In this document: piece by piece, positions 1 to 64,000 of the stretch
How positions within the stretch are numbered: position 1 is the first letter of the stretch
Layout of the letters: each line of letters begins with the position of its first letter
DNA from: Haliotis rufescens
Taxonomy: Eukaryota
NCBI RefSeq assembly: GCF_023055435.1
Contig: NW_025963779.1
Coordinates: 84,134,001-84,198,000 of the forward strand
Direction of reading: 5' to 3'
DNA: 64,000 nucleotides
Position numbers and translations under genes: made by a program
The notes under the pieces: model-generated
What the model saw: only the letters and a program-made list of their open reading frames with translations
What the model was told of the DNA's origin: nothing
The model's database searches: none

Positions 1-345
1 GCCCTGCAGATTTTGGTTGATTGCAGGATTTGTAAAGCATGTGTACCACCAACTCGGCGTCAACAGATATTTTTTCCAACCTTTACATGTTTTTAATCAA
101 GGTGCTCATGTGATTTGATGCACTTCACAAAGTAAGAACCATTTTATTATAGTATAGATCTTGATTATCGATCAGATCATCTTGACCAGGCGCCGCCATT
201 TTGTTTGAAGCCAATGCAAGAGATATGAGAGGTGAAATCTGATTGGTCAATAGGAAGGACTTAGAAGGGACATAACTCGTTAGAGCCAATGGAGGCACTA
301 CAATGAAGCCCAAAAGTCCAGCCAAGTTTGGCAAGGGTGGAAACT
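1..345. mobile_element. End of a non-autonomous inverted-repeat DNA element; related copy at 27423-27800
   Basis: 1-210 matches 27635-27800 in direct orientation; 210-345 matches 27423-27535 as reverse complement. Confidence 0.6.
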
Positions 346-512
346 TGACCTTGACAGTCCATTATCTCCTGCGCCTGATGGTTCCACTGTTGTTGCAGAA
401 GACTCCATCTCTAGGGCCAGTTGATGCATGGGGTGTATCACTGGTTAGAGACACAGTGTAACCTGAGACTGCTGATGGTTGTTGACGAGAAGATGGTACT
501 TCATGAACATAC

Positions 513-772
513 GGGGGCACGGGTGGCCCAGTCGTCTAAGGCGCTGCGATTCGCTGTGCAGAGTTGCGTCCCTTGGGCACGCCAGAAACCTATGATTGTG
601 GGTTCGAATCCCGGTTCTCCCCGATTATGTTTCTAGGTTTGTCAGCACCATACCCATGCTCGTGGGTCTGAGACCTGCATCACTTCTGGTTTTCCTCCCA
701 CATTAAGCTGACACGCCGGGATATAACTGGAATACTGTTAAAAGCGGCATTAAACCCAACTCACTCACTCAC
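513..772 (+). mobile_element. SINE family B (tRNA-Leu-like head, (ACTC)n tail)
   Basis: A-box TGGCCCAGTCG, GTCTAAGGCGCTGCG, B-box GGTTCGAATCC; 12-bp TSD TCATGAACATAC (501-512 and 773-784). Confidence 0.9.
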
Positions 773-1074
773 TCATGAACATACTATGACATGAATATTC
801 CCTGACTTCAAGTACAGACCCTAAATCCATCATTTACTGTCTACTTCTCAAACTACACAGAGTTAAACTGTCTCTTTTTGTCGAGTTATCTTACAATTTT
901 GTACGATTTTACAATAATAATCACTGTACAGTGTTTGAAAGTCCTGGCTTTAGGGCACCTGCATTAGTTGCACAGCTGGAGAGTTGCACTTCTCATCATC
1001 GAAACTTAGATATTTCTAGTTCTACACTTTTTCAACATTTACTCACATTTGAAGTGATTATCCGTGACGTGATT

Positions 1075-1710
1075 CTGATGTTAATGGTACATCTTAATTG
1101 ATATTAATGTTACATGTTATTGATGTTAATGGTGCATGTTATTGATGTTAATGTTACATGTTATTGATGTTAATGGTACATATTAACTGATGTCAATGAA
1201 ACATGTTAATTGACATTAATGCTATGTGTTCATTGATGTTAATGATACATGTTAATTGATGTTAATGAAGCATGTTGATTGTTGTTAACAATTGTTAATG
1301 GAACATGTTATTTGATGTTAACAATTGTTATGGAACATGTTAATTGATGTTAACAATTGTTATAGAACATGTTAATTGATGTCAATGTAACATTATGATT
1401 GATGTTAATAGTTCATGCACATTGATGTTAACAGTACCTGTACATCGATGTTAACAGTACCTGTACATTGGTGTTAATAGTTCATGCACATTGATGTTAA
1501 CAGTACCTGTACATCGATGTTAACAGTACCTGTACATTGGTGTTAACAGTACCTGTACATTGGTGTTAACAGTACCTGTACATTGATGTTAACAGTACCT
1601 GTACATTGGTGTTAACAGTACCTGTACATTGGTGTTAACAGTACCTGTACATTGATGTTAACAGTACCTGTACATTGGTGTTAACAGTACCTGTATATTG
1701 GTGTTAACAT
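1075..1710. repeat. AT-rich minisatellite, about 21-23 bp (TACATTGGTGTTAACAGTACCTG at its homogeneous end)
   Basis: Direct inspection. Confidence 0.9.
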
Positions 1711-1850
1711 GCTAGTTGGTATCAGTGGAATATGTCAATTGATATTAAGGGTGCATGCTAATTGACTTCCATGGTATAAATGAATTGTTATTACCTTACA
1801 TGCTAAGGGTACATGCTAATTTTTAGTGTAAGCATGTCTATTCATCTTTA

Positions 1851-2107
1851 GTCGTCTAAGCTGCTGCGATTCGCTGTGCAGAGTTGAGTCCCTTTGGCAC
1901 GCCAGAAACCTATGATTGTGGGTTCGAATCCCGTTTCACCCTGATTATGTTTCTAGGTTTGTCAGCGCCATACCCATGCTCGTGGGTTTCACCGAAGTGG
2001 TAAACGTCTCAGACCAGCATCACTTCGGGTTTTCCTCCCACATAAAGCTAACATTCAATGATATAACTGGAATACTGTTAAAAGCGGCATTAAACCAAAC
2101 TCACTCA
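1851..2107 (+). mobile_element. SINE family B, 5'-truncated
   Basis: High similarity to 513-772. Confidence 0.88.
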
Positions 2108-2724
2108 CACACCCCATTCATCTTTAACACACATCTGAACAAAACATATGAATAGATGTCACTTGTTTGTGTCAATGTAACAGTAACAGCAAATTTAAGG
2201 AAAAAGGAATTTGTAAAATGAATTGCCTAGCGCCTTCCACCTTACCTTTGAAAGGATTGTGTTGAAAGTTTAGTTATCAATCATTTGTTGTGTCTGTCTG
2301 AGTATTTTCAAAGTATCTGTTCATCAGTATGTCGATGAATAACTCCTCATAGGGCAGCTTCAAGGTCTCCTCACAGTCCCTGGATGATGGGGGTCTTGTC
2401 AAGAGATCCGGCAGTGGAACAAGATTGGATGGGAGATGGTGGGCAGTGGAACTAATGTTTCTGGTATCTTTTTACAGGGTTCAAAATACAAACTGAATAA
2501 ACATGGTATTTTTTAGTTTCATTTAACTTCTGACAAGACTTTGAGCAACACCATCTTTACAGTGAATGTAGGACTTCCACTGTTCTTTGGAACATGGTTC
2601 TTTGTGATATTTAACACACAGTCGTTGCTATGTGGTAGCTTTAAGATGAGTGGACTAGGCACGTGTTAGAGACATGGGTCCTCCATCCAGGAGGGATGCC
2701 ACTGTATTGTTATGCCCTAAGTTT

Positions 2725-2980
2725 AGTTGTTGATAACTCTGCACTCTGCAATATTCCAGCTATATGACGGCAGTCTGTAAATAATCGAGTCCGGACCGGA
2801 CAATCCAGTGATTGACATTATGAGCATCGATCCATTCAATTAGGATACTATGACATGCATCAACCAAGTCAGCGAGCCTGACCACCCGATCCCATTAGTC
2901 ACCTCCAACAGCAAGCATAGTCGTCTCTTCCGACAAGCATTGGTCACTGAAGTCCTATTCTAACCTGGATCTTCACGGGT
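2725..2980 (-). mobile_element. SINE-like family C (structured non-tRNA head, (AAAC)n-type tail)
   Basis: Matches the copy at 50543-50831. Confidence 0.85.
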
Positions 2981-4152
2981 TGTTACGCCCTAAGGAATTG
3001 TTTAGGATGTGGTTGACTATTCATCAGTGAGTGAAACAGTTCACTGGAATTGTGTTCCTACTGTGTGTGTCAGAATGTCAGTCTCTCACATGCTGAACTT
3101 TAACAAAGCATTTATTTTATTTTATTTCTCTTTTTGATTACGTTTTTTCAAATCTTCCATTCCTATGTTTACAAAACAGTGAAACAAAGTTATTAGTTTG
3201 AGAACAGATGGGTTTTTTCTTCCTGACCGAATTATTGTATTAATAAAACGTTGATGAAAGAGTAGTCTGAGTTAACAAAGTTGCACTTTCAACAAAATCT
3301 TGACCCCTTATCTGCAAGTTAGTTGTTTTCTAGGCCCACAATTCAAGTTGGCATCCTGAGATTTACATTATTACATGATATTGTATTTCCAGGAATCATT
3401 ACAAGACACTGGGTCTGTAGAACTCGCCATTTGGGTCAGTGATACTGATGTCATAGCAAAATATATACATCATTATGATGCACTTTATACTGAAAAATGT
3501 TTGACATGTACAAGATTGTACAAGATTTTACAAAGGTTTGAAACGTTAAACATATTCAAACATTACCTCAGCTACTAGCCAGGCTGTACTGCTTTGTTCA
3601 GAAAAGTTTCAGAAAATTAGATATTTGTTGAGGCCACGAAGTAGCAAATATTCACTGTTGTGCATGTTGTGTAAATAGTAGGGAGTTGTGAGCCCCAATA
3701 GTCAGCTGGCATGACAACCATTGCATGTGCAGGACACGTCACTCAGAAAAACAACCCTATTCTTCAGCATATTTCTCCTTCTTGGTCGAGACATGTAACT
3801 CACGTAGACAGTGTTGTTTCAGTGCCAGGAACTCGCCCTAGAAAACTTACAAGACTCCCCTTCCTGCAGCAATCTGTTATTGACAATGTTATGGAGTGCA
3901 CTTTTAGATCCATATGTCAATTTTTAAACATGTATTTTTCTTGTCATGTGATCTTTCAATTAAATGTTTGTGTATTCAGACATTGGATTTGTTATTTATT
4001 TGTATCTGTCACAACTTGTCTTGGTGCAGTGGATGCAAAATAAACAATTTTATAAACTGTCCAGGGTTGTGTTTGTATATGGAGGTGGCCTCCATTGTTA
4101 CAGCATGCTGGGAGAAGATACCTTGATAGTCAAGAACCAGTTGGAAAATTAG

Positions 4153-4310
4153 ACTGCCCTGGAAACTGCAGGTTAGCCAGATATACAGCATGGTTGCCCT
4201 GGAAACCGCAGGTTAGACAGATATACTGCATGGTTGCCCTGGAAACTGCAGGTTAGCCAGATATACTGCATGGTTGTCCTGGAAACTGCAAGTTAGCCAG
4301 ATATACTGCT
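4153..4310. repeat. 40-bp tandem repeat, about 4 copies
   Basis: GGAAAC(T/C)GCA at 4161, 4201, 4241, 4281. Confidence 0.92.
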
Positions 4311-4375
4311 AGGGACAACAGGCACAGTCCTTAGGAGTGCAGTACAAGTTATCAACAAGCCAGTGGTCTCTATAT

Positions 4376-4540
4376 GAGTGAGTGAGTATGGTTTTATGCC
4401 GCTTTTAGCAATATTCTAGCAATATCACGGCTGGGGACACCAGAAGTGGGCTTCAAGCATTGTACCCATGTCGGGGAATCGAACCCAGGTCTTCGGCGTG
4501 ACAAGCGAACACTTTAACCACTAGGCTACCAGGCCACCCC
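4376..4540 (-). mobile_element. SINE family A (short tRNA-derived, (ACTC)n tail)
   Basis: A and B boxes; TSD GGTCTCTATAT on both sides. Confidence 0.9.
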
Positions 4541-4874
4541 GGTCTCTATATAAAGAGTGGTCTGTAGGGACATCATGACAGCCTGGCCAGAGGACAGGTC
4601 AACCAAATATACTTGCTGCACTTGTTTTCCGGTTGCTATCTCATCCAGCACTTGCAACAAATCAAGTGCAATAAATTACAAACTCATTTTGAAAATAATT
4701 CATTTTATTGCCATATCTCAGAAAAAAATCACTTGTAAATTTGAGAATGTTACAATAAACGGCTAACAGCAGTCAGGAGGAGCATGATGGGACATAAACA
4801 TAGTGTACTGTCAGGACAAGCAACTGATACATCGTGATATGATCTTCATAGTGCAGAGACAATCCTGTACACAC

Positions 4875-6075
4875 TAAATATGACCCTCACAGTGCCAGAA
4901 TGTACAAACCCCCAAATATGATCCTCACACCTGATATGATCCTCAAGTCCCGGAATAAACACACCTCTCATATGATCCTCACAGTGCCGGAACGTACAAA
5001 GTACACGTCCTCAATATGATCCTCTCACTGCCGGAACGTACAAAGTACACGTCCTCAATATGATCCTCTCACTGCCGGAACATACAAAGTACACGTCCTC
5101 AATATGATCCTCTCACTTCCGGAACATACAAAGTACACGTCCTCAATATGATCCTCACACTGCCGGAACGTACAAAGTACACGTCCTCAATATGATCCTC
5201 TCACTTCCGGAACATACAAAGTACACGTCCTCAATATTATCCTCACACTGCCGGAACATACAAAGTACACGTCCTCAATATGATCCTCTCACTGCCGGAA
5301 CATACAAAGTACACGTCCTCAATATGATCCTCACACTGACGGAACGTACAAAGTACATGTCCTCAATATGATCCTCACACTGCGGGAACATACAAAGTAC
5401 ATGTCCTCAATATGATCCTCACACTGCGGGAACATACAAAGTACATGTCCTCAATATGATCCTCACACTGCCGGAACGCACAAAGTACATGTCCTCAATA
5501 TGATCCTCACACTGCGGGAACATACAAAGTACATGTCCTCAATATGATCCTCACACTGCCGGAACACACAAAGTACATGTCCTCAATAAGATCCTCACAC
5601 TGCCGGAACATACAAAGTACATGTCCTCAATATGATCCTCTCACTGCCGGAACACACAAAGTACACGTCCTCAATACGATCCTCACACTGCCGGAACATT
5701 CAAAGTACACGTCCTCAATATGAGCCTCTCACTGCCGGAACATACAAAGTACACGCCCCCAATATGATCCCAACAGTGCCGGAACATACAAAGTACATGC
5801 CCCCAATATGATCCCAACAGTGCCAGAACATACAAAGTACACGCCCCTAACTTTATCCCAACAGTGCCGGAACATACAAAGTACATGCCCCCAATAAGAT
5901 CCCAACAGTGCAAGAACATACAAAGTACACGCCCCTAACTTTATCCCAACAGTGCCGGAACATACAAAGTACATGCCCCCAATAAGATCCCAACAGTGCC
6001 AGAACATACAAAGTACACGCCCCCAATTTGATCCCAACAGTGCCAGAACATACAAAGTACATGCCCCTAATATGA
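4875..6075. repeat. 44-bp minisatellite, about 25 copies
   Basis: Unit AATATGATCCTCACACTGCCGGAACATACAAAGTACACGTCCTC. Confidence 0.95.
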
Positions 6076-6464
6076 TATTCTCCAGACAACTTAACAAGAA
6101 CGGACAAATATAAGCAGTTCCAGTCCTTAACTATAAAATGCAGACAAGTTGCATACCAGTGAATGTAGGTCACTGCAGTCGGACCTATGTTAACCTAACA
6201 TGGCAACCTGTCTGGCAAACCAATGGTCGATAGTGAGGGTGTCACTCCAAGCCACAGTCATGGTCATCAATTGGTTCTTTTCCCAAGTACATCCAAGTTG
6301 AAGGAAGTCAACTTGATCTGCTTGGCCACCCCTCAGCCATCAAGGATACCAACGATGACCACGATCATCCCATTTGCCCCAACTCTGTATTGCTGACATG
6401 CAGTTTTCTTACAAGCCCTGGATGGTGATTATGCATTGGGTTTACTTGAGGACAAATGCCACAG

Positions 6465-6670
6465 TCAGAAATATATCAGCAATATCAGAGCAGCCTATGA
6501 ATAACTAAACTAGGTCTGACCAGACAAACCAGAGATCGATGTTATGAGCAAGGCCCAACGTGGAGGCATGATGACACACAATCTACCACATCAACCGCCT
6601 GATCCCTTAGTCACCTCTTATGACAAGTATAGGTTGCTGGGGACCTGTTCTAACAAGGAACCCACAGGGC
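6465..6670 (-). mobile_element. SINE-like family C, old divergent copy
   Basis: Colinear degenerate similarity to family C. Confidence 0.6.
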
Positions 6671-7359
6671 TGATGCTGAGTCAAGGACATATAACAGAAG
6701 TGATAAACTACTCTCAAGAACAGGCATTTTCTTCCATGACAGAGCTACTCGTCAGTGTTGGTCAGGATGACATTGCATGTTGGGTACAGAATGTGGGACT
6801 TCACTGTCGGCATAAAATACCGACCATGATATTAGAAAAAGGGGCTTAACCCAAGAAACATAAAACATTACATGTTCGTAAAACAACTCCATTTAGTCCC
6901 TGTTACATTATTTTCATGCTTAAAGCTTGAAAATAATATTGAAATTAAATTCAGAGTTTTCAACATAATTTGTTAAGTCGAAGCTTTTACATTAAAAAAA
7001 GTGTGGAATATTTCAAATAAAGCCTCTTTACCATGTGAAAACACCTAACAAATCTTGGTCCCATGGCAACATAAACAGATGGATAACAAAACAATTGAAA
7101 TTGTTTCCCCGAACAAAACAACTAGGAAACAAATGGAAGAAATGATATGACTTTGTGCACAATTAAAAAAACACTAAAAAAACATAAAAGAGCATAGCAA
7201 TGTAACAAAATGTTATATGCATAATTTCATCAAATAATTTACACAAACGTCACTGACAGTACAATTTATTGACATCCGATGTATGAGAACAAACTGATTA
7301 ACAAGAAAGTGAAAAGAAACATAGATATCTTGCTGTACTGTAGTGAGCGGGCCCACCAA

Positions 7360-8335
7360 TGGCCTCTCCCTGTACCAGGGAACACATGTAGATGACCTCT
7401 CCCTGTACCAGGGACCACATGTAGATGACCTCTCCCTGTACCAGGGACCACATGTAGATGACCTCTCCCTGTACCAGGGACCACATGCAGATGGCCTCTC
7501 CCTGTACCAGGGACCACATGCAGATGACCTCTCCCTGTACCAGGGACCACATGCAGATGACCTCTCCCTGTACCGGGGACCACATGCAGATGACCTCTCC
7601 CTGTACCAGGGACCACATGTAGATGACCTCTCCCTGTACCAGGGACCACATGTAGATGACCTCTCCCTGTACCAGGGACCAGATGCATATGACCTCTCCC
7701 TGTACCAGGGACCACATGCAGATGACCTCTCCCTGTACTAGGGACCACATGTAGATGACCTCTCCCTGTACCAGGGACCAGATGCATATGACCTCTCCCT
7801 GTACCAGGGACCACATGTAGATGACCTCTCCCTGTACCAGGGACCACATGTAGATGACCTCTCCCTGTACCAGGGACCACATGTAGATGACCTCTCCCTG
7901 TACCAGGGACCACATGCAGATGACCTCTCCCTGTACCAGGGACCACATGCAGATGACCTCTCCCTGTACCAGGGACCAGATGCATATGACCTCTCCCTGT
8001 ACCAGGGACCACATGCAGATGACCTCTCCCTATACCAGGGACCAGATGCATATGACCTCTCCCTGTACCAGGGACCACATGCAGATGACCTCTCCCTGTA
8101 CCAGGGACCAGATGCATATGACCTCTCCCTGTACCAGGGACCACATGTAGATGACCTCTCCCTGTACCAGGGACCAGATGCATATGACCTCTCCCTGTAC
8201 CAGGGACCACATGTAGATGACCTCTCCCTGTACCAGGGACCAGATGCATATGACCTCTCCCTGTACCAGGGACCACATGCAGATGGCCTCTCCCTGTACC
8301 AGGGACCACATGCAGATGACCTCTACCTGTACCCT
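7360..8335. repeat. 33-bp minisatellite, about 29 copies
   Basis: Unit GACCTCTCCCTGTACCAGGGACCACATGCAGAT. Confidence 0.95.
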
Positions 8336-8654
8336 CAGTATCATCATGTGTGGTTTCTCCGCTGTGTCTCACACAGATTATGGGTGTCTGGTAGACGGTG
8401 ACAGGATACTAAGATGAGGGCATATACAGGACAAGGCATGTCTTTATCATTGTTGATTCCTAGTAGCTAACAGATAGCTGCTCAAAGGTCCATATTATCA
8501 TAACTGATTATTATCAGTACTGGGACATATTTGCTACTTAGACATATGGGTAGACAAATGTTTACTGGTCAATGTTGTTGGTCATATTCACTACTTAGTC
8601 ATATCTGCTATTTAAATGGATGGCCCCTTTTCCATGACTAGAGCAACCAGCTTG

Positions 8655-9019
8655 TAAAAATGTTATATTTGGGATAACACTTTCTTAGTAAAGTACAGAT
8701 TCTCGTACTTTTGTATTCTCAGGCATTGTGTATTCATAGCGTGCCAATTTACACTTGTCAGAGGGGTACTCAAAGTACGTGATCTAGACTACCAGTTGTC
8801 GGACTTTCATTTTTGTGGAAGCCTCAGTGGCTGAGTGGGTTAGATCGCTGACTTTGTGTGCTGGCGATTAGGTGCCTCACTCTGGCAAGTGTGGGATCGA
8901 ATCCCAGACTGGACTCAACCCCAAAAAAGTACGAGAATCTGTACTTTACTAAGAAAGTGTTATCCCAAATATAACATTTGTTACATCTGACCACTTTCTA
9001 AATGGCATTGTGTATTCAC
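8655..9019 (+). mobile_element. Composite insertion: tRNA-like Pol III cassette with a 55-bp inverted repeat and a split direct repeat
   Basis: IR arms 8658-8712 and 8925-8979; GGCATTGTGTATTCA at 8722 and 9004; flanking 13-bp duplication AGCAACCAGCTTG (8642 and 9020); A-box TGGCTGAGTGG, B-box GGATCGAATCCC. Confidence 0.75.
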
Positions 9020-9899
9020 AGCAACCAGCTTGACCTTCTGTAACCTGAACAAGAATATTGGATGTGAGTTCTGCTATCTATGAAATAGGATGGTGTTCGT
9101 GGTGACTGATAACTAGCAATGACAGACAGGCGAGGGTGTACACCATGCCAAAAAAGGACGGCCTCTGGTATGTATATATACTGAACGAAAAAATGCTAGG
9201 GATCGTGAATAGATTTTTGGAAATTCTTTTGTAGTGAGCACACAATTTTCAGTATATGCTACTTGTAGACTTGCACCTCAAGTGTGATGAACCTAGTTAT
9301 GATAGCTGCATACATCTTCAATGGAAATAACCAGAACTCACCACGTAGATACGAAGTACATATCCCACATGAGGATGGAGGAGTCGGGGTGATGGCGTGT
9401 GTGTAGTCGTAATTGTCACTCAATGTATGGATGAGTTAGCAGAGAGGTGAGGAGCAGGATTTGGCTTGACTAATGTTCACTTCAGAAGTGGAGATAGAAT
9501 CAGGGTCAGTTTCAGTTGAAGTAAAGGTCAGGGTTGAGTCTTAGTGTAAGGGTCAAGGTCAGTGATGAAATTAATGGTAAGGGTCAAGGTTAGTGATAGT
9601 GTTCGAGCCAAGGTCAGCAATGAGATTAATGGTAATGTCAAGGTTAGTGATAGTGTTCGAGCCAAGGTCAGTGGTTAAGGTAAAGGTCAATCATAAAGTT
9701 AGGGTAAAGTTCCAGATTACAGGGTTGTGGAGGTAGAATTACTTGTCAGGTAGTCAGTTCATGTGCTATTCTTATGTCTAGGACATCTGACTAGGGGTAG
9801 GCATCAGGGAGATATGCATTTGCTGAAGGTCAAACTGATAAGCAAAGGTGTTAATCATTACAAAAGAATGCGCAATGCTCCATAAACATAGCATGATAT

Positions 9900-12800
9900 A
9901 GAGAATATTTATACTGTGAACACAAAGGGAGCAAGTTCAGTTGTCACAGAGTAACACACACAGACAGACAGACGTCAATGTTCACACCACTCTGTGGCAA
10001 GAGTACGTGTGTCTGCTTATCAAGCACATGTTCAGCCAAACCAAGGCCCTTGTAAGCAGTTCAACAATTGACAGGCAACCATCACATCTCTACAATAAAT
10101 GTTGTCCTTATTATGTATCACCATGTTCAAAAAGTCATTCTCCTTATTATGACATACTAGAAATACTATTCACAAAATTCTTACTTCTTACATCAGCACA
10201 ACATATACACCACGAAATTTCCAGCTGCACCAAAATTGCACTTAGTATTTCAAAATCACATGATGATTTAGTTGCATTCAGTCATTGGAATTATTATGAC
10301 TATTTATTCGTGCAAACATACCCCTTAAGAGTGTTTACAAGAACAGGCTTCAGTTGGAATAGGACGTTTAGAGTTGGCTGAAAGAAACAAGGGTGTATAA
10401 TATACAAACAAAATATATATATATTTATATAGGTCACCATGGAAACGATGCAGCCATGGCAACACATTTCTTAATTCACATGAAAATATTTACATATTCT
10501 GTATCACACTGAGGATGACAAAATAGTTTAAAAATAGTTTCATCAATATGATAACAGTGTGTAAATAGTACATATAATTTGCATATGAATCATTTGAAAT
10601 CAACACAATCACTGGATACGTGTAACATGACCTGGATCGGTCTAGCTTCACAATGTACATAGATCAACGCTTAAACATTCCTTGTTGAAAGATGGCGTTC
10701 CCAATATCTATGTACAGAACAACAAATCTATGTACAGTAAATGTACATTTAAACTGAATTCAAATGATAATTCATCTTGTAGAAATGGCTGTTATATCTT
10801 CTATTTCCTTCAATGAAATGTACGCCAACAGGTGCGATTGGTGACAGCATGAATGATGTCTTCAAATATTCTCAAGCATGATAAAGATTGGTAACTTTCA
10901 AAGAATTAACGGAAACATTTTTTAATAATTTACCCAGTGACCATATACCGATATATGTCCTCTGATTTACCTCAGTTCAATTTATAAAATATAATTCATA
11001 TTGCTCTCAAGACATGGATAGTATAAGATATTCAAATTATGTGTGATTTTTGCCAACTTATAACTGCTGATTAGCACAAATAATGTCCGAGGTTTTCTTA
11101 TGAAACAAATATGAAGTATCAGCTAAGGACCACTGATATGAGCATGAAGAATCCTTCAGAGGCCTACTGTAACGTGTGAATACTATTACCACACAATGGA
11201 GTCATATATCCAAGTCATTATGCACATAGACTACGCTTCCTGTTTCTACTGGGAGAAGTGACGTGGATTACATTCCGTGACAACCCACAGTGGTGTATTG
11301 ACACATCACACATACAACTACAAGACTGCCCACAGTGATATATACACACATAAACATAAAATCCATGATAACCCACAGTGATACACCGGTATACACACAT
11401 AAACATGTGACTACCTTGTAGCTCTCGCCTGTAAAGTCATGACAATATATGTACAAATATGGATGTGAATGAAATAGAAAACAACATTCCCAGAAATTTT
11501 ATAAAACTTTGCAAAAGTTCATTTGAAATCCTATAAGATGCTTCCAGCATTAAACAAAAACAATAGTCCCTTACATAGTTCAATGAAAGTAGGAAGCTAA
11601 GTGAATACATGAAATAAACACATTGACAAAGTTACACCTCAGCTTCCACAATGATGCAGAAAAAACAAATAATTAAAATAAATCTATCAATTTATATTGT
11701 ATTTCTTTCCCCAATTTAAAAAAATGCAACTCACGAAAAAACAATTTTTTTATAAAAAAAAGGATTGTTATTTTCTGTTTTATTCACAATCCTAGGCAAT
11801 ATTAACATTCATGTTAAGTCATAGTGATTTGGCACTTATCAAGTGTAGAAGAATTCACTGATACATCAGGGTTATGGGCGGTCGGGGAACAAGAGGTCCG
11901 ACATCCTGGTTAGACTGTGACCTACCCAGACACGGTGAAATGAATAATGTTAGCCACAGGGTCATACCGTCAACATTTGTTTGAATTTTTGGGGTGTGTA
12001 GGTCTTTTTAGACTCTTGCCACAAAACATTTTAATGCTTCATTATTAACTTGCCATCATCTTACTCGGACATTAAACGTGTATATAGTTGCTATATATTA
12101 GGTGACCTAACAGTGGTGTGGGTGCTTGGCAACAAGTCTTGACCCAAACCCTAGTACAACACGTTACAAAATAACTAAAAAACTAAATTGACATTGTAGA
12201 TAAGGGGAGGTCACTCTCAACAACAATATTCAAAGCAAATTTCACACTGTTATAAAATAAGGAAACATTTACACACAAAAAAACAATAAAAGATATGTTG
12301 ATATTTTTTGAGAAATGTTTATCATAGGTAGCTGGTTTGTTTCCAAAAGCAAGTGTTATATTACAACTATAAAAGTTTTCTTCGTAGCCATGGCAATCAA
12401 CACTTCTTAGTAACACTCGGATGTGAACTGAAGCTATCACTGCTCCTGTGATATGCAAGGAATAAAGAAAATATGAATTTGTTTCTCTCAAACATACAGA
12501 AATGATTATTAAAAAAATTAGTTGCATTCTGAAGAGATCAAGCCTAAAAAAATATCCAGTTGTTAACAACTGAATAGCACATTATGACAATTACACAGTT
12601 GCTAAATGTTAAACACCTAGTTAAAAATCAAATGCATTGTGCAAGTGATGTGATTGTTCATAATATACATGTCCACACAGTTGAGTACTGATTACCGGTA
12701 CTGTTCAATACTTTTAAAACAAGTTAAGGACCACCCAATCCCATGACAGATGAACTATAGTAATATGAAAGAATCGGGGAGTCCTTAACCTTTTTTAGAA

Positions 12801-14613
12801 GTATATATCAGACTACCAGCTATTACAATGGTAGATGCCGGTTCTCCACATAATAATACTGCCACTCTGCATCTAAGTTACCTACTGCCTACATTCTAGC
12901 TCAGTTTATCAATAATCAATTAACCATCCATTTTTCTATCTTTACTTAGCTTTTATTGACAATTTCAAGTACTAGAAGATAACAAGTTCCTGAAATCCTG
13001 CAAATGGTATGGTCTTCAGAGAAAGCATTTTGAATGAGATTTATGAAGATGATAGTTGTTTTCCATGCAGCTTTTAACAGTACCTCTGTTTGATCATGTA
13101 GTGGTCAGTTTGACAAACGATGGCTGGTTTCAGGTCAGGAGGCAGCCTTGAGCCAGGTCAGTTTGATGTACTCGGAATATAAGTACCTAAATGATGACCC
13201 TCACTATGTTTAGACACAGACTCAAGGTTACACAGAACACAGCAACTGTGTGAGGGCATTATTGAAACTGGCCACCATCTTGTGCAGCCATCTTGTCTAA
13301 CGCAAGCCGAGTCAACAGGTGTATCTACAGGTGGATTCGGGGGGGGGGGGGGGGGTTCAGTCAGTTCATACCTGTTCTCTTGGGGATTACAAAAATACCC
13401 CTAAAAAGTATCTGATTTTTATTTTACTTCACATTTTTCAAAATTTAAGATCCGCCCTCCAAAGAAAGTGTAACAGAAGCAGCATTTCGGTTGAGTATGC
13501 ATGTTAACACCAAAACTGAAGGATTATCAAATTGTTAAAAGCCAATAGTTTCCAGTTACATCCGGAATACAAAAACATATAACAATAATATGCATTAGAA
13601 GTAGAACATTATTTTGGCATAATCATACACACATTATATGCCTTACTGATGGAGTGCTTGGACATAACGTCCGATGGAAATTGATGGAATCTGGAGTGAA
13701 GAAGATGGAGACGCTCAGCAGACAGCAAAAACTTGAATACACAACTTAAACATTTCAACAGCCACAAGGAATACAATCACCAACACTTACATGTCATATA
13801 AGATTGCTGCTGCCTTTAAGCATCTATATTTTCGAAAACACTTAGAGTGCAATTTATTCTCTAACATTAAGCAACCATAGCTTGCTTTCGTTTATTTTCA
13901 ACAAATTTAACATTATCACTGATTTCATGTGGTACATGAGAAAACATCATTGAAACATCATGTGGTTTGAAACCAGATCATACATAAAAATGATTATGAT
14001 CAACATTATGTTTTGGTAAAATTATATTATTTACAATTAAATACATCTCTCTGCTATTGACATATGTAAAGAGTATGATATGTACACTGTGTCATTATGC
14101 ACTGCTTGTGAATAAACCCTGGGTTTCGTCTGTGCACATTTCACAGTATCACTTGCAGACAGGTGATGAATGTATCCATCCATCACTGTCAACACTGCGT
14201 CTCAAAATGAACCAGCTGCTTCATACGTCATCGTCATATACTAAAATGTGGTTGGTCCTTGAACATATAAGTTTCCAGAGTTATCTCCCTTCAATTCTCT
14301 GCAGAACTATTAATGTGGTCATGAACAGGAAAAATACATTGATAACGTCTATCGTAAAATGTAGGTAAAAAATATTGATGAATGTTATTGAGTTTGTCAA
14401 TTTAATCCTCCTTAATCACCCATATATAGTCGTCTTTTGGAGTGGGAGCCAAAGGGAGACAACTACTCCTGCATATATATATATAATTCCAACATATGTC
14501 TTACATGAAGCACCAACTCCAAGAACCAATCATTATCAATTAACCAGTGCACAGTCAAATATATACATCAAGGCAAATGTCATCTAAAAATATTGTTCTT
14601 GTCATGAAGGATA
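9900..14613 (-). other. Probable long 3' UTR of the flippase gene (end uncertain)
   Basis: Repeat-poor, sense-strand U-rich stretch after the stop; several AATAAA on the minus strand (e.g. near 13852, 13891, 12952, 11779, 10283). Confidence 0.45.
12709..12806. mobile_element. Small TA-flanked MITE (AGTTAAGGACC TIR family; related ends near 20657-20685 and 59255-59311)
   Basis: Imperfect TIRs ...AAGTTAAGGAC / GTCCTTAAC...AGTATA. Confidence 0.55.
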
Positions 14614-15159
14614 TCACAACCTTTCCACGAAGATAATGTTATCAGATACTCCATTTCCAGAGGCTCCAGCAGCCTTATGACTGTCATGGCGAGTTATCTT
14701 TGTTAGCGTGACTGGTTCCTTTTTCCGCTCTATAGCCCGTTCTCGCATGTTTATACCACTGGTAATAAGATTGCCAAAGCCCTCTTGGTGAGCAAACGCA
14801 TAGCCTGACCGTAGTGACCTTGTGCTTCGACGCATTGTGGATTGTCTTCGCACATGAAGGTCACGTGATCGTGACTTAACCTTCTTGATTCGCTGTCGTA
14901 GCCGCACCCTATCAGCAAGGGATGGAGTAATGTTCGTCTGGTAGAACCGGTAGGCCACGACAGGCACTATGAGCACTGTACAAGTCAGAAGGAGGCTGAA
15001 CCAGAACTGGGCGGAGGAGAACACCTCGAAGGCCACACCCACATATGAGTAGTTGATGCCTTCGGAGTAGAAGGCGAGGATGAAGCAGAAATAGTAGATG
15101 ATGCTGCCCCATACCACGAAGTGGTTGAACCCGGTCCAGTACGAAGTGTCAAGTGCACA
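14614..15159 (-). CDS. ATP8B: ATP8B-like terminal coding exon (last TM helices and regulatory C-tail with GYAFAH)
   Basis: cag acceptor, 546 nt to TGA at 14614-14616. Confidence 0.93.
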   Translation of the reverse strand, partial: CALDTSYWTGFNHFVVWGSIIYYFCFILAFYSEGINYSYVGVAFEVFSSAQFWFSLLLTCTVLIVPVVAYRFYQTNITPSLADRVRLRQRIKKVKSRSRDLHVRRQSTMRRSTRSLRSGYAFAHQEGFGNLITSGINMRERAIERKKEPVTLTKITRHDSHKAAGASGNGVSDNIIFVERL

Positions 15160-18100
15160 CTGAAACACAGATGGAAAAAGTCAGAGTTGATATATCTAAA
15201 GGTGGGGGATTCAAGATGCACAATGAATTCTCACATATTTCCATATGGCATATTTCCAGTATATATGCCTACTATAACTTGTACACAAACGTGGTAGATT
15301 ATACACTTTGAACAATAAAGGATTCAGATCACAACCTGGCACATAAAAGGGAAGCAATTCTGCGTAAGATGTCTTAGAACAGCAGCTTCTGCAAGCCCCT
15401 TACCCCAGCACTGAGGCATAACTTACCAGCAAAATTGACAGGCTTGGATCCCAAGGCAACATTGGTTTGATTGGTTTGTTGTTTAACGCAGCACTCAGCA
15501 ATATTCCAGCTATATGACCGCGGTCTGTAAATAATCGAGTCTGGACCAGACAATCCAGTGATTAATATCATGATCATCGATCCACGCAATTGGGATCGAT
15601 GACATGCATCAACCAAGTCAGCGAGCCTGACCACCCGATCCTGTTAGTCGCCTTTTACGACAAGCATAGTCACCTTTTACGGCAAGCATGGGTTGCTGAA
15701 GACCTATTCTACCCCAGCATCTTCAAGGGTCCCCAAGGCAACAACATGAGTGAGTGAGTTAGTGTTTTGGGTTTAATTCTGCCAATATATTTTTCCAGTT
15801 AAACTTGCCAGCTTAATGTGGGAGGAAAGCCCAAAGTGATGCAGGTCTCAAGACTTTAATCACTTTGGTGAAACCCAAAGGCACGGCAAAGGTGCTTAAA
15901 AACCTAGAAACAATCGGGGCAAACCTGGACTCAATTAGGCCCAAGGGATGCAACTATGCACATCAAATTGCAGCATTGTAGATGACTTGACCCCCTTGCC
16001 TTCACATATTAAGTAACTACAGTGTGTTTCACAAGTTCCTACCCTGACATTGACAGCAACGACGAGGATGGAGGACACGACACAGCCGAAGGACTGCTGG
16101 TCCACTTCTGACTTGCCATCTGGACCGATGGCGTAGTTGAAGGCACCATATGGTATAAAGAACAACACAAGGGAGGTAATGATGCCTTCCAGGGTACTGT
16201 ACATAAATGTCTTCTTGTTGAAGAGTGCGTCTTTCAGCCCCGGGGCGTACAGCTTCGGGTAGCGGATGGAGTAGTCGTCATTCACATCCTGGAGGACACA
16301 ATACACATCGAATCAAGCAGTAGCATCAACCGAAGTGGTTGCTTGTCCAACAGACTCATCTACATGAACACTGAGGATGCCAAGCTGAATTTGAGTCTCA
16401 ATACAAACATTTGAGTGAGTGAGTGAATGAGTTTGGTTTAACGCCGCTTTTAACAGTATTCCAGTTATATCGCTGCGTGTCAGCTTAATGTGGGAGGAAA
16501 GCCTGAAGTGATGCAGGACTCAGATGATTACCACTTCGCTGAAACCCACGAGCACGGGTATGTTGCTGACAAACCTAGAAACATAATCGGGGCGAACCGG
16601 GATTCGAACCCACAATCATAGGTATCTGTGTGCCCAAGGGATGCACCTCTGCACAGCGAATCACAGCGCCTTAGACAACTTGGCCACCCGTGCCCGCAGA
16701 AACATTGGACTTACATGGGATAGTTATATCCTTTTTCATACTCAAAATTTGATCGGAAAATATTTTAGACACCATTGCTGGAATCATCCATGAAAAACAT
16801 CAGCTCAATAAGTCTTTTTTAGAGGAGATATTGAAAATGTATCAGTTTACAGAAGTAATGATGGACAGACAGATGAAGGAGAAAGTGCCAACACATAAGT
16901 ACATGAACTTGCGAATCTGGTCAGTTTTGAAATAATCAAAATTTCAAAAAATATTTTTTTGAAAAGTTTACATAAACTTTCAGGATCAGTACAACATCAG
17001 GTGAGATGAGTGAGTAAGAGAGTGACTGAGTTTGGTTTTATGTTGCTTTTTGCAATGTTCAAGCAATATCATGGCGGGGAAACCAGAAATGGGCTTCACA
17101 CATTGTACCCATGTCGGGAATTGAACCCAGGTCTCCTGTATGACGAGCGAATGCTATAACCACTAGGCTACTTAACTGCCCCTCAGGTGAGATGAAGCCA
17201 CTGGATTTCTGAACATTAAATGAACAAGGTTATATTGTGCTTGACTTACCTGGTCGAAGATACCGAGGACCAGGATGGGGAGCGATGTGTAGAACAAGTT
17301 GTACAAGGAAATGAAGTAGGGGTCGTACAACGTCTGAAATTGAAGATGTGCAGAAACAATGTCAGTTGTCAACTACCAATCTCCAGTATAAGGACTTTAT
17401 CAAATCAAGAATGAGCCATTGCATATGAGACAAAACTTTAAGCACAGCATGAATTTACATTTACTGAAACTGAAAAAAAAACCTGAAAAAATGTCAAAAG
17501 TACTCACCTGAGCGGAGAAGCCACAAAAGAAGGCATACCAGAAATGGCACAATGTGAATGCAAAGTTTTTGTAAAAGAAATATCGCAGAAATTTGCACAT
17601 TCTGAGGTAGGACCAACGGCCATGGACGAGCAGCAACCTTTCCAAGTAGCGGAACTGAGCCATGGAGAAATCACTGGCCAACACGGCCTGCATGCCCTCT
17701 TGACCACTGATGCCGACACCGATGTGTGCCACTGCGGACAGATGGAACATACACTGAGAAACTGTACAAGGAGCTGAAGACCTAAACTGTAGACAGAGGG
17801 TGCGGAACACACATAGCAGTCGGTCATAAACTGTACACAGGAAAAGGAATGTGAGGATGGGAGAGTTTGAGTGAGTGAGTGGACCAACCTAAAGCAACAC
17901 CATCAATTGCCTTCAAAGGTGGGAACCAAAGCATAGTTTCAGGGACAGATCACCCACTATACTACTTCGCAATGTGGTAAGGTTTAAGAAGGTGGCTCAC
18001 TGACTTGGTGTATTCATTTAGATTATGGCTGATACAGCCACTTCACTGTGTGTCGGGCAACAAACGTTCTTAGAGAAAACAACAAGGCAGACTGAAAGTT

Positions 18101-21100
18101 TAAAATTGGCTGAATTGTGAATATACTTGAACACTACATGTATTTCCAGTTTAATGCAAATCTGCTTCAGTTACGATGTGAAACATACTTTTGATCATGC
18201 TGACATCATTAGCCCCATCTCCTATTGCAAGCGTCACTGATTTCTTGTGTTTCTTGACCAGGTCGACCACGAGGGCCTTCTGGAGCGGCGTGACCCTGCA
18301 GCAGATGACGGCCTTGCAGCTTGACCCCAGGTCCAGCAGCAACCTCTCCAGCTCCGGCTTTAGGGCATACGCCTGTCAGACACAAACATCACATAATGTA
18401 CAACACTCGCGGTAATACACACACCGGCTTCAGGGCATATGCCTGTCAGACACAAACATCACATGACGTACATCACTGGCGGTAATATACAGTCCGGCTT
18501 CAGGGCATACGCCTGTCAGACACAAACATCACATGACTTACATCACTGGCGGTAATACAAACTCTGGCTTCAGGGCATACGCCTGTCAGACACAAATATC
18601 ACATGACGTACATCACTGGCAGTAATACACACTCAGGCTTCAGGGCATACGCCTGTCAGACACAAACATCACATGACGTACATCACTGGCGGTAATACAC
18701 ACCCCGGCTTCAGGGCATATGCCTGTCAGACACAAACATCACATGACGTACATCACTGGCGGTAATACACACTCCGGCTTCAGGGCATACGCCTGTCAGA
18801 CACAAACATCACATGACGTACATCACTGGTGGTAATATACAGTCCGGCTTCAGGGCATACGCCTGTCAGACACAAACATCACATGACGTACATCACTGGC
18901 GGTAATACAAACTCCGGCTTCAGGGCATACGCCTGTCAGACAAAAACATCACATGACGTACATCACTGGCAGTAATACACACTCAGGCTTCAGGGCATAC
19001 GCCTGTCAGACACAAACATCACATGACGTACATCACTGGCGGTAATACACACACTGGCTTCAGGGCATACGCCTGTCAGACACAAACATCACATGACGTA
19101 CATCACTGGCGGTAATACACACACTGGCTTCAGGGCATACGCCTGTCAGACACAAACATCACATGACGTACATCACCGGCGGTAATACACACACCGGCTT
19201 CAGTGCATACGCCTGTCAGACACAAACATCACATAACGTACATCACTGGCGGTAATACACACACCGGCTTCAGGGCATACGCCTGTCAGACACAAACATC
19301 ACATGACGTACATCACTGGTGGTAATATACAGTCCGGCTTCAGGGCATACGCCTGTCAGACACAAACATCACATGACGTACATCACTGGTGGTAATATAC
19401 AGTCCGGCTTCAGGGCATACGCCTGTCAGACACAAACATCACATGACGTACATCACTGGCGGTAATACAAACTCCGGCTTCAGGGCATACGCCTGTCAGA
19501 CAAAAACATCACATGACGTACATCACTGGCAGTAATACACACTCAGGCTTCAGGGCATACGCCTGTCAGACACAAACATCACATGACGTACATCACTGGC
19601 GGTAATACACACACTGGCTTCAGGGCATACGCCTGTCAGACACAAACATCACATGACGTACATCACTGGCGGTAATACACACACCGGCTTCAGGGCATAC
19701 GCCTGTCAGACACAAACATCACATAACGTACATCACTGGCGGTAATACACACACTGGCTTCAGGGCATACGCCTGTCAGACACAAACATCACATGACGTA
19801 CATCACTGGTGGTAATATACAGTCCGGCTTCAGGGCATACGCCTGTCAGACACAAACATCACATGACGTACATCACTGGCGGTAATACACACTCCGGCTT
19901 CAGGGCATACGCCTGTCAGACACAAACATCACATGACGTACATCACTGGCGGTAATACACACTGCAGGGCAGGGCAGATACAAGAAGTGAAACAAAAGGT
20001 GCCCGGACAATGTGTTTTGTAAGTAGTGAGTGAGTGAATGTTGTTTTACGCCGTAGTCAGACATAATCAAAGCACTACTATTACCCCTGTCACTGGATCA
20101 GTGTGCACTCAGCAATCATTCTCAGCTCCCAGGGGAGTATACAACCAAAGCTGCCTGTAAGGTGCAAGAAGGTTAACAACCACATTGTCATCTTCTCCTA
20201 CCGGGTACCCATTCACTGCTTGATGAACAGAGGCACATTTGAACAAAGTCACTTGCCGAAGGAGACACAAACTGTGTTACATGTGCTTCAATGTGGAGCA
20301 GGACTGAAGCCCAAGAAACTCTCAGGAGCCAAGCTGCAGAACACGGTCACCCGTCCAAGGACTCTCCGTGACCGACGTTGCTTAACCTGATTTGTGACCT
20401 GTGCCTTATCACAGTGAATTGTGAATCAGTGGAAGAGCCAAACCAGTGGTTGACAGCATGAACAAGGATCCAAGGAATGATGATCAACTATTTACCTGGG
20501 CCCACTTGCACAAAACGATCTTTGCGCTAAGACTATTGTAAGCCTATGTTAAAGTATGGGAGTTAAGATCATCTTAGCGCTAAGATCGCTTTGTGCATGT
20601 GGGCCCAGGTCATACATTGTGACCACTTCCTCATGTTCCACTATCGTAATATGATAGTGGTCCTTAACTTCTTTTGAGTAGAATACATAGGATACATAGT
20701 GTGTTGTCATCTTCCACAACACCCTTTTTAGATATCTAATTCATATTCTGGACTATAAAATAGCTAGTAATACACCAAGTCTAACAGCACAAATCCTCTC
20801 CTTACCAGACTGTGACCATTTATGACCACTGCAAATTCCCCATATTCATCCGAGATGGCAACATTTCCATTGGCTCCGTTATAGTGGGCTCCCTGGCCGT
20901 TGGCGATGATGACTCCGTCGTTTGGCTTGCCGGTCTTCATCTTGTCAATGTCTTCCAGGGCCTTCCGCAGCTGGGCTTCCACCTCCTCGAAGGAGTCGGC
21001 ATCAATGATGAATGGCTCCTCCATCTCCTCCGTCAACAGGCGGCAAGAGTAACCAATATTGATGGCCGTCTCTGAAACACGGCGCACACTTCTGCTGAAG

Positions 21101-24100
21101 ATTTTAGCACAGAACAATTCTTACACTGAATTATACTAATTAAGTAGAGAAGTCAATTGTCCTCTATGTGACCTTGTAAAGTAAGAGGACATACCCTGTT
21201 TGTCTCCAGTGAGGACCCAGATCTTGATGCCAGCCAAGGCCAGGTTGGCAATGGTCTCTGGCACACCGTCCTGTAGTTTATCCTCAATGGCCGAGGCACC
21301 AATGAGACACAGGTTCTGCTCAATCTCCTCGAATACATCATCCATCTTGTCATCTCTGTTGTCCAAGGTTGTACTGAAGAACAAAGAGGAAGGTGTTCTC
21401 CAGTCGGGCTAGATCTCATAAATAGGGATGTTGTAATGTCCCCAGGATTTTATATGATATCCCCGGGATTTATATGATATCCCTGGGATTTTATATGATA
21501 TCCCCAGGATTTTATAGGATATCCCAGGGATTTTATAGGATATTCAAGTCATATTTGCTATATAATATGTTATAATAACCCTGGGATTTTATTAATACAA
21601 CTTTTTACAGTTTAGATTGTAACATATGAATGTTTCTCACAAAAAAAACTATTTTGCATTTGAACACAATGTAATGAAATGTAAAATCAAATGAAAAATG
21701 TTTTCTTCATAATCCCGAGCCTCGAACACGCAACCTTCGTGGTACACTCACTGGACTAGAGACGCGCTGATGAATCAGAATGCTTTTAAGAATGTCTTTT
21801 TCATACGCCAGCAACAGACATTTATGCCTGTTTCCTAAGATTCATGGAAAGTATGTTTGAAAAAAAAAAATGTTGATAAATGCTGTTTAAAGTTTCTTTT
21901 CTCGGTTTAAAAGTTAGTTACACTTTCCCTGTTTTTTTTTTTTATGAGATTTAAAACCCTCATCCTCTGGATAATACCTCAGGGTTGACACTTTTTATCA
22001 CTTGGATTCGGGTTTAAATCTCACAAAAACCATCTGACGTATTTTATCCTACACACAACTGAAATGTTTTTGGTTTTCAGACGGCAGACTGATGAAAGAA
22101 ATTCTCTGTGTGGGAGACCAAGAAATGGGATACAAATTGTACCCAAGTGATGGATTATCCAGGTAGATAGATCGTAACATTGCTACTGCAAATATCGTAT
22201 TGAAAACATCAAAAGTGGTGTGTAAATAAGGTTTAAGTGTGCTTTTGTCCTGTCTATCAATTTCAAAGGCTGAAATGAACATACAGCAGTGGGTGAGCCT
22301 TATATGCAGAGGCTCCACATATGGTCTTGTTTGAGGAAAATACCTCCATAATTACATGCTTGATCACACAAGCTACCTCCCAAATTACNNNNNNNNNNNN
22401 NNNNNNNNNNNNNNNNNNNNNNNNNNNNNNNNNNNNNNNNNNNNNNNNNNNNNNNNNNNNNNNNNNNNNNNNNNNNNNNNNNNNNNNNNNNNNNNNNNNN
22501 NNNNNNNNNNNNNNNNNNNNNNNNNNNNNNNNNNNNNNNNNNNNNNNNNNNNNNNNNNNNNNNNNNNNNNNNNNNNNNNNNNNNNNNNNNNNNNNNNNNN
22601 NNNNNNNNNNNNNNNNNNNNNNNNNNNNNNNNNNNNNNNNNNNNNNNNNNNNNNNNNNNNNNNNNNNNNNNNNNNNNNNNNNNNNNNNNNNNNNNNNNNN
22701 NNNNNNNNNNNNNNNNNNNNNNNNNNNNNNNNNNNNNNNNNNNNNNNNNNNNNNNNNNNNNNNNNCTGCCTCACCTGGCTTCATGATATTTCTTCCTCCA
22801 TTCCACATAAAAGTTTTCGTCGATGACCTTGGATGCACAGCACAGCGTCCTCAGACCTATCTGAGCAAACTCCTGCAACAGAAGGGCAGAATGTCACTAA
22901 TAACTTGGGACTGTTTAAAGCATCAAATGTAGGAAGTGAAGTGAATGTTTTTCACAACCCCAGTCATCAATCCTTCAGCTATAACACAGCAGCATTAAAA
23001 TAATAAGACTTTGGAACAGCCAACGACTGCATGTATTAGAACTTTGGTACAACAATGTCACAGAGTCACATATGCTAAACACCCATTGTCCATGCCAGCT
23101 GTGCTTAACAACAAATATGTGATGGGTACCAGAAAACATGTGACGAAGTACAAGAAGACACACGTGACGAGGTACCAGTACACACACCTGACGAGGAACA
23201 AGAACAAACATGTGACGAGATACCACAACACACACGTGATGAGGTACAAGAACACACGTGACGAGGTACCAAAACACACACGTGATGAGGTACCAGAACA
23301 CATAGATGTGACGAGGTACCACAACACACGTGACGAGGTACCACAACACACGTGACGAGGTACCAGAAGACATGTGACGAGGTACCAGAACACACATAAG
23401 ACAAGGTATGACAACTCACACGTGACGAGGTACCACAACACACACGTGATGAGGTACCAGAAGACATGTGACGAGGTACCACAACACACATGTGACGAGG
23501 TACCACAACACACGTGACGAGGAACCACAACACACATGTGACGAGGTACCACAACACACAAGTGACGAGGTACCACAACACACGTGAAGAGGTACCAGAA
23601 GACATGTGACGAGGTACCAGAACACACATGTGACGAGGTACCACAACACACACGTGACGAGGTACCACAACACATACGTGACGAGGTACCATGAGACATG
23701 TGACGAGGTACCAGAACACACATGTGACAAGGTATCACAACACACACGTGACGAGGTACCACAACACACACATGACGAGGTACCACAACACACAAGGCGA
23801 GGTACCAGAACACACATGTGACGAGGTACCAGAAGACATGTGACGAGGTACCAGAACACACACGTACATACACGACGAGGTACCAGAAGACACTCGTGAC
23901 GAGGTACCAGAACACACACGTGACGAGGTACCAGGAGACACTCGTGACGAGGTACCAGAACACACACGTACACACATGACGAGGTACCAGAACACACACA
24001 TGACAAGGTACCAGAACACACACGTACACACACAACGAGGTACCAGAACACACACGTGACGAGGTACCATAAGACACACGACGAGGTACCAGAACACACA

Positions 24101-27100
24101 CGTGACGAGGTACCAGGAAACACTCGTGACGAGGTACCAGAACACACACGTACACACACGAGGAGGTACCACAACACACACATGACAAGGTACCAGAACA
24201 CACACGTACACACACGACGAGGTACCAGAACACACACGTGACGAGGTACCACAACACACACGACGAGGTACCAGAACACACACGTGACGAGGTACCAGAA
24301 GACATGTGACAAGGTACCAGGAGACACTCATGACGAGGTACCAGAACACACACGTGACGAGGTACCACAACACACACATGACAAGGTACCAGAACACACA
24401 CGTACACACACGACGAGGTACCAGAACACACACGTGACGAGGTACCACAACACACACGACGAGGTACCAGAACACACACGTGACGAGGTACCAGAAGACA
24501 TGTGACAAGGTACCAGGAGACACTCATGACGAGGTACCAGAACACACACGTGACGAGGTACCACAACACACACATGACAAGGTACCAGAACACACATGTG
24601 AACAAAATTCTTTAGTCAAAGGTGTGGTCTTTAGCAAATGTCGAGTGGTATATTAGACATCAATAGAAATGTGCAATATGGAAGGCAAGGGAACTCACAT
24701 TAAGGTGGTGTGAAGTAATTTCCTTCAGTTCAGCACAGGATCTGTCCAAACGCTCGAATATGACTGAGTCAGCCCCCTTACAGTACAGCGTGATGACACC
24801 GTCCTTCTTCACGATCACCTGGAGAACAGACAAACTCACAACCATCACATGGACAAGCAGCTGTTATATCTCACTCACAAATGACTTTTCAAAATGACAG
24901 CCATTTGTAGGAACCAATATTTCATTATTTTGTTAGCTCAAACATCTTTGTCCCCATGACAGAGTTGTGTATCTGGTATAGTGTTGTTCTTACCGACATC
25001 CTCTTACGGAAGTTGTTGAAGTCCAGAATGCACAGCAGATCGTACACTTCCTGTTTGCCCTGGACTTCTATTGTGATGGTGTTTGGTGTCCGAGACTACA
25101 AGCATAGAGACAGGGGTCATGTAAACCTCAGGATATCTGTTGTATGCTACATGCATTATGCAAAGTTAGAGAAGCTCCCAAAGACGAGACCCAGCCTTCC
25201 CAAATATAAGCTTAGAATTTGTATATTTAGGTTTACAATATTTTTTGATGAAAACTACAAAATCTAGCATTTGGTAACTTTCAAACCAATTTCTTAAAGT
25301 TTTGCTCAATTCTTAAATTATGCATAAATTTTTGCCCTCCCCCCCCCCCCCCCCCCCCCCCCCCCACCCACCCACCCACCCACCCACCCAAAGGGCCCTC
25401 TTATCTTACCGTGTCCTTTAACCTGTAGTATGCACAATATTTTAGTGGTGAACACGTTTGCAGTATAAAGAAACAAATGCTTTTCAGGTTCGTTTATTTT
25501 CACATGAATTTTAGGGGTTGTTCAAAATTGAGGACCAAAGTTAAAAGAGTTATCACCGAATGTGTCAATGTGACTTTGACAATGCCAACTTATCTCCCTG
25601 CTACTCATCCCCTAGTTGGCTACAGCTGTATTTACCTGACCCCCTGCTACACATCCCCTAGTTGGCTACAGCTGTATTTACCTGACCCCCTGCTACACAT
25701 CCCCTAGTTGGCTACAGCTGTATTTACCTGACCCCCTGCTACACATCCCCTAGTTGGCTACAGCTGTATTTACCTGACCGCCCTGCTACACATCCCCCAG
25801 TTGGCTACAGCTGTACTTACCTTGAAGACATAACCAAAATTCCGTGCAGCTGACACCAGAGCACCTTCATCAGGGGACTGAGCCTGGTACTCCAGGTTAC
25901 CTGCAACAATGCATGTTGAATGTACATGGAACAAGCACTGGTAAACAGGCAGATATCAGGCATTAGTTGGACATGTTGAAGGGTTCCAGGGCAACATACC
26001 TCGCAGTAGTGGAGGGATCCCTTAGAACATACAACATGCCACAGTCGGCAATGTTTAGGCTGTATTAAAGTGGCCTGAGTGTAATAGTCTACTGAGGACA
26101 GCGCAATGGTAAATAACACATGCAATGATCATGCAATCGAAGTACCACAACACGTGCAGCCATGTCACTTAGTCTGTCTCCAAGACCCTAGAAAATATAT
26201 TAAGAAACAAACCCAACTAAGTCCAGAACGATTTGGTAAGTCTGGATTGCCTCAGCCCTGAAATTAAGCAATGTTTTGGGTTCCATTTGGCTGTAGATAT
26301 CTGTAGATACATATTCTTAAATAAAATAAGTACCATATCACTCAAGTCTTCAAAGGGCATTTAGAAGAGATATACATAAGAGAGAGAATCTATTAATGTC
26401 AACTTCTTTATTCTGAGGAACACAAGGTTTCAGAGTATATATTTACTCTTTCTTCAGGTGAATGGATGAAGTCCATTGTCCAGCTGACATCCACAAAATC
26501 TCACTCGTACCATATCACTGACCAGCTGACCGCCATGTCACGCGGCCCGAACAACAACATACTATTTCTGGATCCCCTCTCGTGACGCTGCCTCAAGGTG
26601 AAGGCTACAAAATGTGGTGCTGCACCTACCACTCTCCTTGGTCTCCGGCATGACTGTATGACACAGACTCAGCAGTCTGAAGAACTCCTCCACCTGGTGG
26701 TTGCCTCCCTTGGTGTGCTCCAGCAGACGCGAGTCGTAAAAATCAAATGACTTCTCTGCATATTCATTCCCACTGAAATCTACTTTGGGAGTTCTCTGGA
26801 ATAGTGGAACAGATTCAGTGTGACTACTTCAACATCATTGAAAACATTTCAACAATCAAAAGGTATAAGACATTTTCATCTGGTTCCTAAAAGTCAGTGA
26901 GTCAAGATTTATCCACTTTGAGCAAATTTCTAGCCACATCACAGTGGGGTCAGCAGAAACCATCTCCCCATATATTACCCATGTGGGAACAGAACCCAGG
27001 GCTTCAGCATCAGCAGCAACACTTGGACCACTGGACTACTCCACAACCAAGTTAAACCATCATCCTACTGGAACATTTTGAATGCCAACACTATGACCAG

Positions 27101-30100
27101 ACAACTCAATGTGTGTATAGCCTATCGGGATGATAACTGAGTGATGTGACACCCGTTTCAATATTTCATAAAAACATAATGTTTTGGCAATGATTCCGTG
27201 AGAATTACAGAAAGTCCTAATGAAATACCTGGCCACACTGTTCAACTGGACCCTGATGTTCACACAACATTGTCAGATACTTCCAACAGCCCAGTATTAT
27301 TGTGAGGTTCTGCAGGACATGACCCATTACAGTGTTACAGTGTTAACAGCAGATCCAGTAGGATGCCATGACAAGCAGCTCATCAGCCATCTTCCCAAGG
27401 CAAGGGAGTTAACGGACAAAATCCAGTTTCAACCCTTGCCGAATTTCATGGCTCCATCGTAGCACCATTGGCTCTTACGAGTTATGTCCCTTCCATTGAC
27501 CAGTCAGATATTCCACGTCTCATCATTTGCATTTGCAAGTTACAGTTTGGCTGACCTAATGAGTCCTAGCATCATCCAATCAAAAGCACATAACAAATCG
27601 CCATCCAGTTCGTAAACAACATGATGACTGCCAGGCAGATTTCAGTTGATTGCATGATTTGCAAAGCATGTGTACCACCAAACGGCATCAACAGAATATA
27701 TCAAATCTGTTCATGCTTTTAATGACCCATTTTACTACATTATAGAACTTGATTATCGATCAAATAATCTTGACTGGGCATCACCATTTTGTCTGAAGCA
27801 AACCTATCCGTGACAACCTACTGTATTCAATGACAACAGAAGGAAACACACCTCTGTGATGTCCTGAGGGTTGCCTTCGTTGTCCAGCGGGTCTCCGTAA
27901 GATTTCCCACCTATAGATGCCTTGTTGAATGTCATGATGTTCTGAAATTAAACAACCAAATGTGAGTCATGTGAGTCACACGTCTTCACCACCTAGGTGA
28001 TTGAGCAAGTGAGTTATATATCTTCTCAGCAAGGTGAGTGAGTGAGTTATACATCATGCCTATGTTAACAATCTTCATACTATACTCACTGGTTAATAAT
28101 TTTCATGCCATATGCACTGGTTAATAATAACTGGTGAGTTAAACATCATGCATATGTTAATAATGTTCATACTACACACATATAGTAATAATGTTCATAC
28201 TACACACATATAGTAATAATGTTCATACAACACTCACTGGTTCATAATCTTCACACAACTTGCATTTGTTAATAATATTCCAGCTATATGTCGGCGGTCC
28301 AGACAATCCAGTGATTGATATCATGTGCATCGATCCACGCAATTGGGATTGATGACATGCATCAACCAAGTCATGAGTCTGTTAATAATCTTCATGTACC
28401 ACTATTGTAAAACAAAGTCTTTCGACATGGACGGCTTGGTGAGGGGCCACTACACCACACCATAACTAGGCGTTCTCAAAGGTGAGATGAGGTGAGGTGA
28501 AATGGGGTTTAACGTCGCGTCCAAGATTATTGCNNNNNNNNNNNNNNNNNNNNNNNNNNNNNNNNNNNNNNNNNNNNNNNNNNNNNNNNNNNNNNNNNNN
28601 NNNNNNNNNNNNNNNNNNNNNNNNNNNNNNNNNNNNNNNNNNNNNNNNNNNNNNNNNNNNNNNNNNNTAGTCTGGACTGATGCCGATTAATAGTGCTAGC
28701 CCACTGAGATACCATGCCGCAGTTTAACATGAATACCCCACTCAGACACAGTATACTGACTCTGAGCCGACCAGTCCTTGTTTTAGCCCCTTAACCCTAA
28801 GCGCCAGACAGGGTAACAACAAGTACCATCTTTTAACGTCTTTTGGTATGACGCGGCCGGGGATCGAACCCCGGACCTTCTACTCTCCAGGTGGACGCTC
28901 TACCACAAGACCACAGAGGCGGTTGGTGTTCTCAAAGACCTTTCCTTTCCCAGTGTAGTTTTCAGTCTTGACCAAACATTCATGAATAATTATTGTATTT
29001 ATCATAATGCATTAAATAGTATTTCAAGTACTTATTTTTAATTAATGTAATATGGTGACTTTAATTAATTTCAACATCCTTTCTAATACTTTGAAATCAC
29101 TAGGCAGCGTCGCAAACTCAACAACACACCTGTGTGAGAGTTCCTGTCTTGTCAGAAAAAATGTATTCAATCTGTCCTAGCTCCTCATTAAGGGTTGTGG
29201 TCCGAGCTTTGGCAGGGGTGTCCTTCTTGTCAAAGTACATCTTGACATCCCAGTTGATCCACAAGCTGTTGACTAGCCGGATTATCTCCACACTGTAAGC
29301 AGGCATTAACACAATCAGTGAGGTTTTCTGTAAATTGAAACATTAACTATATTTGGACACTAAAGCCTGGCATATGTAGTGAACTGTGTACTGCTTCCAG
29401 GTGGACGATGTCCTCAACACTGATGATGGGGACACACTACTCATCTGACATACAGGGAGATGGGGACACACTACTCACCTGACATACAGGGAGATGGGGA
29501 CACACTACTCACCTGACATACAGGGAGATGTGGACACAAAACTCACCTGACATACAGGGGGATTGGGACACACTACTCACCTGACATACAGGGGGATTGG
29601 GACACACTACTCACCTGACATACAGGGGGATTGGGACACACTACTCACCTGACATACAGGGAGATGGGTACACACTACTCACCTGACATACAGGGAGATG
29701 GGTACACACTACTCACCTGACATACAGGGAGATGGGTACACACTACTCATCTGACATACAGGGAGATTGGGACACACTACTCACCTGACATACAGGGGGA
29801 TTGGGACACACTACTCACCTGACATACAGGGGGATTGGGACACACTACTCACCTGACATACAGGGGGATTGGGACACACTACTCACCTGACATACAGGGG
29901 GATTGGGACACACTACTCACCTGACATACAGGGGGATTGGGACACACTACTCACCTGACATACAGGGAGATGGGTACACACTACTCACCTGACATACAGG
30001 GAGATGGGTACACACTACTCACCTGACATACAGGGAGATCGGTACACACTACTCATCTGACATACAGGGAGATTGGGACACACTACTCACCTGACATACA

Positions 30101-33100
30101 GGGAGATGGGTACACACTACTCACCTGACATACAGGGAGATGGGTACACACTACTCACCTGACATACAGGGAGATGGGTACACACTACTCATCTGACATA
30201 CAGGGAGATGGGGACACACTACTCACCTGACATACAGGGAGATGGGGACACACTACTCACCTGACACATAGGGAGATGGGTACACACTACTCACCTGACA
30301 TACAGGGAGATGTGGACACATTACTCATCTAACATACAGGGAGATGGGTACACACTGCTCATCTGACATACAGGGAGATGGGGACACACTACTCACCTGA
30401 CATACAGGGAGATGGGTACATACTACTCACCTGACATACAGGGAGATGGGTACACACTACTCACCTGACATACAGGGAGATGGGTACACACTACTCATCT
30501 GACATACAGGGAGATGGGGACACATTACTCATCTAACATACAGGGAGATGGGGACACACTACTCATCTGACATACAGGGAGATGTGGACACATTACTCAT
30601 CTAACATACAGGGAGATGGGTACATACTACTCACCTGACATACAGGGAGATGGGGACACACTACTCACCTGACATACAGGGAGATGGGTACATACTACTC
30701 ACCTGACATACAGGGAGATGGGTACACACTACTCACCTGACATACAGGGAGATGGGTACACACTACTCATCTGACATACAGGGAGATGGGGACACACTAC
30801 TCACCTGACATACAGGGAGATGTGGACACATTACTCATCTAACATACAGGGAGATGGGGACACACTACTCATTTGACATACAGGGAGATGGGGACACACT
30901 ACTCATCTCATATACAGGGAGATGGGTACACACTACTCACCTGACATACAGGGAAATGGGTACACACTACTCACCTGACATACAGGGAGATGGGTACATA
31001 CTACTCACCTGACATACAGGGAGATGTGGACACATTACTCACCTGACATACAGGGAGATGGGTACACACTACTCACCTGACTTACAGGGAGATGTGGACA
31101 CATTACTCATCTAACATACAGGGAGATGGGGACACACTACTCACCTGACATACAGGGAGATGGGTACACACTACTCATTTGACATACAGGGGAGTTGGGG
31201 ACACACTACTCATCTCACATACAGGGAGATGGGTACACACTACTCACCTGACATACAGGGAGATGGGTACACACTACTCATCTGACATACAGGGAGATGG
31301 GGACACACTACTCACCTGACATACAGGGAGATGGGGACACACTACTCACCTGACATACAGGGAGATGGGTACACACTACTCACCTGACATACAGGGAGAT
31401 GGGGACACACTACTCACCTCACATACAGGGAGATGGGGACACACTACTCACCTCACATATAGGGAGATGGGGACACATTACTCACCTGACATACAGGGAG
31501 ATGGGGACACACTACTCACCTCACATATAGGGAGATGGGGACACACTAATCATCTGACATACAGGGAGATGGGGACACACTACTCACCTGACATACAGGG
31601 AGATGGGGACACACTACTCACCTGACATACAGGGAGATGGGTACACACTACTCATTTGACATACAGGGAGATGGGGACACACTACTCACCTGACATACAG
31701 GGAGATGGGGACACACTACTCACCTGACATACAGGGAGATGGGGACACACTACTCACCTGACATACAGGGAGATGGGGACACACTACTCACCTGACACAT
31801 AGGGAGATGGGTACACACTACTCATCTGACATACAGGGAGATGGGGACACACTACTCACCTGACATACAGGGAGATGGGGACACACTACTCACCTGACAT
31901 ACAGGGAGATGGGTACACACTACTCATTTGACATACAGGGGAGTTGGGGACACACTACTCACCTGACATACAGGGAGAGGGGTACACACTACTCACCTGA
32001 CATACAGGGAGATGGGGACACACTACTCACCTGACATACAGGGAGATGTGGACACAAAACTCACCTGACATACAGGGAGATGGGTACACACTAATCACCT
32101 GACATACAGGGAGATGGGTACACACTACTCACCTGACATACAGGGAGATGGGGACACACTACTCACCTGACATACAGGGAGATGTGGACACAAAACTCAC
32201 CTGACATACAGGGAGATGGGGACACACTACTCACCTGACACATAGGGAGATGGGGACACACTACTCACCTGACATACAGGGAGATGGGGACACACTACTC
32301 ACCTGACATACAGGGAGATGTGGACACAAAACTCACCTGACATACAGGGAGATGGGGACACACTACTCACCTGACACATAGGGAGATGGGGACACACTAC
32401 TCACCTGACACATAGGGAGATGGGGACACACTACTCACCTGACACATAGGGAGATGGGGACACACTACTCATTTGACATACAGGGAGATGGGGACACACT
32501 ACTCATTTGACATACAGGGAGATGGGTACACACTACTCATCTGACATACAGGGAGATGGGGACACACTACTCACCTCACATATAGGGAGATGGGGACACA
32601 CTACTCATTTGACATACAGGGAGATGGGGACACACTACTCACCTGACATACAGGGAGATGGGGACACACTACTCACCTGACATACAGGGAGATGGGGACA
32701 CACTACTCACCTGACATACAGGGAGATGGGGACACACTACTCACCTGACATACAGGGAGATGGGGACACACTACTCATCTGACATACAGGGAGATGGGGA
32801 CACACTACTCATCTGACATACAGGGAGATGGGGACACACTACTCACCTGACATATAGGGAGATGGGGACACACTACTCACCTGACATACAGGGAGATGGG
32901 GACACACTACTCACCTGACATACAGGGAGATGGGGACACACTACTCACCTGACATACAGGGAGATGGGGACACACTACTCACCTGACATACAGGGAGATG
33001 GGGACACACTACTCATCTGACATACAGGGAGATGGGGACACACTACTCACCTGACATACAGGGAGATGGGGACACACTAATCATCTGACATACAGGGAGA

Positions 33101-36100
33101 TGGGGACACACTACTCACCTGACATACAGGGAGATGGGGACACACTACTCACCTCACATACAGGGAGATGGGGACACACTACTCACCTGACATACAGGGA
33201 GATGGGGACACACTACTCACCTGACATACAGGGAGATGGGGACACACTACTCACCTGACATACAGGGAGATGGGGACACACTACTCATCTGACATACAGG
33301 GAGATGGGGACACACTACTCACCTGACATACAGGGAGATGGGGACACACTAATCATCTGACATACAGGGAGATGGGGACACACTACTCACCTGACATACA
33401 GGGAGATGGGGACACACTACTCACCTGACATACAGGGAGATGGGGACACACTACTCACCTGACATACAGGGAGATGGGGACACACTACTCACCTCACATA
33501 CAGGGAGATGGGGACACACTACTCACCTCACATACAGGGAGATGGGGACACACTACTCACCTCACATATAGGGAGATGGGGACACATTACTCACCTGACA
33601 TACAGGGAGATGGGGACACACTAATCATCTGACATACAGGGAGATGGGGACACACTACTCACCTGACATACAGGGAGATGGGGACACACTACTCACCTGA
33701 CATACAGGGAGATGGGGACACACTAATCATCTGACATACAGGGAGATGGGGACACACTACTCACCTGACATACAGGGAGATGGGGACACACTACTCACCT
33801 GACATACAGGGAGATGGGGACACACTACTCACCTGACATACAGGGAGATGGGGACACACTACTCACCTGACATACAGGGAGATGGGGACACACTACTCAC
33901 CTCACATACAGGGAGATGGGGACACACTACTCACCTCACATACAGGGAGATGGGGACACACTACTCATTTGACATACAGGGAGATGGGTACACACTACTC
34001 ATTTGACATACAGGGAGATGGGTACACACTACTCATCTGACATACAGGGAGATGGGGACACACTACTCACCTGACATACAGGGAGATGGGGACACACTAA
34101 TCATCTGACATACAGGGAGATGGGGACACACTACTCACCTGACATACAGGGAGATGGGGACACACTACTCACCTGACATACAGGGAGATGGGGACACACT
34201 ACTCACCTGACATACAGGGAGATGGGGACACACTACTCACCTGACATACAGGGAGATGGGGACACACTACTCACCTCACATACAGGGAGATGGGGACACA
34301 CTACTCACCTCACATACAGGGAGATGGGGACACACTACTCATTTGACATACAGGGAGATGGGTACACACTACTCATTTGACATACAGGGAGATGGGTACA
34401 CACTACTCACCTGACATACAGGGAGATGGGGACACACTACTCACCTGACATACAGGGAGATGGGGACACACTACTCATCTAACATACAGGGAGATGGGGA
34501 CACACTACTCACCTCACATATAGGGAGATGGGGACACATTACTCACCTGACATACAGGGAGATGGGTACGACAGTGTTGAGGATGATGAGGTAAGATAGA
34601 AACACCAGCACAGCAATTGTTGCAGCACCCTGCTCCTTGTCGTCATTCACAAAGGTCTCCCATGGCAGATACAATTGGAAGTCAAAGCCGACCACGCTCT
34701 CCCAGACACCACAAGCAATGGTGGTCACGAGGCACATGGTCAAGAGGAACAGGAATATCTGAAAGGAATAGGTCATACTGTCAGTACAGGACACTTTCCT
34801 ACAGTGTATTCCTGGTCCTTGCTTAAAGTGTTATAGGTCCCTGCATAAAGGGTTATAGGTGCCTGCTTAAAGTGTTATAGGTCCCTGCTTGAAGTGTTAC
34901 AGGTCCCTGCTCAAAGTGTTATAGGTCCCTGCTCAAAGTGTTATAGGTCCCTGCTCAAAGTGTTATAGGACCCTGCTCAAAGTGTTACAGGTCCCTGCTC
35001 AAAGTGTTACAGGTCCCTGCTCAAAGTGATATAGGTCCCTGCTTGAAGTGTTATAGGTCCCTGCTTGAAGTGTTACAGGTCCCTGCTTGAAGTGTTACAG
35101 GTCCCTGCTTGAAGTGTTACAGGTCCTTGCTTAAAGTGTTACAGGTCCTTGCTTAAAGTGTTACAGGTCCTTGCTTAAAGTGTTACAGGTCCTTGCTTAA
35201 AGTGTTACAGCTCCCTGCTTTAAGTGTTATAGGTCCCTGCTTGAAGTGTTATAGGTCCCTGCTTAAAGTGTTACAGGACCCTGCTCACAGTGTTACAGTG
35301 AGTGAGTGAGTGAGTGAGTGAGTGAGTGAGTGAGTATGGTTTTACGCCGCTTTTAGCAATATTCCAGCAATATCACGGCGGGGGACACCAGAAATGGGCT
35401 TCACACATTGTACCCATGTCGGGAATCGAACCCGGGTCTTCAGCGTGACGAGCGAACGCTTTAACCACTAGGCTACCCGACCGCCCACACAGCGTTACAG
35501 GTCCCAGCTTGAAGTGTTATAAGTCCCTGCTTAAAGTGGGACAGGTCCTTGCTTAAAGTGTTACAGCTCCCTGCTTTAAGTGTTATAGGTCCCTGCTTGA
35601 AGTGTTACAGGTCCTTGCTTGAATTGTTACAGGTCCTTGCTTAAAGTGTTACACGACCCTGCTCACAGTGTTGTAGGTCCTTGCTTAAAGTGTTACAGCT
35701 CCCTGCTTGAAGTGTTACAGCTCCCTGCTTGAAGTGTTACAGGTCCCTGCTTGAAGTGTTACAGGTCCCTGCTTGAAGTGTTACAGGTCCCTGCTTGAAG
35801 TGTTATAGGTCCCTGCTTGAAGTGTTATAGGTCCTTGCTTAAAGTGTTACAGCTCCCTGCTTGAAGTGTTACAGGTCCCTGCTTGAAGTGTTATAGGTCC
35901 TTGCTTAAAGTGTTACAGCTCCCTGCTTGAAGTGTTACAGCTCCCTGCTTGAAGTGTTACAGCTCCCTGCTTGAAGTGTTATAGGTCCCTGCTTGAAGTG
36001 TTACAGGTCCCTGCTTAAAGTGTTACAGGTCCTTGCTTAAAGTGTTACAGGTCCTTGCTTAAAGTGTCACAGCTCCCTGCTTAAAGTGTCATAGGTCCCT

Positions 36101-39100
36101 GCTTGAAGTGTTATAGGTCCCTGCTTGAAGTGTTACAGGTCCTTGTTTTAAGTGTTATAAGTCCTTGCTTAAAGTGTTATAGGTCCTTGCTTAAAGTGTT
36201 ACAGGTCCTTGCTTAAAGTGTCATAGGTCCCTGCTCAAAGTGTTATAGGTCCTTGCTTCAAGTGTTATAGGTCCCTGTTAAAGTGTTATAGGTGCCTACT
36301 CAAAGTGTTATAGGTCCTTGCTTAAAGTGGTATAGGTCCCTGCTTAAAGTGTTATAGGTGCCTACTCAAAGTGTTATAGGTCCTTGCTTAAAGTTACATA
36401 GGTCCCTGCTCAAAGTGTTACAGGTCCTTGCTCAATGTGTTATAGGTCCCTGCATAAAGTGTTATAGGTGCCTACTCAAAGTGTTATAGGTCCTTGCTTA
36501 AAGTGGTATAGGTCCCTGCTTAAAGTGTTATAGGTGCCTACTCAAAGTGTTATAGGTCCTTGCTTAAAGTTACATAGGTCCCTGCTCAAAGTGTTACAGG
36601 TCCTTGCTCAATGTGTTATAGGTCCCTGCATAAAGTGTTATAGGTGCCTACTCAAAGTGTTATAGGTCCTTGCTTAAAGTGTTATAGGTCCTTGCTTAAA
36701 GTGTTATAGGACCCTGCTCACAGTGTCACAGGTCCCTGCTTAAAGTGTTACAGGTCCTTGCTTAAAGTGTTATAGGTCCCTGCTCACAGTTTTACAGGTC
36801 CCTGCTTAAAGTGTTATAGGTCCCTGTTTAAAGTGTTACAGGTCCTTGCTTAAAGTGTCACAGGTCCCTGCTCACAGTGTTACAGGTCCCTGCTTAAAGT
36901 GTTATAGGTCCTTGCTTAAAGTGTTACAGGTCCTTGCTCAAAGTGTTATAATCACTATCATGGGTCTGTAGTGCTTAGACTGTTCATTTAAGAATTGACT
37001 TTCACTTCATATGGCAACATTAGGTATGAACCTTCATAGAGTGAGGGCCAAACTTGCAGAGGGCCAGAGCTTGCCGATCATTGAAAGGTGATGATTATAA
37101 TGATACCGTATTCGACGTAATAAGCGCCCGTGGCGCTCTCAAAATAAGAAATAAGGACTCTTATTAGAAAATAATTATGGTGAGAAAAAAACCAGAGTTG
37201 AAAGATTGTAAAGTTTGTTGTTTAGGCTGACAGCCTGAAATGATACAAAAGAAAAGTATGTGCGTATCATACATGACAGATATATTTTCCAGAATTTAAT
37301 TGCCCATAATTAAGGGTGCATATAACACACAAGTGCGTATTATACACAAATAAAAAAGTCTTGTGTACATTGATCAATCGGAAGGTGTGCTAATTGGGAT
37401 TGTTCACTTGCCACTAGCAAATATCGCCGTGGGCGCTTATTAGAGAGGGGCGCTTATTACGTCAAATAAGGTATGTCAAATTGGTACTGAGATAAATTCT
37501 TAGATAGGTGTGGGTTGTCACTGTCAGTCTATGCACAAATCGAGTCAATAGTTTGGGAGTGCATTTCGTTGTTTTGGGCACTAAGATGGGTCTTAGTGAG
37601 GATACTCATGCATGGGCACTATCAGACTTTTCCCAATGTTTGCTAAAATACTTAGTTTAAGATTAAAGGATCTAAAATACCAAAAACAGCACTTCTGTAG
37701 CTATTCATGCTGGGGAATAGGCTATTTATAATGCGCATATTTCCACACAACTGAAGGGAATGCTCAAAGCGTTATTACCCCGGTCACTGGATCAATGTGC
37801 ACTCAAGAATCATTCTCAGCTCCATGGGGAGTATACAACCCAGGCTGCCTGTTTGCCTCTAGAAGGTTTACAACCTCATTGCCATCTCATCCATACCAGC
37901 ATGCCCACCCAAACCCAACACAAGTCAGCCCCATGCAAGCATGGTTGCCGTAAAAGACGACTATGCTTGTCGTAAGAGGCGACTAACATGATCGGGTGGT
38001 GAGGCTCGCTGACTTGATTGATGCATGTCATCGTATCCCAATTGCGTGGATAGATGTTCATGATGTCAATCACTGGATCGTCTTGTCGAGGCTTGATTAT
38101 TTACAGACCACCATCATATAGCTGGAATATTGCTGTGTGCAGCGTTCAACAACAAACAAACAAAGCAAGCATGACGTAACAATGTCCTGTTGCCACAACA
38201 TGCTACAGGCTACAACTCACTCCAACAATGAGGATATTCATGAGTCGGTCGATGTGGGTTCTCTTGAACACTGTCTTGCCGCTGTTCATCATGAGCTTTG
38301 AGTCATGTCCGGCGAAGACGACGAGTCCGTAGCACCACTGGGTGTTCCGCAAGACACATCCCCTCAGCACCACCTTGTCGTTGTCCAGGGAGTAGGTCTC
38401 TCCCTTCCACGTCAACTTGCCCTCAAACTTGCTCAGGCGGATGTTCGGAGCTTCACAGATTATCTCCGCTGTAAAGTGACAAAGCAGGACATTTCAGACA
38501 TTGAAAGTTCCAACATTTCGACACGTCTTTATTATTCACTTTTGCATGTCATTGTTTTTACCAAACAATTGATGAGTCGAGAAACTGAATTGCTCATCTA
38601 AACCATGAAACATTCAGGTGGATTTATGTTATTATATACTATCTATGAAAGCCTTTTTCATGATCCTCGACATACTAAGGCATCATATCCCGTTCTATTG
38701 AGATAAATACCCAGGACCCATTCACCACAAAAGCTTTGTTTCGTTTTGTTCAACCATTTCCATCTCGGTTTTTCTCGGTCCTGAGTCCAATCTGATTGCA
38801 TGCCTTATTTTAAATCAGTGTCTTGTGAAACTAAGCGAATGGGTGCAGCGTATTTATCCTAACAGAATGGAGGAATAACATTCTGAATAATTAAGGATGT
38901 GAGGTGGGGTGAAATTGGGTTTAACGTCGCATCCAAGATTATTGCACTTATATAGCGACGTGCATGCACGTGTGTAATTAAGGATGTGGACAAGTGAGTG
39001 AATTTCTTTTTATACCACAGTGGCCATTAAATGAGGATACCAGTAGGTGGTAGCATGGAGAAAATAGCCACGCCATCAGCTCACAATGACACAGGAGGAA

Positions 39101-42100
39101 CCAGGTTATTAGTATCTTACCATTAAAGCTGCATAGGACTCAGTTAACATGAGCTACCTAATTTCATCACTGACAAAAACTCCCTCTATTTCAAACAGAT
39201 CTTAATTAACTAACATTATCATCGAAATTAATCTAAAAATATATTTATTTAAAAAAACTATGACAAAACAAAACTGTCACCTTTCCTGATCAGAACTGTG
39301 ATATATATTCAAAGTAAGAAATGATTTTTTCAGTTGACAGAAAAATAGTTAAAATCTGTGATTTGAAATCATGTGCATAAATCATTCATGACTGACAAAT
39401 GACCTATAAAATCTGAAACCTTAAATCAATATAACAGTAGCCACAGATGTTTATCCTGTGTGATGGACTGACGTCAGGTGGAGAGCGACGTCCCCAACAT
39501 CAATCTCAACAGCTGGCCCTATAGTTGATCTGATCGGTCTACAGTCGACACTCTTCAACTGATTCAGATAATCAATGACTACGATGAACTGATTCATCCA
39601 GAATTCAACAACAGTGACTATACACTGTAATAAACAGGTGATCTGCCTGCGAGTCTCAGATGGGAGATGACTTTGATGTTCTTCATGCCACAGGCAAACC
39701 AGTACTTCCAAACCAAAGTAACAATCCACACTGTCAGGTGTGATGATACAGCCATTTTGGCCTCCCAATACTCACAAACTTTTGGTTTGTTGGTTAACGC
39801 CTCAAAGAGCACTATTCCAGCTATATGACGGCGTTTTGTAAATAACTGAGTCTGGACCAGACAATCCAGTGATTGACATCATCAGCATCTATCACAATTG
39901 GGATATGATGATATGCATCAACTAAGTCAGCGAACCTGAGCACCGATCCCGTTAGTTGCCTCTTACGACAAGCACAGTTGCCTTTTACAGCAAGCATGGG
40001 TTGCTGAAGACCTATTCTACCCCAGATCTTCACAGGTAGTAATCTATTCGGATCCAAGTTAAATAACAAGAAACATGTGATAGGACAGGTTGGAAAATCA
40101 GGAGGTTGGTTAGGGGTAGGCTGCATAATATGAAACAATTGAGGGGGGCGGGATCGTGGGCAATGTGAGAGAGGGGATGTCACAGGAGACGCTAAAGGAT
40201 GGGGGTGGATATTAGGGTGGGGCATAGATATGAGAGAGGAAGGGGACCACAAGGCTGTGACTACTGACCATTAAACTGTGACATCTTTGGATGATCGTCT
40301 CCAATGACCGCAGTCTCTGGCAAGGCCTGTTTCACCTTAAGATTGGTCTCCCTGTAAAACCACAAACACAAATAATACAAAGGTACTGAAGCTCACCTGT
40401 ACCAGATAATGCAGGAGCATTGGGTTATGTTACCAAAGCAACACGGCTACAATTCAACAAGCAAGACAATGCAATTAGTTTCAATTATTTCTACTGATAT
40501 CATATCTATTGACTATCACATCCTGATTTACCTGTCACATTGGCTGCCAAGTGCTAAGAATATCTTAAACACTCACTGATATTTAAAGATTTATACTGTC
40601 CAATATGGATTAAGGATCTCACAGATAAACAGATAATCAGCCTAACCAAATGGTATTCATTGAGTGAGTTTTGTGTAACCATAGTCAACAATACTTTAGC
40701 CATATGTTAACTGAAAATAGAATCTGGTTAATATTTGAGAATGCTGACAAGAAGTAGATGCCATACAGTACTTGATCCTGAACACTTTCTGAATTTCAAT
40801 GCAGGATGAATAGGACAGAACATGCTGTCAATATATAAAAAGCCACTATTAATAAAGAAATTATTCCCCGTGAATTGGAATCCACATTTCCACAATGCTG
40901 TATCGAGCATGAAGACAGTAGCCTTCATGTACACATTCCTGATCGGTGCAGGCAGAAATCTTTAATTTTCAAAGTGAACCCCCAACATTGCGGTAGATTT
41001 ACTAAACATCCTCTCATCAATACCAAGCAATAACTTCAGTGGTTTCCGAGACTTTACTTTTCAGTCTTTGAAATTAAAACTCTAGATGTAGTTGGAGCGG
41101 TCGGGCAGGCTAGTGGTTAAAGCGTTCGCTCGTCACGCTGAAGACCCAGGTTCGATTCCCGACATGGGTACAATGTGTGAAGCCCGTTTTCTGGTGTCCT
41201 CCGACGTGATATTGCTGGAATATTGCTAAAAGCAGCGTAAAACTATACTCACTCACTCACTCACTCACTCACTCACTCACTCACTAGATGTAATTTGTTA
41301 TTTTGTTTAACGCCTCACTCAGCAATATTCCAGCTATATGGAATGTAAATAATCAAGTCTGAACCAGACAATCCAGTGATCGACATCATGAGCATTAATC
41401 CACACAATTAGGATATGATGACATGCATCAACCAAGACAGCAAGCTTAACCAACAGATCCCGTTAGTCACCTTTTACGACAAGCATAGTCGCCTTATACG
41501 GCAAGAATGGGTTGATGAAGAACTATTCTACCCCGTATCTTCACGGGTCTCTAGATTGAGGGATATATAGAGCCAGTATATTGATGTTGATGTTTTTGGT
41601 AGTCTGGTGCTAACAGAAGAACATATATTCAAGGAAGGACAAAACTCCCACGACATAGTGGCAGGCAGAAATAACAGTAATAGATAGAGGGATGAGCCCC
41701 AGGTGTCAGACACAGCACCTCAATGGATGTGTTTCATCCTACTACAGTCAGTATCTACAACAGCTTACCCATCCAACTCGGCAGTCTCAATGTAGCATAA
41801 ACTGTTGGGTTCACTGGTGGACAGCAGCATGAAGTCAGCCTGAAACACATGGAGACACAACATCAGCACCTTCACTGACCACGGGGCAGATCCAGGAGTG
41901 TACTATGTGAAGAATAAAGCACGACTCCTCGGTTATGGTCGAGGAAGTAAGACCAAGGCAAGAGGGTATCTCAGCCACACATTGCTAAAACTGTCTAAAT
42001 GCAAGAAGTAACAGAAAAAATAAGAAAACATCGATATATATTATAGCGAAACAATGCAGTGTGTTGAGGTATAAAAGAAATGCGATCAAATCGTGCGAGA

Positions 42101-45100
42101 GAAGGAACATGTGCAGAATAGATAAAACTAAATGATGACATCTAAAATTGAATGTTCTTTCACCACCTGCCCCAGTGGAAAAACAGTTGGTTACAAAACT
42201 TAACACATTATGTGAGGTTGCACGTTCGATTCCCATCATCCATAATGAAAAACTTTCATTTCTTTTCTTTCATTTTATAACATTGGACATTTGACCATGA
42301 AATCCAAATTCCATCTGGTACTCAAATCATAAGGTCTTACTTTGAAAAAGTAAAACCTCACACCTGGGCCCACTTGCACAAAGCGATCTTAGCGCTAAGA
42401 TGATCGTAACTCCCATGCTTTAACATAGGCTTACTGTAGTTGTAGCGCTAAGATCGCTTTGTGCAAGTTGGCCCTGGTCTTACTTTGAAAAAGTAAAACT
42501 TCCCAAGAGTTTATTACGAGATAGAGTGAGTGAGTGAGTGAATATTGCTTAACGCCGCATCAGCAATTTTGCAGCCCATTCGCGGCGAGTATTACGAGAT
42601 AGAAAGGTAACTACAATACAATAGGCGAAAGTGGCAGTAGGTTTATAAAGGGTTCTACAGTACAGCTGTCCATCGTCAGCCACTCTAGGGGCATCAGCAA
42701 CTCTCAGCACAAAGTTCTTGTGGCACTCCAGCTATTGTAACAGCATCTATTACTCAGGTATCTTGTCCCCACTCCATGATGATACATTCCCTGGACCCGT
42801 TCCCCACCATAGCTTTGTTTGGAAGTCACCATCTCAATCTCACGACAAAAGAAATCTTCTCGCTCATGAGAGTGATTTGATGAGTTTTAGCATTGTCTCA
42901 TTTGATGCGGGTCTCAAAACTAAGCTATGGTACCAAATAGATTTATGATATTTATCATATTGGATGGGAGATATTTGTCATAAATAATTGAGGATGCTGT
43001 TGCAACTGTTGCTGTTGCTGTTACTGTAGCGCTACAAGGGCTTATTGTCTTGTTCCACCAAACGACCTTGATGAATGTATTCAAGGCATGGGGATAGACT
43101 ATTGCAGGCAGGCTGCAACTGGGAATCAATCATTCCTGGTGGTGACCACAATTGCCATTTGAATCCAATTTTAATTCCCCAAATGGGAGCTGCAAGGGAT
43201 TATCAGGATCACTCGTCTCCAAGGGGTATCCGACATATGTGTATTCAGTCACGTTAGGAGCTGTAAGGGATTATGATGACCTCCTTGTCCACAAGGGAAG
43301 TCAGACATATTGACCATCCAATGTACATTCAGTCACGTTAGGAGCTGTAAGGGATTATGCTGACCTCCTTGTCTTCAAGGGGAGTCAGACATATCCAAGG
43401 TACTGCAAGGACATTGAGGACCACACTTTCTGCAACCGGCACCAGAGCCCGCAACAGGAACAAGAATTCTGATCCCTTAAATGTTATTTTCCTTCAGTAT
43501 TTGTTCAACACCCTGGAATGTCACAATGCCATTGTGAGGTGAGGTGAGGTGAGGTGAAATGGGGTCCAAGATTATTACACTTATATAGCGACGTGCATGC
43601 ACGCGTATGTGTGGCTGCTTGTACTAGTCCGGACTGATGCCGATTTATAGTGCTAGCCCACTGAGATACCATGCCGCAGTTTAACATGAATACCCAACTC
43701 AGACACAGTATACTGACTCCGAGCCGACCAGTCCTTGTTTTAGCCCTTTAATGCCGAGCGCCAGACAGGGTAACAACAAGTACCATCTTTTAACTTCTTT
43801 TGGTATGACGCGGCCAGGGATCGAACCCCGGACCTTCCGCTCTCCAGGCGGAGGCTCTACTTCTAGACCACGGAGGTGGTCCACAAAGCCATCACTGTTT
43901 GCTCTATCCATATGATGTCAGTACGATCAATAATATGCCTGCAGACTTTCCTTTCAATAAAAAGTTTGCTCTTTTCACATTAGACTAAAAACTACTCTGG
44001 TAGATTTTCGAAGAATTAGTAAAATATGGATAAAAGATAATCTTATCCCTGGTAACTCTTGTCATGTAAGAAAAGTGCTTATTAGAAATTGTAAAAAACA
44101 GTGAATATGGTACATTACAATCCAAGTTTCATAAGACTTTTTGTGGAGTATCAAGTGATTTATCTAATCACTGGTCTCTCATAGCCAAATGACAAAGATG
44201 GAATCTATATGTGGGTAATCTAATCAGCTGCACACCCTAATGCCATAACCATCAAGGCCAATTCAATTGTGCTATCTATATTTAGTTGTTCAGCTAATCA
44301 TGTGTACCAGACTAATGGTCGTCAGTGATTTTGACTGTGATATATTTATGATGAACTTGACATTTTTGGAAAATTCCAAGGTGAACTCTGCACTTGTTTT
44401 GTTATGGTTAATACATAATCCTGAAATAACTCAGATCATCTGCATTCTCTCGACAGTCAATAATTGCCATTGAAATTTGGGATAAAGAAAGTCATATTAG
44501 CTGTAAGAAGAAACACAACTTGATGTGCTGTGATTAAGAAAATATAAATGTGCCTTTACATAGATGAGTTTTGGAGCAGTGAACAAAAGGAGGGAAACCT
44601 TGTGCACTTTGAAACAAAGATATATTTGGTGAAAACAGAGAGAATGGGTATGATACTGACAAACCAAGGTTCATAGTACTGACAAACCAAGGTTCATGGT
44701 ACTGACAAACCAAGGTTCATGGTACTGACAAACCAAGGTTCATGGTACTGACAAACCAAGGTACATGTACTGACAAACCAAGGTACATGGTACTGACAAA
44801 CCAAGGTCCATGTACAGACAAACCAAGGTTCGTGGTACTGACAAACCAAGGTTCTTGGTACTGACAAACCAAGGTTCATGGTACAGACAAACCAAGGTTC
44901 ATGGTACTGACAAACCAAGGTACATGTACTGACAAATCGAGCTACATGTACTGACAAACTAAGGTACATGTACTGACAAACCAAGGTACATGTACTGACA
45001 AACCAAGGTATATGTACTGACAAACCAAGGTACATGTACTGACAAACCAAGGTTTCTGGTACTGAAAAACCAAGTTTCTTGTACAGACAAACCAAGGTTC

Positions 45101-48100
45101 ATGGTACAGACAAACCAAGGTTCATGGTACAGACAAACCAAGGTACAAGTACTGACAAACCAAGGTTCGTGGTACTGACAAACCAAGGTACAAGTACTGA
45201 CAAAGCAAGGTACATGTACAGACAAACCAAGGTTCATGTACAGACAAACCAAGGTTCATGTACAGACAAACCAAGGTACAAGTACTGACAAACCAAGGTA
45301 CATGTACAGACCAACCAAGGTTCATGTACAGACAAACCAAGGTTCATGTACAGACAAACCAAGGTTCATGTACAGACAAACCAAGGTACAAGTACTGACA
45401 AACCAAGGTACATGTACAGACAAACCAAGGTTCAGATACAGACAAACCAAGGTACAAGTACTGACAAACCAAGGTACATGTACAGACAAACCAAGGTTCG
45501 TGGTACTGACAAACCAAGGTACAAGTACTGACAAACCAAGGTTCATGGTACTGACAAACCAAGGTACATGTACAGACAAACCAAGGTTCATGTACAGACA
45601 AACCAAGGTACATGTACTGACAAACCAAGGTTCATGGTACAGACAAACCATGGTACATGTACAGACAAACCAAGGTTCGTGGTACTGACAAACCAAGGTA
45701 CAAGTACTGACAAACCAAGGTACATGTACAGACAAACCAAGGTTCAGATACAGACAAACCAAGGTACAAGTACTGACAAACCAAGGTACATGTACAGACA
45801 AACCAAGGTTCGTGGTACTGACAAACCAAGGTACAAGTACTGACAAACCAAGGTTCATGGTACTGACAAACCAAGGTACATGTACAGACAAACCAAGGTT
45901 CATGTACAGACAAACCAAGGTACATGTACTGACAAACCAAGGTTCATGGTACAGACAAACCATGGTACATGTACAGACAAACCAAGGTTCGTGGTACTGA
46001 CAAACCAAGGTTCATGTACTGACAAACCAAGGTACATGTACAGACAAACCAAGGTTCATGTACAGACTGACAAACCAAGGTTCATGGTACAGACAAACCA
46101 AGGTTCATGGTACAGACAAACTAAGGTACATGTACAGATAAACCAAGGTACATGTACAGACAAACCAAGGTTCATGTACAGACAAACCAAGGTACATGTA
46201 CAAACAAACCAAGGTACATGTACAGACAAACCAAGGTTCATGTACAGACAAACCAAGGTTCATGTACAGACAAACCAAGGTACATGTACAAACAAACCAA
46301 GGTACATGTACTGACAAACCAAGGTTCTTGTACAGACAAACCAAGGTTCGTGGTACAGACATGATTTTTTCAGATGACAGATTAACTAATGTCATACAAA
46401 AATTTGGTAGTTCCTCAACTTCTCATGATTTGCTCAGTCGTACATATAGAAAAGTATGACATCTTAGTGCTACATTAGTACATTACTGAGACACAAATTG
46501 TGTGCAAATTTGAAAATCAGTAAGAGAAAACAATAACATGCAAATAACATGAAAGCTACAATGTGATTGGTCTTTCTTCATTGTTGTTAAACTCAATGAT
46601 CACTGCAGGACCTGGTGCAGGACCTCAGCATCAAACAATAGCTATTTTAACCTCTGAATAAAATATACTCACAGCAACAAAGTCATTGTTTCTGAGTCGT
46701 ATGATGTCGCCCACAACAACGGTGTGCCATCGTGCCGATACGATTTTGCCATCTCGCAATACATCTGACTTCCTGTTGTTTACCTGTGCATCGCTCCGAT
46801 GACGTTTCTACAGAAGAAAGATCCTACATCAAGAAACTAGAAATGAATGTTACACACAAATTACTGCCAGGAAAGCCATGTCACTTAAGGATATATGATA
46901 AAGAAACTAAAAGCTTTATTGTAATTACAGTCTAGAAATCAATGTTCTTACTCCACAACTTTTTCAAACAGTAATGATAAAATAGAGAAAATAACATTAA
47001 CTCTGTATCAATTAGACACACCGTTATTCATTATTATTATTCATTATTATTATTCATCCATAATATTACAAATTAATGAATGAAATATATGAGTTTTAAT
47101 ATTTTTTAACAGGAAATGGGTCAAGAATGTTCATAATTAATAAATTCTTTCTCAATCCTCAACCAATTTATCAAATAATGTCTTTCTGCTAAGCTTTCAA
47201 GCATTGACTTGGATATCAGAAGGTTGATAGCATAATCCTCACAACTAATTCACATTTAATAATAATCGACATTTTCAATGGCCATCGCTCTGTATCTGAC
47301 AGTGAAAGTCCCACTGTAACGCTGAAACAAGCCTGGGATCTCCGGACGAAGCCAACATCATCCATGTAGTCATTCTATTTGCATATAAATTACACAAACT
47401 GCAAAAACAGGCACCTTCAGACTTTTGGGTAATACAGAGAGCTCAACAAGTTGTACAAGTCGATGCCAACAATGAAAATCAGATTAATGTTTGATACTCA
47501 TTCTTTCCGAGTTTAATTCTTTCCGACATCTGTAAAATTGCGCAGCTACGTTAACATGCAATGTGTCTTTATTGTTTAATTGTGAAACTGCCACACATTT
47601 CTGCGCACATTGCTATCATAGATTTATAGACTGTGTTGATAAAAGATCCTGTCTTGACACAGAGAACAACCATGTATATCCCTACAGACCTCCACTCAAG
47701 CCTCACCATGTATAACCTACAGACCTCCACTCAAGTGGCATTTATGTATATCCCTACACACCTCCACTGAAGTCCCACTTATGTATAACCCTACAGACCT
47801 CTACTCAAGTCCCACTTATGTATAACCCTACAGACCTTCACTCAAGTCCCACTTATGTATAACCCTACAGACCTCCACTCAAGTACCACTTATGTATAAC
47901 CCTACAGACCTTCACTCAAGTCCCACTTATATATAACCCTACAGACCTCCACTAAGTCCCACTTATGTATAACCCTACAGACCTCCACTCAAGTCCCAAA
48001 TATGTATAACCCTACAGACCTCCACTCAAGTACCACTTATGTATAACCCTACACACCTCCACTCAAGTCCCACTTATGTATAACCCTACAGACCTCCACT

Positions 48101-51100
48101 AAGTCCCACTTATGTATAACCCTACAGACCTCCACTAAGTCCCACCTATGTATAACCCTACAGACCTCCACTCAAGTACCACTTATGTATAACCCTACAG
48201 ACCTCCACTCAAGTCCCACTTATGTATAACCCTACAGACCTCCACTAAGTCCCACCTATGTATAACCCTACAGACCTCCACTCAAGTACCACTTATGTAT
48301 AACCCTACAGACCTCCACTCAAGTCCCTTATATGTATAACCCTACAGACCTCCACTAAGTCCCACTTATGTATAACCCTACAGACCTCCACTCAAGTACC
48401 ACTTATGTATTACCTTACAGACCTCCACTCAAATCCCATTTATATATAACCCTACAGACCTCCACTCAAATACCACTTATGTATAACCCTACAGACCTCC
48501 ACTCAAGTCCCACCCAACCGCTTCTATTGAGCTTCAGAGAAATTCTGTTGTTAGCTACCACAGACCAGATATCTCACATGAAACCTGGTCTAAGGACTGA
48601 AGACCAACACTGGAAATAAAAATCTAAACAGAGATCTGATTCTCAGAATCAAAATTAAGTCTCAATGAAATAGGAGCCAACATTCTATTTTCAAAATAAT
48701 CCTCAACTTATATAGTTACTTTTATAAGAACAAAATATATATGACTGTTTTGAACAAGCTTGATTGACAAATGGCATTTACTTTTCTTGCAAAAAGAACT
48801 TGGCATTTTATCTGAGTTCCATGAATCAATATATGAAAATGTGAAATATTACATATTTAAATGAGACAGGTAATGTCAATTAATGATCAGTAAAGACTAC
48901 ACATGTTAGCATGACGTTTTGCAAACAGGTAATATCATCAGTGAAACTATGAAGTAAAGTTACTAGCTGCTACTGTTCCAGGCCTTGTATTGCATGAAGG
49001 AGAGTGCAGTATTTGTATATCAGGCGTATATTGCTTATTGCATGGTCAGCTATAGCCAAAGCATATCATTTAGATAGTGACTTTCAATTGGATAAGGAGG
49101 CTGGTGAGGGGTCATGAGAAAATGGAAGAGTAGATTAACTCTGAAAGTCTCAGCAAATACTGGCACTACTAAGGGACACAACTGTGCATGGTCATTCTTG
49201 ATTAAAGATTCGTTGCCTCAACAGAGCTGAGTGTTCTGTGCTGATAATCCAGTGATTGACATCATAAGCATCGATCCATGTAATTGGGATACTATGGCAA
49301 GCATGGGTTGCTGAAGACCTATTCTACCCTGGATCTTCACAGGTGCAATTTACCATTAAGATAGTTTAAAATCATTATCTAAAACAGTAACTATTAGATA
49401 TAAAAAACAAAAATGGAAATTCATTTGGAAACATCTAAAAATTTACTTAAATTTCACAAATTATGTTGGAAAAATACATATTAAATAATGAACATAATCA
49501 AATAATTATATCCTATTTTCATAAGATTTACAAAACTCCCAAACTTAGTATAATTACTCCATAATGAGTAGAGTAATGTGAAAGACATCCTCACTCCGAC
49601 AACAGGTGACATTGGGCACTTACAAAGTCATCGACAGCATCCTTAATGGCGGTGACTATAAGCACAACGACGAGCGGTATGACCGTGGTGAGGGGAGTGA
49701 GGGACGAGACCACGGGCATCACCTATTGATGTACACAACCCACACTGTATAGCAACTGCCTCTCACCAACACAAGGGAAGCAAAACTTGGTCCGCAGTCG
49801 CAAATTAAGTCTCCTGGCAGGATGAAAGATTTTCAACATGGAAAAGAGAGATGCACACACAGCGAAGCATAAAGCAACTGTCATCTGATCTCAGAAGACT
49901 ATGGGGATGCAGAGCAATTTCACGTACAAAAGATGTACACACGAAAATTGGAAGTGTACAGACAAATATATGTATTCCTGCCTTTTCCAGTGCAGCCATG
50001 TTACCCTGTTCTTGCCCCTACTCCTTTGTTTCTTGATTATCATTTTCAACCATTCTTTTTGAAGCAGGTGTATTTTCCTATGCATGTTTCAATAAGCCAA
50101 ACTTTCAATTCAGACACTGATACATTAATGTGTGGCCAGCGCCAGGCTGTTCTTTAAGCAACATCTCTCTTTTCTAACAAAACAGATTCCCAGCTCCCTT
50201 GAATAAAAAAAAGAATGAAACAAGAAGTTGCCAGGGATAGCCACCATTGTGACATTCTCACTGAAAGCTGTGAAAGATTCCTGCCAGACAATGTTTTCCT
50301 CCATACAGCCTTCTCACTGTCACAGTGCAACGTACACAATCTATTTCCTACTTACACAATTGATTTTTTAAAGATGCTTACAGTGAGTACTGGCAATTGA
50401 TCAAACTGATTTTTTTTAACTGATGGGACTTTCTTTCAGAGATTTGTCTACGTCAAATTGGTGGGACTGTCTTGTTATGCTAATCCTTGTGGTTCAAGGG
50501 ACAGCTTTTAAAAAAAAAAAAGCCTGAAGGTCTGTCATATTGGGTTGGTTGGTTGGTTGGTTGGTTGGTTGGTTTGTTGTTTTACGCCGCACTCAGCAAT
50601 ATTCCAGCTATATGACGTAAATCCTTCTGTAAATAATCGAGTCTGGACCAGACAATCCAGTGATTAATATCAGGAGCATCGATCCACGCAATTGGGATCT
50701 ATGACATGCATCAACCAAGTCAACGAGCCTGACCATCCGATCATGTTAGTCGCCTTTTACGACAAGCATAGTCGCCTTTTACGGCAAGCATGGGTTGATG
50801 AAGACCTATTCTACCCCGGATCTTCACGGGTTATGTCTGTCATATTGGGGCAATGTGGACCTCATATTTTTTTATTTTTTTATGTTTTTGTTTGTTTGTT
50901 TGTTGTTAAATGCTGCACTCAGCAATAATCCATCTGTACGACTGCAGTTTATTAATAATCAAGTCTGGGCCGGACAGTTCAGTGATTGGCACCATGAGCA
51001 ATTGAGCATCATCCAAGTCAGCAAGCCTGAGCACCCGATCCCGTTAGTCACCTCTTACGACAAGCAGGGAAGGCGAATTCTAATCCAGATCTTCATGGGT

Positions 51101-54100
51101 CAAGTCAAGTAATCCAGTAAAGGACTTGGTTCACTTGACTGCAGTATTGTACTGCACCAACAGCTTGAATTGGCTCTCCCACATCTCCCCTACCCTGGGT
51201 AGAAGAGCATGCATAGGCCAGAATGGGGCGTGTAATGTTGTTCATTATATGACGAACAGCGGGGCCTGGAGTTGGGGTCATGGTGTTTGTGGTATGACTG
51301 GCAATGGGGCCTGGAGTTGGGGTCATGGTGTTTGTGGTATGACTGGCAATGGGGCCTGGAGTTGGGGGTCATGGTGTTTGTGGTATGACTGGCAATGGGG
51401 CCTGGAGTTGGAGGTCATGGTGTTTGTGGTATGACTGGCAATGGGGCCTGGAGTTGGGGTCATGGTGTTTGTGCTATGACTGGCAATGGGGCCTGGAGTT
51501 GGAGGTCATGGTGTTTGTGGTATGACTGGCATTAGGGTCTGTCACATGGGGCCATGGTGTTCATGGTATGACTGGCAATGGGCCTGTTATTTTGGCCATG
51601 GTGTTCATGGTATGACTGGCAATGGGCCTGTTATTTTGGCCATGGTGTTCATGGTATGACTGGCAATGGGCCTGTTATTTTGGCCATGGTATTCATGGTA
51701 TGACTGGCAATGGGCCTGGAGTTGGGGCCATGGTATGACTGGCAATGGGCCTGTTATTTTGGCCATGGCTTTTCATGGTATGACTGGCAATGGGCCTGGA
51801 GTTGGGGCCATGGTCTTCATGGTATGACTGGCAATGGGCCTGTTATTTTGGCCATGGTGTTCATGGTATGACTGGCAATGGGCCTGGAGTTGGGGCCATG
51901 GTGTTCATGGTATGACTGGCAATGGGCCTGGAGTTGGGGCCATGGTCTTCATGGTATGACTGGCAATGGGCCTGTTATTGGGGCCATGGTCTTCGTGGTA
52001 TGACTGCCAATGGGCCTGGAGTTGGGGCCAAGTTGGTCCTTATATGACTGGCAAATCAACTAACGCCATGAAGAAACTAGGCTTCTAGGAGAATGATGGC
52101 AATGTGCCATGTGTTATGAAAGATTGAATGTCAGCATCTCTAGAAGACTAGTCACAATGGTAGCTATATGGCACAATGACACACAGTGGATTTGACCCAC
52201 TTGTTGTTAAAGCATGAAACTTCGCTGAAAGAGATGCTGTCAAAGAATTAATTAGCAATCCCAACAAAAGATCAAATTCATGTCTCACCCTTCTTCTCAT
52301 CTTTTATACAAGATGAGTTGTGTGCACATGGTACATCTAAACATGGGTCTACTAAACCTGTTAAATCTAATGTGGTAACTTTATAGAGGTTCATTATCCA
52401 TGAAAAAAGACCTTAAACCTGGAACTCTTTAAATCCATATTTGGAACAAAGTTCTTTAGATACTATTATCAGACAATATGCCTGATAATAAAAGCAAATA
52501 AAAAAATTCAACGCAATTGTTCCAGTGAATGGCAGATTGTTGATTTTACAAAAGTATATGTTTCAAAGTGCACACTGAAGGTTTACTGAACTCTGTGTTT
52601 GTGGTTGCATGTTTACAAACACACTGATTGTTCCACTACAACAACAGAACCGAGACATGATTTTTTTTATTGGGACATAAACACAAAAAAACAAAACCAT
52701 AGCATAACTCCCTCATGCTCCTGTGCATGATGCAACTCGGGAAAGGACGAGCTGTCGTCATCTCAACAAAATGGTGTGATCCAAAGCAAAACTTTCCCCC
52801 AGAATCAAATTCCAGGACATGATGTATAGGTCTGACACATGGTCATGCAACTTGGCATCATCTGAACATCATTCCATAACCTAAAAATAGAATATTAAAT
52901 GAATAATTGATTCTCAATATAACAGAGTGTAAACAGACACCAGTTTTTGAGATTGGCAAAATGAATCCATCAAAATAACTCAAGGTGGACTGGGTATATG
53001 ACAGATGCAAGCAAAGCACGAAGGACATATTATAATATTGCAGGCTCCAAGTGCAGTAGCAGGTTATAAGCAGTGCAGGGGAGCTGGCGATGGTCAAGCC
53101 CAACCATGTGTGACTTACGAAATCATCGATTGCATCCTTGATGGCCGACACCGTGAGCACGAACACCAATGGAATGATGGTGGTCACAGGACTAAGTGAT
53201 GTTACAGCTGGAATAAACTATTAAAGGCAACATGGTAAACATTGGCACATGCTGGTTCATACAAGCATTGGCACATGCTGGTTCATACAAAGATTGGCAC
53301 ACAATCGTTCATAAAGACATTGGTACACACTGGTTCATACAAACATTGGTACAAACTGGTTCATACAAACATTGGTACACACTGGTTCATACAAACATTT
53401 GCACATGCTGGTTCATACAAACATTGGCACACACTGGTTCATACAAACATTGGCACACACTGGTTCATACAAAGATTGGCACACAATCGTTCTTAAAGAC
53501 ATTGGTACACACAGGTTCATACAAACATTGGTACACACTGGTTCATACAAACATCGGCACACACTGGATCATACAAACATTGGCACACACTGGATCATAC
53601 AAACACTGTCACACACTGGATCATACAAACACTGTCACACACTGGTTCATACAAACACTGGCACACGCTGGATCATACAAACATTGGCATACACTGATTC
53701 ATAAAAACACTGGCACACACTGGATCATAAAAACACTGGCACACACTGGATCATACAAACACTGGCACACACTGGTTCATACAAACATTGGAACACACTG
53801 GTTCATACAAACATTGTCACACACTGGATCATACAAACATTGGCACATGCTGGTTCATACAAACATTGGCACACACTGGTTCATACAAACACTGGCACAC
53901 ACTGGTTCATACAAACATTGTCACACACTGGATCATACAAACATTGGCACAGACTGGTTCATACAAACACTGGCACACTGGTTCATACAAACATTGTCAC
54001 ACACTGATTCATAAAAACATTGGCACACACTGGATCATACAAACATTGTTACACACTGGAACATACAAACACTGTCACACACTGGTTCATACAAACACTG

Positions 54101-57100
54101 GCACACGCTGGATCATACAAACATTGGCATACACTGATTCATAAAAACACTGTCACACACTGATTCATAAAAACATTGGCACAGGCTGGATCATACAAAC
54201 ACTGGCACACGCTGGATCATACAAACATTGGTACACACTTGTTCATACAAACATTGGTACACGCTGGTTCATACAAACATTGGTACACACTGGTTCATAC
54301 AAACATTGGCACACACTGGATCATACAAACATTGGCACACACTGGATCATACAAACATTGGCACACACTGGATCATAAAAACACTGGCACACACTGGATC
54401 ATACAAACACTGGCACACACTGGTTCATACAAACATTGGCACACACTGGTTCATACAAACACTGGCACACACTGGTTCATACAAACATTGGCACACACTG
54501 GATCATACAAACATTGGCACAGACTGGTTCATACGAACACTGGCACACTGGTTCATACAAACATTGTCACACACTGGATGATACAAAACATTGTCACACA
54601 CTGATTCATAAAAACATTGTCACACACTGGATCATACAAACATTGTTACACACTGGATCATACAAACACTGGCACACACTGGTTCATACAAACATTGGCA
54701 TACACTGATTCATAAAAACATTGTCACCCACTGATTCATAAAAACATTGTTACACACTGGATCATACAAACACTGGCACACACTGGTTCATACAAACATT
54801 GGCATACACTGATTCATAAAAACATTGTCACCCACTGATTCATAAAAACATTGGCACACACTGGATCATAAAAACACTGGCATACACTGATTCATAAAAA
54901 CATTGTCACCCACTGATTCATAAAAACATTGTTACACACTGGATCATACAAACACTGGCACACACTGGTTCATACAAACATTGGCATACACTGATTCATA
55001 AAAACATTGTCACCCACTGATTCATAAAAACATTGGCACACACTGGATCATAAAAACACTGGCACACGCTGGATCATACAAACATTGGCACACACTTGTT
55101 CATACAAACATTGTCACACACCGGTTCATACAAACACTGGCACACACTGATTCATAAAAACATTGGCACACACTGATTCATAAAAACATTGGCACACACT
55201 GATTCATAAAAACAGAGCTACTGAAAAACAAAATATTAGTGACCTGGTTCCATGTACAAGCATACTGATTGGGTGAACATGCTGCAGTGGCATAATCACT
55301 TGTTAATAACATGCAGAAGATGCAGTGGTTTGAGTCCAGGATAACATAGTATATCACAATAACCTAAAATTTGTTATCAGACCAGTCAATCCAGTGGTTG
55401 ATAGCGTGTGGGTCTGGACCAGACAAGCCTGTGGTTGACAGCGTGTGGGTCTGGACCAGACAAGCCTGTGGTTGACAGCGTGTGGGTCTAAACCAGACAA
55501 GCCTGTGGTTGATAGTGTGTGGGTCTGAACCAGACAAGCCTGTGGTTGATAGTGTGTGGGTCTGAACCAGACAAGCCTGTGGTTGACAGCGTGTGGGTCT
55601 GGACCAGACAAGCCTGTGGTTGACAGCGTCTGGGTCTGGACCAGACAAGCCTGTGGTTGATAGTGTGTGGGTCTAAACCAGACAAGCCTGTGGTTGACAG
55701 CGTGTGGGTCTAAACCAGACAAGCCTGTGGTTGATAGTGTGTGGGTCTGAACCAGACAAGCCTGTGGTTGATAGTGTGTGGGTCTGAACCAGACAAGCCT
55801 GTGGTTGACAGCGTGTGGGTCTGGACCAGACAAGCCTGTGGTTGACAGCGTCTGGGTCTGGACCAGACAAGCCTGTGGTTGATAGTGTGTGGGTCTGGAC
55901 CAGACAAGCCTGTGGTTGACAGCGTGTGGGTCTAAACCAGACAAGCCTGTGGTTGATAGTGTGTGGGTCTGAACCAGACAAGCCTGTGGTTGATAGTGTG
56001 TGGGTCTGGACCAGACAAGCCTGTGGTTGACAGCGTGTGGGTCTAAACCAGACAAGCCTGTGGTTGATAGTGTGTGGGTCTGAACCAGACAAGCCTGTGG
56101 TTGATAGTGTGTGGGTCTGAACCAGACAAGCCTGTGGTTGACAGCGTGTGGGTCTGGACCAGACAAGCCTGTGGTTGACAGCGTCTGGGTCTGGACCAGA
56201 CAAGCCTGTGGTTGATAGTGTGTGGGTCTGGACCAGACAAGCCTGTGGTTGACAGCGTGTGGGTCTAAACCAGACAAGCCTGTGGTTGATAGTGTGTGGG
56301 TCTGAACCAGACAAGCCTGTGGTTGACAGCGTGTGGGTCTAAACCAGACAAGCCTGTGGTTGATAGTGTGTGGGTCTGAACCAGACAAGCCTGTGGTTGA
56401 CAGCGTGTGGGTCTGAACCAGACAAGCCTGTGGTCGACAGCATGTGGGTCTGGACCAGACAAGCCTGTGGTTGACAGCGTGTGGGTCTAAACCAGACAAG
56501 CCTGTGGTTGACAGCATCTGGGTCTGGACCAGACAAGCCTGTGGTTGACAGCATCTGGGTCTGGACCAGACAAGCCTGTGGTTGATAGTGTGTGGGTCTG
56601 AACCAGACAAGCCTGTGGTTGACAGCGTGTGGGTCTGGACCAGATAACCAGTGGTTGATAGTGGGTGCCCAATCACCTCCAAACTTGGCTCACAAGCTGG
56701 TCTGGGTACCCAATCACTTCCAAGCCTGGCTCACCAGCTGGTCTGGGTACTCCATCACTTCCAAACATGGCTCACCAGCTGGTCTGGGTACCCCATCACT
56801 TCCAAACATGGCTCACCAGCTGGTCTGGGTACCCAATCACTTCCAAGCCTGGCTCACCAGCTGGTCTGGGTACCCCATCACTTCCAAACATGGCTCACCA
56901 GCTGGTCTGGGTACCCCATCACTTCCAAACATGGCTCACCAACTGGTCTGGGTACCCAAGCACCTCCAAGCCTGGCTCACCAGTTCTTCTTTAGCTCAGT
57001 GAGAAGACAAGACCAGGTTAGTAGTTCCTTTGGTAAGTCACTGACACAATACTGCTATCAGACAGAACGTGCTGCAACAAGAACATGCAAGACAAAGACA

Positions 57101-60100
57101 TGTGCATGTGCATCTGAGTATTACGTTTCATCGATGAATGTCCTTGTGAGCAAATTACATCAGTCTCTCATGAAGGAAAGGGACTTCAACAACAACTCAC
57201 AACAGGCAAGCCATTGGTTCTTCCCCTATCGTCCTTGTTTCATAATTATATCCTGAGCAAGGCAATATAATGTTAGTCTGAACAAAATGCATTACAATCA
57301 TACAATGGATTACAGACAGAACAAAGAGACGAGAACTGTGTGACATACAAAAGAGAAATATTATGACTTAGAAATCAATGCCAGCATTTGTTGATATAAC
57401 ATGACAAAGCCAGGCTTTGATTTCAAGGTAATTGATTCTCAGTTGAGGAAAATGTCATGTCTCTGGCTAAAGTGTGCAGATACAACAATGCTGTGGCCGA
57501 CATCAAAGGAGAGACGTGAAAATGCCAGTTCTGTTTACGACAACCCTACAGCCCAGCGTTGCGCCGGCAGATAGGGAACACGGCCATGTTGGTATACCCC
57601 CTCTATCTGCTACATGTACTGATACAGTGGTACAATGTTGTACCATGATACAGATCACATTTATTATGTGGCTCAAACAGCCTAGTCGGAGAGAGTGAAT
57701 AATTAAACAATAACAGACATATCATGGTAGTTTGTACATAGACAAGTATGCGCCAATGGTTCACAGCTTGAGCAACGATGAGTCTCAGGTACGGTGAGTC
57801 AGGTCACATGGTGACCCTCTGATCCTCATCTTAGTCGGCTCACATCACAATGGGGTTTGGTGGATCTGTTCTGCCCTGGAATCCCCACAGGGAAACAAGC
57901 ATGGGGTACTGGGGACCTATTTTGCCCTGGAATCCCCACAGGGAGACAATCATAGGGGTTGGGTGGATCTATTCTGCCCTTGAATCCCCACAGGGAGACA
58001 AGATTGGGGTCTGGGGACCTATTCTGCCCTGGAATCCCCACAGGGAGACACAGATTGGGTTCTTGGGACCTATTCTGAACTGGAATCACAACAGGGAGAA
58101 AAGCATGGCGTACTGGGGACCTATTCTCCCCTGGAAACCCCTTTGGGAAATAAGCATGGGGTCTGGGAACCTATTCTGACCTGGAATCCCCACAGGTAGA
58201 CAAGGATGGAGGTCTAGGCCTGGAATCCCCACAGGGAGACACAGGATTGGGTTCTGGGGACCTATTCTGGCCTGGAATTCCCATAAGAAGACACACATAG
58301 GGTTCTGGAGACCAAATTCTGCCCTGGAATCCCCACAGGGAGACAAGCATGGGGTACTGGAGATCTACTCTACCCTGGAATCCGCACAGGGAGACAAGCA
58401 TAGGGGTCCGGGGACCTATTCTGACCTGGCATCCTCACAGGGAGACACGCATGGGTGTCTAGGGACCTATTCTGGCCTGGAACCCCCACAGGGAGACACA
58501 GATTGGGTTCTGGGGACCTATTCTGGCCTGGAACCCCCACAGGGAGACAAGCATGGGATACTGGGGACTTATTCTACCCTGGAATCCCCACAGGAAGACA
58601 AGCATGGGATACTGGGAACTTATTCTACCCTGGAGTAAGTGAGTAAGTGAGTGAGTATGGTTTTACGCCGCTTTTAGCAATATTCCAGCAATATCACGGC
58701 GGGGGACACCAGAAATGGGCTCCACACATTGTACCCATGTCGGGCGTGACGAGCGAACGCTTTAACCACTAGGCTACCCGACCGCCCCTATTCTACCCTG
58801 GAATCTACACAGGAAGACACAAACTGGGTTCAGGGGACTTATTCTACCCTGGAATCTACACAGGAGGAATAAGGAAGAAAATAAAATAATTCATCATTAC
58901 AGGTCTAATGCACCATATGCAATTTCTTGTAAATTTTGTAGTTCACCAAATGAAAAACTTTTTCTGAAGAGCAATCTTGACATATGGTGTATCATGATAA
59001 AACACATGTATCTCTATATCACACACCCTACTTCCCCTAACACAACATCACAAGAAACAGATGTCTCCCGGAACAAGCTCACAAGGCAGTGATGAATGTG
59101 CAGTGGCTGGTGATATCTGATATCAACCAGGAAAATCAACTTAATTAATACACTACTCCTCTAAACACTGGAAAAAAAAGAAACTTATAAATTAGACATC
59201 TTAATGTACAGCAAAACCCAGCAGACTGAGAATCCTTGGGACAATTAAAAATATATACCACTAAAAAAACAGCTAAGGACCGTGGGTCCTTAACATTTTT
59301 TTAATAGTATATATGGAAGTAGCTGTAGCTTCAACAAGAGAGCTGAAAGAGAATCATACATTTCATTAAGTTGTCATTAATGAGGTTCCATGTCATGAAA
59401 AGTAACAAATGTCAATATACATGTATGCAATTGGCTCATCTTTCAAACAATATATCATATACTGCAAAATATTCATAAATTATAAACAGAAGAGTTCAAT
59501 TTATATAATTATTTGAAATGCAATATTTTACTTTAATATCCCTATGCTTTTGTGTCTTGTTTTGTTTGTTGTTTGACGCCATACTCAGCAGTATTCCAGC
59601 CATATGATGGGGGCCTTTATATGATCAAGTCAGTACCAGACATTCAATTGGTTGATATTGCGAACACCGTCTTGATACGATAACATGCCATCAACCAAGT
59701 CATTGAGCCTGACCACCCGATCCACTTAGCAGCCTCTTACAGGTGAATATCATGATGTGACATTTCCAGGCACACAATCTTGAGCAGCATCTGATAGTTG
59801 TTACAATGTGCTCCACATTACACCTGAAGTTGTCATGTAATGTCCATCCATGAAGCTTAATGTCATGTAATGTCCATCCATGAAGCTCAATGTCATGTAA
59901 TGTCCATCCATGAAGCTCAATGTCATGTTATGTCCATCCGTGAAGCTCAATGTCATGTAATGTCCATCCATGAAGCTCAATGTCATGTAATGTCCATCCA
60001 TGAAGCTCAATGTCATGTAATGTCCATCCATGATGCTCAATGTCATGTAATGTCCATCCATGAAGCTCAATGCCATGTAATGTCCATCCATGATGCTCAA

Positions 60101-60979
60101 TGTCATGTAATGTCCATCCATGAAGCTCAATGTCTTGTAATGTCCATCCATGAAGCACAATGTCATGTAATGTCCATCCATGAAGCTCAATGTCATGTAA
60201 TGTCCATCCATGAAGCTCAATGTCATGTTATGTCCATCCATGAAGCTCAATGCCACGTTATGTCCATCCATGAAGCTCAATGCCACGTAATGTCCATCCA
60301 TGAAGCTCAATGCCATGTAATGTCATCAATATTAAATCACAACTGTTACCAAATCTCGTCTGATCATTGTTCCATCCGGGTGCACGGGTGGCCCAGTTGT
60401 CTAAGGCGTCACGATTCACTGTGCAGAGTTGCATCCCTTGGGCATGCTGAAACCTATGATTGTGGGTTCGAATCCCAGTTCGCCCTGATTATGTTTCTTG
60501 GTTTGTCAGCACCATACCCATGCTTGTGGGTTTCACCGTCTGAGACCTGCAACACTTCAGGCTTTCCTCCTACATTAAGCTGACATGCCGTGATATAACT
60601 GGAATAATGTCAAAAGCGGTGTTAAACCTAACTCATTCACTCATTGTTCCATCCAACCTGACTTGGTGTGGATGGTAAGTGGCGCTGTATGTAACAACTG
60701 GTGACAATGTCTTGGTGTGAATGGTCAAACGGTGCTGTATGTAACAACTGGTGACAATGTCTTGGTGTGAATGGTCAAACGGCGCTGTATATAACAACTG
60801 GTGACAATGTCTTGGTGTGAATGGTCAAATGGTGCTGTATGTGACAACTGGTGACAACATCTTACCTGCATGATAAGCAGACCCAGGAAGTAGGCGTTGG
60901 CCAGGCGCTGGAACTGCTCGAACAGGTTCTTGGGCAGGAATGTAAGCACATTGTACTTGGACGTGGAAATGTAGTTGTT
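14614..60979 (-). CDS. ATP8B: P4-ATPase phospholipid flippase, ATP8B class (spliced gene span; 5' end not found in window)
   Basis: 21 GT-AG exons join in phase to give 3510 nt. Motifs: TSKY, ETAELDGETNLK (A domain), PISLYVS (TM4), DKTGTLT (phosphorylation site), KGAD, LTGDK, GDGAND, and the C-terminal [13 protein letters not shown] typical of ATP8 flippases. The exact vertebrate paralog cannot be assigned. Confidence 0.96.
15462..15731 (-). mobile_element. SINE-like family C, full length
   Basis: TSD CCCAAGGCAACA on both sides. Confidence 0.9.
15746..15965 (-). mobile_element. SINE family B, degenerate
   Basis: Reverse-complement similarity to the family B body and tail. Confidence 0.7.
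16043..16288 (-). CDS. ATP8B: ATP8B-like exon: [17 protein letters not shown]...VVAVNVR
   Basis: cag/gtagga, 246 nt. Confidence 0.95.
16412..16697 (-). mobile_element. SINE family B, full length
   Basis: Reverse complement of the 513-772 family. Confidence 0.9.
17005..17182 (-). mobile_element. SINE family A
   Basis: Similar to 35298-35486. Confidence 0.85.
17250..17333 (-). CDS. ATP8B: ATP8B-like exon: [28 protein letters not shown]
   Basis: cag/gtaagt, 84 nt. Confidence 0.95.
17508..17731 (-). CDS. ATP8B: ATP8B-like exon: [12 protein letters not shown]...HGRWSY...FFYKN...GFSAQ
   Basis: cag/gtgagt, 224 nt, phase 1/0. Confidence 0.95.
18189..18372 (-). CDS. ATP8B: ATP8B-like exon: AYALKPELE...[10 protein letters not shown]...[11 protein letters not shown]
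   Basis: cag/gtatgt, 184 nt, phase 0/1. Confidence 0.95.
18354..19963. repeat. 70-bp tandem array (23 copies) containing a splice acceptor and exon start
   Basis: Exact 70-nt period from 18361 to 19901. Confidence 0.97.
20085..20400 (-). mobile_element. 5S rRNA-derived (SINE3-like) element with CORE-like body; 3' fragment also at about 37772-37900
   Basis: Minus strand of 20344-20386 reads GTTAAGCAACGTCGGTCACGGAGAGTCCTTGGACGGGTGACCG, resembling the 5S internal control region; the body contains CCTTCGGCAAGTGACTT...GAATGGGTACC. Confidence 0.65.
20495..20609. mobile_element. Palindromic MITE (about 115 bp)
   Basis: TIR CCTGGGCCCACTTGCACAAA.CGATCTT.GCGCTAAGA; second copy at 42363. Confidence 0.85.
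20806..21071 (-). CDS. ATP8B: ATP8B-like exon: [10 protein letters not shown]...AVVINGHSL
   Basis: cag/gtaagg, 266 nt, phase 1/0. Confidence 0.95.
21195..21373 (-). CDS. ATP8B: ATP8B-like exon: TTLDNR...[14 protein letters not shown]...WVLTGDKQ
   Basis: cag/gtatgt, 179 nt, phase 2/1. Confidence 0.95.
21440..21545. repeat. Short tandem repeat of about 21 bp (CCCAGGATTTTATATGATATC)
   Basis: Direct inspection. Confidence 0.75.
22389..22765. other. Assembly gap (N run)
   Basis: Ns. Confidence 1.
22775..22872 (-). CDS. ATP8B: ATP8B-like exon: [32 protein letters not shown]
   Basis: cag/gtgagg, 98 nt, phase 0/2; GLRTL motif. Confidence 0.94.
23125..24600. repeat. Complex minisatellite with GACGAGGTACCA core and variable (CA)n spacers
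   Basis: Direct inspection. Confidence 0.93.
24699..24818 (-). CDS. ATP8B: ATP8B-like exon: [24 protein letters not shown]...HLN
   Basis: cag/gtgagt, 120 nt; KGAD motif. Confidence 0.95.
24994..25095 (-). CDS. ATP8B: ATP8B-like exon: [34 protein letters not shown]
   Basis: tag/gtaaga, 102 nt, phase 0/0. Confidence 0.95.
25597..25820. repeat. 46-bp tandem repeat (about 4.5 copies) overlapping a splice donor
   Basis: Unit CATCCCCTAGTTGGCTACAGCTGTATTTACCTGACCCCCTGCTACA. Confidence 0.93.
25821..25900 (-). CDS. ATP8B: ATP8B-like exon: [26 protein letters not shown]
   Basis: cag/gtaagt, 80 nt, phase 1/0. Confidence 0.95.
26630..26795 (-). CDS. ATP8B: ATP8B-like exon: [21 protein letters not shown]...[14 protein letters not shown]
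   Basis: cag/gtaggt, 166 nt, phase 0/1. Confidence 0.93.
26893..27045 (-). mobile_element. SINE family A, degenerate
   Basis: Weak but colinear similarity to family A. Confidence 0.55.
27423..27800. mobile_element. Second copy of the same inverted-repeat DNA element (opposite end plus interior)
   Basis: Similarity to 1-345 as described for that feature. Confidence 0.6.
27852..27941 (-). CDS. ATP8B: ATP8B-like exon: [30 protein letters not shown]
   Basis: cag/gtgtgt, 90 nt, phase 0/0. Confidence 0.93.
28270..28375 (-). mobile_element. SINE-like family C fragment
   Basis: Matches the 3' half of family C. Confidence 0.75.
28484..28924 (-). mobile_element. SINE family D (tRNA head, Meta-like central domain, (CCTCA)n tail), interrupted by an N gap
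   Basis: B-box GGTTCGATCCC followed by CATACCAAAAGAC...ATGGTAC; near-identical to 43535-43880. Confidence 0.85.
28534..28667. other. Assembly gap (N run)
   Basis: Ns. Confidence 1.
29130..29292 (-). CDS. ATP8B: ATP8B-like exon: VEIIRL...[19 protein letters not shown]
   Basis: cag/gtgtgt, 163 nt, phase 2/0; DKTGT phosphorylation site. Confidence 0.96.
29424..34566. repeat. 34-bp tandem array (about 150 copies, 5.1 kb) containing an exon end and splice donor
   Basis: Unit GGGGACACACTACTCACCTGACATACAGGGAGAT. Confidence 0.98.
34547..34758 (-). CDS. ATP8B: ATP8B-like exon (TM3-TM4): IFLFLL...[11 protein letters not shown](S)
   Basis: cag/gtgagt, 212 nt, phase 0/2; PISL motif. Confidence 0.95.
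34812..36950. repeat. 22-bp minisatellite (GGTCCCTGCTTAAAGTGTTATA), split by a SINE
   Basis: Direct inspection. Confidence 0.95.
35298..35486 (-). mobile_element. SINE family A inserted into the 22-bp satellite
   Basis: Intact A and B boxes, long (GAGT)n tail, flanked by satellite-derived duplication CACAG(T/C)GTTACAG. Confidence 0.92.
37106..37471. mobile_element. Tc1/mariner-type MITE
   Basis: 24-bp TIR CCGTATTCGACGTAATAAGCGCCC / GGGCGCTTATTACGTCAAATAAGG with TA on both sides. Confidence 0.85.
37943..38165 (+). mobile_element. SINE-like family C, 5'-truncated
   Basis: TSD GCAAGCATG; AAAC tail. Confidence 0.88.
38221..38468 (-). CDS. ATP8B: ATP8B-like exon: EIICEAPN...[11 protein letters not shown]...MNILIVG
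   Basis: cag/gtgagt, 248 nt, phase 1/0. Confidence 0.95.
39780..40036 (-). mobile_element. SINE-like family C
   Basis: Matches family consensus. Confidence 0.88.
40269..40351 (-). CDS. ATP8B: ATP8B-like exon: [27 protein letters not shown]
   Basis: cag/gtcagt, 83 nt, phase 2/1; completes the DGET motif. Confidence 0.94.
41094..41284 (+). mobile_element. SINE family A
   Basis: B-box GGTTCGATTCC, (ACTC)n tail, TSD TAGATGTA(G/A)TT. Confidence 0.92.
41295..41550 (-). mobile_element. SINE-like family C
   Basis: Matches family consensus. Confidence 0.88.
41769..41839 (-). CDS. ATP8B: ATP8B-like exon: [24 protein letters not shown]
   Basis: cag/gtaag, 71 nt, phase 0/2. Confidence 0.95.
42363..42477. 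mobile_element. Palindromic MITE, same family, opposite orientation
   Basis: Long TIRs; interior is the reverse complement of that in 20495-20609. Confidence 0.85.
43185..43395. repeat. Degenerate triplication of about 70-85 bp
   Basis: GGAGCTG(C/T)AAGGGATTAT...GACATAT occurs three times. Confidence 0.75.
43535..43880 (-). mobile_element. SINE family D, full length
   Basis: Same structure as 28484-28924; a 3' fragment also lies at about 38900-38975. Confidence 0.88.
44654..46361. repeat. 22-23-bp minisatellite (ACTGACAAACCAAGGTTCATG(G)T) with a higher-order block of about 312 bp
   Basis: Direct inspection; repeated 104-aa block in ORF 45322-46008. Confidence 0.95.
46673..46807 (-). CDS. 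ATP8B: ATP8B-like exon: [12 protein letters not shown]...[15 protein letters not shown]
   Basis: tag/gtgagt, 135 nt, phase 0/0. Confidence 0.95.
47670..48513. repeat. 37-bp minisatellite
   Basis: Unit CCACTTATGTATAACCCTACAGACCTCCACTCAAGTC. Confidence 0.95.
49243..49344 (-). mobile_element. SINE-like family C, internally deleted fragment
   Basis: Head joined to part of the body. Confidence 0.7.
49624..49722 (-). CDS. ATP8B: ATP8B-like alternative exon B (TM1-2 loop and TM2): [33 protein letters not shown]
   Basis: tag acceptor, gtaagt donor, 99 nt, phase 0/0; read manually, absent from the ORF track. Confidence 0.92.
50543..50831 (-). mobile_element. SINE-like family C, full length with (AACC)n tail
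   Basis: Best-preserved copy in the window. Confidence 0.92.
50888..51101 (-). mobile_element. SINE-like family C, older copy
   Basis: Degenerate colinear similarity. Confidence 0.75.
51260..52053. repeat. 44-45-bp minisatellite between the two alternative exons
   Basis: Core GGTATGACTGGCAATGGG. Confidence 0.93.
53119..53217 (-). CDS. ATP8B: ATP8B-like alternative exon A (TM1-2 loop and TM2): [33 protein letters not shown]
   Basis: tag acceptor, gtaagt donor, 99 nt, phase 0/0; paralogous to 49624-49722. Confidence 0.92.
53235..55213. repeat. 26-bp minisatellite ending about 15 nt before the acceptor of alternative exon A
   Basis: Unit ACAAACATTGGCACACACTGGTTCAT. Confidence 0.95.
55379..56662. 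repeat. 37-bp minisatellite derived from the family C body
   Basis: Unit GGGTCTGGACCAGACAAGCCTGTGGTTGACAGCGTGT. Confidence 0.95.
56663..56983. repeat. 41-bp minisatellite
   Basis: Unit GCTGGTCTGGGTACCCCATCACTTCCAAACATGGCTCACCA. Confidence 0.93.
57848..58865. repeat. Degenerate minisatellite of about 51-53 bp derived from the family C head
   Basis: Unit GGGGACCTATTCTGCCCTGGAATCCCCACAGGGAGACAAGCATGGGGTACT. Confidence 0.9.
58637..58788 (-). mobile_element. SINE family A with internal deletion removing the B-box, inside a minisatellite
   Basis: Colinear with 35298-35486 except for a deletion of about 20 nt; flanked by TATTCTACCCTGGA. Confidence 0.88.
59555..59742 (-). mobile_element. SINE-like family C, degenerate
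   Basis: Degenerate colinear similarity. Confidence 0.7.
59831..60325. repeat. 30-bp minisatellite, about 16 copies
   Basis: Unit TGTCATGTAATGTCCATCCATGAAGCTCAA. Confidence 0.95.
60378..60640 (+). mobile_element. SINE family B, full length
   Basis: 14-bp TSD TCATTGTTCCATCC (60364-60377 and 60641-60654). Confidence 0.9.
60663..60863. repeat. 50-bp tandem repeat (about 4 copies) abutting a splice donor
   Basis: Unit GGTGTGAATGGTCAAACGGTGCTGTATGTAACAACTGGTGACAATGTCTT. Confidence 0.92.
60866..60979 (-). CDS. ATP8B: ATP8B-like exon (TM1): [38 protein letters not shown]
   Basis: cag acceptor, gtaag donor, 114 nt, phase 0/0. Confidence 0.95.
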
Positions 60980-61199
60980 CTGGGGAGAAAGTACAAACAT
61001 GAGCACACCCAGCTGGAGACTCTTAGCATCTTTTACAATAGTCCCTACAATGATAACATACAGAAAACCCCTTAAAATTGGCAAATTTCGACTGGTTCTA
61101 TGATACGTAACTATTGGACAGATTGGCAAGGACTTTAGGACTAGTGCTAATTTCTAACGCTGCTGACTGTAGGTGTCATTATGCTCCATGGCATGACAA

Positions 61200-62074
61200 T
61201 GACTGATTCTGGCACTTGCACATAGCCCTGATGGAAGAGGATATTTTTTCTCAGCTTCCCTGAGTATCTTAGACTTAATTTCATCCTGTATTTGTCTCAA
61301 AAGTGCAGCATAATATGCTCAGTTTATTAACTGGCCTTTTGGAAGACAGTCCGCCATGGTGAAACCCTCGGTATCCCAGAACACTGAGGCTATAATCTTT
61401 TCAGCTAATGGGACAGTCATTGCCTTCTTTGGTGGTGGTAATGTCAAATGCTTACACTGCTTTGATTGATGTTTGGACTCAGACTGGAAGTGGTGAACCC
61501 AAGTTTCATCCATAGTCACAAACTTTTGCAAGACCCTTTCTGGATCAGTTTCAAACAGAGATAGATTATCATGAGACACGTGCCTGGAGCTCTTTTTTAT
61601 CTTTTTTAAGTTTCTGTGACAATGGATTGTACTCTCTCCTGGATATGCCTACTGGACTTGCAATATGATGCGAAGTCTTTTGTCAGTTGGTCATCACCAT
61701 ATCGTGGATCATTTCTGGTGTTTCTGACGTGACAGGTAAGTCTCTCCCTGCCACACTGAAACATTGCTGGGCACCAATGCCAAGGACTTGGAAGGGACAT
61801 CCGTCCCCAGTGTTGTACTCATACTTTCATGAATAGCTTTTGGAGTGGTGCCCTCTTTTCTGCAAGTTCCTGATCAATGCATCTATCTCAAGTTTGTCCA
61901 TTTTCCAATGTCACACCTGCTTATTTACCTGAATTGTCACAGCGAAACAGTTTGCTCGATTGACTCAAGTTTTGTGGATATACCTCTATGGCATCATGTA
62001 ATGTCCACAAGGAAGGATTTCACTATTTAGCAATTCCTTCTATCTGAGGCTCAGAACTTATCAATCAACCCTTG
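61200..62074 (-). pseudogene. Decayed mariner (DD34D-type) transposon
   Basis: Fragments MDKLEIDALI (ATG at 61901), FVTMDETWVHH, PPPKKA, KIIASVFWD, YYAALL; stops and frameshifts; 5' TIR-like CAAGGGTTGATTGATAAGT next to TA at 62075. Confidence 0.88.
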
Positions 62075-63159
62075 TATAATAGCAGACAATTTCTCTTGTA
62101 ATCAATTGATACTTTGATATCATTACATTCCTATTTTTAACCCAAATATTAATATAGAGTTCTAAAAAGAACCTTATTGAATATATATTGATCATATACC
62201 GTGTTGCGTCACTCTGCTCGAAAACAAAACTTACCTACAAGTACATGTACAAGTACAATAGCAAGCAAAGAAATCTAGATCCTTGCCCAACAGGTGTGTG
62301 TGGGCGTGACTGGTTTCAACTAAACATTCACCACAAATGAACGGACATTGTGGGGATTCAATTCCTGGATGACTCCGAGCAGCACAACCAACCACTGAGC
62401 TAACTGTGGCCACAATCGCCAACTGTTGCCTACCTCTTCAGAACACACCTTAATGTCAATGTTCCATCGAGACTTAGCGTGTATGGGTTTATGCCTTTGT
62501 GAACAGTATTTAAGTTCCATTACAGCATGTAAGCGTGGGAGTAAGGCTTGAAGTGACTGATTCATAGACGGTTAAAATTTTGGCAAAACCCGTGGTATGC
62601 TTCTGACAGCAATTTCCAAGGTCAATTTCAGGATTCAAACTCACAATCAGAGCATCCTAACTAAACCAGTGGACATAAGTCACTTGGGTCCTGAGATGTA
62701 ACAACAAAAATACTCACAGAGTGCAACTAACCAAATAACGATGAGGTTGTATGGTTATAAAATATGCACAGTTTGTACTAAAGGTACTAAATTTGTACTA
62801 AACACAGCTAACTGTGAATTTGAGGTTTATATTATGAGAACATCTGCTGCGACCTCACTATTTCATGTTTCACATAATTATGTGTCTGACTGCATGCATC
62901 AGCAATTTTAGATACTACCGGTACATAAAGAGAATTAACGTTAATTCACTGATAAACATTCCTGACATTGTACACGATGCCGCTTTTTCCAGTGTGACAA
63001 TCATGATGCATAAAGCCAGCACATGTCAGCATTTTGTCTCCTATAACTAATCTCGCTCATCTCTCGTAGAAACACAATTAATAATCAGCCTTTCTCACAT
63101 ACTTGTTTTCGAGTTTCGTTTCATCATAGTAACAACTAAGTTGTAGACGGGTATATTGT

Positions 63160-63309
63160 TTTGTCTGTCTGTTTGTTGTTTAACGCCACACTGAGCAATA
63201 TTCCAGCTATATGATGGCGGTCTGTAAGTAATCGAGTTAATCCAGTGATTGACATCATGAGCATCGATCCACGCAATTGGGATCGATGACATGCATCAAC
63301 CAAGTCAGC
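63160..63309 (-). mobile_element. SINE-like family C, 3' part
   Basis: Matches the 3' half of family C. Confidence 0.8.
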
Positions 63310-64000
63310 ATGCTGGTATGTTGTTACAATGATGCCAGTTGTTCGTGAAAAGGTGAGCGTATCTTGACCCACCCGTGGCATCTTTTGAGCAAGCGTCGTA
63401 CGACACGCTGAGTCAGCATTGTATATAATGGAGGACCGGGGACAAATTCTGCCCCTACATGTGTTTAAATTCATACAGCAGGAGAGAAATATATCTGTAA
63501 ACACAATTCTCCAATGTACTTGAGGTCTTTATAACTACAAGCTTAATAACGAGCATCTAAATTTATCTCCTTCGTCTCGTTGAAAAAGACACATTTCAAG
63601 AGCAAATAAAATATTTGAACTTTCAAACTGGATTTTTACATGATCAGAACGAGTACAATAGTCACATGATCTTGTTTCCAAAAGTTTGCACAGTTCATTT
63701 CCCCAGATGCGCCGGATCTAGGACCGTCAAACAGAGCATTTTCAGTCTGTTCATGGCCACGGAAGCTTTTTCCCACGACAATGAGTGACACCATTCACTA
63801 GAGGCATAAAAACAAACACTCCTCCATCACAACTCGGGCAGTGCAACTGGCACATCAGTCAATCAATTGCTCTGACATGGCAATTATCTACCGCAAAATC
63901 TATGTCAAAATGTTCTGAGTAGAGTTAAAAAGAATCTGAGGTACATGTGATGTTTGCACAGGTGGTGAAAACTCTGTTCTGAGATTGCCATTAAGTTATT

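Follow-up and report, generated by a model that had tools for sequence, protein, structure and literature searches.

A mirage minisatellite of variable length carries 23 splice acceptors in an abalone flippase gene

A minisatellite that repeats the end of an intron together with the start of the following exon presents many copies of the same splice acceptor, and one such array in Haliotis rufescens raises the question of how the last of 23 copies comes to be used in preference to the 22 before it, and what becomes of the extra sites. The array lies in the window analysed here, by which we mean the whole stretch of 64,000 nucleotides (RefSeq assembly GCF_023055435.1, contig NW_025963779.1, positions 84,134,001 to 84,198,000 of the forward strand). 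A preliminary description of this DNA treated the structure as unusual; it belongs instead to a class already described in amphioxus, the junction-spanning minisatellites called 'mirages' (PMC3087553, in part), and the abalone flippase array is a further case. We think it probable that the array is a tolerated, length-variable mirage minisatellite, that its last copy is used through exon-side context and that transcripts leaking into the other copies are decayed.

The array and its host gene

The host is an abalone ATP8B-type flippase gene, because the 61-residue exon beside the array is 100% identical to 'phospholipid-transporting ATPase ID-like' proteins of three Haliotis species and because 21 coding exons, from 60979 to 14617, map onto residues 32-1200 of protein P0003. 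Exons of this gene measure 71-266 nt; the array-bearing intron, from 20805 to 18373, is 2433 nt long, and the next intron 457 nt. The features of the locus are:

14617..60979, minus strand: gene that holds the array, an ATP8B-type P4-ATPase (phospholipid-transporting ATPase ID-like), with 21 mapped coding exons
20806..21071, minus strand: 266-nt upstream exon, whose end the RNA-type contigs join to copy 23
19964..20805, minus strand: unique 5' part of the intron that also holds the array, 842 nt
18354..19963, minus strand: minisatellite, 23 x 70 nt, head-to-tail and junction-spanning
18424..19963, minus strand: 22 decoy units, acceptors 19912 to 18442, CAG/G intact in all
18373..18423, minus strand: intronic 51 nt of copy 23, whose acceptor is the one spliced in the RNA-type contigs
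18189..18372, minus strand: real exon, 184 nt, P0003 residues 774-834 including GDGAND, with its donor after 18189

TRF places the array at 18352-19963, with a period of 70, 23.0 copies, 94% matches, 0% indels and a score of 2860. Each unit is made up of the last 51 nt of the intron and the first 19 nt of the exon, read on the minus strand, and the 23 acceptor junctions follow one another at a spacing of 70 nt from 19912 to 18372 on that strand, which confirms the earlier account of about 51 plus about 19 nt in 23 copies. The extra units retain their splice signals: over positions -10..+2 all 23 copies agree to the letter, and 19 of the 22 decoys agree with copy 23 over -22..+2 as well. The real junction is that of the terminal unit, copy 23, which runs on into the real exon. 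There are 16 distinct unit types among the 23 copies, with an ordered higher-order structure: copies 5-9 recur unchanged as copies 13-17, which makes an 8-unit higher-order duplication. Copy 1, at one edge of the array, has the majority sequence, while copy 23, at the opposite one, is the most diverged of all, with 6 differences from the array majority against 0-4 in the other copies. Five of the six (at 18423, 18408, 18403, 18397 and 18395) are intronic, compared with 0-3 elsewhere, and the true copy is thus, as had been claimed, the one with the highest intronic divergence. Taken together, the duplicated block and the divergence of copy 23 are a pattern of concerted evolution within the array, from which the edge unit is excluded. 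The 70-nt unit matches only its own place in genome G000, where a search that skips very common words returned 6 overlapping matches.

Two observations concern the coding sequence of the gene and its relatives. Two short matches to the GDGAND exon (runs X6, X8 and X12, window 18196-18256) come from a second locus, which is probably a paralogous P-type ATPase gene. Within the host gene, two paralogous 99-nt exons (53119-53217 and 49624-49722, minus strand) encode the same transmembrane stretch and are used in a mutually exclusive manner; in three Haliotis species these exons are the sole difference between the members of annotated isoform pairs, and the acceptor of the exon at 53119-53217 lies 20 nt from the end of an array of 76 copies of 26 nt.

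Array length among samples

Four DNA runs from four studies cover the locus: X1, X6 and X8 from organism A, and X12 from organism B. Three of them (X1, X6 and X12, from three studies) contain many unit variants and show a pile-up of depth over the unit, which in the bin 18349-18367 reaches 306 against 10.4 in the flank in X1, 684 against 33.9 in X6 and 305 against 29.2 in X12. X8 has 2 records over the region and a flat depth of 16.5. Here, a contig of 1369 nt follows the window over 17950-18422 and from there jumps to 19963, leaving one unit, and is shorter than the array by 1540 nt, that is 22 x 70 nt. This single unit carries decoy letters at 18397, 18403 and 18408 (positions -25, -31 and -36) and no listed exon difference. 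Judged by its sequence, the contig is an apparent one-unit allele, which probably arose by contraction and may otherwise be a retained ancestral state. Since a one-unit contig stands beside many-unit samples, array length therefore varies; rough depth ratios among the samples are 1, 10, 20 and 29, depth not being equal to copy number, and copy number appears to range from 1 to 20 or more.

The single unit of X8 would also suit the explanation that the other copies are an artefact of assembly, which we regard as scarcely credible, given that the 23 copies include 16 unit types in an ordered arrangement, that DNA runs from three studies yield many unit variants with a pile-up, and that unit-to-unit contigs occur in three of the RNA-type runs described below. 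Two of these runs, X17 and X19, place the array in organisms B and C; it is present in organisms A, B and C and apparently absent in sample X8. In X19 the summed depth is 163-228 in array-unit contigs, 76 in the exon and 3.4 in one further intronic contig (window 18372-18495), a difference that could be due to a much longer array in organism C, to DNA in the run or to stable array-bearing RNA.

The acceptor that is used

The RNA-type runs, whose RNA status is presumed, number four and come from four studies, of organisms A, B, A and C; they were compared as contigs only. Contigs drop rare variants, so they show the main splice form only. The comparison was made with 17200-18495, which contains the last two units, and junctions at copies 1-21 would be detected there only through their likeness to copies 22-23. 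Each of the four runs has a contig whose match stops at 18373 and picks up again at window 20807, where the upstream exon ends, with no unit interposed; three such contigs span the exon as 185 letters without gaps, and the fourth spans 18237-18373. Of the 9 loose ends listed there for these four runs, again in contigs only, not one lies at the copy-22 acceptor. The main mRNA is spliced regularly in four of four runs (rare forms being invisible in contigs), and the proposal that the true exon uses the last of the 23 copies is borne out by the joining of copy 23 in each. All seven annotated Haliotis proteins, from four named species, read straight across the junction; P0003 and P0122, both named H. 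rufescens, are not independent, because they may be models of the same genome.

It had been suggested that copy 23 is marked by its own diverged intron letters. Such a mark might consist of a better branch point, or of the loss of the CAG that all decoys carry at -36..-34 and that one of the five intronic differences of copy 23 turns into GAG at -36. Persistence of the terminal variant speaks for it: in X12, from organism B, a unit with two copy 23 letters occurs at about single-copy depth (31.8 against 29.2), and an X1 contig is identical to copy 23, from which we conclude that the variant is old and shared. We nevertheless consider a mark of this kind quite unlikely. The apparent X8 allele sets decoy letters, at the three positions given above, directly before the real exon, and the intron letters of copy 23 are for this reason probably not the mark; going by the contig, the decoy-type acceptor of X8 would be a functioning one. 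The -36 change, moreover, is absent from all four organism B contigs at that place; placed X6 contigs hold no copy 23 letters at 18403 or 18408, a weak point in that assemblers drop rare arms; and copy 23 has a predicted unpaired fraction of 0.33 over -25..+1, within the 0.25-0.37 of the decoys. Divergence of copy 23 can be explained without selection, because edge units of mirages escape homogenisation (PMC3087553, in part). RNA structure hiding the decoys was also considered and rejected, folding z-scores being 0.79, -0.71 and -0.24 and local accessibility equal across copies.

Selection of the acceptor from downstream, on the exon side, was likewise put forward in the preliminary description and fits best. 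Exon-likeness over +20..+69, measured by a 5-mer score of exon against intron that was trained on other genes and is noisy (3 of 20 real exons have negative values), comes to 0.71 in copy 23 and ranges from -0.15 to -0.45 among the 22 decoys. The sequence 3' of the acceptor unit is, in the decoys, TG-rich intron, and copy 23 is the copy nearest the next donor. Exon size alone was rejected as a selector. Copies 1-21 would give exons of at least 324 nt, beyond the 71-266 nt range of the gene; copy 22 would give 254 nt, within that range, and cannot be excluded by size because the gene has real exons of 246-266 nt. The letter at exon +12, where copy 23 has CTA and all 22 decoys have CTG, was similarly discarded as a diagnostic base: X15, X17 and X19 each have one unlisted exon difference, only X18 has 0, and the listing of differences hides mismatches near piece ends. 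The unique contig of X12 falls 10 letters short of the point at which those of X1 and X6 stop, and this end would fit a CTG at +12 in the real exon of organism B.

Acceptor choice would thus rest on exon-side context, namely exon definition together with enhancer-like exon sequence, and not on the acceptor letters, copy 23 being favoured as the only copy with a real exon body downstream and by its proximity to the next donor. Reed and Maniatis (1986) are said to have shown that the length of exon beside a duplicated splice site decides its use. PMC9225289, however, summarises that work with the opposite rule, one of intron proximity. The same source describes, for human site pairs flanked by long introns, a preference for those splice sites that lie nearest one another across the exon, which the abalone locus resembles in that its introns measure 2433 and 457 nt and the exon adopted is the shortest one. 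Human upstream 3' splice sites are nonetheless generally preferred, and exon definition weakens this preference without reversing it, so that cross-exon proximity alone may not suffice (PMC9225289, in part); a rule drawn from human site pairs does not fully explain the choice of one acceptor in 23.

Decoys, mirages and other junction arrays

Spliced from donor 20806, only copy 23 stays open, giving the 184-nt exon. Read-through of the decoys reaches TGA after 17 amino acids in 21 of 22 cases and TAA after 14 in copy 20. A particular decoy peptide had been quoted as preceding TGA in most units; the TGA stands, while the exact peptide occurs in 2 of the 22 (copies 1 and 17), the others varying at a few residues. 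Between each decoy stop and the end of the exon there are at least 200 nt, and four introns follow; on both grounds leaked decoy transcripts would be expected to decay.

A more active role, which we hold to be unlikely, is that the decoys regulate dosage, either by diverting a copy-number-dependent share of transcripts to decay or by acting as 18-nt in-frame micro-exons. Eight of the 22 decoys do have GTGTGT after +18, which could close such a micro-exon, and four of these score 8.4 on a donor matrix, inside the range of 5.8-12.5 spanned by 19 real donors of the gene; yet neither a decoy junction nor a micro-exon was found in contigs of the four RNA-type runs, and a scan of 124 homologous proteins, 70 with a match to the junction pattern, turned up no duplicated peptide. 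Diversion to decay would be in keeping with the early stop in 22 of 22 read-through uses, the apparent copy number of 1 to 20 or more (from rough depth ratios, depth not being copy number), the array in three labelled organisms and the deep array-derived contigs in X19, but less so with the one-unit allele of X8 or with similar arrays at unrelated genes, which suggest a mutational process and not a gene-specific device. On the reading that we prefer, that of a tolerated mirage, the array would have originated by tandem duplication across the intron/exon junction; slippage or unequal exchange would then have altered its length, nonsense-mediated decay would clear decoy-spliced transcripts, and the array would be near-neutral.

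In the amphioxus gene BflGb6, mirage units consist of the 3' end of an intron together with an exon's 5' part, splicing is normal by RT-PCR and two haplotypes have 6 and 3 units (PMC3087553, in part; alignment in its Additional file 4). Further amphioxus mirages are those of BflGb9, Adh3, troponin C and PGBD5 (PMC3087553 and PMC3902484, both in part). PMC3902484 adds PGBD5, a gene with more than one array, and cites the Adh and troponin C cases; somatic instability is reported for the Adh3 mirage. All six features of the class that were examined are found in the abalone array, and the likeness extends to junction-spanning units, splice signals kept in many of the extra units, regular splicing, length variation and a diverged edge unit. 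Unlike the described amphioxus cases, the abalone is a mollusc with 23 acceptors and 151 donors (2-7 copies in globin and PGBD5), all 23 acceptors are intact, there is an apparent one-unit allele and one gene contains three junction arrays. The part of PMC10078293 available to us contains no case of a unit that includes an acceptor, and no such array in abalone was found among the top-ranked literature matches, most subscription journals lying outside the coverage.

The other two junction arrays of the host gene are:

29425..34566, minus strand: donor-type array, 34 nt x 151, the true donor 34547 being its first copy
25596..25822, minus strand: third junction array, 46 nt x 4.9, starting at donor 25821

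The first of these had been announced at 29424-34566 in the same gene and was recovered. Of its 151 copies, 110 keep AG/GTGA and 41 have lost the GT (AGATGA or AAATGA). Units of the 46-nt array carry the donor-like CAG/GTAAAT, and the junction is crossed by only 2-3 letters. A related human case is the 37-bp VNTR in IVS7 of F7, in which donor pseudo-sites are functional yet out-competed by position (PMC1557585, in part). As in abalone, a polymorphic minisatellite repeats a splice site and only the exon-adjoining copy is used; the F7 repeat differs in lying on the donor side, in having 5-9 copies and in being explained by 5'-to-3' scanning (PMC1557585, in part). Scanning from upstream cannot explain the acceptor array, because the copy used there is the last transcribed, and the 34-nt donor array is the closer counterpart of the F7 VNTR.

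An excess of junction arrays in the host gene (3 seen against 0.78 expected, P=0.045) was set aside, since the window had been picked for such arrays and the test is unfair. Between the first and last mapped acceptors (15159-60979), 16 arrays fill 19,335 of 45,820 bases; arrays at 60662-60857, 34814-36950, 21439-21543, 23125-24601 and 28042-28280 start less than 100 nt from a splice site.

A wider sample of the genome was drawn from the 256 matches to myosin-head and kinase domains listed for G000; it took in 142 of them, at 88 loci and over 381,576 bases, and passed over full-length kinase domains encoded by a single exon as well as matches beyond the retrieved DNA. Arrays with a period of at least 10 and at least 3 copies number 64 and fill 8.3% of the sampled DNA. 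Among 284 match ends, which are only approximate splice sites, 16 have an array end within -60..+79 nt, 2.2 times the rate further out (p=0.007), and the enrichment is 2.8-fold without a paralog cluster (188 ends). This small sample suggests that array starts are about twice as frequent close to exon ends as they are elsewhere. By eye, among 15 of the 16 ends, arrays at L120 and L113 clearly repeat the donor with 10-18 exonic letters and two at L119 cross the junction by 3-4 letters; the flippase array therefore exemplifies a process that recurs in this genome. That abalone minisatellites are born preferentially at exon borders and that acceptor arrays are, in addition, heritable, length-tunable leaks setting flippase dosage is a combination that we find improbable. 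Were the leaks real, each added decoy would divert transcripts to decay or add an in-frame six-residue micro-exon, and the one-unit allele would provide a natural allelic series for last-of-many acceptor choice.

What is distinctive here is the apparent one-unit allele with its decoy-type acceptor, together with the hint that arrays start near exon ends, which, small as the sample is, bears on models of intron gain. Natural alleles whose identical acceptors number from one to about twenty, in an animal that is farmed, are material for questions of 3' splice-site choice, and such a series bears on whether position and downstream exon sequence alone decide and on whether decoys cost mRNA.

Several minor observations were made in the same survey. 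L119 (G000:C17, a myosin-like gene) has its two arrays in neighbouring introns, at 2129-3041 and 3066-3431 of the locus: an acceptor-crossing array of 42 nt x 21.8, whose extra copies have CAT instead of CAG, and a donor-crossing array of 41 nt x 7.7. Two-copy duplicates of the acceptor junction were seen by eye upstream of matched exons at L116, where AG is kept, and at L100 and L067, where it is lost; these are possible seeds or decayed remnants of junction arrays. In the window, a 22-nt two-copy motif recurs at 15645-15689, 37941-37985, 39954-39996, 41464-41505 and 50747-50791 and is probably part of a dispersed short repeat element. At about 13.9-14.3 Mb of G000:C113 there is a tandem cluster of about 14 myosin-head genes.

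What the first reader, a model, noticed from the sequence alone, without database searches (positions are those of the whole stretch)
29424..34566. An intron made almost entirely of about 150 tandem copies of its own 5' splice junction, each also a recursive-splice-like CAG|GTGAGT site
Seen: on the sense strand the 34-nt unit is CCCATCTCCCTGTATGTCAG|GTGAGTAGTGTGTC, i.e. the last 20 nt of the exon (codons for the conserved PISLYVS motif) plus the first 14 intron bases. The array fills about 5.1 kb of the 5.25-kb intron and begins inside the exon. Most copies keep a perfect CAG/GTGAGT donor; some are broken (CAGATGAG, CAAATGAG). Reading past the first donor gives GTC AGG TGA, so using any downstream donor as the exon end creates an immediate stop. 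Each unit also has a pyrimidine-rich tract followed by CAG then GT, the signature of a recursive (zero-length exon) site. Inference: either the spliceosome strictly picks the first of about 150 identical donors, or the intron is removed stepwise, or copy number tunes productive splicing versus NMD. It is also the substrate predicted by the AG|GT tandem-duplication model of intron gain.
Basis: partly seen in the sequence, partly recalled or inferred. Interest (0 to 1): 0.85.

Follow-up and report, generated by a model that had tools for sequence, protein, structure and literature searches.

The report
Splice-donor minisatellite in flippase intron
An intron of a lipid-flippase gene is filled by 151 tandem copies of its own exon end plus splice donor, but the messenger RNA is still cut at the first copy, so this is a very large example of an already described repeat type ("mirage" minisatellite).

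Summary
Window 29425-34566 is a 34-nt x 151.2 tandem array. On the sense (minus) strand its unit is the last 20 nt of a P4-ATPase (ATP8B-like) exon plus the first 14 intron bases. It fills 5122 of the 5254 intron bases. 96 units keep CAG|GTGAGT, 110 keep GT and 41 have A at +1.

RNA-like contigs from four public runs (three organism labels, four studies) lie exactly on exon 34547-34758. They continue with window 29263-29292, so the mature mRNA joins the first donor to the ordinary acceptor at 29292. No end was seen at an internal unit.

The kind is known. Minisatellites whose first monomer spans an exon-intron boundary are described for human F7, IFI6, CBS, LMNB2 and PDGF (PMC1557585). In amphioxus they are called "mirages" (PMC3087553).

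The same gene holds two more such arrays, and another gene (locus L012) holds one. The scan has already noted many in other windows of this genome.

Recursive removal is untested. The unit lacks a branch-site consensus and the intron is short. The intron was not gained through the array, because the closest homologues elsewhere break at the same position.

Verdict: a tolerated, very large new member of a known kind. Array length is unverified by long reads.

The parts
34547..34758 (-). Exon of the P4-ATPase (TM3-TM4 region, ends ..[10 protein letters not shown] plus AG of the Ser codon). Its last 20 nt are the first part of repeat unit 1.
   Evidence: Translation, and phmmer against PDB chains finds ATP8B1. 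tblastn with P0038, P0106 and P0114. RNA-like contigs lie exactly on 34547-34758 in four runs.
34541..34549 (-). Authentic 5' splice site CAG|GTGAGT (cut between 34547 and 34546). It is the first of 110 GT-bearing copies.
   Evidence: Sequence. All four long contigs leave the genome at 34547 and continue with exon sequence 29292-29263.
29425..34566 (-). 34-nt x 151.2 minisatellite. Each unit is 20 nt of exon end plus 14 nt of intron start. 96 units carry a perfect CAG|GTGAGT and 41 carry A at +1.
   Evidence: TRF; unit-by-unit listing and per-position table; unique in the genome.
29293..29424 (-). Unique 3' tail of the intron: the leftover CCCATC half-unit, branch-site-like motifs (CTCAC at -27, CTGAT at -23), pyrimidine tract and acceptor gcttacag.
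   Evidence: Sequence; motif scan.
29130..29292 (-). Next exon (S)[54 protein letters not shown], which holds the P-type ATPase phosphorylation motif DKTGT.
   Evidence: phmmer against PDB chains: ATP8B1, E = 1.2e-21. The loose ends of the spliced contigs equal 29263-29292.

Best explanation
This is a 'mirage'-type minisatellite: an ordinary intronic tandem repeat whose founding unit straddled an exon-intron boundary.

Origin (inferred). A 34-nt segment (20 exon bases plus 14 intron bases) was duplicated, probably by slippage between two CCCATC hexamers 34 nt apart. One hexamer is in the exon and one is still visible as the 0.2-copy remnant at 29425-29430. The array then expanded to 151 copies by unequal exchange or slippage. 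This happened in a genome whose introns are about 45% minisatellite.

Why it is tolerated. The duplication grows into the intron, so the exon and its first donor stay intact.

Splicing (shown). The mature mRNA joins the first donor (34547) to the normal acceptor (29292).

Why the first donor wins (inferred, by analogy with human F7 IVS7). Selection follows 5'-to-3' order, through co-transcriptional commitment, oriented scanning or exon definition of the 212-nt exon. The roughly 109 downstream GT copies stay silent, or give stop-bearing RNAs that are degraded.

The array itself most likely has no function.
For: Array anatomy.

Gene identity: P4-ATPase, ATP8B-like.

Splicing: one long contig in each of three RNA-like runs and two overlapping contigs in the fourth (three organism labels, four studies). 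They end exactly at 34547 and 34758 and continue with window 29263-29292 and 38221-38250. No loose end was reported at internal unit CAGs.

Genomic context: 15 arrays occupy 41.6% of the 46-kb gene span and 45% of intron bases. 3 of the 15 span a splice junction, against 0.77 expected under random seeding with exon-disrupting seeds removed (P about 0.04). This is close to a neutral by-product. More cases exist: the 70-nt x 23 acceptor array at 18352-19963, the 46-nt x 4.9 donor array at 25596-25822, and a 32-nt x 34 donor array after a nuclear-receptor-like exon in L012.

No sign of selection on the splice core: 6 variant states per 9 core positions against 16 per 25 elsewhere.

No other product: no Rfam family and no long ORF.

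Precedent: F7, IFI6, CBS, LMNB2 and PDGF minisatellites with only or mostly the most upstream donor used (PMC1557585), and amphioxus 'mirages' that do not disturb splicing (PMC3087553).
Against: Contigs drop rare variants, so low-level use of internal donors, especially if removed by NMD, cannot be excluded.

The runs are only guessed to be RNA, although exon-exact contigs argue for it.

Three junction-spanning arrays in one gene is marginally more than the seed model predicts.

The single most common unit variant is G>A at donor position +1 (41 of 151). The -1 G>A variants (11 of 11), the -3 C>T variants (6 of 6) and most +5 G>T variants (6 of 7) sit in those dead units. This could hint at weak selection against decoy donors, or simply reflect one old sub-lineage of units.

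Array length has not been confirmed by long reads.
Confidence: 0.8

Rival explanations
1. The intron is removed stepwise. Each unit's pyrimidine tract plus CAG acts as a 3' splice site that regenerates the same donor (recursive, zero-length-exon splicing). Any donor-to-unit-CAG step recreates the same junction, so all paths converge on the correct mRNA.
For: Each intact unit has a 75% pyrimidine stretch, then CAG, then GTGAGT. This is the AG/GT juxtaposition that defines recursive sites (PMC6110457). By construction every intermediate is sequence-identical to a shorter array, so the spliced contigs cannot exclude it.
Against: The consensus unit has no yUnAy branch motif, while the unique tail has CTCAC and CTGAT at -27 and -23. 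The intron is 5.25 kb, and recursive sites are reported for the longest fly introns (over 10-40 kb; PMC6110457). The pyrimidine-rich stretch is simply the codons for PISLYV. No intermediate was observed.
Confidence: 0.1
2. Copy number tunes gene output. A fraction of transcripts use internal donors, acquire the TGA 3 nt past the junction and are degraded by NMD, so longer alleles give less productive mRNA.
For: Every internal-donor product carries the stop (..YVR*). 96 decoys are as strong as the authentic site. In F7 minigenes only perfect-consensus pseudo-sites could compete (PMC1557585).
Against: No contig end or junction at an internal unit in four runs. In F7, identical pseudo-sites stay silent. 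No allele or expression data exist.
Confidence: 0.06
3. The array length, or the array itself, is an assembly artefact.
For: No spanning long read was examined. Short-read contigs cannot size a 5-kb array.
Against: The array has 32 unit types, two 1-nt insertions and local blocks of variants, and no N, in a 94-Mb contig. 14 DNA-like runs, with 20 runs from 9 studies in all, hold 15-43% of the sampled words. Array-unit contigs occur in all four runs laid.
Confidence: 0.04
4. The intron was created by the AG|GT tandem duplication (Rogers model), with donor and acceptor coming from copies of one proto-splice site.
For: The unit contains CAG|GT, and mirage repeats have been proposed as a route to intron gain (PMC3087553).
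Against: The acceptor used (29293) lies in unique sequence, not in a unit. Seven genomic gene-call fragments of the closest homologues elsewhere (P0001, P0002, P0004, P0005, P0007, P0012, P0014) lose similarity exactly before S|VEI(I/L)RL, so the intron position is shared.
Confidence: 0.02

Closest known systems
Human F7 intron 7 VNTR (37 bp, 5-9 copies), together with the IFI6 (6-16), CBS IVS13, LMNB2 and PDGF minisatellites (PMC1557585)
   Same: The first monomer spans the exon-intron boundary, so the authentic donor is followed by identical pseudo-donors. In F7, LMNB2 and PDGF only the most upstream donor is used, as seen here in spliced contigs.
   Different: Here there are 151 copies (5.1 kb) against 5-26. 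The unit takes 20 exon bases (4 in F7). Authentic and pseudo-sites are the perfect consensus CAG|GTGAGT (F7: UGG|gugggu). The host is apparently a mollusc, a species label I did not verify. No mutational test was done here.
Amphioxus 'mirage' minisatellites (Adh3, globin genes; PMC3087553)
   Same: Minisatellite-like tandem duplications of exon/intron boundaries at both 5' and 3' exon ends. They recur in many genes of a minisatellite-rich invertebrate genome, leave normal splicing undisturbed and have been discussed as raw material for intron gain.
   Different: The reported amphioxus arrays have a few to tens of units (3 and 6 in the two BflGb6 haplotypes). This one has 151 short units. Length instability was shown there and not tested here.
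Recursive splice sites / ratchet points (Drosophila, vertebrates; PMC6110457)
   Same: A 3' splice-site-like tract sits against a 5' splice site around AG|GT, and use would regenerate the donor and leave the final mRNA unchanged.
   Different: Known sites are single, conserved and lie in very long introns. Here they are a by-product of repeating the PISLYV codons plus the donor, in a 5-kb intron, without a branch-site consensus and without any observed intermediate.

Membership tests
Junction-spanning ('mirage' / F7-type) minisatellite | Head-to-tail array of 10-100-bp units inside an intron | tested here: met
   Period 34, 151.2 copies, 94% matches.
Junction-spanning ('mirage' / F7-type) minisatellite | The first monomer spans the exon-intron boundary, so the splice donor is reiterated | tested here: met
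   Unit 1 (34566-34533) is 20 exon bases plus 14 intron bases. 110 units keep GT and 96 keep CAG|GTGAGT.
Junction-spanning ('mirage' / F7-type) minisatellite | Normal mRNA uses the outermost (most upstream) donor | tested here: met
   Contigs of four RNA-like runs join 34547 to 29292. Rare isoforms cannot be excluded.
Junction-spanning ('mirage' / F7-type) minisatellite | Copy-number polymorphism or instability | not tested
Junction-spanning ('mirage' / F7-type) minisatellite | Pseudo-sites are functional when the authentic site is disabled | not testable with these tools
   Needs minigene mutagenesis as in PMC1557585.
Recursive splice site (ratchet point) | [quoted passage not shown] | tested here: met
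   75% pyrimidine over -22..-3, then CAG|GTGAGT, in 96 units.
Recursive splice site (ratchet point) | Located in a very long intron | tested here: not met
   The intron is 5254 nt. Recursive sites are reported for introns over 10-40 kb (PMC6110457).
Recursive splice site (ratchet point) | A usable branch site upstream of the internal AG | tested here: inconclusive
   The consensus unit has no yUnAy. Only UGA and UCA cores are present, and metazoan branch sites are degenerate.
Recursive splice site (ratchet point) | Observed intermediates (junction reads, sawtooth pattern, lariats) | not testable with these tools
   Intermediates are sequence-identical to a shorter array. Lariat or nascent long-read data are needed.
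Intron gained by tandem duplication of an AG|GT segment | The intron is absent from close relatives or homologues | tested here: not met
   Seven homologous genomic fragments break at the same S|VEIIR position. A distant paralogue (L014) lacks the intron.
Intron gained by tandem duplication of an AG|GT segment | Donor and acceptor derive from two copies of the same duplicated site | tested here: not met
   The acceptor used is in the unique 132-nt tail.

The most novel reading that the evidence does not exclude
The array is not inert. Its roughly 100 consensus CAG|GT sites may be used in a path-independent, self-correcting stepwise removal of the intron, where any donor joined to any unit CAG regenerates the same junction. 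Alternatively, as a 5-kb U1-binding tract, its allele length may set how much productive flippase mRNA is made. With its many such arrays, this genome would then be a natural library for dissecting 5' splice-site choice among identical sites.
Probability: 0.1. Interest if true: 0.6.

Novelty: new member of a known kind. Interest (0 to 1): 0.3.

Why it matters
This is about the most extreme natural case of a classic splicing puzzle: one authentic donor followed by about a hundred equally perfect copies, and the cell still makes the right mRNA.

It extends the F7-type "most upstream site wins" behaviour to far more and far stronger decoys, and apparently to a mollusc (a species label I did not verify).

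With its sister arrays it gives ready-made constructs for testing oriented scanning, exon definition and NMD clean-up.

It does not reveal a new mechanism, and it is not an intron-gain event.

Tried and rejected
Pfam on the two short exons gave no family. Gene identity came from PDB sequence search and tblastn instead.

The weak genome hits to the unit are other arrays. L011 is an unrelated 29-nt array. L012 is an independent donor-spanning array.

A genome-wide pattern of three consensus donors spaced 15-45 nt apart gave 2901 matches, against 1827 for the reversed control pattern. That is not a strong enrichment. It counts matches rather than arrays, and at least one 29-nt unit recurs at two C1 places (about 7.32 and 12.53 Mb), so it cannot be junction-derived at both. 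I did not use this as evidence.

An RNA fold of five units is lower than shuffles (z = -3.84), but the ensemble is diffuse and the centroid is unpaired. This gives no specific masking structure.

Rfam: no family. ORFs: none longer than 86 aa.

Read laying: I laid only exon F plus 2.3 units (34470-34813). Array length and polymorphism were therefore not examined, and the tool's own advice not to compare depths was followed.

I could not fetch the orthologous intron of relatives to see the pre-expansion state.

One paper reading failed on a too-short search term.

The species name (red abalone) comes only from earlier scan notes and was not verified.
Full report
**What is there**

Tandem Repeats Finder reports one array at window 29425-34566: period 34, 151.2 copies, 94% matches, no indels, score 8929. 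I read it on the minus strand and cut it into units. The consensus is CCCATCTCCCTGTATGTCAG|GTGAGTAGTGTGTC. 47 units equal it, there are 32 unit types, and two units carry a 1-nt insertion (at 31948 and 31199).

The first unit, 34566-34533, is the last 20 nt of an exon plus the first 14 nt of the intron.
- That exon is 34758-34547 and ends ..[10 protein letters not shown] plus AG.
- The next exon starts at 29292, after gcttacag. It reads (S)VEIIRL...DKTGTLTQ and ends at 29130.
- The intron is 5254 nt. The array fills 5122 nt of it and leaves a unique 132-nt tail.

**The gene**

The 54-aa exon matches ATP8B1 chains at E = 1.2e-21, and the 70-aa exon aligns to ATP8B1 up to PISLYV. Pfam gave nothing on such short pieces. 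Three full-length P4-ATPases from a library search map about 19 exons on the minus strand, from about 60979 to 14755.

**Unit statistics**

| Donor state | Units |
|---|---|
| CAG\|GTGAGT | 96 |
| GAG\|GTGAGT | 13 |
| CAG\|GTGATT | 1 |
| A at +1 (no donor) | 41 |

- G>A at +1 is the commonest variant in the unit (27%).
- All 11 of the -1 G>A variants, all 6 of the -3 C>T variants and 6 of the 7 +5 G>T variants sit in units that already have A at +1.
- Units are copied rather than independent. Counting distinct variant states instead, the splice core (-3..+6) has 6 states in 9 positions, against 16 in 25 elsewhere. That shows no constraint and no accelerated decay.
- Dead and live units are interspersed. 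The longest live run is 15 units and the longest dead run is 4.
- Reading past the first donor gives ..YVR*, so any internal-donor product carries a stop.

**What the RNA shows**

The run search found DNA-like runs of two organism labels holding 33-43% of the sampled words. Six small RNA-like contig sets hold 15-19%.

I laid four RNA-like runs (X17, X20, X15, X19; three organism labels, four studies) on 34470-34813. That stretch is the exon plus 2.3 units.
- In three of the runs one long contig (1812, 5564 and 488 nt) lies exactly on 34547-34758 and leaves the genome at both exon edges. In the fourth (X20) two overlapping contigs (298 and 225 nt) together cover the exon and leave it at the same two edges.
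- The loose end beyond 34547 is window 29263-29292.
- The loose end beyond 34758 is window 38221-38250, which is flanked by a GTGAGT donor.
- So the mature mRNA joins the first donor to the ordinary acceptor.
- No loose end was reported at an internal unit's CAG.
- Short contigs of array units are also present. They could come from pre-mRNA or from DNA carry-over. I draw no conclusion from depths, as the tool advises.
- The organism-C contig differs at 4 of 212 exon bases, and that run also holds array-like pieces. The array therefore probably predates that split (inference).

**Origin (inference)**

The array ends with CCCATC followed by unique ATCAGTG... The pre-expansion intron therefore probably began GTGAGTAGTGTGTC then CCCATCATCAG. 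That places a CCCATC hexamer 34 nt downstream of the CCCATC in the exon. A 6-nt flanking direct repeat fits minisatellite birth by slippage between non-contiguous short repeats; that model is my own knowledge and was not tested here. The unit is unique to this locus in the 1.33-Gb assembly.

**Context**

The gene span carries 15 arrays, which make up 41.6% of its 46 kb and 45% of its intron bases. Three of them span a splice junction:
- this array;
- a 46-nt x 4.9 array that starts at the donor after ..GYVFK (25596-25822);
- a 70-nt x 23 array that repeats the last 48 intron bases plus the first 22 exon bases before the GDGAND exon (18352-19963).

A simple model (random seeds, with seeds lying wholly inside exons removed) expects 0.77 spanning arrays, so P(3 or more) is about 0.04. 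This is marginal at best.

A weak similarity hit led to a fourth case in another gene. In L012 an exon ending ..LFSALVLISP (weakly nuclear-receptor-like, E = 0.0016) is followed by 34 copies of its last bases plus CAG|GTAAGT.

Earlier notes of this scan list many more in this genome. Their follow-ups call it red abalone and use the term "mirage". I did not verify the species.

**Comparison with what is known**

PMC1557585 describes the human F7 IVS7 37-bp VNTR. Its first monomer spans the exon 7/IVS7 boundary and only the most upstream of 5-9 identical donors is used. The authors explain this by 5'-to-3' oriented scanning. The paper also lists IFI6 (25 pseudo-sites, the first two used), CBS, LMNB2 and PDGF.

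PMC3087553 describes "mirages" in amphioxus. These are tandem duplications of either exon boundary that do not disturb splicing, and the paper already discusses them under Rogers' AG/GT intron-gain model.

The present array meets every sequence-level criterion of this class, and it meets the splicing criterion. It is larger and has stronger sites than the published cases.

**Recursive splicing**

The unit has the AG/GT juxtaposition and a 75% pyrimidine tract. Any donor joined to any unit CAG would regenerate the same junction. Intermediates are therefore invisible to junction reads, and all paths would converge on the correct mRNA.

Three points weigh against it:
- The unit has no yUnAy branch motif, while the unique tail has CTCAC and CTGAT at -27 and -23.
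- The intron is short compared with known recursive introns (PMC6110457).
- The pyrimidine tract is simply the PISLYV codons.

I rate it at about 0.1.

**Intron gain**

This reading is rejected. The acceptor is in unique sequence. Seven genomic fragments of the closest homologues elsewhere lose similarity exactly before S|VEI(I/L)RL. A distant paralogue in this genome has no intron there.

**Other checks**

There is no Rfam family and no ORF above 86 aa. Array RNA folds better than shuffles (z = -3.84) but has no defined structure.

**Verdict**

The array is a tolerated, very large mirage / F7-type minisatellite, a new member of a known kind.

Still open: confirmation of the array length by long reads, low-level use of internal donors, and stepwise removal.

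Noticed in passing
window 18352-19963 (minus strand): A 70-nt x 23 array repeats the last 48 intron bases (pyrimidine tract and CAG) plus the first 22 bases of the exon [19 protein letters not shown]. That gives about 22 decoy acceptors upstream of the real one. Unlike the donor array, use of an upstream copy would not be self-correcting.
   Followed up: partly
window 25596-25822 (minus strand): A 46-nt x 4.9 array starts at the donor of the exon ending ..GYVFK (AAG|GTAAGT). It repeats TCAG|GTAAAT four more times.
   Followed up: partly
window 60662-60857 and 53237-55214: Two more arrays stop just short of splice sites. One begins 9 nt into the intron after the donor at 60866. The other ends 30 nt before the acceptor at 53207.
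   Followed up: partly
L012:4821-5903 (G000:C113, about 5.345 Mb), minus strand: A 32-nt x 34 array follows an exon ending ..LFSALVLISP (weak match to nuclear-receptor ligand-binding domains, E = 0.0016). It repeats CCATCTCCCCAG|GTAAGTCAGTGCATGTGTCC, so it is an independent donor-spanning array. It shares GTGTCCCCATCTCCC with the flippase unit, probably only because that similarity is how it was found.
   Followed up: partly
window 14755-60979: Fifteen unrelated minisatellite arrays make up 41.6% of the gene span and 45% of its intron bases.
   Followed up: yes
window 34533-34546 compared with the other units: The authentic donor is followed by GTGAGTAATG. 138 of the 151 units have GTGAGTAGTG, which creates a UAG at +6..+8. 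Whether that UAG acts as a silencer of the decoys is pure speculation.
   Followed up: no
window 34696: All four runs laid show A where the assembly has G. This is probably a variant private to the assembled individual.
   Followed up: no
L014 (G000:C583, about 46.978 Mb): A paralogous P4-ATPase reads ..VIPLPMYVSLELVKIAQ.. without interruption. The intron that hosts the array is absent from this paralogue.
   Followed up: partly

What the first reader, a model, noticed from the sequence alone, without database searches (positions are those of the whole stretch)
49624..53217. Duplicated, probably mutually exclusive exons swap the lipid entry gate (TM1-2 loop and TM2) of a P4-ATPase
Seen: two 99-nt, phase-0, stop-free exons with tag/gtaagt borders encode [33 protein letters not shown] and [33 protein letters not shown]. 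They are 22/33 identical, differ conservatively and show many synonymous changes, which points to an old duplication with both copies under selection. Known: the end of TM1 and the TM1-TM2 loop form the substrate entry gate of P4-ATPases; the QQ of Drs2/ATP8A versus GA of Dnf1 lies here. The first codon of each alternative exon is the second position of that motif (Q-F vs Q-V), and 6 of the 11 differences fall in the first 11 residues. Inference: including both would add an extra helix and invert downstream topology, so they should be mutually exclusive, giving a splice-controlled switch of lipid specificity or CDC50 interaction. They are 3.4 kb apart and both preserve frame, so neither steric exclusion nor NMD explains exclusivity; an RNA-pairing or protein-regulated mechanism is implied.
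Basis: partly seen in the sequence, partly recalled or inferred. Interest (0 to 1): 0.85.

Follow-up and report, generated by a model that had tools for sequence, protein, structure and literature searches.

The report
Alternative TM2 exons in abalone flippase
An abalone lipid-flippase gene (ATP8B-like) has two old duplicate copies of the exon for its second membrane helix, and public gene models splice in one or the other, so one gene makes two flippases that differ only along the lipid pathway; this is conserved across molluscs, already in RefSeq, and not found in any paper I searched.

Summary
Two 99-nt, phase-0 exons lie on the minus strand at 53119-53217 (A) and 49624-49722 (B). Both have AG/GTAAGT borders. 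They share 22/33 residues and 64/99 bases. No third copy exists in the window or the 1.33-Gb genome.

The gene is an ATP8B-like P4-ATPase of Haliotis rufescens; RefSeq isoform X2 maps at 100% over the clean exon matches. RefSeq isoforms X1 (B) and X2 (A) differ only in this segment. The same pair is annotated in two more Haliotis species, seven other gastropod species, seven bivalve species and two octopus species. A nemertean has four versions and Dreissena three. Arthropod isoforms sampled show one version each.

Synonymous sites between A and B are saturated (pS 0.83, dN 0.20). Three positions separate the two types in every gastropod sampled.

The segment runs from the residue after the TM1 entry-gate Gln through TM2 to the exit-gate end. 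The A type tends toward PS-flippase-like residues and the B type toward PC-flippase-like residues. A functional switch is inferred, not shown.

How one exon is chosen is unresolved. Steric, frame-shift/NMD and U12 explanations fail, and no RNA pairing stands out.

Verdict: a real, conserved feature; a new member of a known kind.

The parts
60866..60979 (-). Upstream constitutive exon (residues 32-69 of RefSeq isoform X2). It encodes the PhoLip_ATPase_N motif and TM1 and ends with the entry-gate Gln (..LIMQ). Donor CAG|GTAAGA.
   Evidence: PF16209, E 7.9e-19; 100% match to P0271 residues 32-69.
53119..53217 (-). Alternative exon A (the 'first' type): 33 codons, phase 0-0. It encodes the last TM1 residue, the exoplasmic TM1-2 loop and TM2. 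Carries F at position 19 and S at position 24. Used in RefSeq isoform X2.
   Evidence: (P0271 carries exactly this peptide).
49624..49722 (-). Alternative exon B (the 'second' type): 33 codons, phase 0-0, same segment of the protein. Carries V at position 19 and T at position 24. Used in RefSeq isoform X1. Its acceptor has the weakest polypyrimidine tract of 19 acceptors in the gene.
   Evidence: (P0167, P0168 and P0172 carry it 33/33).
46673..46807 (-). Downstream constitutive exon (residues 103-147), the start of the TM2-to-A-domain linker (KRHRSD..).
   Evidence: 100% match.
53218..60865 (-). Intron between the upstream exon and exon A (7648 nt). Mostly tandem arrays; only 2595 of 7648 nt are non-repeat.
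53237..55214 (.). 26-nt tandem array, 76 copies, ending about 20 nt upstream of exon A's acceptor. Its RNA-sense unit contains GUGUGUG. A role in splicing is unknown.
49723..53118 (-). Intron between exons A and B (3396 nt), with ordinary U2-type GTAAGT...AG ends. Far too long for steric exclusion.
46808..49623 (-). Intron between exon B and the downstream exon (2816 nt).

Best explanation
These are two anciently duplicated alternative exons of the Haliotis rufescens ATP8B-like phospholipid flippase gene.

Annotated: each H. rufescens RefSeq model carries one of them (X2 = A, X1 = B). The two proteins are both 1200 residues long and differ at only 11 positions, all within residues 70-99. This stretch is the residue after the TM1 entry-gate Gln, the short exoplasmic TM1-2 loop, and the whole of TM2 down to its cytosolic exit-gate end.

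Shown: both versions have been kept under purifying selection since before the gastropod radiation. Equivalent alternative versions of the same exon exist in bivalves, cephalopods and a nemertean.

Inferred: TM2 lines the TM2-4-6 lipid groove and moves with TM1 during the pump cycle. Swapping it therefore most likely tunes the lipid pathway, meaning head-group preference or transport kinetics. The A type leans toward PS-flippase-like residues (F19, S24, often E28). The B type keeps the PC-flippase-like T24 and D28.

Inferred: the choice between A and B is probably set by trans-acting splicing regulators acting on weak TAG acceptors, especially that of B. The position and phase of the exons cannot enforce it.
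For: Exons and homology.

Gene identity: Pfam PF16209, PF16212 and PF00122 on single exons. DKTGT, PISL and GDGAND are found in the window itself; DGET spans an exon junction and is seen only in the matching RefSeq protein. The clean exon matches are 100% identical to RefSeq P0271, and lower values occur only where the alignment runs past an exon end or across a short intron.

Isoforms: H. rufescens X1 and X2 differ only at residues 70-99. Equal-length pairs are also annotated in H. cracherodii, H. asinina, Gigantopelta, Patella, Littorina, Pomacea, Biomphalaria, Physella, Crassostrea, two Saccostrea species, Mytilus, Mya, Mercenaria, Dreissena (3 versions), two Octopus species and Lineus (4 versions). 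Where one model holds both versions, the A-type position comes first.

Selection and age: pS 0.83 (saturated) against dN 0.20. Across Haliotis species exon B is 33/33 and exon A 30/33 conserved, against 95% for the whole protein. Positions 2, 4 and 19 are fixed-different between types in 10 first-type and 9 second-type sequences from 12 gastropod species. Gastropod first-type exons group together with cephalopod first-type exons nested inside, support 87/77. A Haliotis-only duplication is rejected at p-AU 0.04.

Placement: residues 2-32 align with human ATP8B1 133-163, residues 9-32 with Dnf1 239-262, and residues 2-32 with Drs2 239-269. ATP8A1 and Drs2 read A/S-A-x-K-E where ATP8B1 and C. thermophilum Dnf1 read T-A-I-K-D.

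Literature: TM1-4 segment swaps between Drs2 and Dnf1 change substrate discrimination, and TM2 forms part of the entry site, the hydrophobic gate and the exit gate (PMC12424579; PMC5732287; PMC11460456). A TM2 exit-site point mutation lets the PS flippases ATP11A, ATP11C and ATP8A2 flip PC (PMC11536178).

Weak acceptor: exon B has a pyrimidine fraction of 0.45, the lowest of 19 acceptors, and both alternative exons use ..AATAG.
Against: No read-level RNA evidence was obtained. The only usable runs covered intronic repeats and gave zero depth on both exons, so the inclusion pattern rests on RefSeq models.

RefSeq also lists both-in and both-out isoforms in several other molluscs, so exclusivity may be incomplete.

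The PS-like versus PC-like contrast is only partial. Haliotis exon A has D, not E, at position 28. Heterobranch B-type exons have S at position 24. Drs2 has V, not F, at position 19.

The role of Dnf1 T254 and D258 as specificity positions is recalled from memory. The source paper could not be opened.

The 33-column tree cannot date the duplication beyond gastropods: a gastropod-only origin has p-AU 0.14.
Confidence: 0.8

Rival explanations
1. Two real, conserved alternative exons whose proteins are biochemically equivalent. The duplicate would be kept because each copy has its own splicing or expression control (regulatory subfunctionalisation), not because the flippase behaves differently.
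For: Most differences are conservative (I/V/L/M, S/T). The catalytic and head-group-binding motifs outside this exon are shared by both isoforms. No assay exists.
Against: Type-specific residues have stayed fixed across all five major gastropod lineages: positions 2, 4 and 19, with F against A/V at 19. This is hard to explain without a type-specific protein function. The segment also lies on the lipid pathway, where single substitutions change specificity (PMC11536178; PMC12424579).
Confidence: 0.25
2. The two exons are independent cassette exons rather than a mutually exclusive pair. Both-in and both-out transcripts would then be common, and many products would be non-functional.
For: RefSeq lists both-in isoforms (Pomacea X1 and X2, C. 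virginica X1) and both-out isoforms (Pomacea X6, C. virginica X4, Patella X3, S. cucullata X3, M. edulis X3). Nothing in length, phase or spacing forbids them.
Against: The three Haliotis annotations contain only one-or-the-other isoforms. Both-in adds a whole hydrophobic helix and both-out removes TM2; either would invert the downstream topology. Some both-in proteins are ab initio 'hypothetical protein' models (Littorina P0190, Dreissena P0342, Pinctada P0161).
Confidence: 0.1
3. One of the two exons is a decaying or essentially unused duplicate that the annotation pipeline picked up from rare reads.
For: No reads were seen here on either exon. Exon A changes faster than B within Haliotis: 3 replacements against 0.
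Against: Both exons are open, with intact AG/GTAAGT sites. Synonymous sites are saturated while dN is 0.20. Each type is recognisable across gastropod orders that split hundreds of millions of years ago.
Confidence: 0.03
4. Exclusivity is enforced by competing long-range RNA pairing (a docking site and selector sequences), as in insect Dscam, 14-3-3zeta or Mhc.
For: Helices of 12 bp or more exist between the three introns. One 16-bp helix joins 49759-49774 (just upstream of B) to 47631-47646. One 12-bp helix joins A's polypyrimidine tract (53224-53235) to 49996-50007. The count is 35, against 21 +/- 5 in shuffles.
Against: The best energy (-20.5 kcal/mol) is reached in 12 of 30 shuffles. No single site pairs with two selector-like partners. 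A and B share no intronic similarity beyond 5-6 nt at the splice sites. There are no long inverted repeats.
Confidence: 0.15

Closest known systems
Tandem-duplicated mutually exclusive exons that swap a membrane segment in channels and transporters (for example Nav exon 5N/5A, CaV1.2 exon 8/8a, NCX1 exons A/B; recalled from general knowledge, not checked here)
   Same: Two homologous exons of equal length and phase lie next to each other between the same constitutive exons. One is included per transcript, and the product differs in one membrane-embedded element.
   Different: The protein here is a P4-ATPase lipid flippase, and the element swapped is the TM1-2 loop plus TM2 of the lipid groove. 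Four full-text searches found no paper describing this for any P4-ATPase.
Laboratory TM-segment swaps and point mutants between Drs2 (PS) and Dnf1 (PC/GlcCer), and exit-site mutants of ATP11A, ATP11C and ATP8A2
   Same: The same region is exchanged or mutated. TM1-4 swaps change substrate discrimination (PMC12424579). A TM2 exit-site mutation (ATP11A E114G) adds PC flipping (PMC11536178). Exon positions 24 and 28 align with Dnf1 T254 and D258, and exon position 31 aligns with ATP11C E109, the equivalent of ATP11A E114.
   Different: Those are engineered or pathogenic variants. Here the swap is natural, splice-controlled and conserved. Position 31 is D in both exons, so that particular exit-site residue is not the variable one.
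Known P4-ATPase splice isoforms (C. elegans tat-1 C-terminal isoforms; mammalian ATP11C C-terminal variants, the latter recalled from memory)
   Same: Alternative splicing of a flippase gene gives isoforms with the same catalytic core.
   Different: Those isoforms differ in the cytosolic C-terminal regulatory or sorting tail (tat-1: bioRxiv 10.1101/2024.09.15.613099), not in the membrane domain.
Docking-site/selector clusters of arthropods (Dscam, 14-3-3zeta, Mhc; recalled from general knowledge)
   Same: A cluster of homologous alternative exons. The number of versions varies between lineages: 2 here, 3 in Dreissena, 4 in Lineus.
   Different: No significant competing RNA pairing was found. 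The arthropod ATP8B orthologues sampled show only one version of this exon.

Membership tests
P4-ATPase (phospholipid flippase), ATP8B-like (class 1b) | N-terminal and C-terminal P4-ATPase domains (Pfam PF16209, PF16212) | tested here: met
   PF16209 at E 7.9e-19 on exon 60866-60979. PF16212 at E 1.7e-28 and 2.4e-14 on exons at 17400-17810 and 14617-15168.
P4-ATPase (phospholipid flippase), ATP8B-like (class 1b) | P-type catalytic motifs DKTGT, DGET and GDGAND, and the P4-specific PISL motif in TM4 | tested here: met
   DKTGT at 29133-29153, GDGAND at 18205-18222, PISL at 34552-34569. DGET is at residue 170 of P0271 and spans an exon junction, so it is seen only in that RefSeq protein.
P4-ATPase (phospholipid flippase), ATP8B-like (class 1b) | Orthology to ATP8B rather than the ATP8A, ATP9, ATP10 or ATP11 classes | tested here: met
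   all close relatives are named phospholipid-transporting ATPase ID / IM / 8B; the best solved match for the exon is human ATP8B1; separate ATP8A-, ATP10- and ATP11-like paralogues exist elsewhere in the genome. No class-wide tree was built.
P4-ATPase (phospholipid flippase), ATP8B-like (class 1b) | Lipid flipping activity and dependence on a CDC50 beta subunit | not testable with these tools
   Needs expression and a lipid uptake or ATPase assay.
Tandem-duplicated mutually exclusive exons | Homologous exons of equal length and phase, adjacent between the same two constitutive exons | tested here: met
   99 nt each, phase 0-0, 22/33 identical, both between exons 60866-60979 and 46673-46807.
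Tandem-duplicated mutually exclusive exons | Each mature transcript contains exactly one of them | tested here: inconclusive
   RefSeq models in three Haliotis species contain one or the other and never both or neither. No reads covered the exons in the runs available. Both-in and both-out models exist in other molluscs.
Tandem-duplicated mutually exclusive exons | Both copies conserved in relatives | tested here: met
   both types are present in all five major gastropod lineages sampled. Equivalent pairs occur in bivalves and cephalopods.
Known mechanisms of mutual exclusion | Steric hindrance (intron too short), frame shift with NMD, or U2/U12 incompatibility | tested here: not met
   The intron between A and B is 3396 nt. 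Both exons are 33 codons, so both-in and both-out stay in frame. All donors are GTAAG-type and all acceptors are AG.
Known mechanisms of mutual exclusion | Competing docking/selector RNA pairing | tested here: inconclusive
   no helix stands above shuffled controls. Conservation could not be tested because orthologous introns could not be fetched.

The most novel reading that the evidence does not exclude
One ATP8B-like gene would encode, through an exon choice at least as old as gastropods, two flippases with different lipid head-group preference. The B form would be PC-type (T24, D28, small residue at position 19). The A form would be shifted toward aminophospholipids or another substrate (S24, often E28, F19). 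Molluscan tissues could then retune membrane asymmetry by splicing alone.

A further possibility: the bivalve first-type exon groups with the vertebrate ATP8B version. The exon pair may therefore predate molluscs, with different lineages keeping different copies.
Probability: 0.25. Interest if true: 0.75.

Novelty: new member of a known kind. Interest (0 to 1): 0.55.

Why it matters
Which residues set lipid specificity in P4-ATPases, and how a lipid passes from the entry site to the exit site, are still debated (PMC12424579). Most evidence comes from engineered chimeras and disease mutations.

Here evolution has kept two versions of the whole TM1-2 loop plus TM2 inside one otherwise identical protein, probably for several hundred million years. 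They differ at only 11 positions in Haliotis, and three positions are fixed-different across gastropods.

That gives a small, ready-made set of substitutions to test: position 19 (F against A/V), position 24 (S against T) and position 28 (E against D).

It also shows that a membrane-domain switch by alternative splicing exists in flippases, where the splice isoforms noted in this report change the C-terminal tail. The variable copy number (2, 3 or 4 versions) in molluscs and a nemertean makes the exon a useful case for how such clusters grow.

Tried and rejected
RNA reads:
- The look-up of sequencing runs on window 11501-21500 returned mostly DNA-like holders, three possible RNA contig sets and three miRNA runs.
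- Read laying on 47300-53299 with X22, X23, X24 and X19 covered only intronic SINE-like repeats (49240-49344, 50536-51067). Depth was zero on both exons. This is uninformative, not evidence of silence.

- Orthologous loci, exon order at DNA level in relatives, cross-species dN/dS and intron footprinting could therefore not be done.

Splicing-factor motifs:
- RBFOX-type GCAUG motifs in the array upstream of exon A: only 4 in 2 kb and no UGCAUG. Rejected.

RNA pairing and repeats:
- Docking/selector search: no signal above shuffles.
- No long inverted repeats.
- The SINE copies flanking exon B are in direct, not inverted, orientation.

Third copy of the exon:
- None in the window or the genome.
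- A weak similarity at 6333-6374 is out of order and in mixed frames. Judged to be chance.

Literature:
- Four searches for mutually exclusive exons in P4-ATPases, flippases, ATP8B or ATP8A1 found nothing relevant.
- The Baldridge and Graham papers could not be opened or found by search. The statement about Dnf1 T254A and D258E therefore rests on memory.

Tree:
- A single clade of all first-position exons (gastropod, cephalopod and bivalve) is disfavoured, p-AU 0.027.
- These groups were named after seeing the data, and only 33 columns exist.

Joined model:
- Exons were searched one by one by reference. Full-length comparisons used public protein ids only.

Masked stretches:
- The N stretches at 22389-22765 and 28534-28667 were left untouched.

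Full report
**Observation**

On the minus strand, 53119-53217 (exon A) and 49624-49722 (exon B) are each 99 nt and open in frame 1. Each is preceded by ..AATAG and followed by GTAAGT. They share 22 of 33 residues and 64 of 99 bases. Sixteen codons differ only synonymously and eleven change the residue.

The upstream exon ends at 60866 with ..LIMQ, followed by GTAAGA. The downstream exon begins at 46807 with KRHRSD...

A finds B at E 2.9e-12 in a tblastn of the window; the next hit has E 0.4. DNA similarity stops 5-6 nt outside the exon on each side. The whole 1.33-Gb assembly holds only these two close copies, plus single homologous exons in three other P4-ATPase paralogues.

**What the gene is**

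Single exons match Pfam PhoLip_ATPase_N, E1-E2_ATPase and PhoLip_ATPase_C. DKTGT, PISL and GDGAND are found in the window; DGET spans an exon junction and is seen only in the matching RefSeq protein.

A search with the last exon, followed by a search with a molluscan hit, returned a family that NCBI names phospholipid-transporting ATPase ID / IM / 8B.

RefSeq isoform X2 of Haliotis rufescens (P0271) maps onto the window at 100% over the clean exon matches. Lower values occur only where the alignment runs past an exon end or across a short intron. Its residues 1-31 lie upstream of the mapped part. The window is therefore H. rufescens, or the same assembly.

Exons were searched by reference, and full-length work used public protein ids.

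**Are the exons alternative?**

The 90% cluster around the Haliotis proteins holds the following models:
- H. rufescens X1 and X2
- H. cracherodii X1 and X2
- H. asinina X1 and X2
- one H. rubra model

Within each species the two isoforms have the same length. In H. rufescens they differ only at 11 positions, all between residues 70 and 99. X2 carries exon A exactly and X1 carries exon B exactly. No Haliotis model has both or neither.

As far as I know, NCBI's pipeline proposes alternative isoforms from transcript alignments, but I could not see that evidence.

My own attempt at reads failed. The runs on offer were DNA-like, tiny contig sets or miRNA libraries. On 47300-53299 they covered only SINE-like intronic repeats and gave no depth on either exon. 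Mutual exclusion in Haliotis is therefore supported at annotation level only.

**Conservation**

Equal-length isoform pairs that differ only in this 33-residue segment are annotated in these taxa:
- Gastropods: Gigantopelta, Patella, Littorina, Pomacea, Biomphalaria, Physella
- Bivalves: Crassostrea virginica, Saccostrea echinata and S. cucullata, Mytilus, Mya, Mercenaria, and Dreissena with three versions
- Cephalopods: Octopus sinensis and O. bimaculoides
- Nemertean: Lineus longissimus, with four versions

Models that contain both versions in tandem put the A-position version first and the ..TPLTT.. version second, as in the window. These are Littorina P0190, Pomacea X1, C. virginica X1, Dreissena P0342, Pinctada P0161 and Argonauta X1.

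Lingula, Tubulanus and Owenia show one version among the isoforms listed. All sampled isoforms in ten arthropod clusters also show one version per species.

Some species also have both-in or both-out RefSeq isoforms, so the choice may be leaky.

**Age and selection**

Between A and B the synonymous difference is 0.83 per site, which is saturated. dN is 0.20.

Across Haliotis species exon B is identical and exon A differs at three N-terminal positions. The whole protein is 95% identical between H. rufescens and H. asinina.

I compared ten first-type and nine second-type sequences from twelve gastropod species:
- Positions 2 (I against M/L/V), 4 (A against V) and 19 (F against A/V) never overlap between types.
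- Position 24 is always S in the first type.
- E at position 28 occurs only in the first type.

In a 33-column tree, gastropod first-type exons group together with cephalopod first-type exons nested inside, support 87/77.

AU tests gave these results:

| Hypothesis | p-AU | Reading |
|---|---|---|
| Haliotis-only duplication | 0.04 | rejected |
| Gastropod-only origin | 0.14 | not rejected |
| Single clade of all first-position exons, including bivalves | 0.027 | disfavoured |

Bivalve first-type exons (..PWYTT.. or ..PFYTT..) group with the vertebrate ATP8B version instead.

The firm conclusion is that the pair predates crown gastropods. Anything older remains open.

**Where the segment sits**

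| Solved or reference protein | Exon residues | Protein residues |
|---|---|---|
| Human ATP8B1 | 2-32 | 133-163 |
| Yeast Dnf1 | 9-32 | 239-262 |
| Yeast Drs2 | 2-32 | 239-269 |

Positions 24 and 28 are Dnf1 T254 and D258. Position 31 aligns with ATP11C E109 and ATP8A1 E119, the equivalents of ATP11A E114.

At positions 24-28 the known proteins read as follows:
- PS flippases ATP8A1 and Drs2: A/S-A-x-K-E
- The abalone's own ATP8A-like paralogue: SAIKE
- ATP8B1 and C. thermophilum Dnf1: TAIKD

The gastropod first type is usually SAIKE and the second type TAIKD. In Haliotis they are SAIKD and TAIKD.

Reviews and primary papers place TM2 in the entry site, the hydrophobic gate and the exit gate. 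They show that TM1-4 swaps, or single exit-site changes, alter substrate choice (PMC12424579; PMC5732287; PMC11460456; PMC11536178).

From memory, Dnf1 T254A and D258E were among the exit-gate changes that allow PS recognition. I could not open that paper.

**Most likely working**

Shown:
- Two homologous, intact exons.
- Either/or public isoforms that differ in nothing else.
- Long-term constraint on both exons, with type-specific residues.
- A location on the lipid pathway.

Inferred:
- The swap changes how the flippase handles lipid (head-group preference or transport rate), rather than its folding or catalysis.
- I put about 0.4-0.5 on some biochemical difference. I put about 0.25 on a true head-group switch.

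**How one exon is chosen**

- The intron between the exons is 3396 nt, so steric hindrance is out.
- Both-in and both-out forms stay in frame, so NMD is out.
- All splice sites are U2-type.
- Both alternative exons use ..AATAG acceptors.
- Exon B has the poorest polypyrimidine tract of 19 acceptors in the gene, 0.45. This fits factor-dependent recognition.
- A search for intron-intron helices found 35 of 12 bp or more, against 21 +/- 5 in shuffles. The best energy was matched in 12 of 30 shuffles, and no site had two selector-like partners.
- There are no long inverted repeats. The SINE copies around exon B are in direct orientation.
- GCAUG is not enriched in the 26-nt array that abuts exon A.

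The mechanism stays open. I favour trans-acting regulation at about 0.5 and RNA pairing at about 0.15.

**Comparison with what is known, and novelty**

The closest known kind is the tandem-duplicated mutually exclusive exon that swaps a membrane segment in channels and exchangers. The closest functional analogue is the laboratory Drs2/Dnf1 TM-segment chimera.

Known flippase splice isoforms change the C-terminal tail (tat-1).

Four full-text searches found no description of such an exon pair in a P4-ATPase. The isoforms themselves are, however, already in RefSeq.

I rate it a new member of a known kind. It is real and conserved, of moderate to good interest to flippase and splicing researchers, and directly testable.

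Noticed in passing
window 53237-55214: A 26-nt tandem array of 76 copies ends about 20 nt upstream of exon A's acceptor. Its RNA-sense unit contains GUGUGUG. Much of the 14 kb between the constitutive exons (46808-60865) is tandem arrays; in the intron upstream of exon A only 2595 of 7648 nt are non-repeat.
   Followed up: partly
window 49243-49344, 50561-50831, 50887-51066; also 2723-2981, 15462-15730, 37940-38171, 39782-40037, 41295-41548, 63171-63307: A SINE-like repeat of about 270 nt has many copies in the window. It is the only thing the contig sets X22-X24 covered, at summed depths in the thousands. The copies on either side of exon B are in direct orientation.
   Followed up: partly
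proteins P0319, P0322, P0323, P0324 (Lineus longissimus); P0155, P0343, P0340 (Dreissena polymorpha): The same 33-residue segment exists in four versions in a nemertean and three in the zebra mussel. The exon has therefore been duplicated repeatedly.
   Followed up: partly
proteins P0278, P0292, P0156, P0153 compared with P0098: The bivalve first-position version (..PWYTT.. or ..PFYTT..) groups with the vertebrate ATP8B version (..AWYTT..) on a branch with 90/93 support in the 33-column tree. It does not group with the gastropod and cephalopod first-position versions. This could be convergence or an older shared origin.
   Followed up: partly
G000:C583:54556366-54556461 (L004), G000:C412:2049233-2049310 (L003), G000:C583:46928347-46928442 (L005): ATP8A-like, ATP11-like and ATP10-like paralogues each showed a single match to this segment in the genome-wide six-frame search. 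The ATP8A-like one reads SAIKE at positions 24-28, like the gastropod first-type exon, and its coding match ends at the same point, followed by GT.
   Followed up: partly
window 29424-34566: The intron after the PISL exon holds about 150 tandem copies of the exon end coding VPISLY. This is the array already noted by the scan as s1-814395.
   Followed up: no
window 6333-6374 (+): A weak, out-of-order similarity to exon A (nucleotide E 0.015; peptide fragments in two frames). Judged to be chance.
   Followed up: partly
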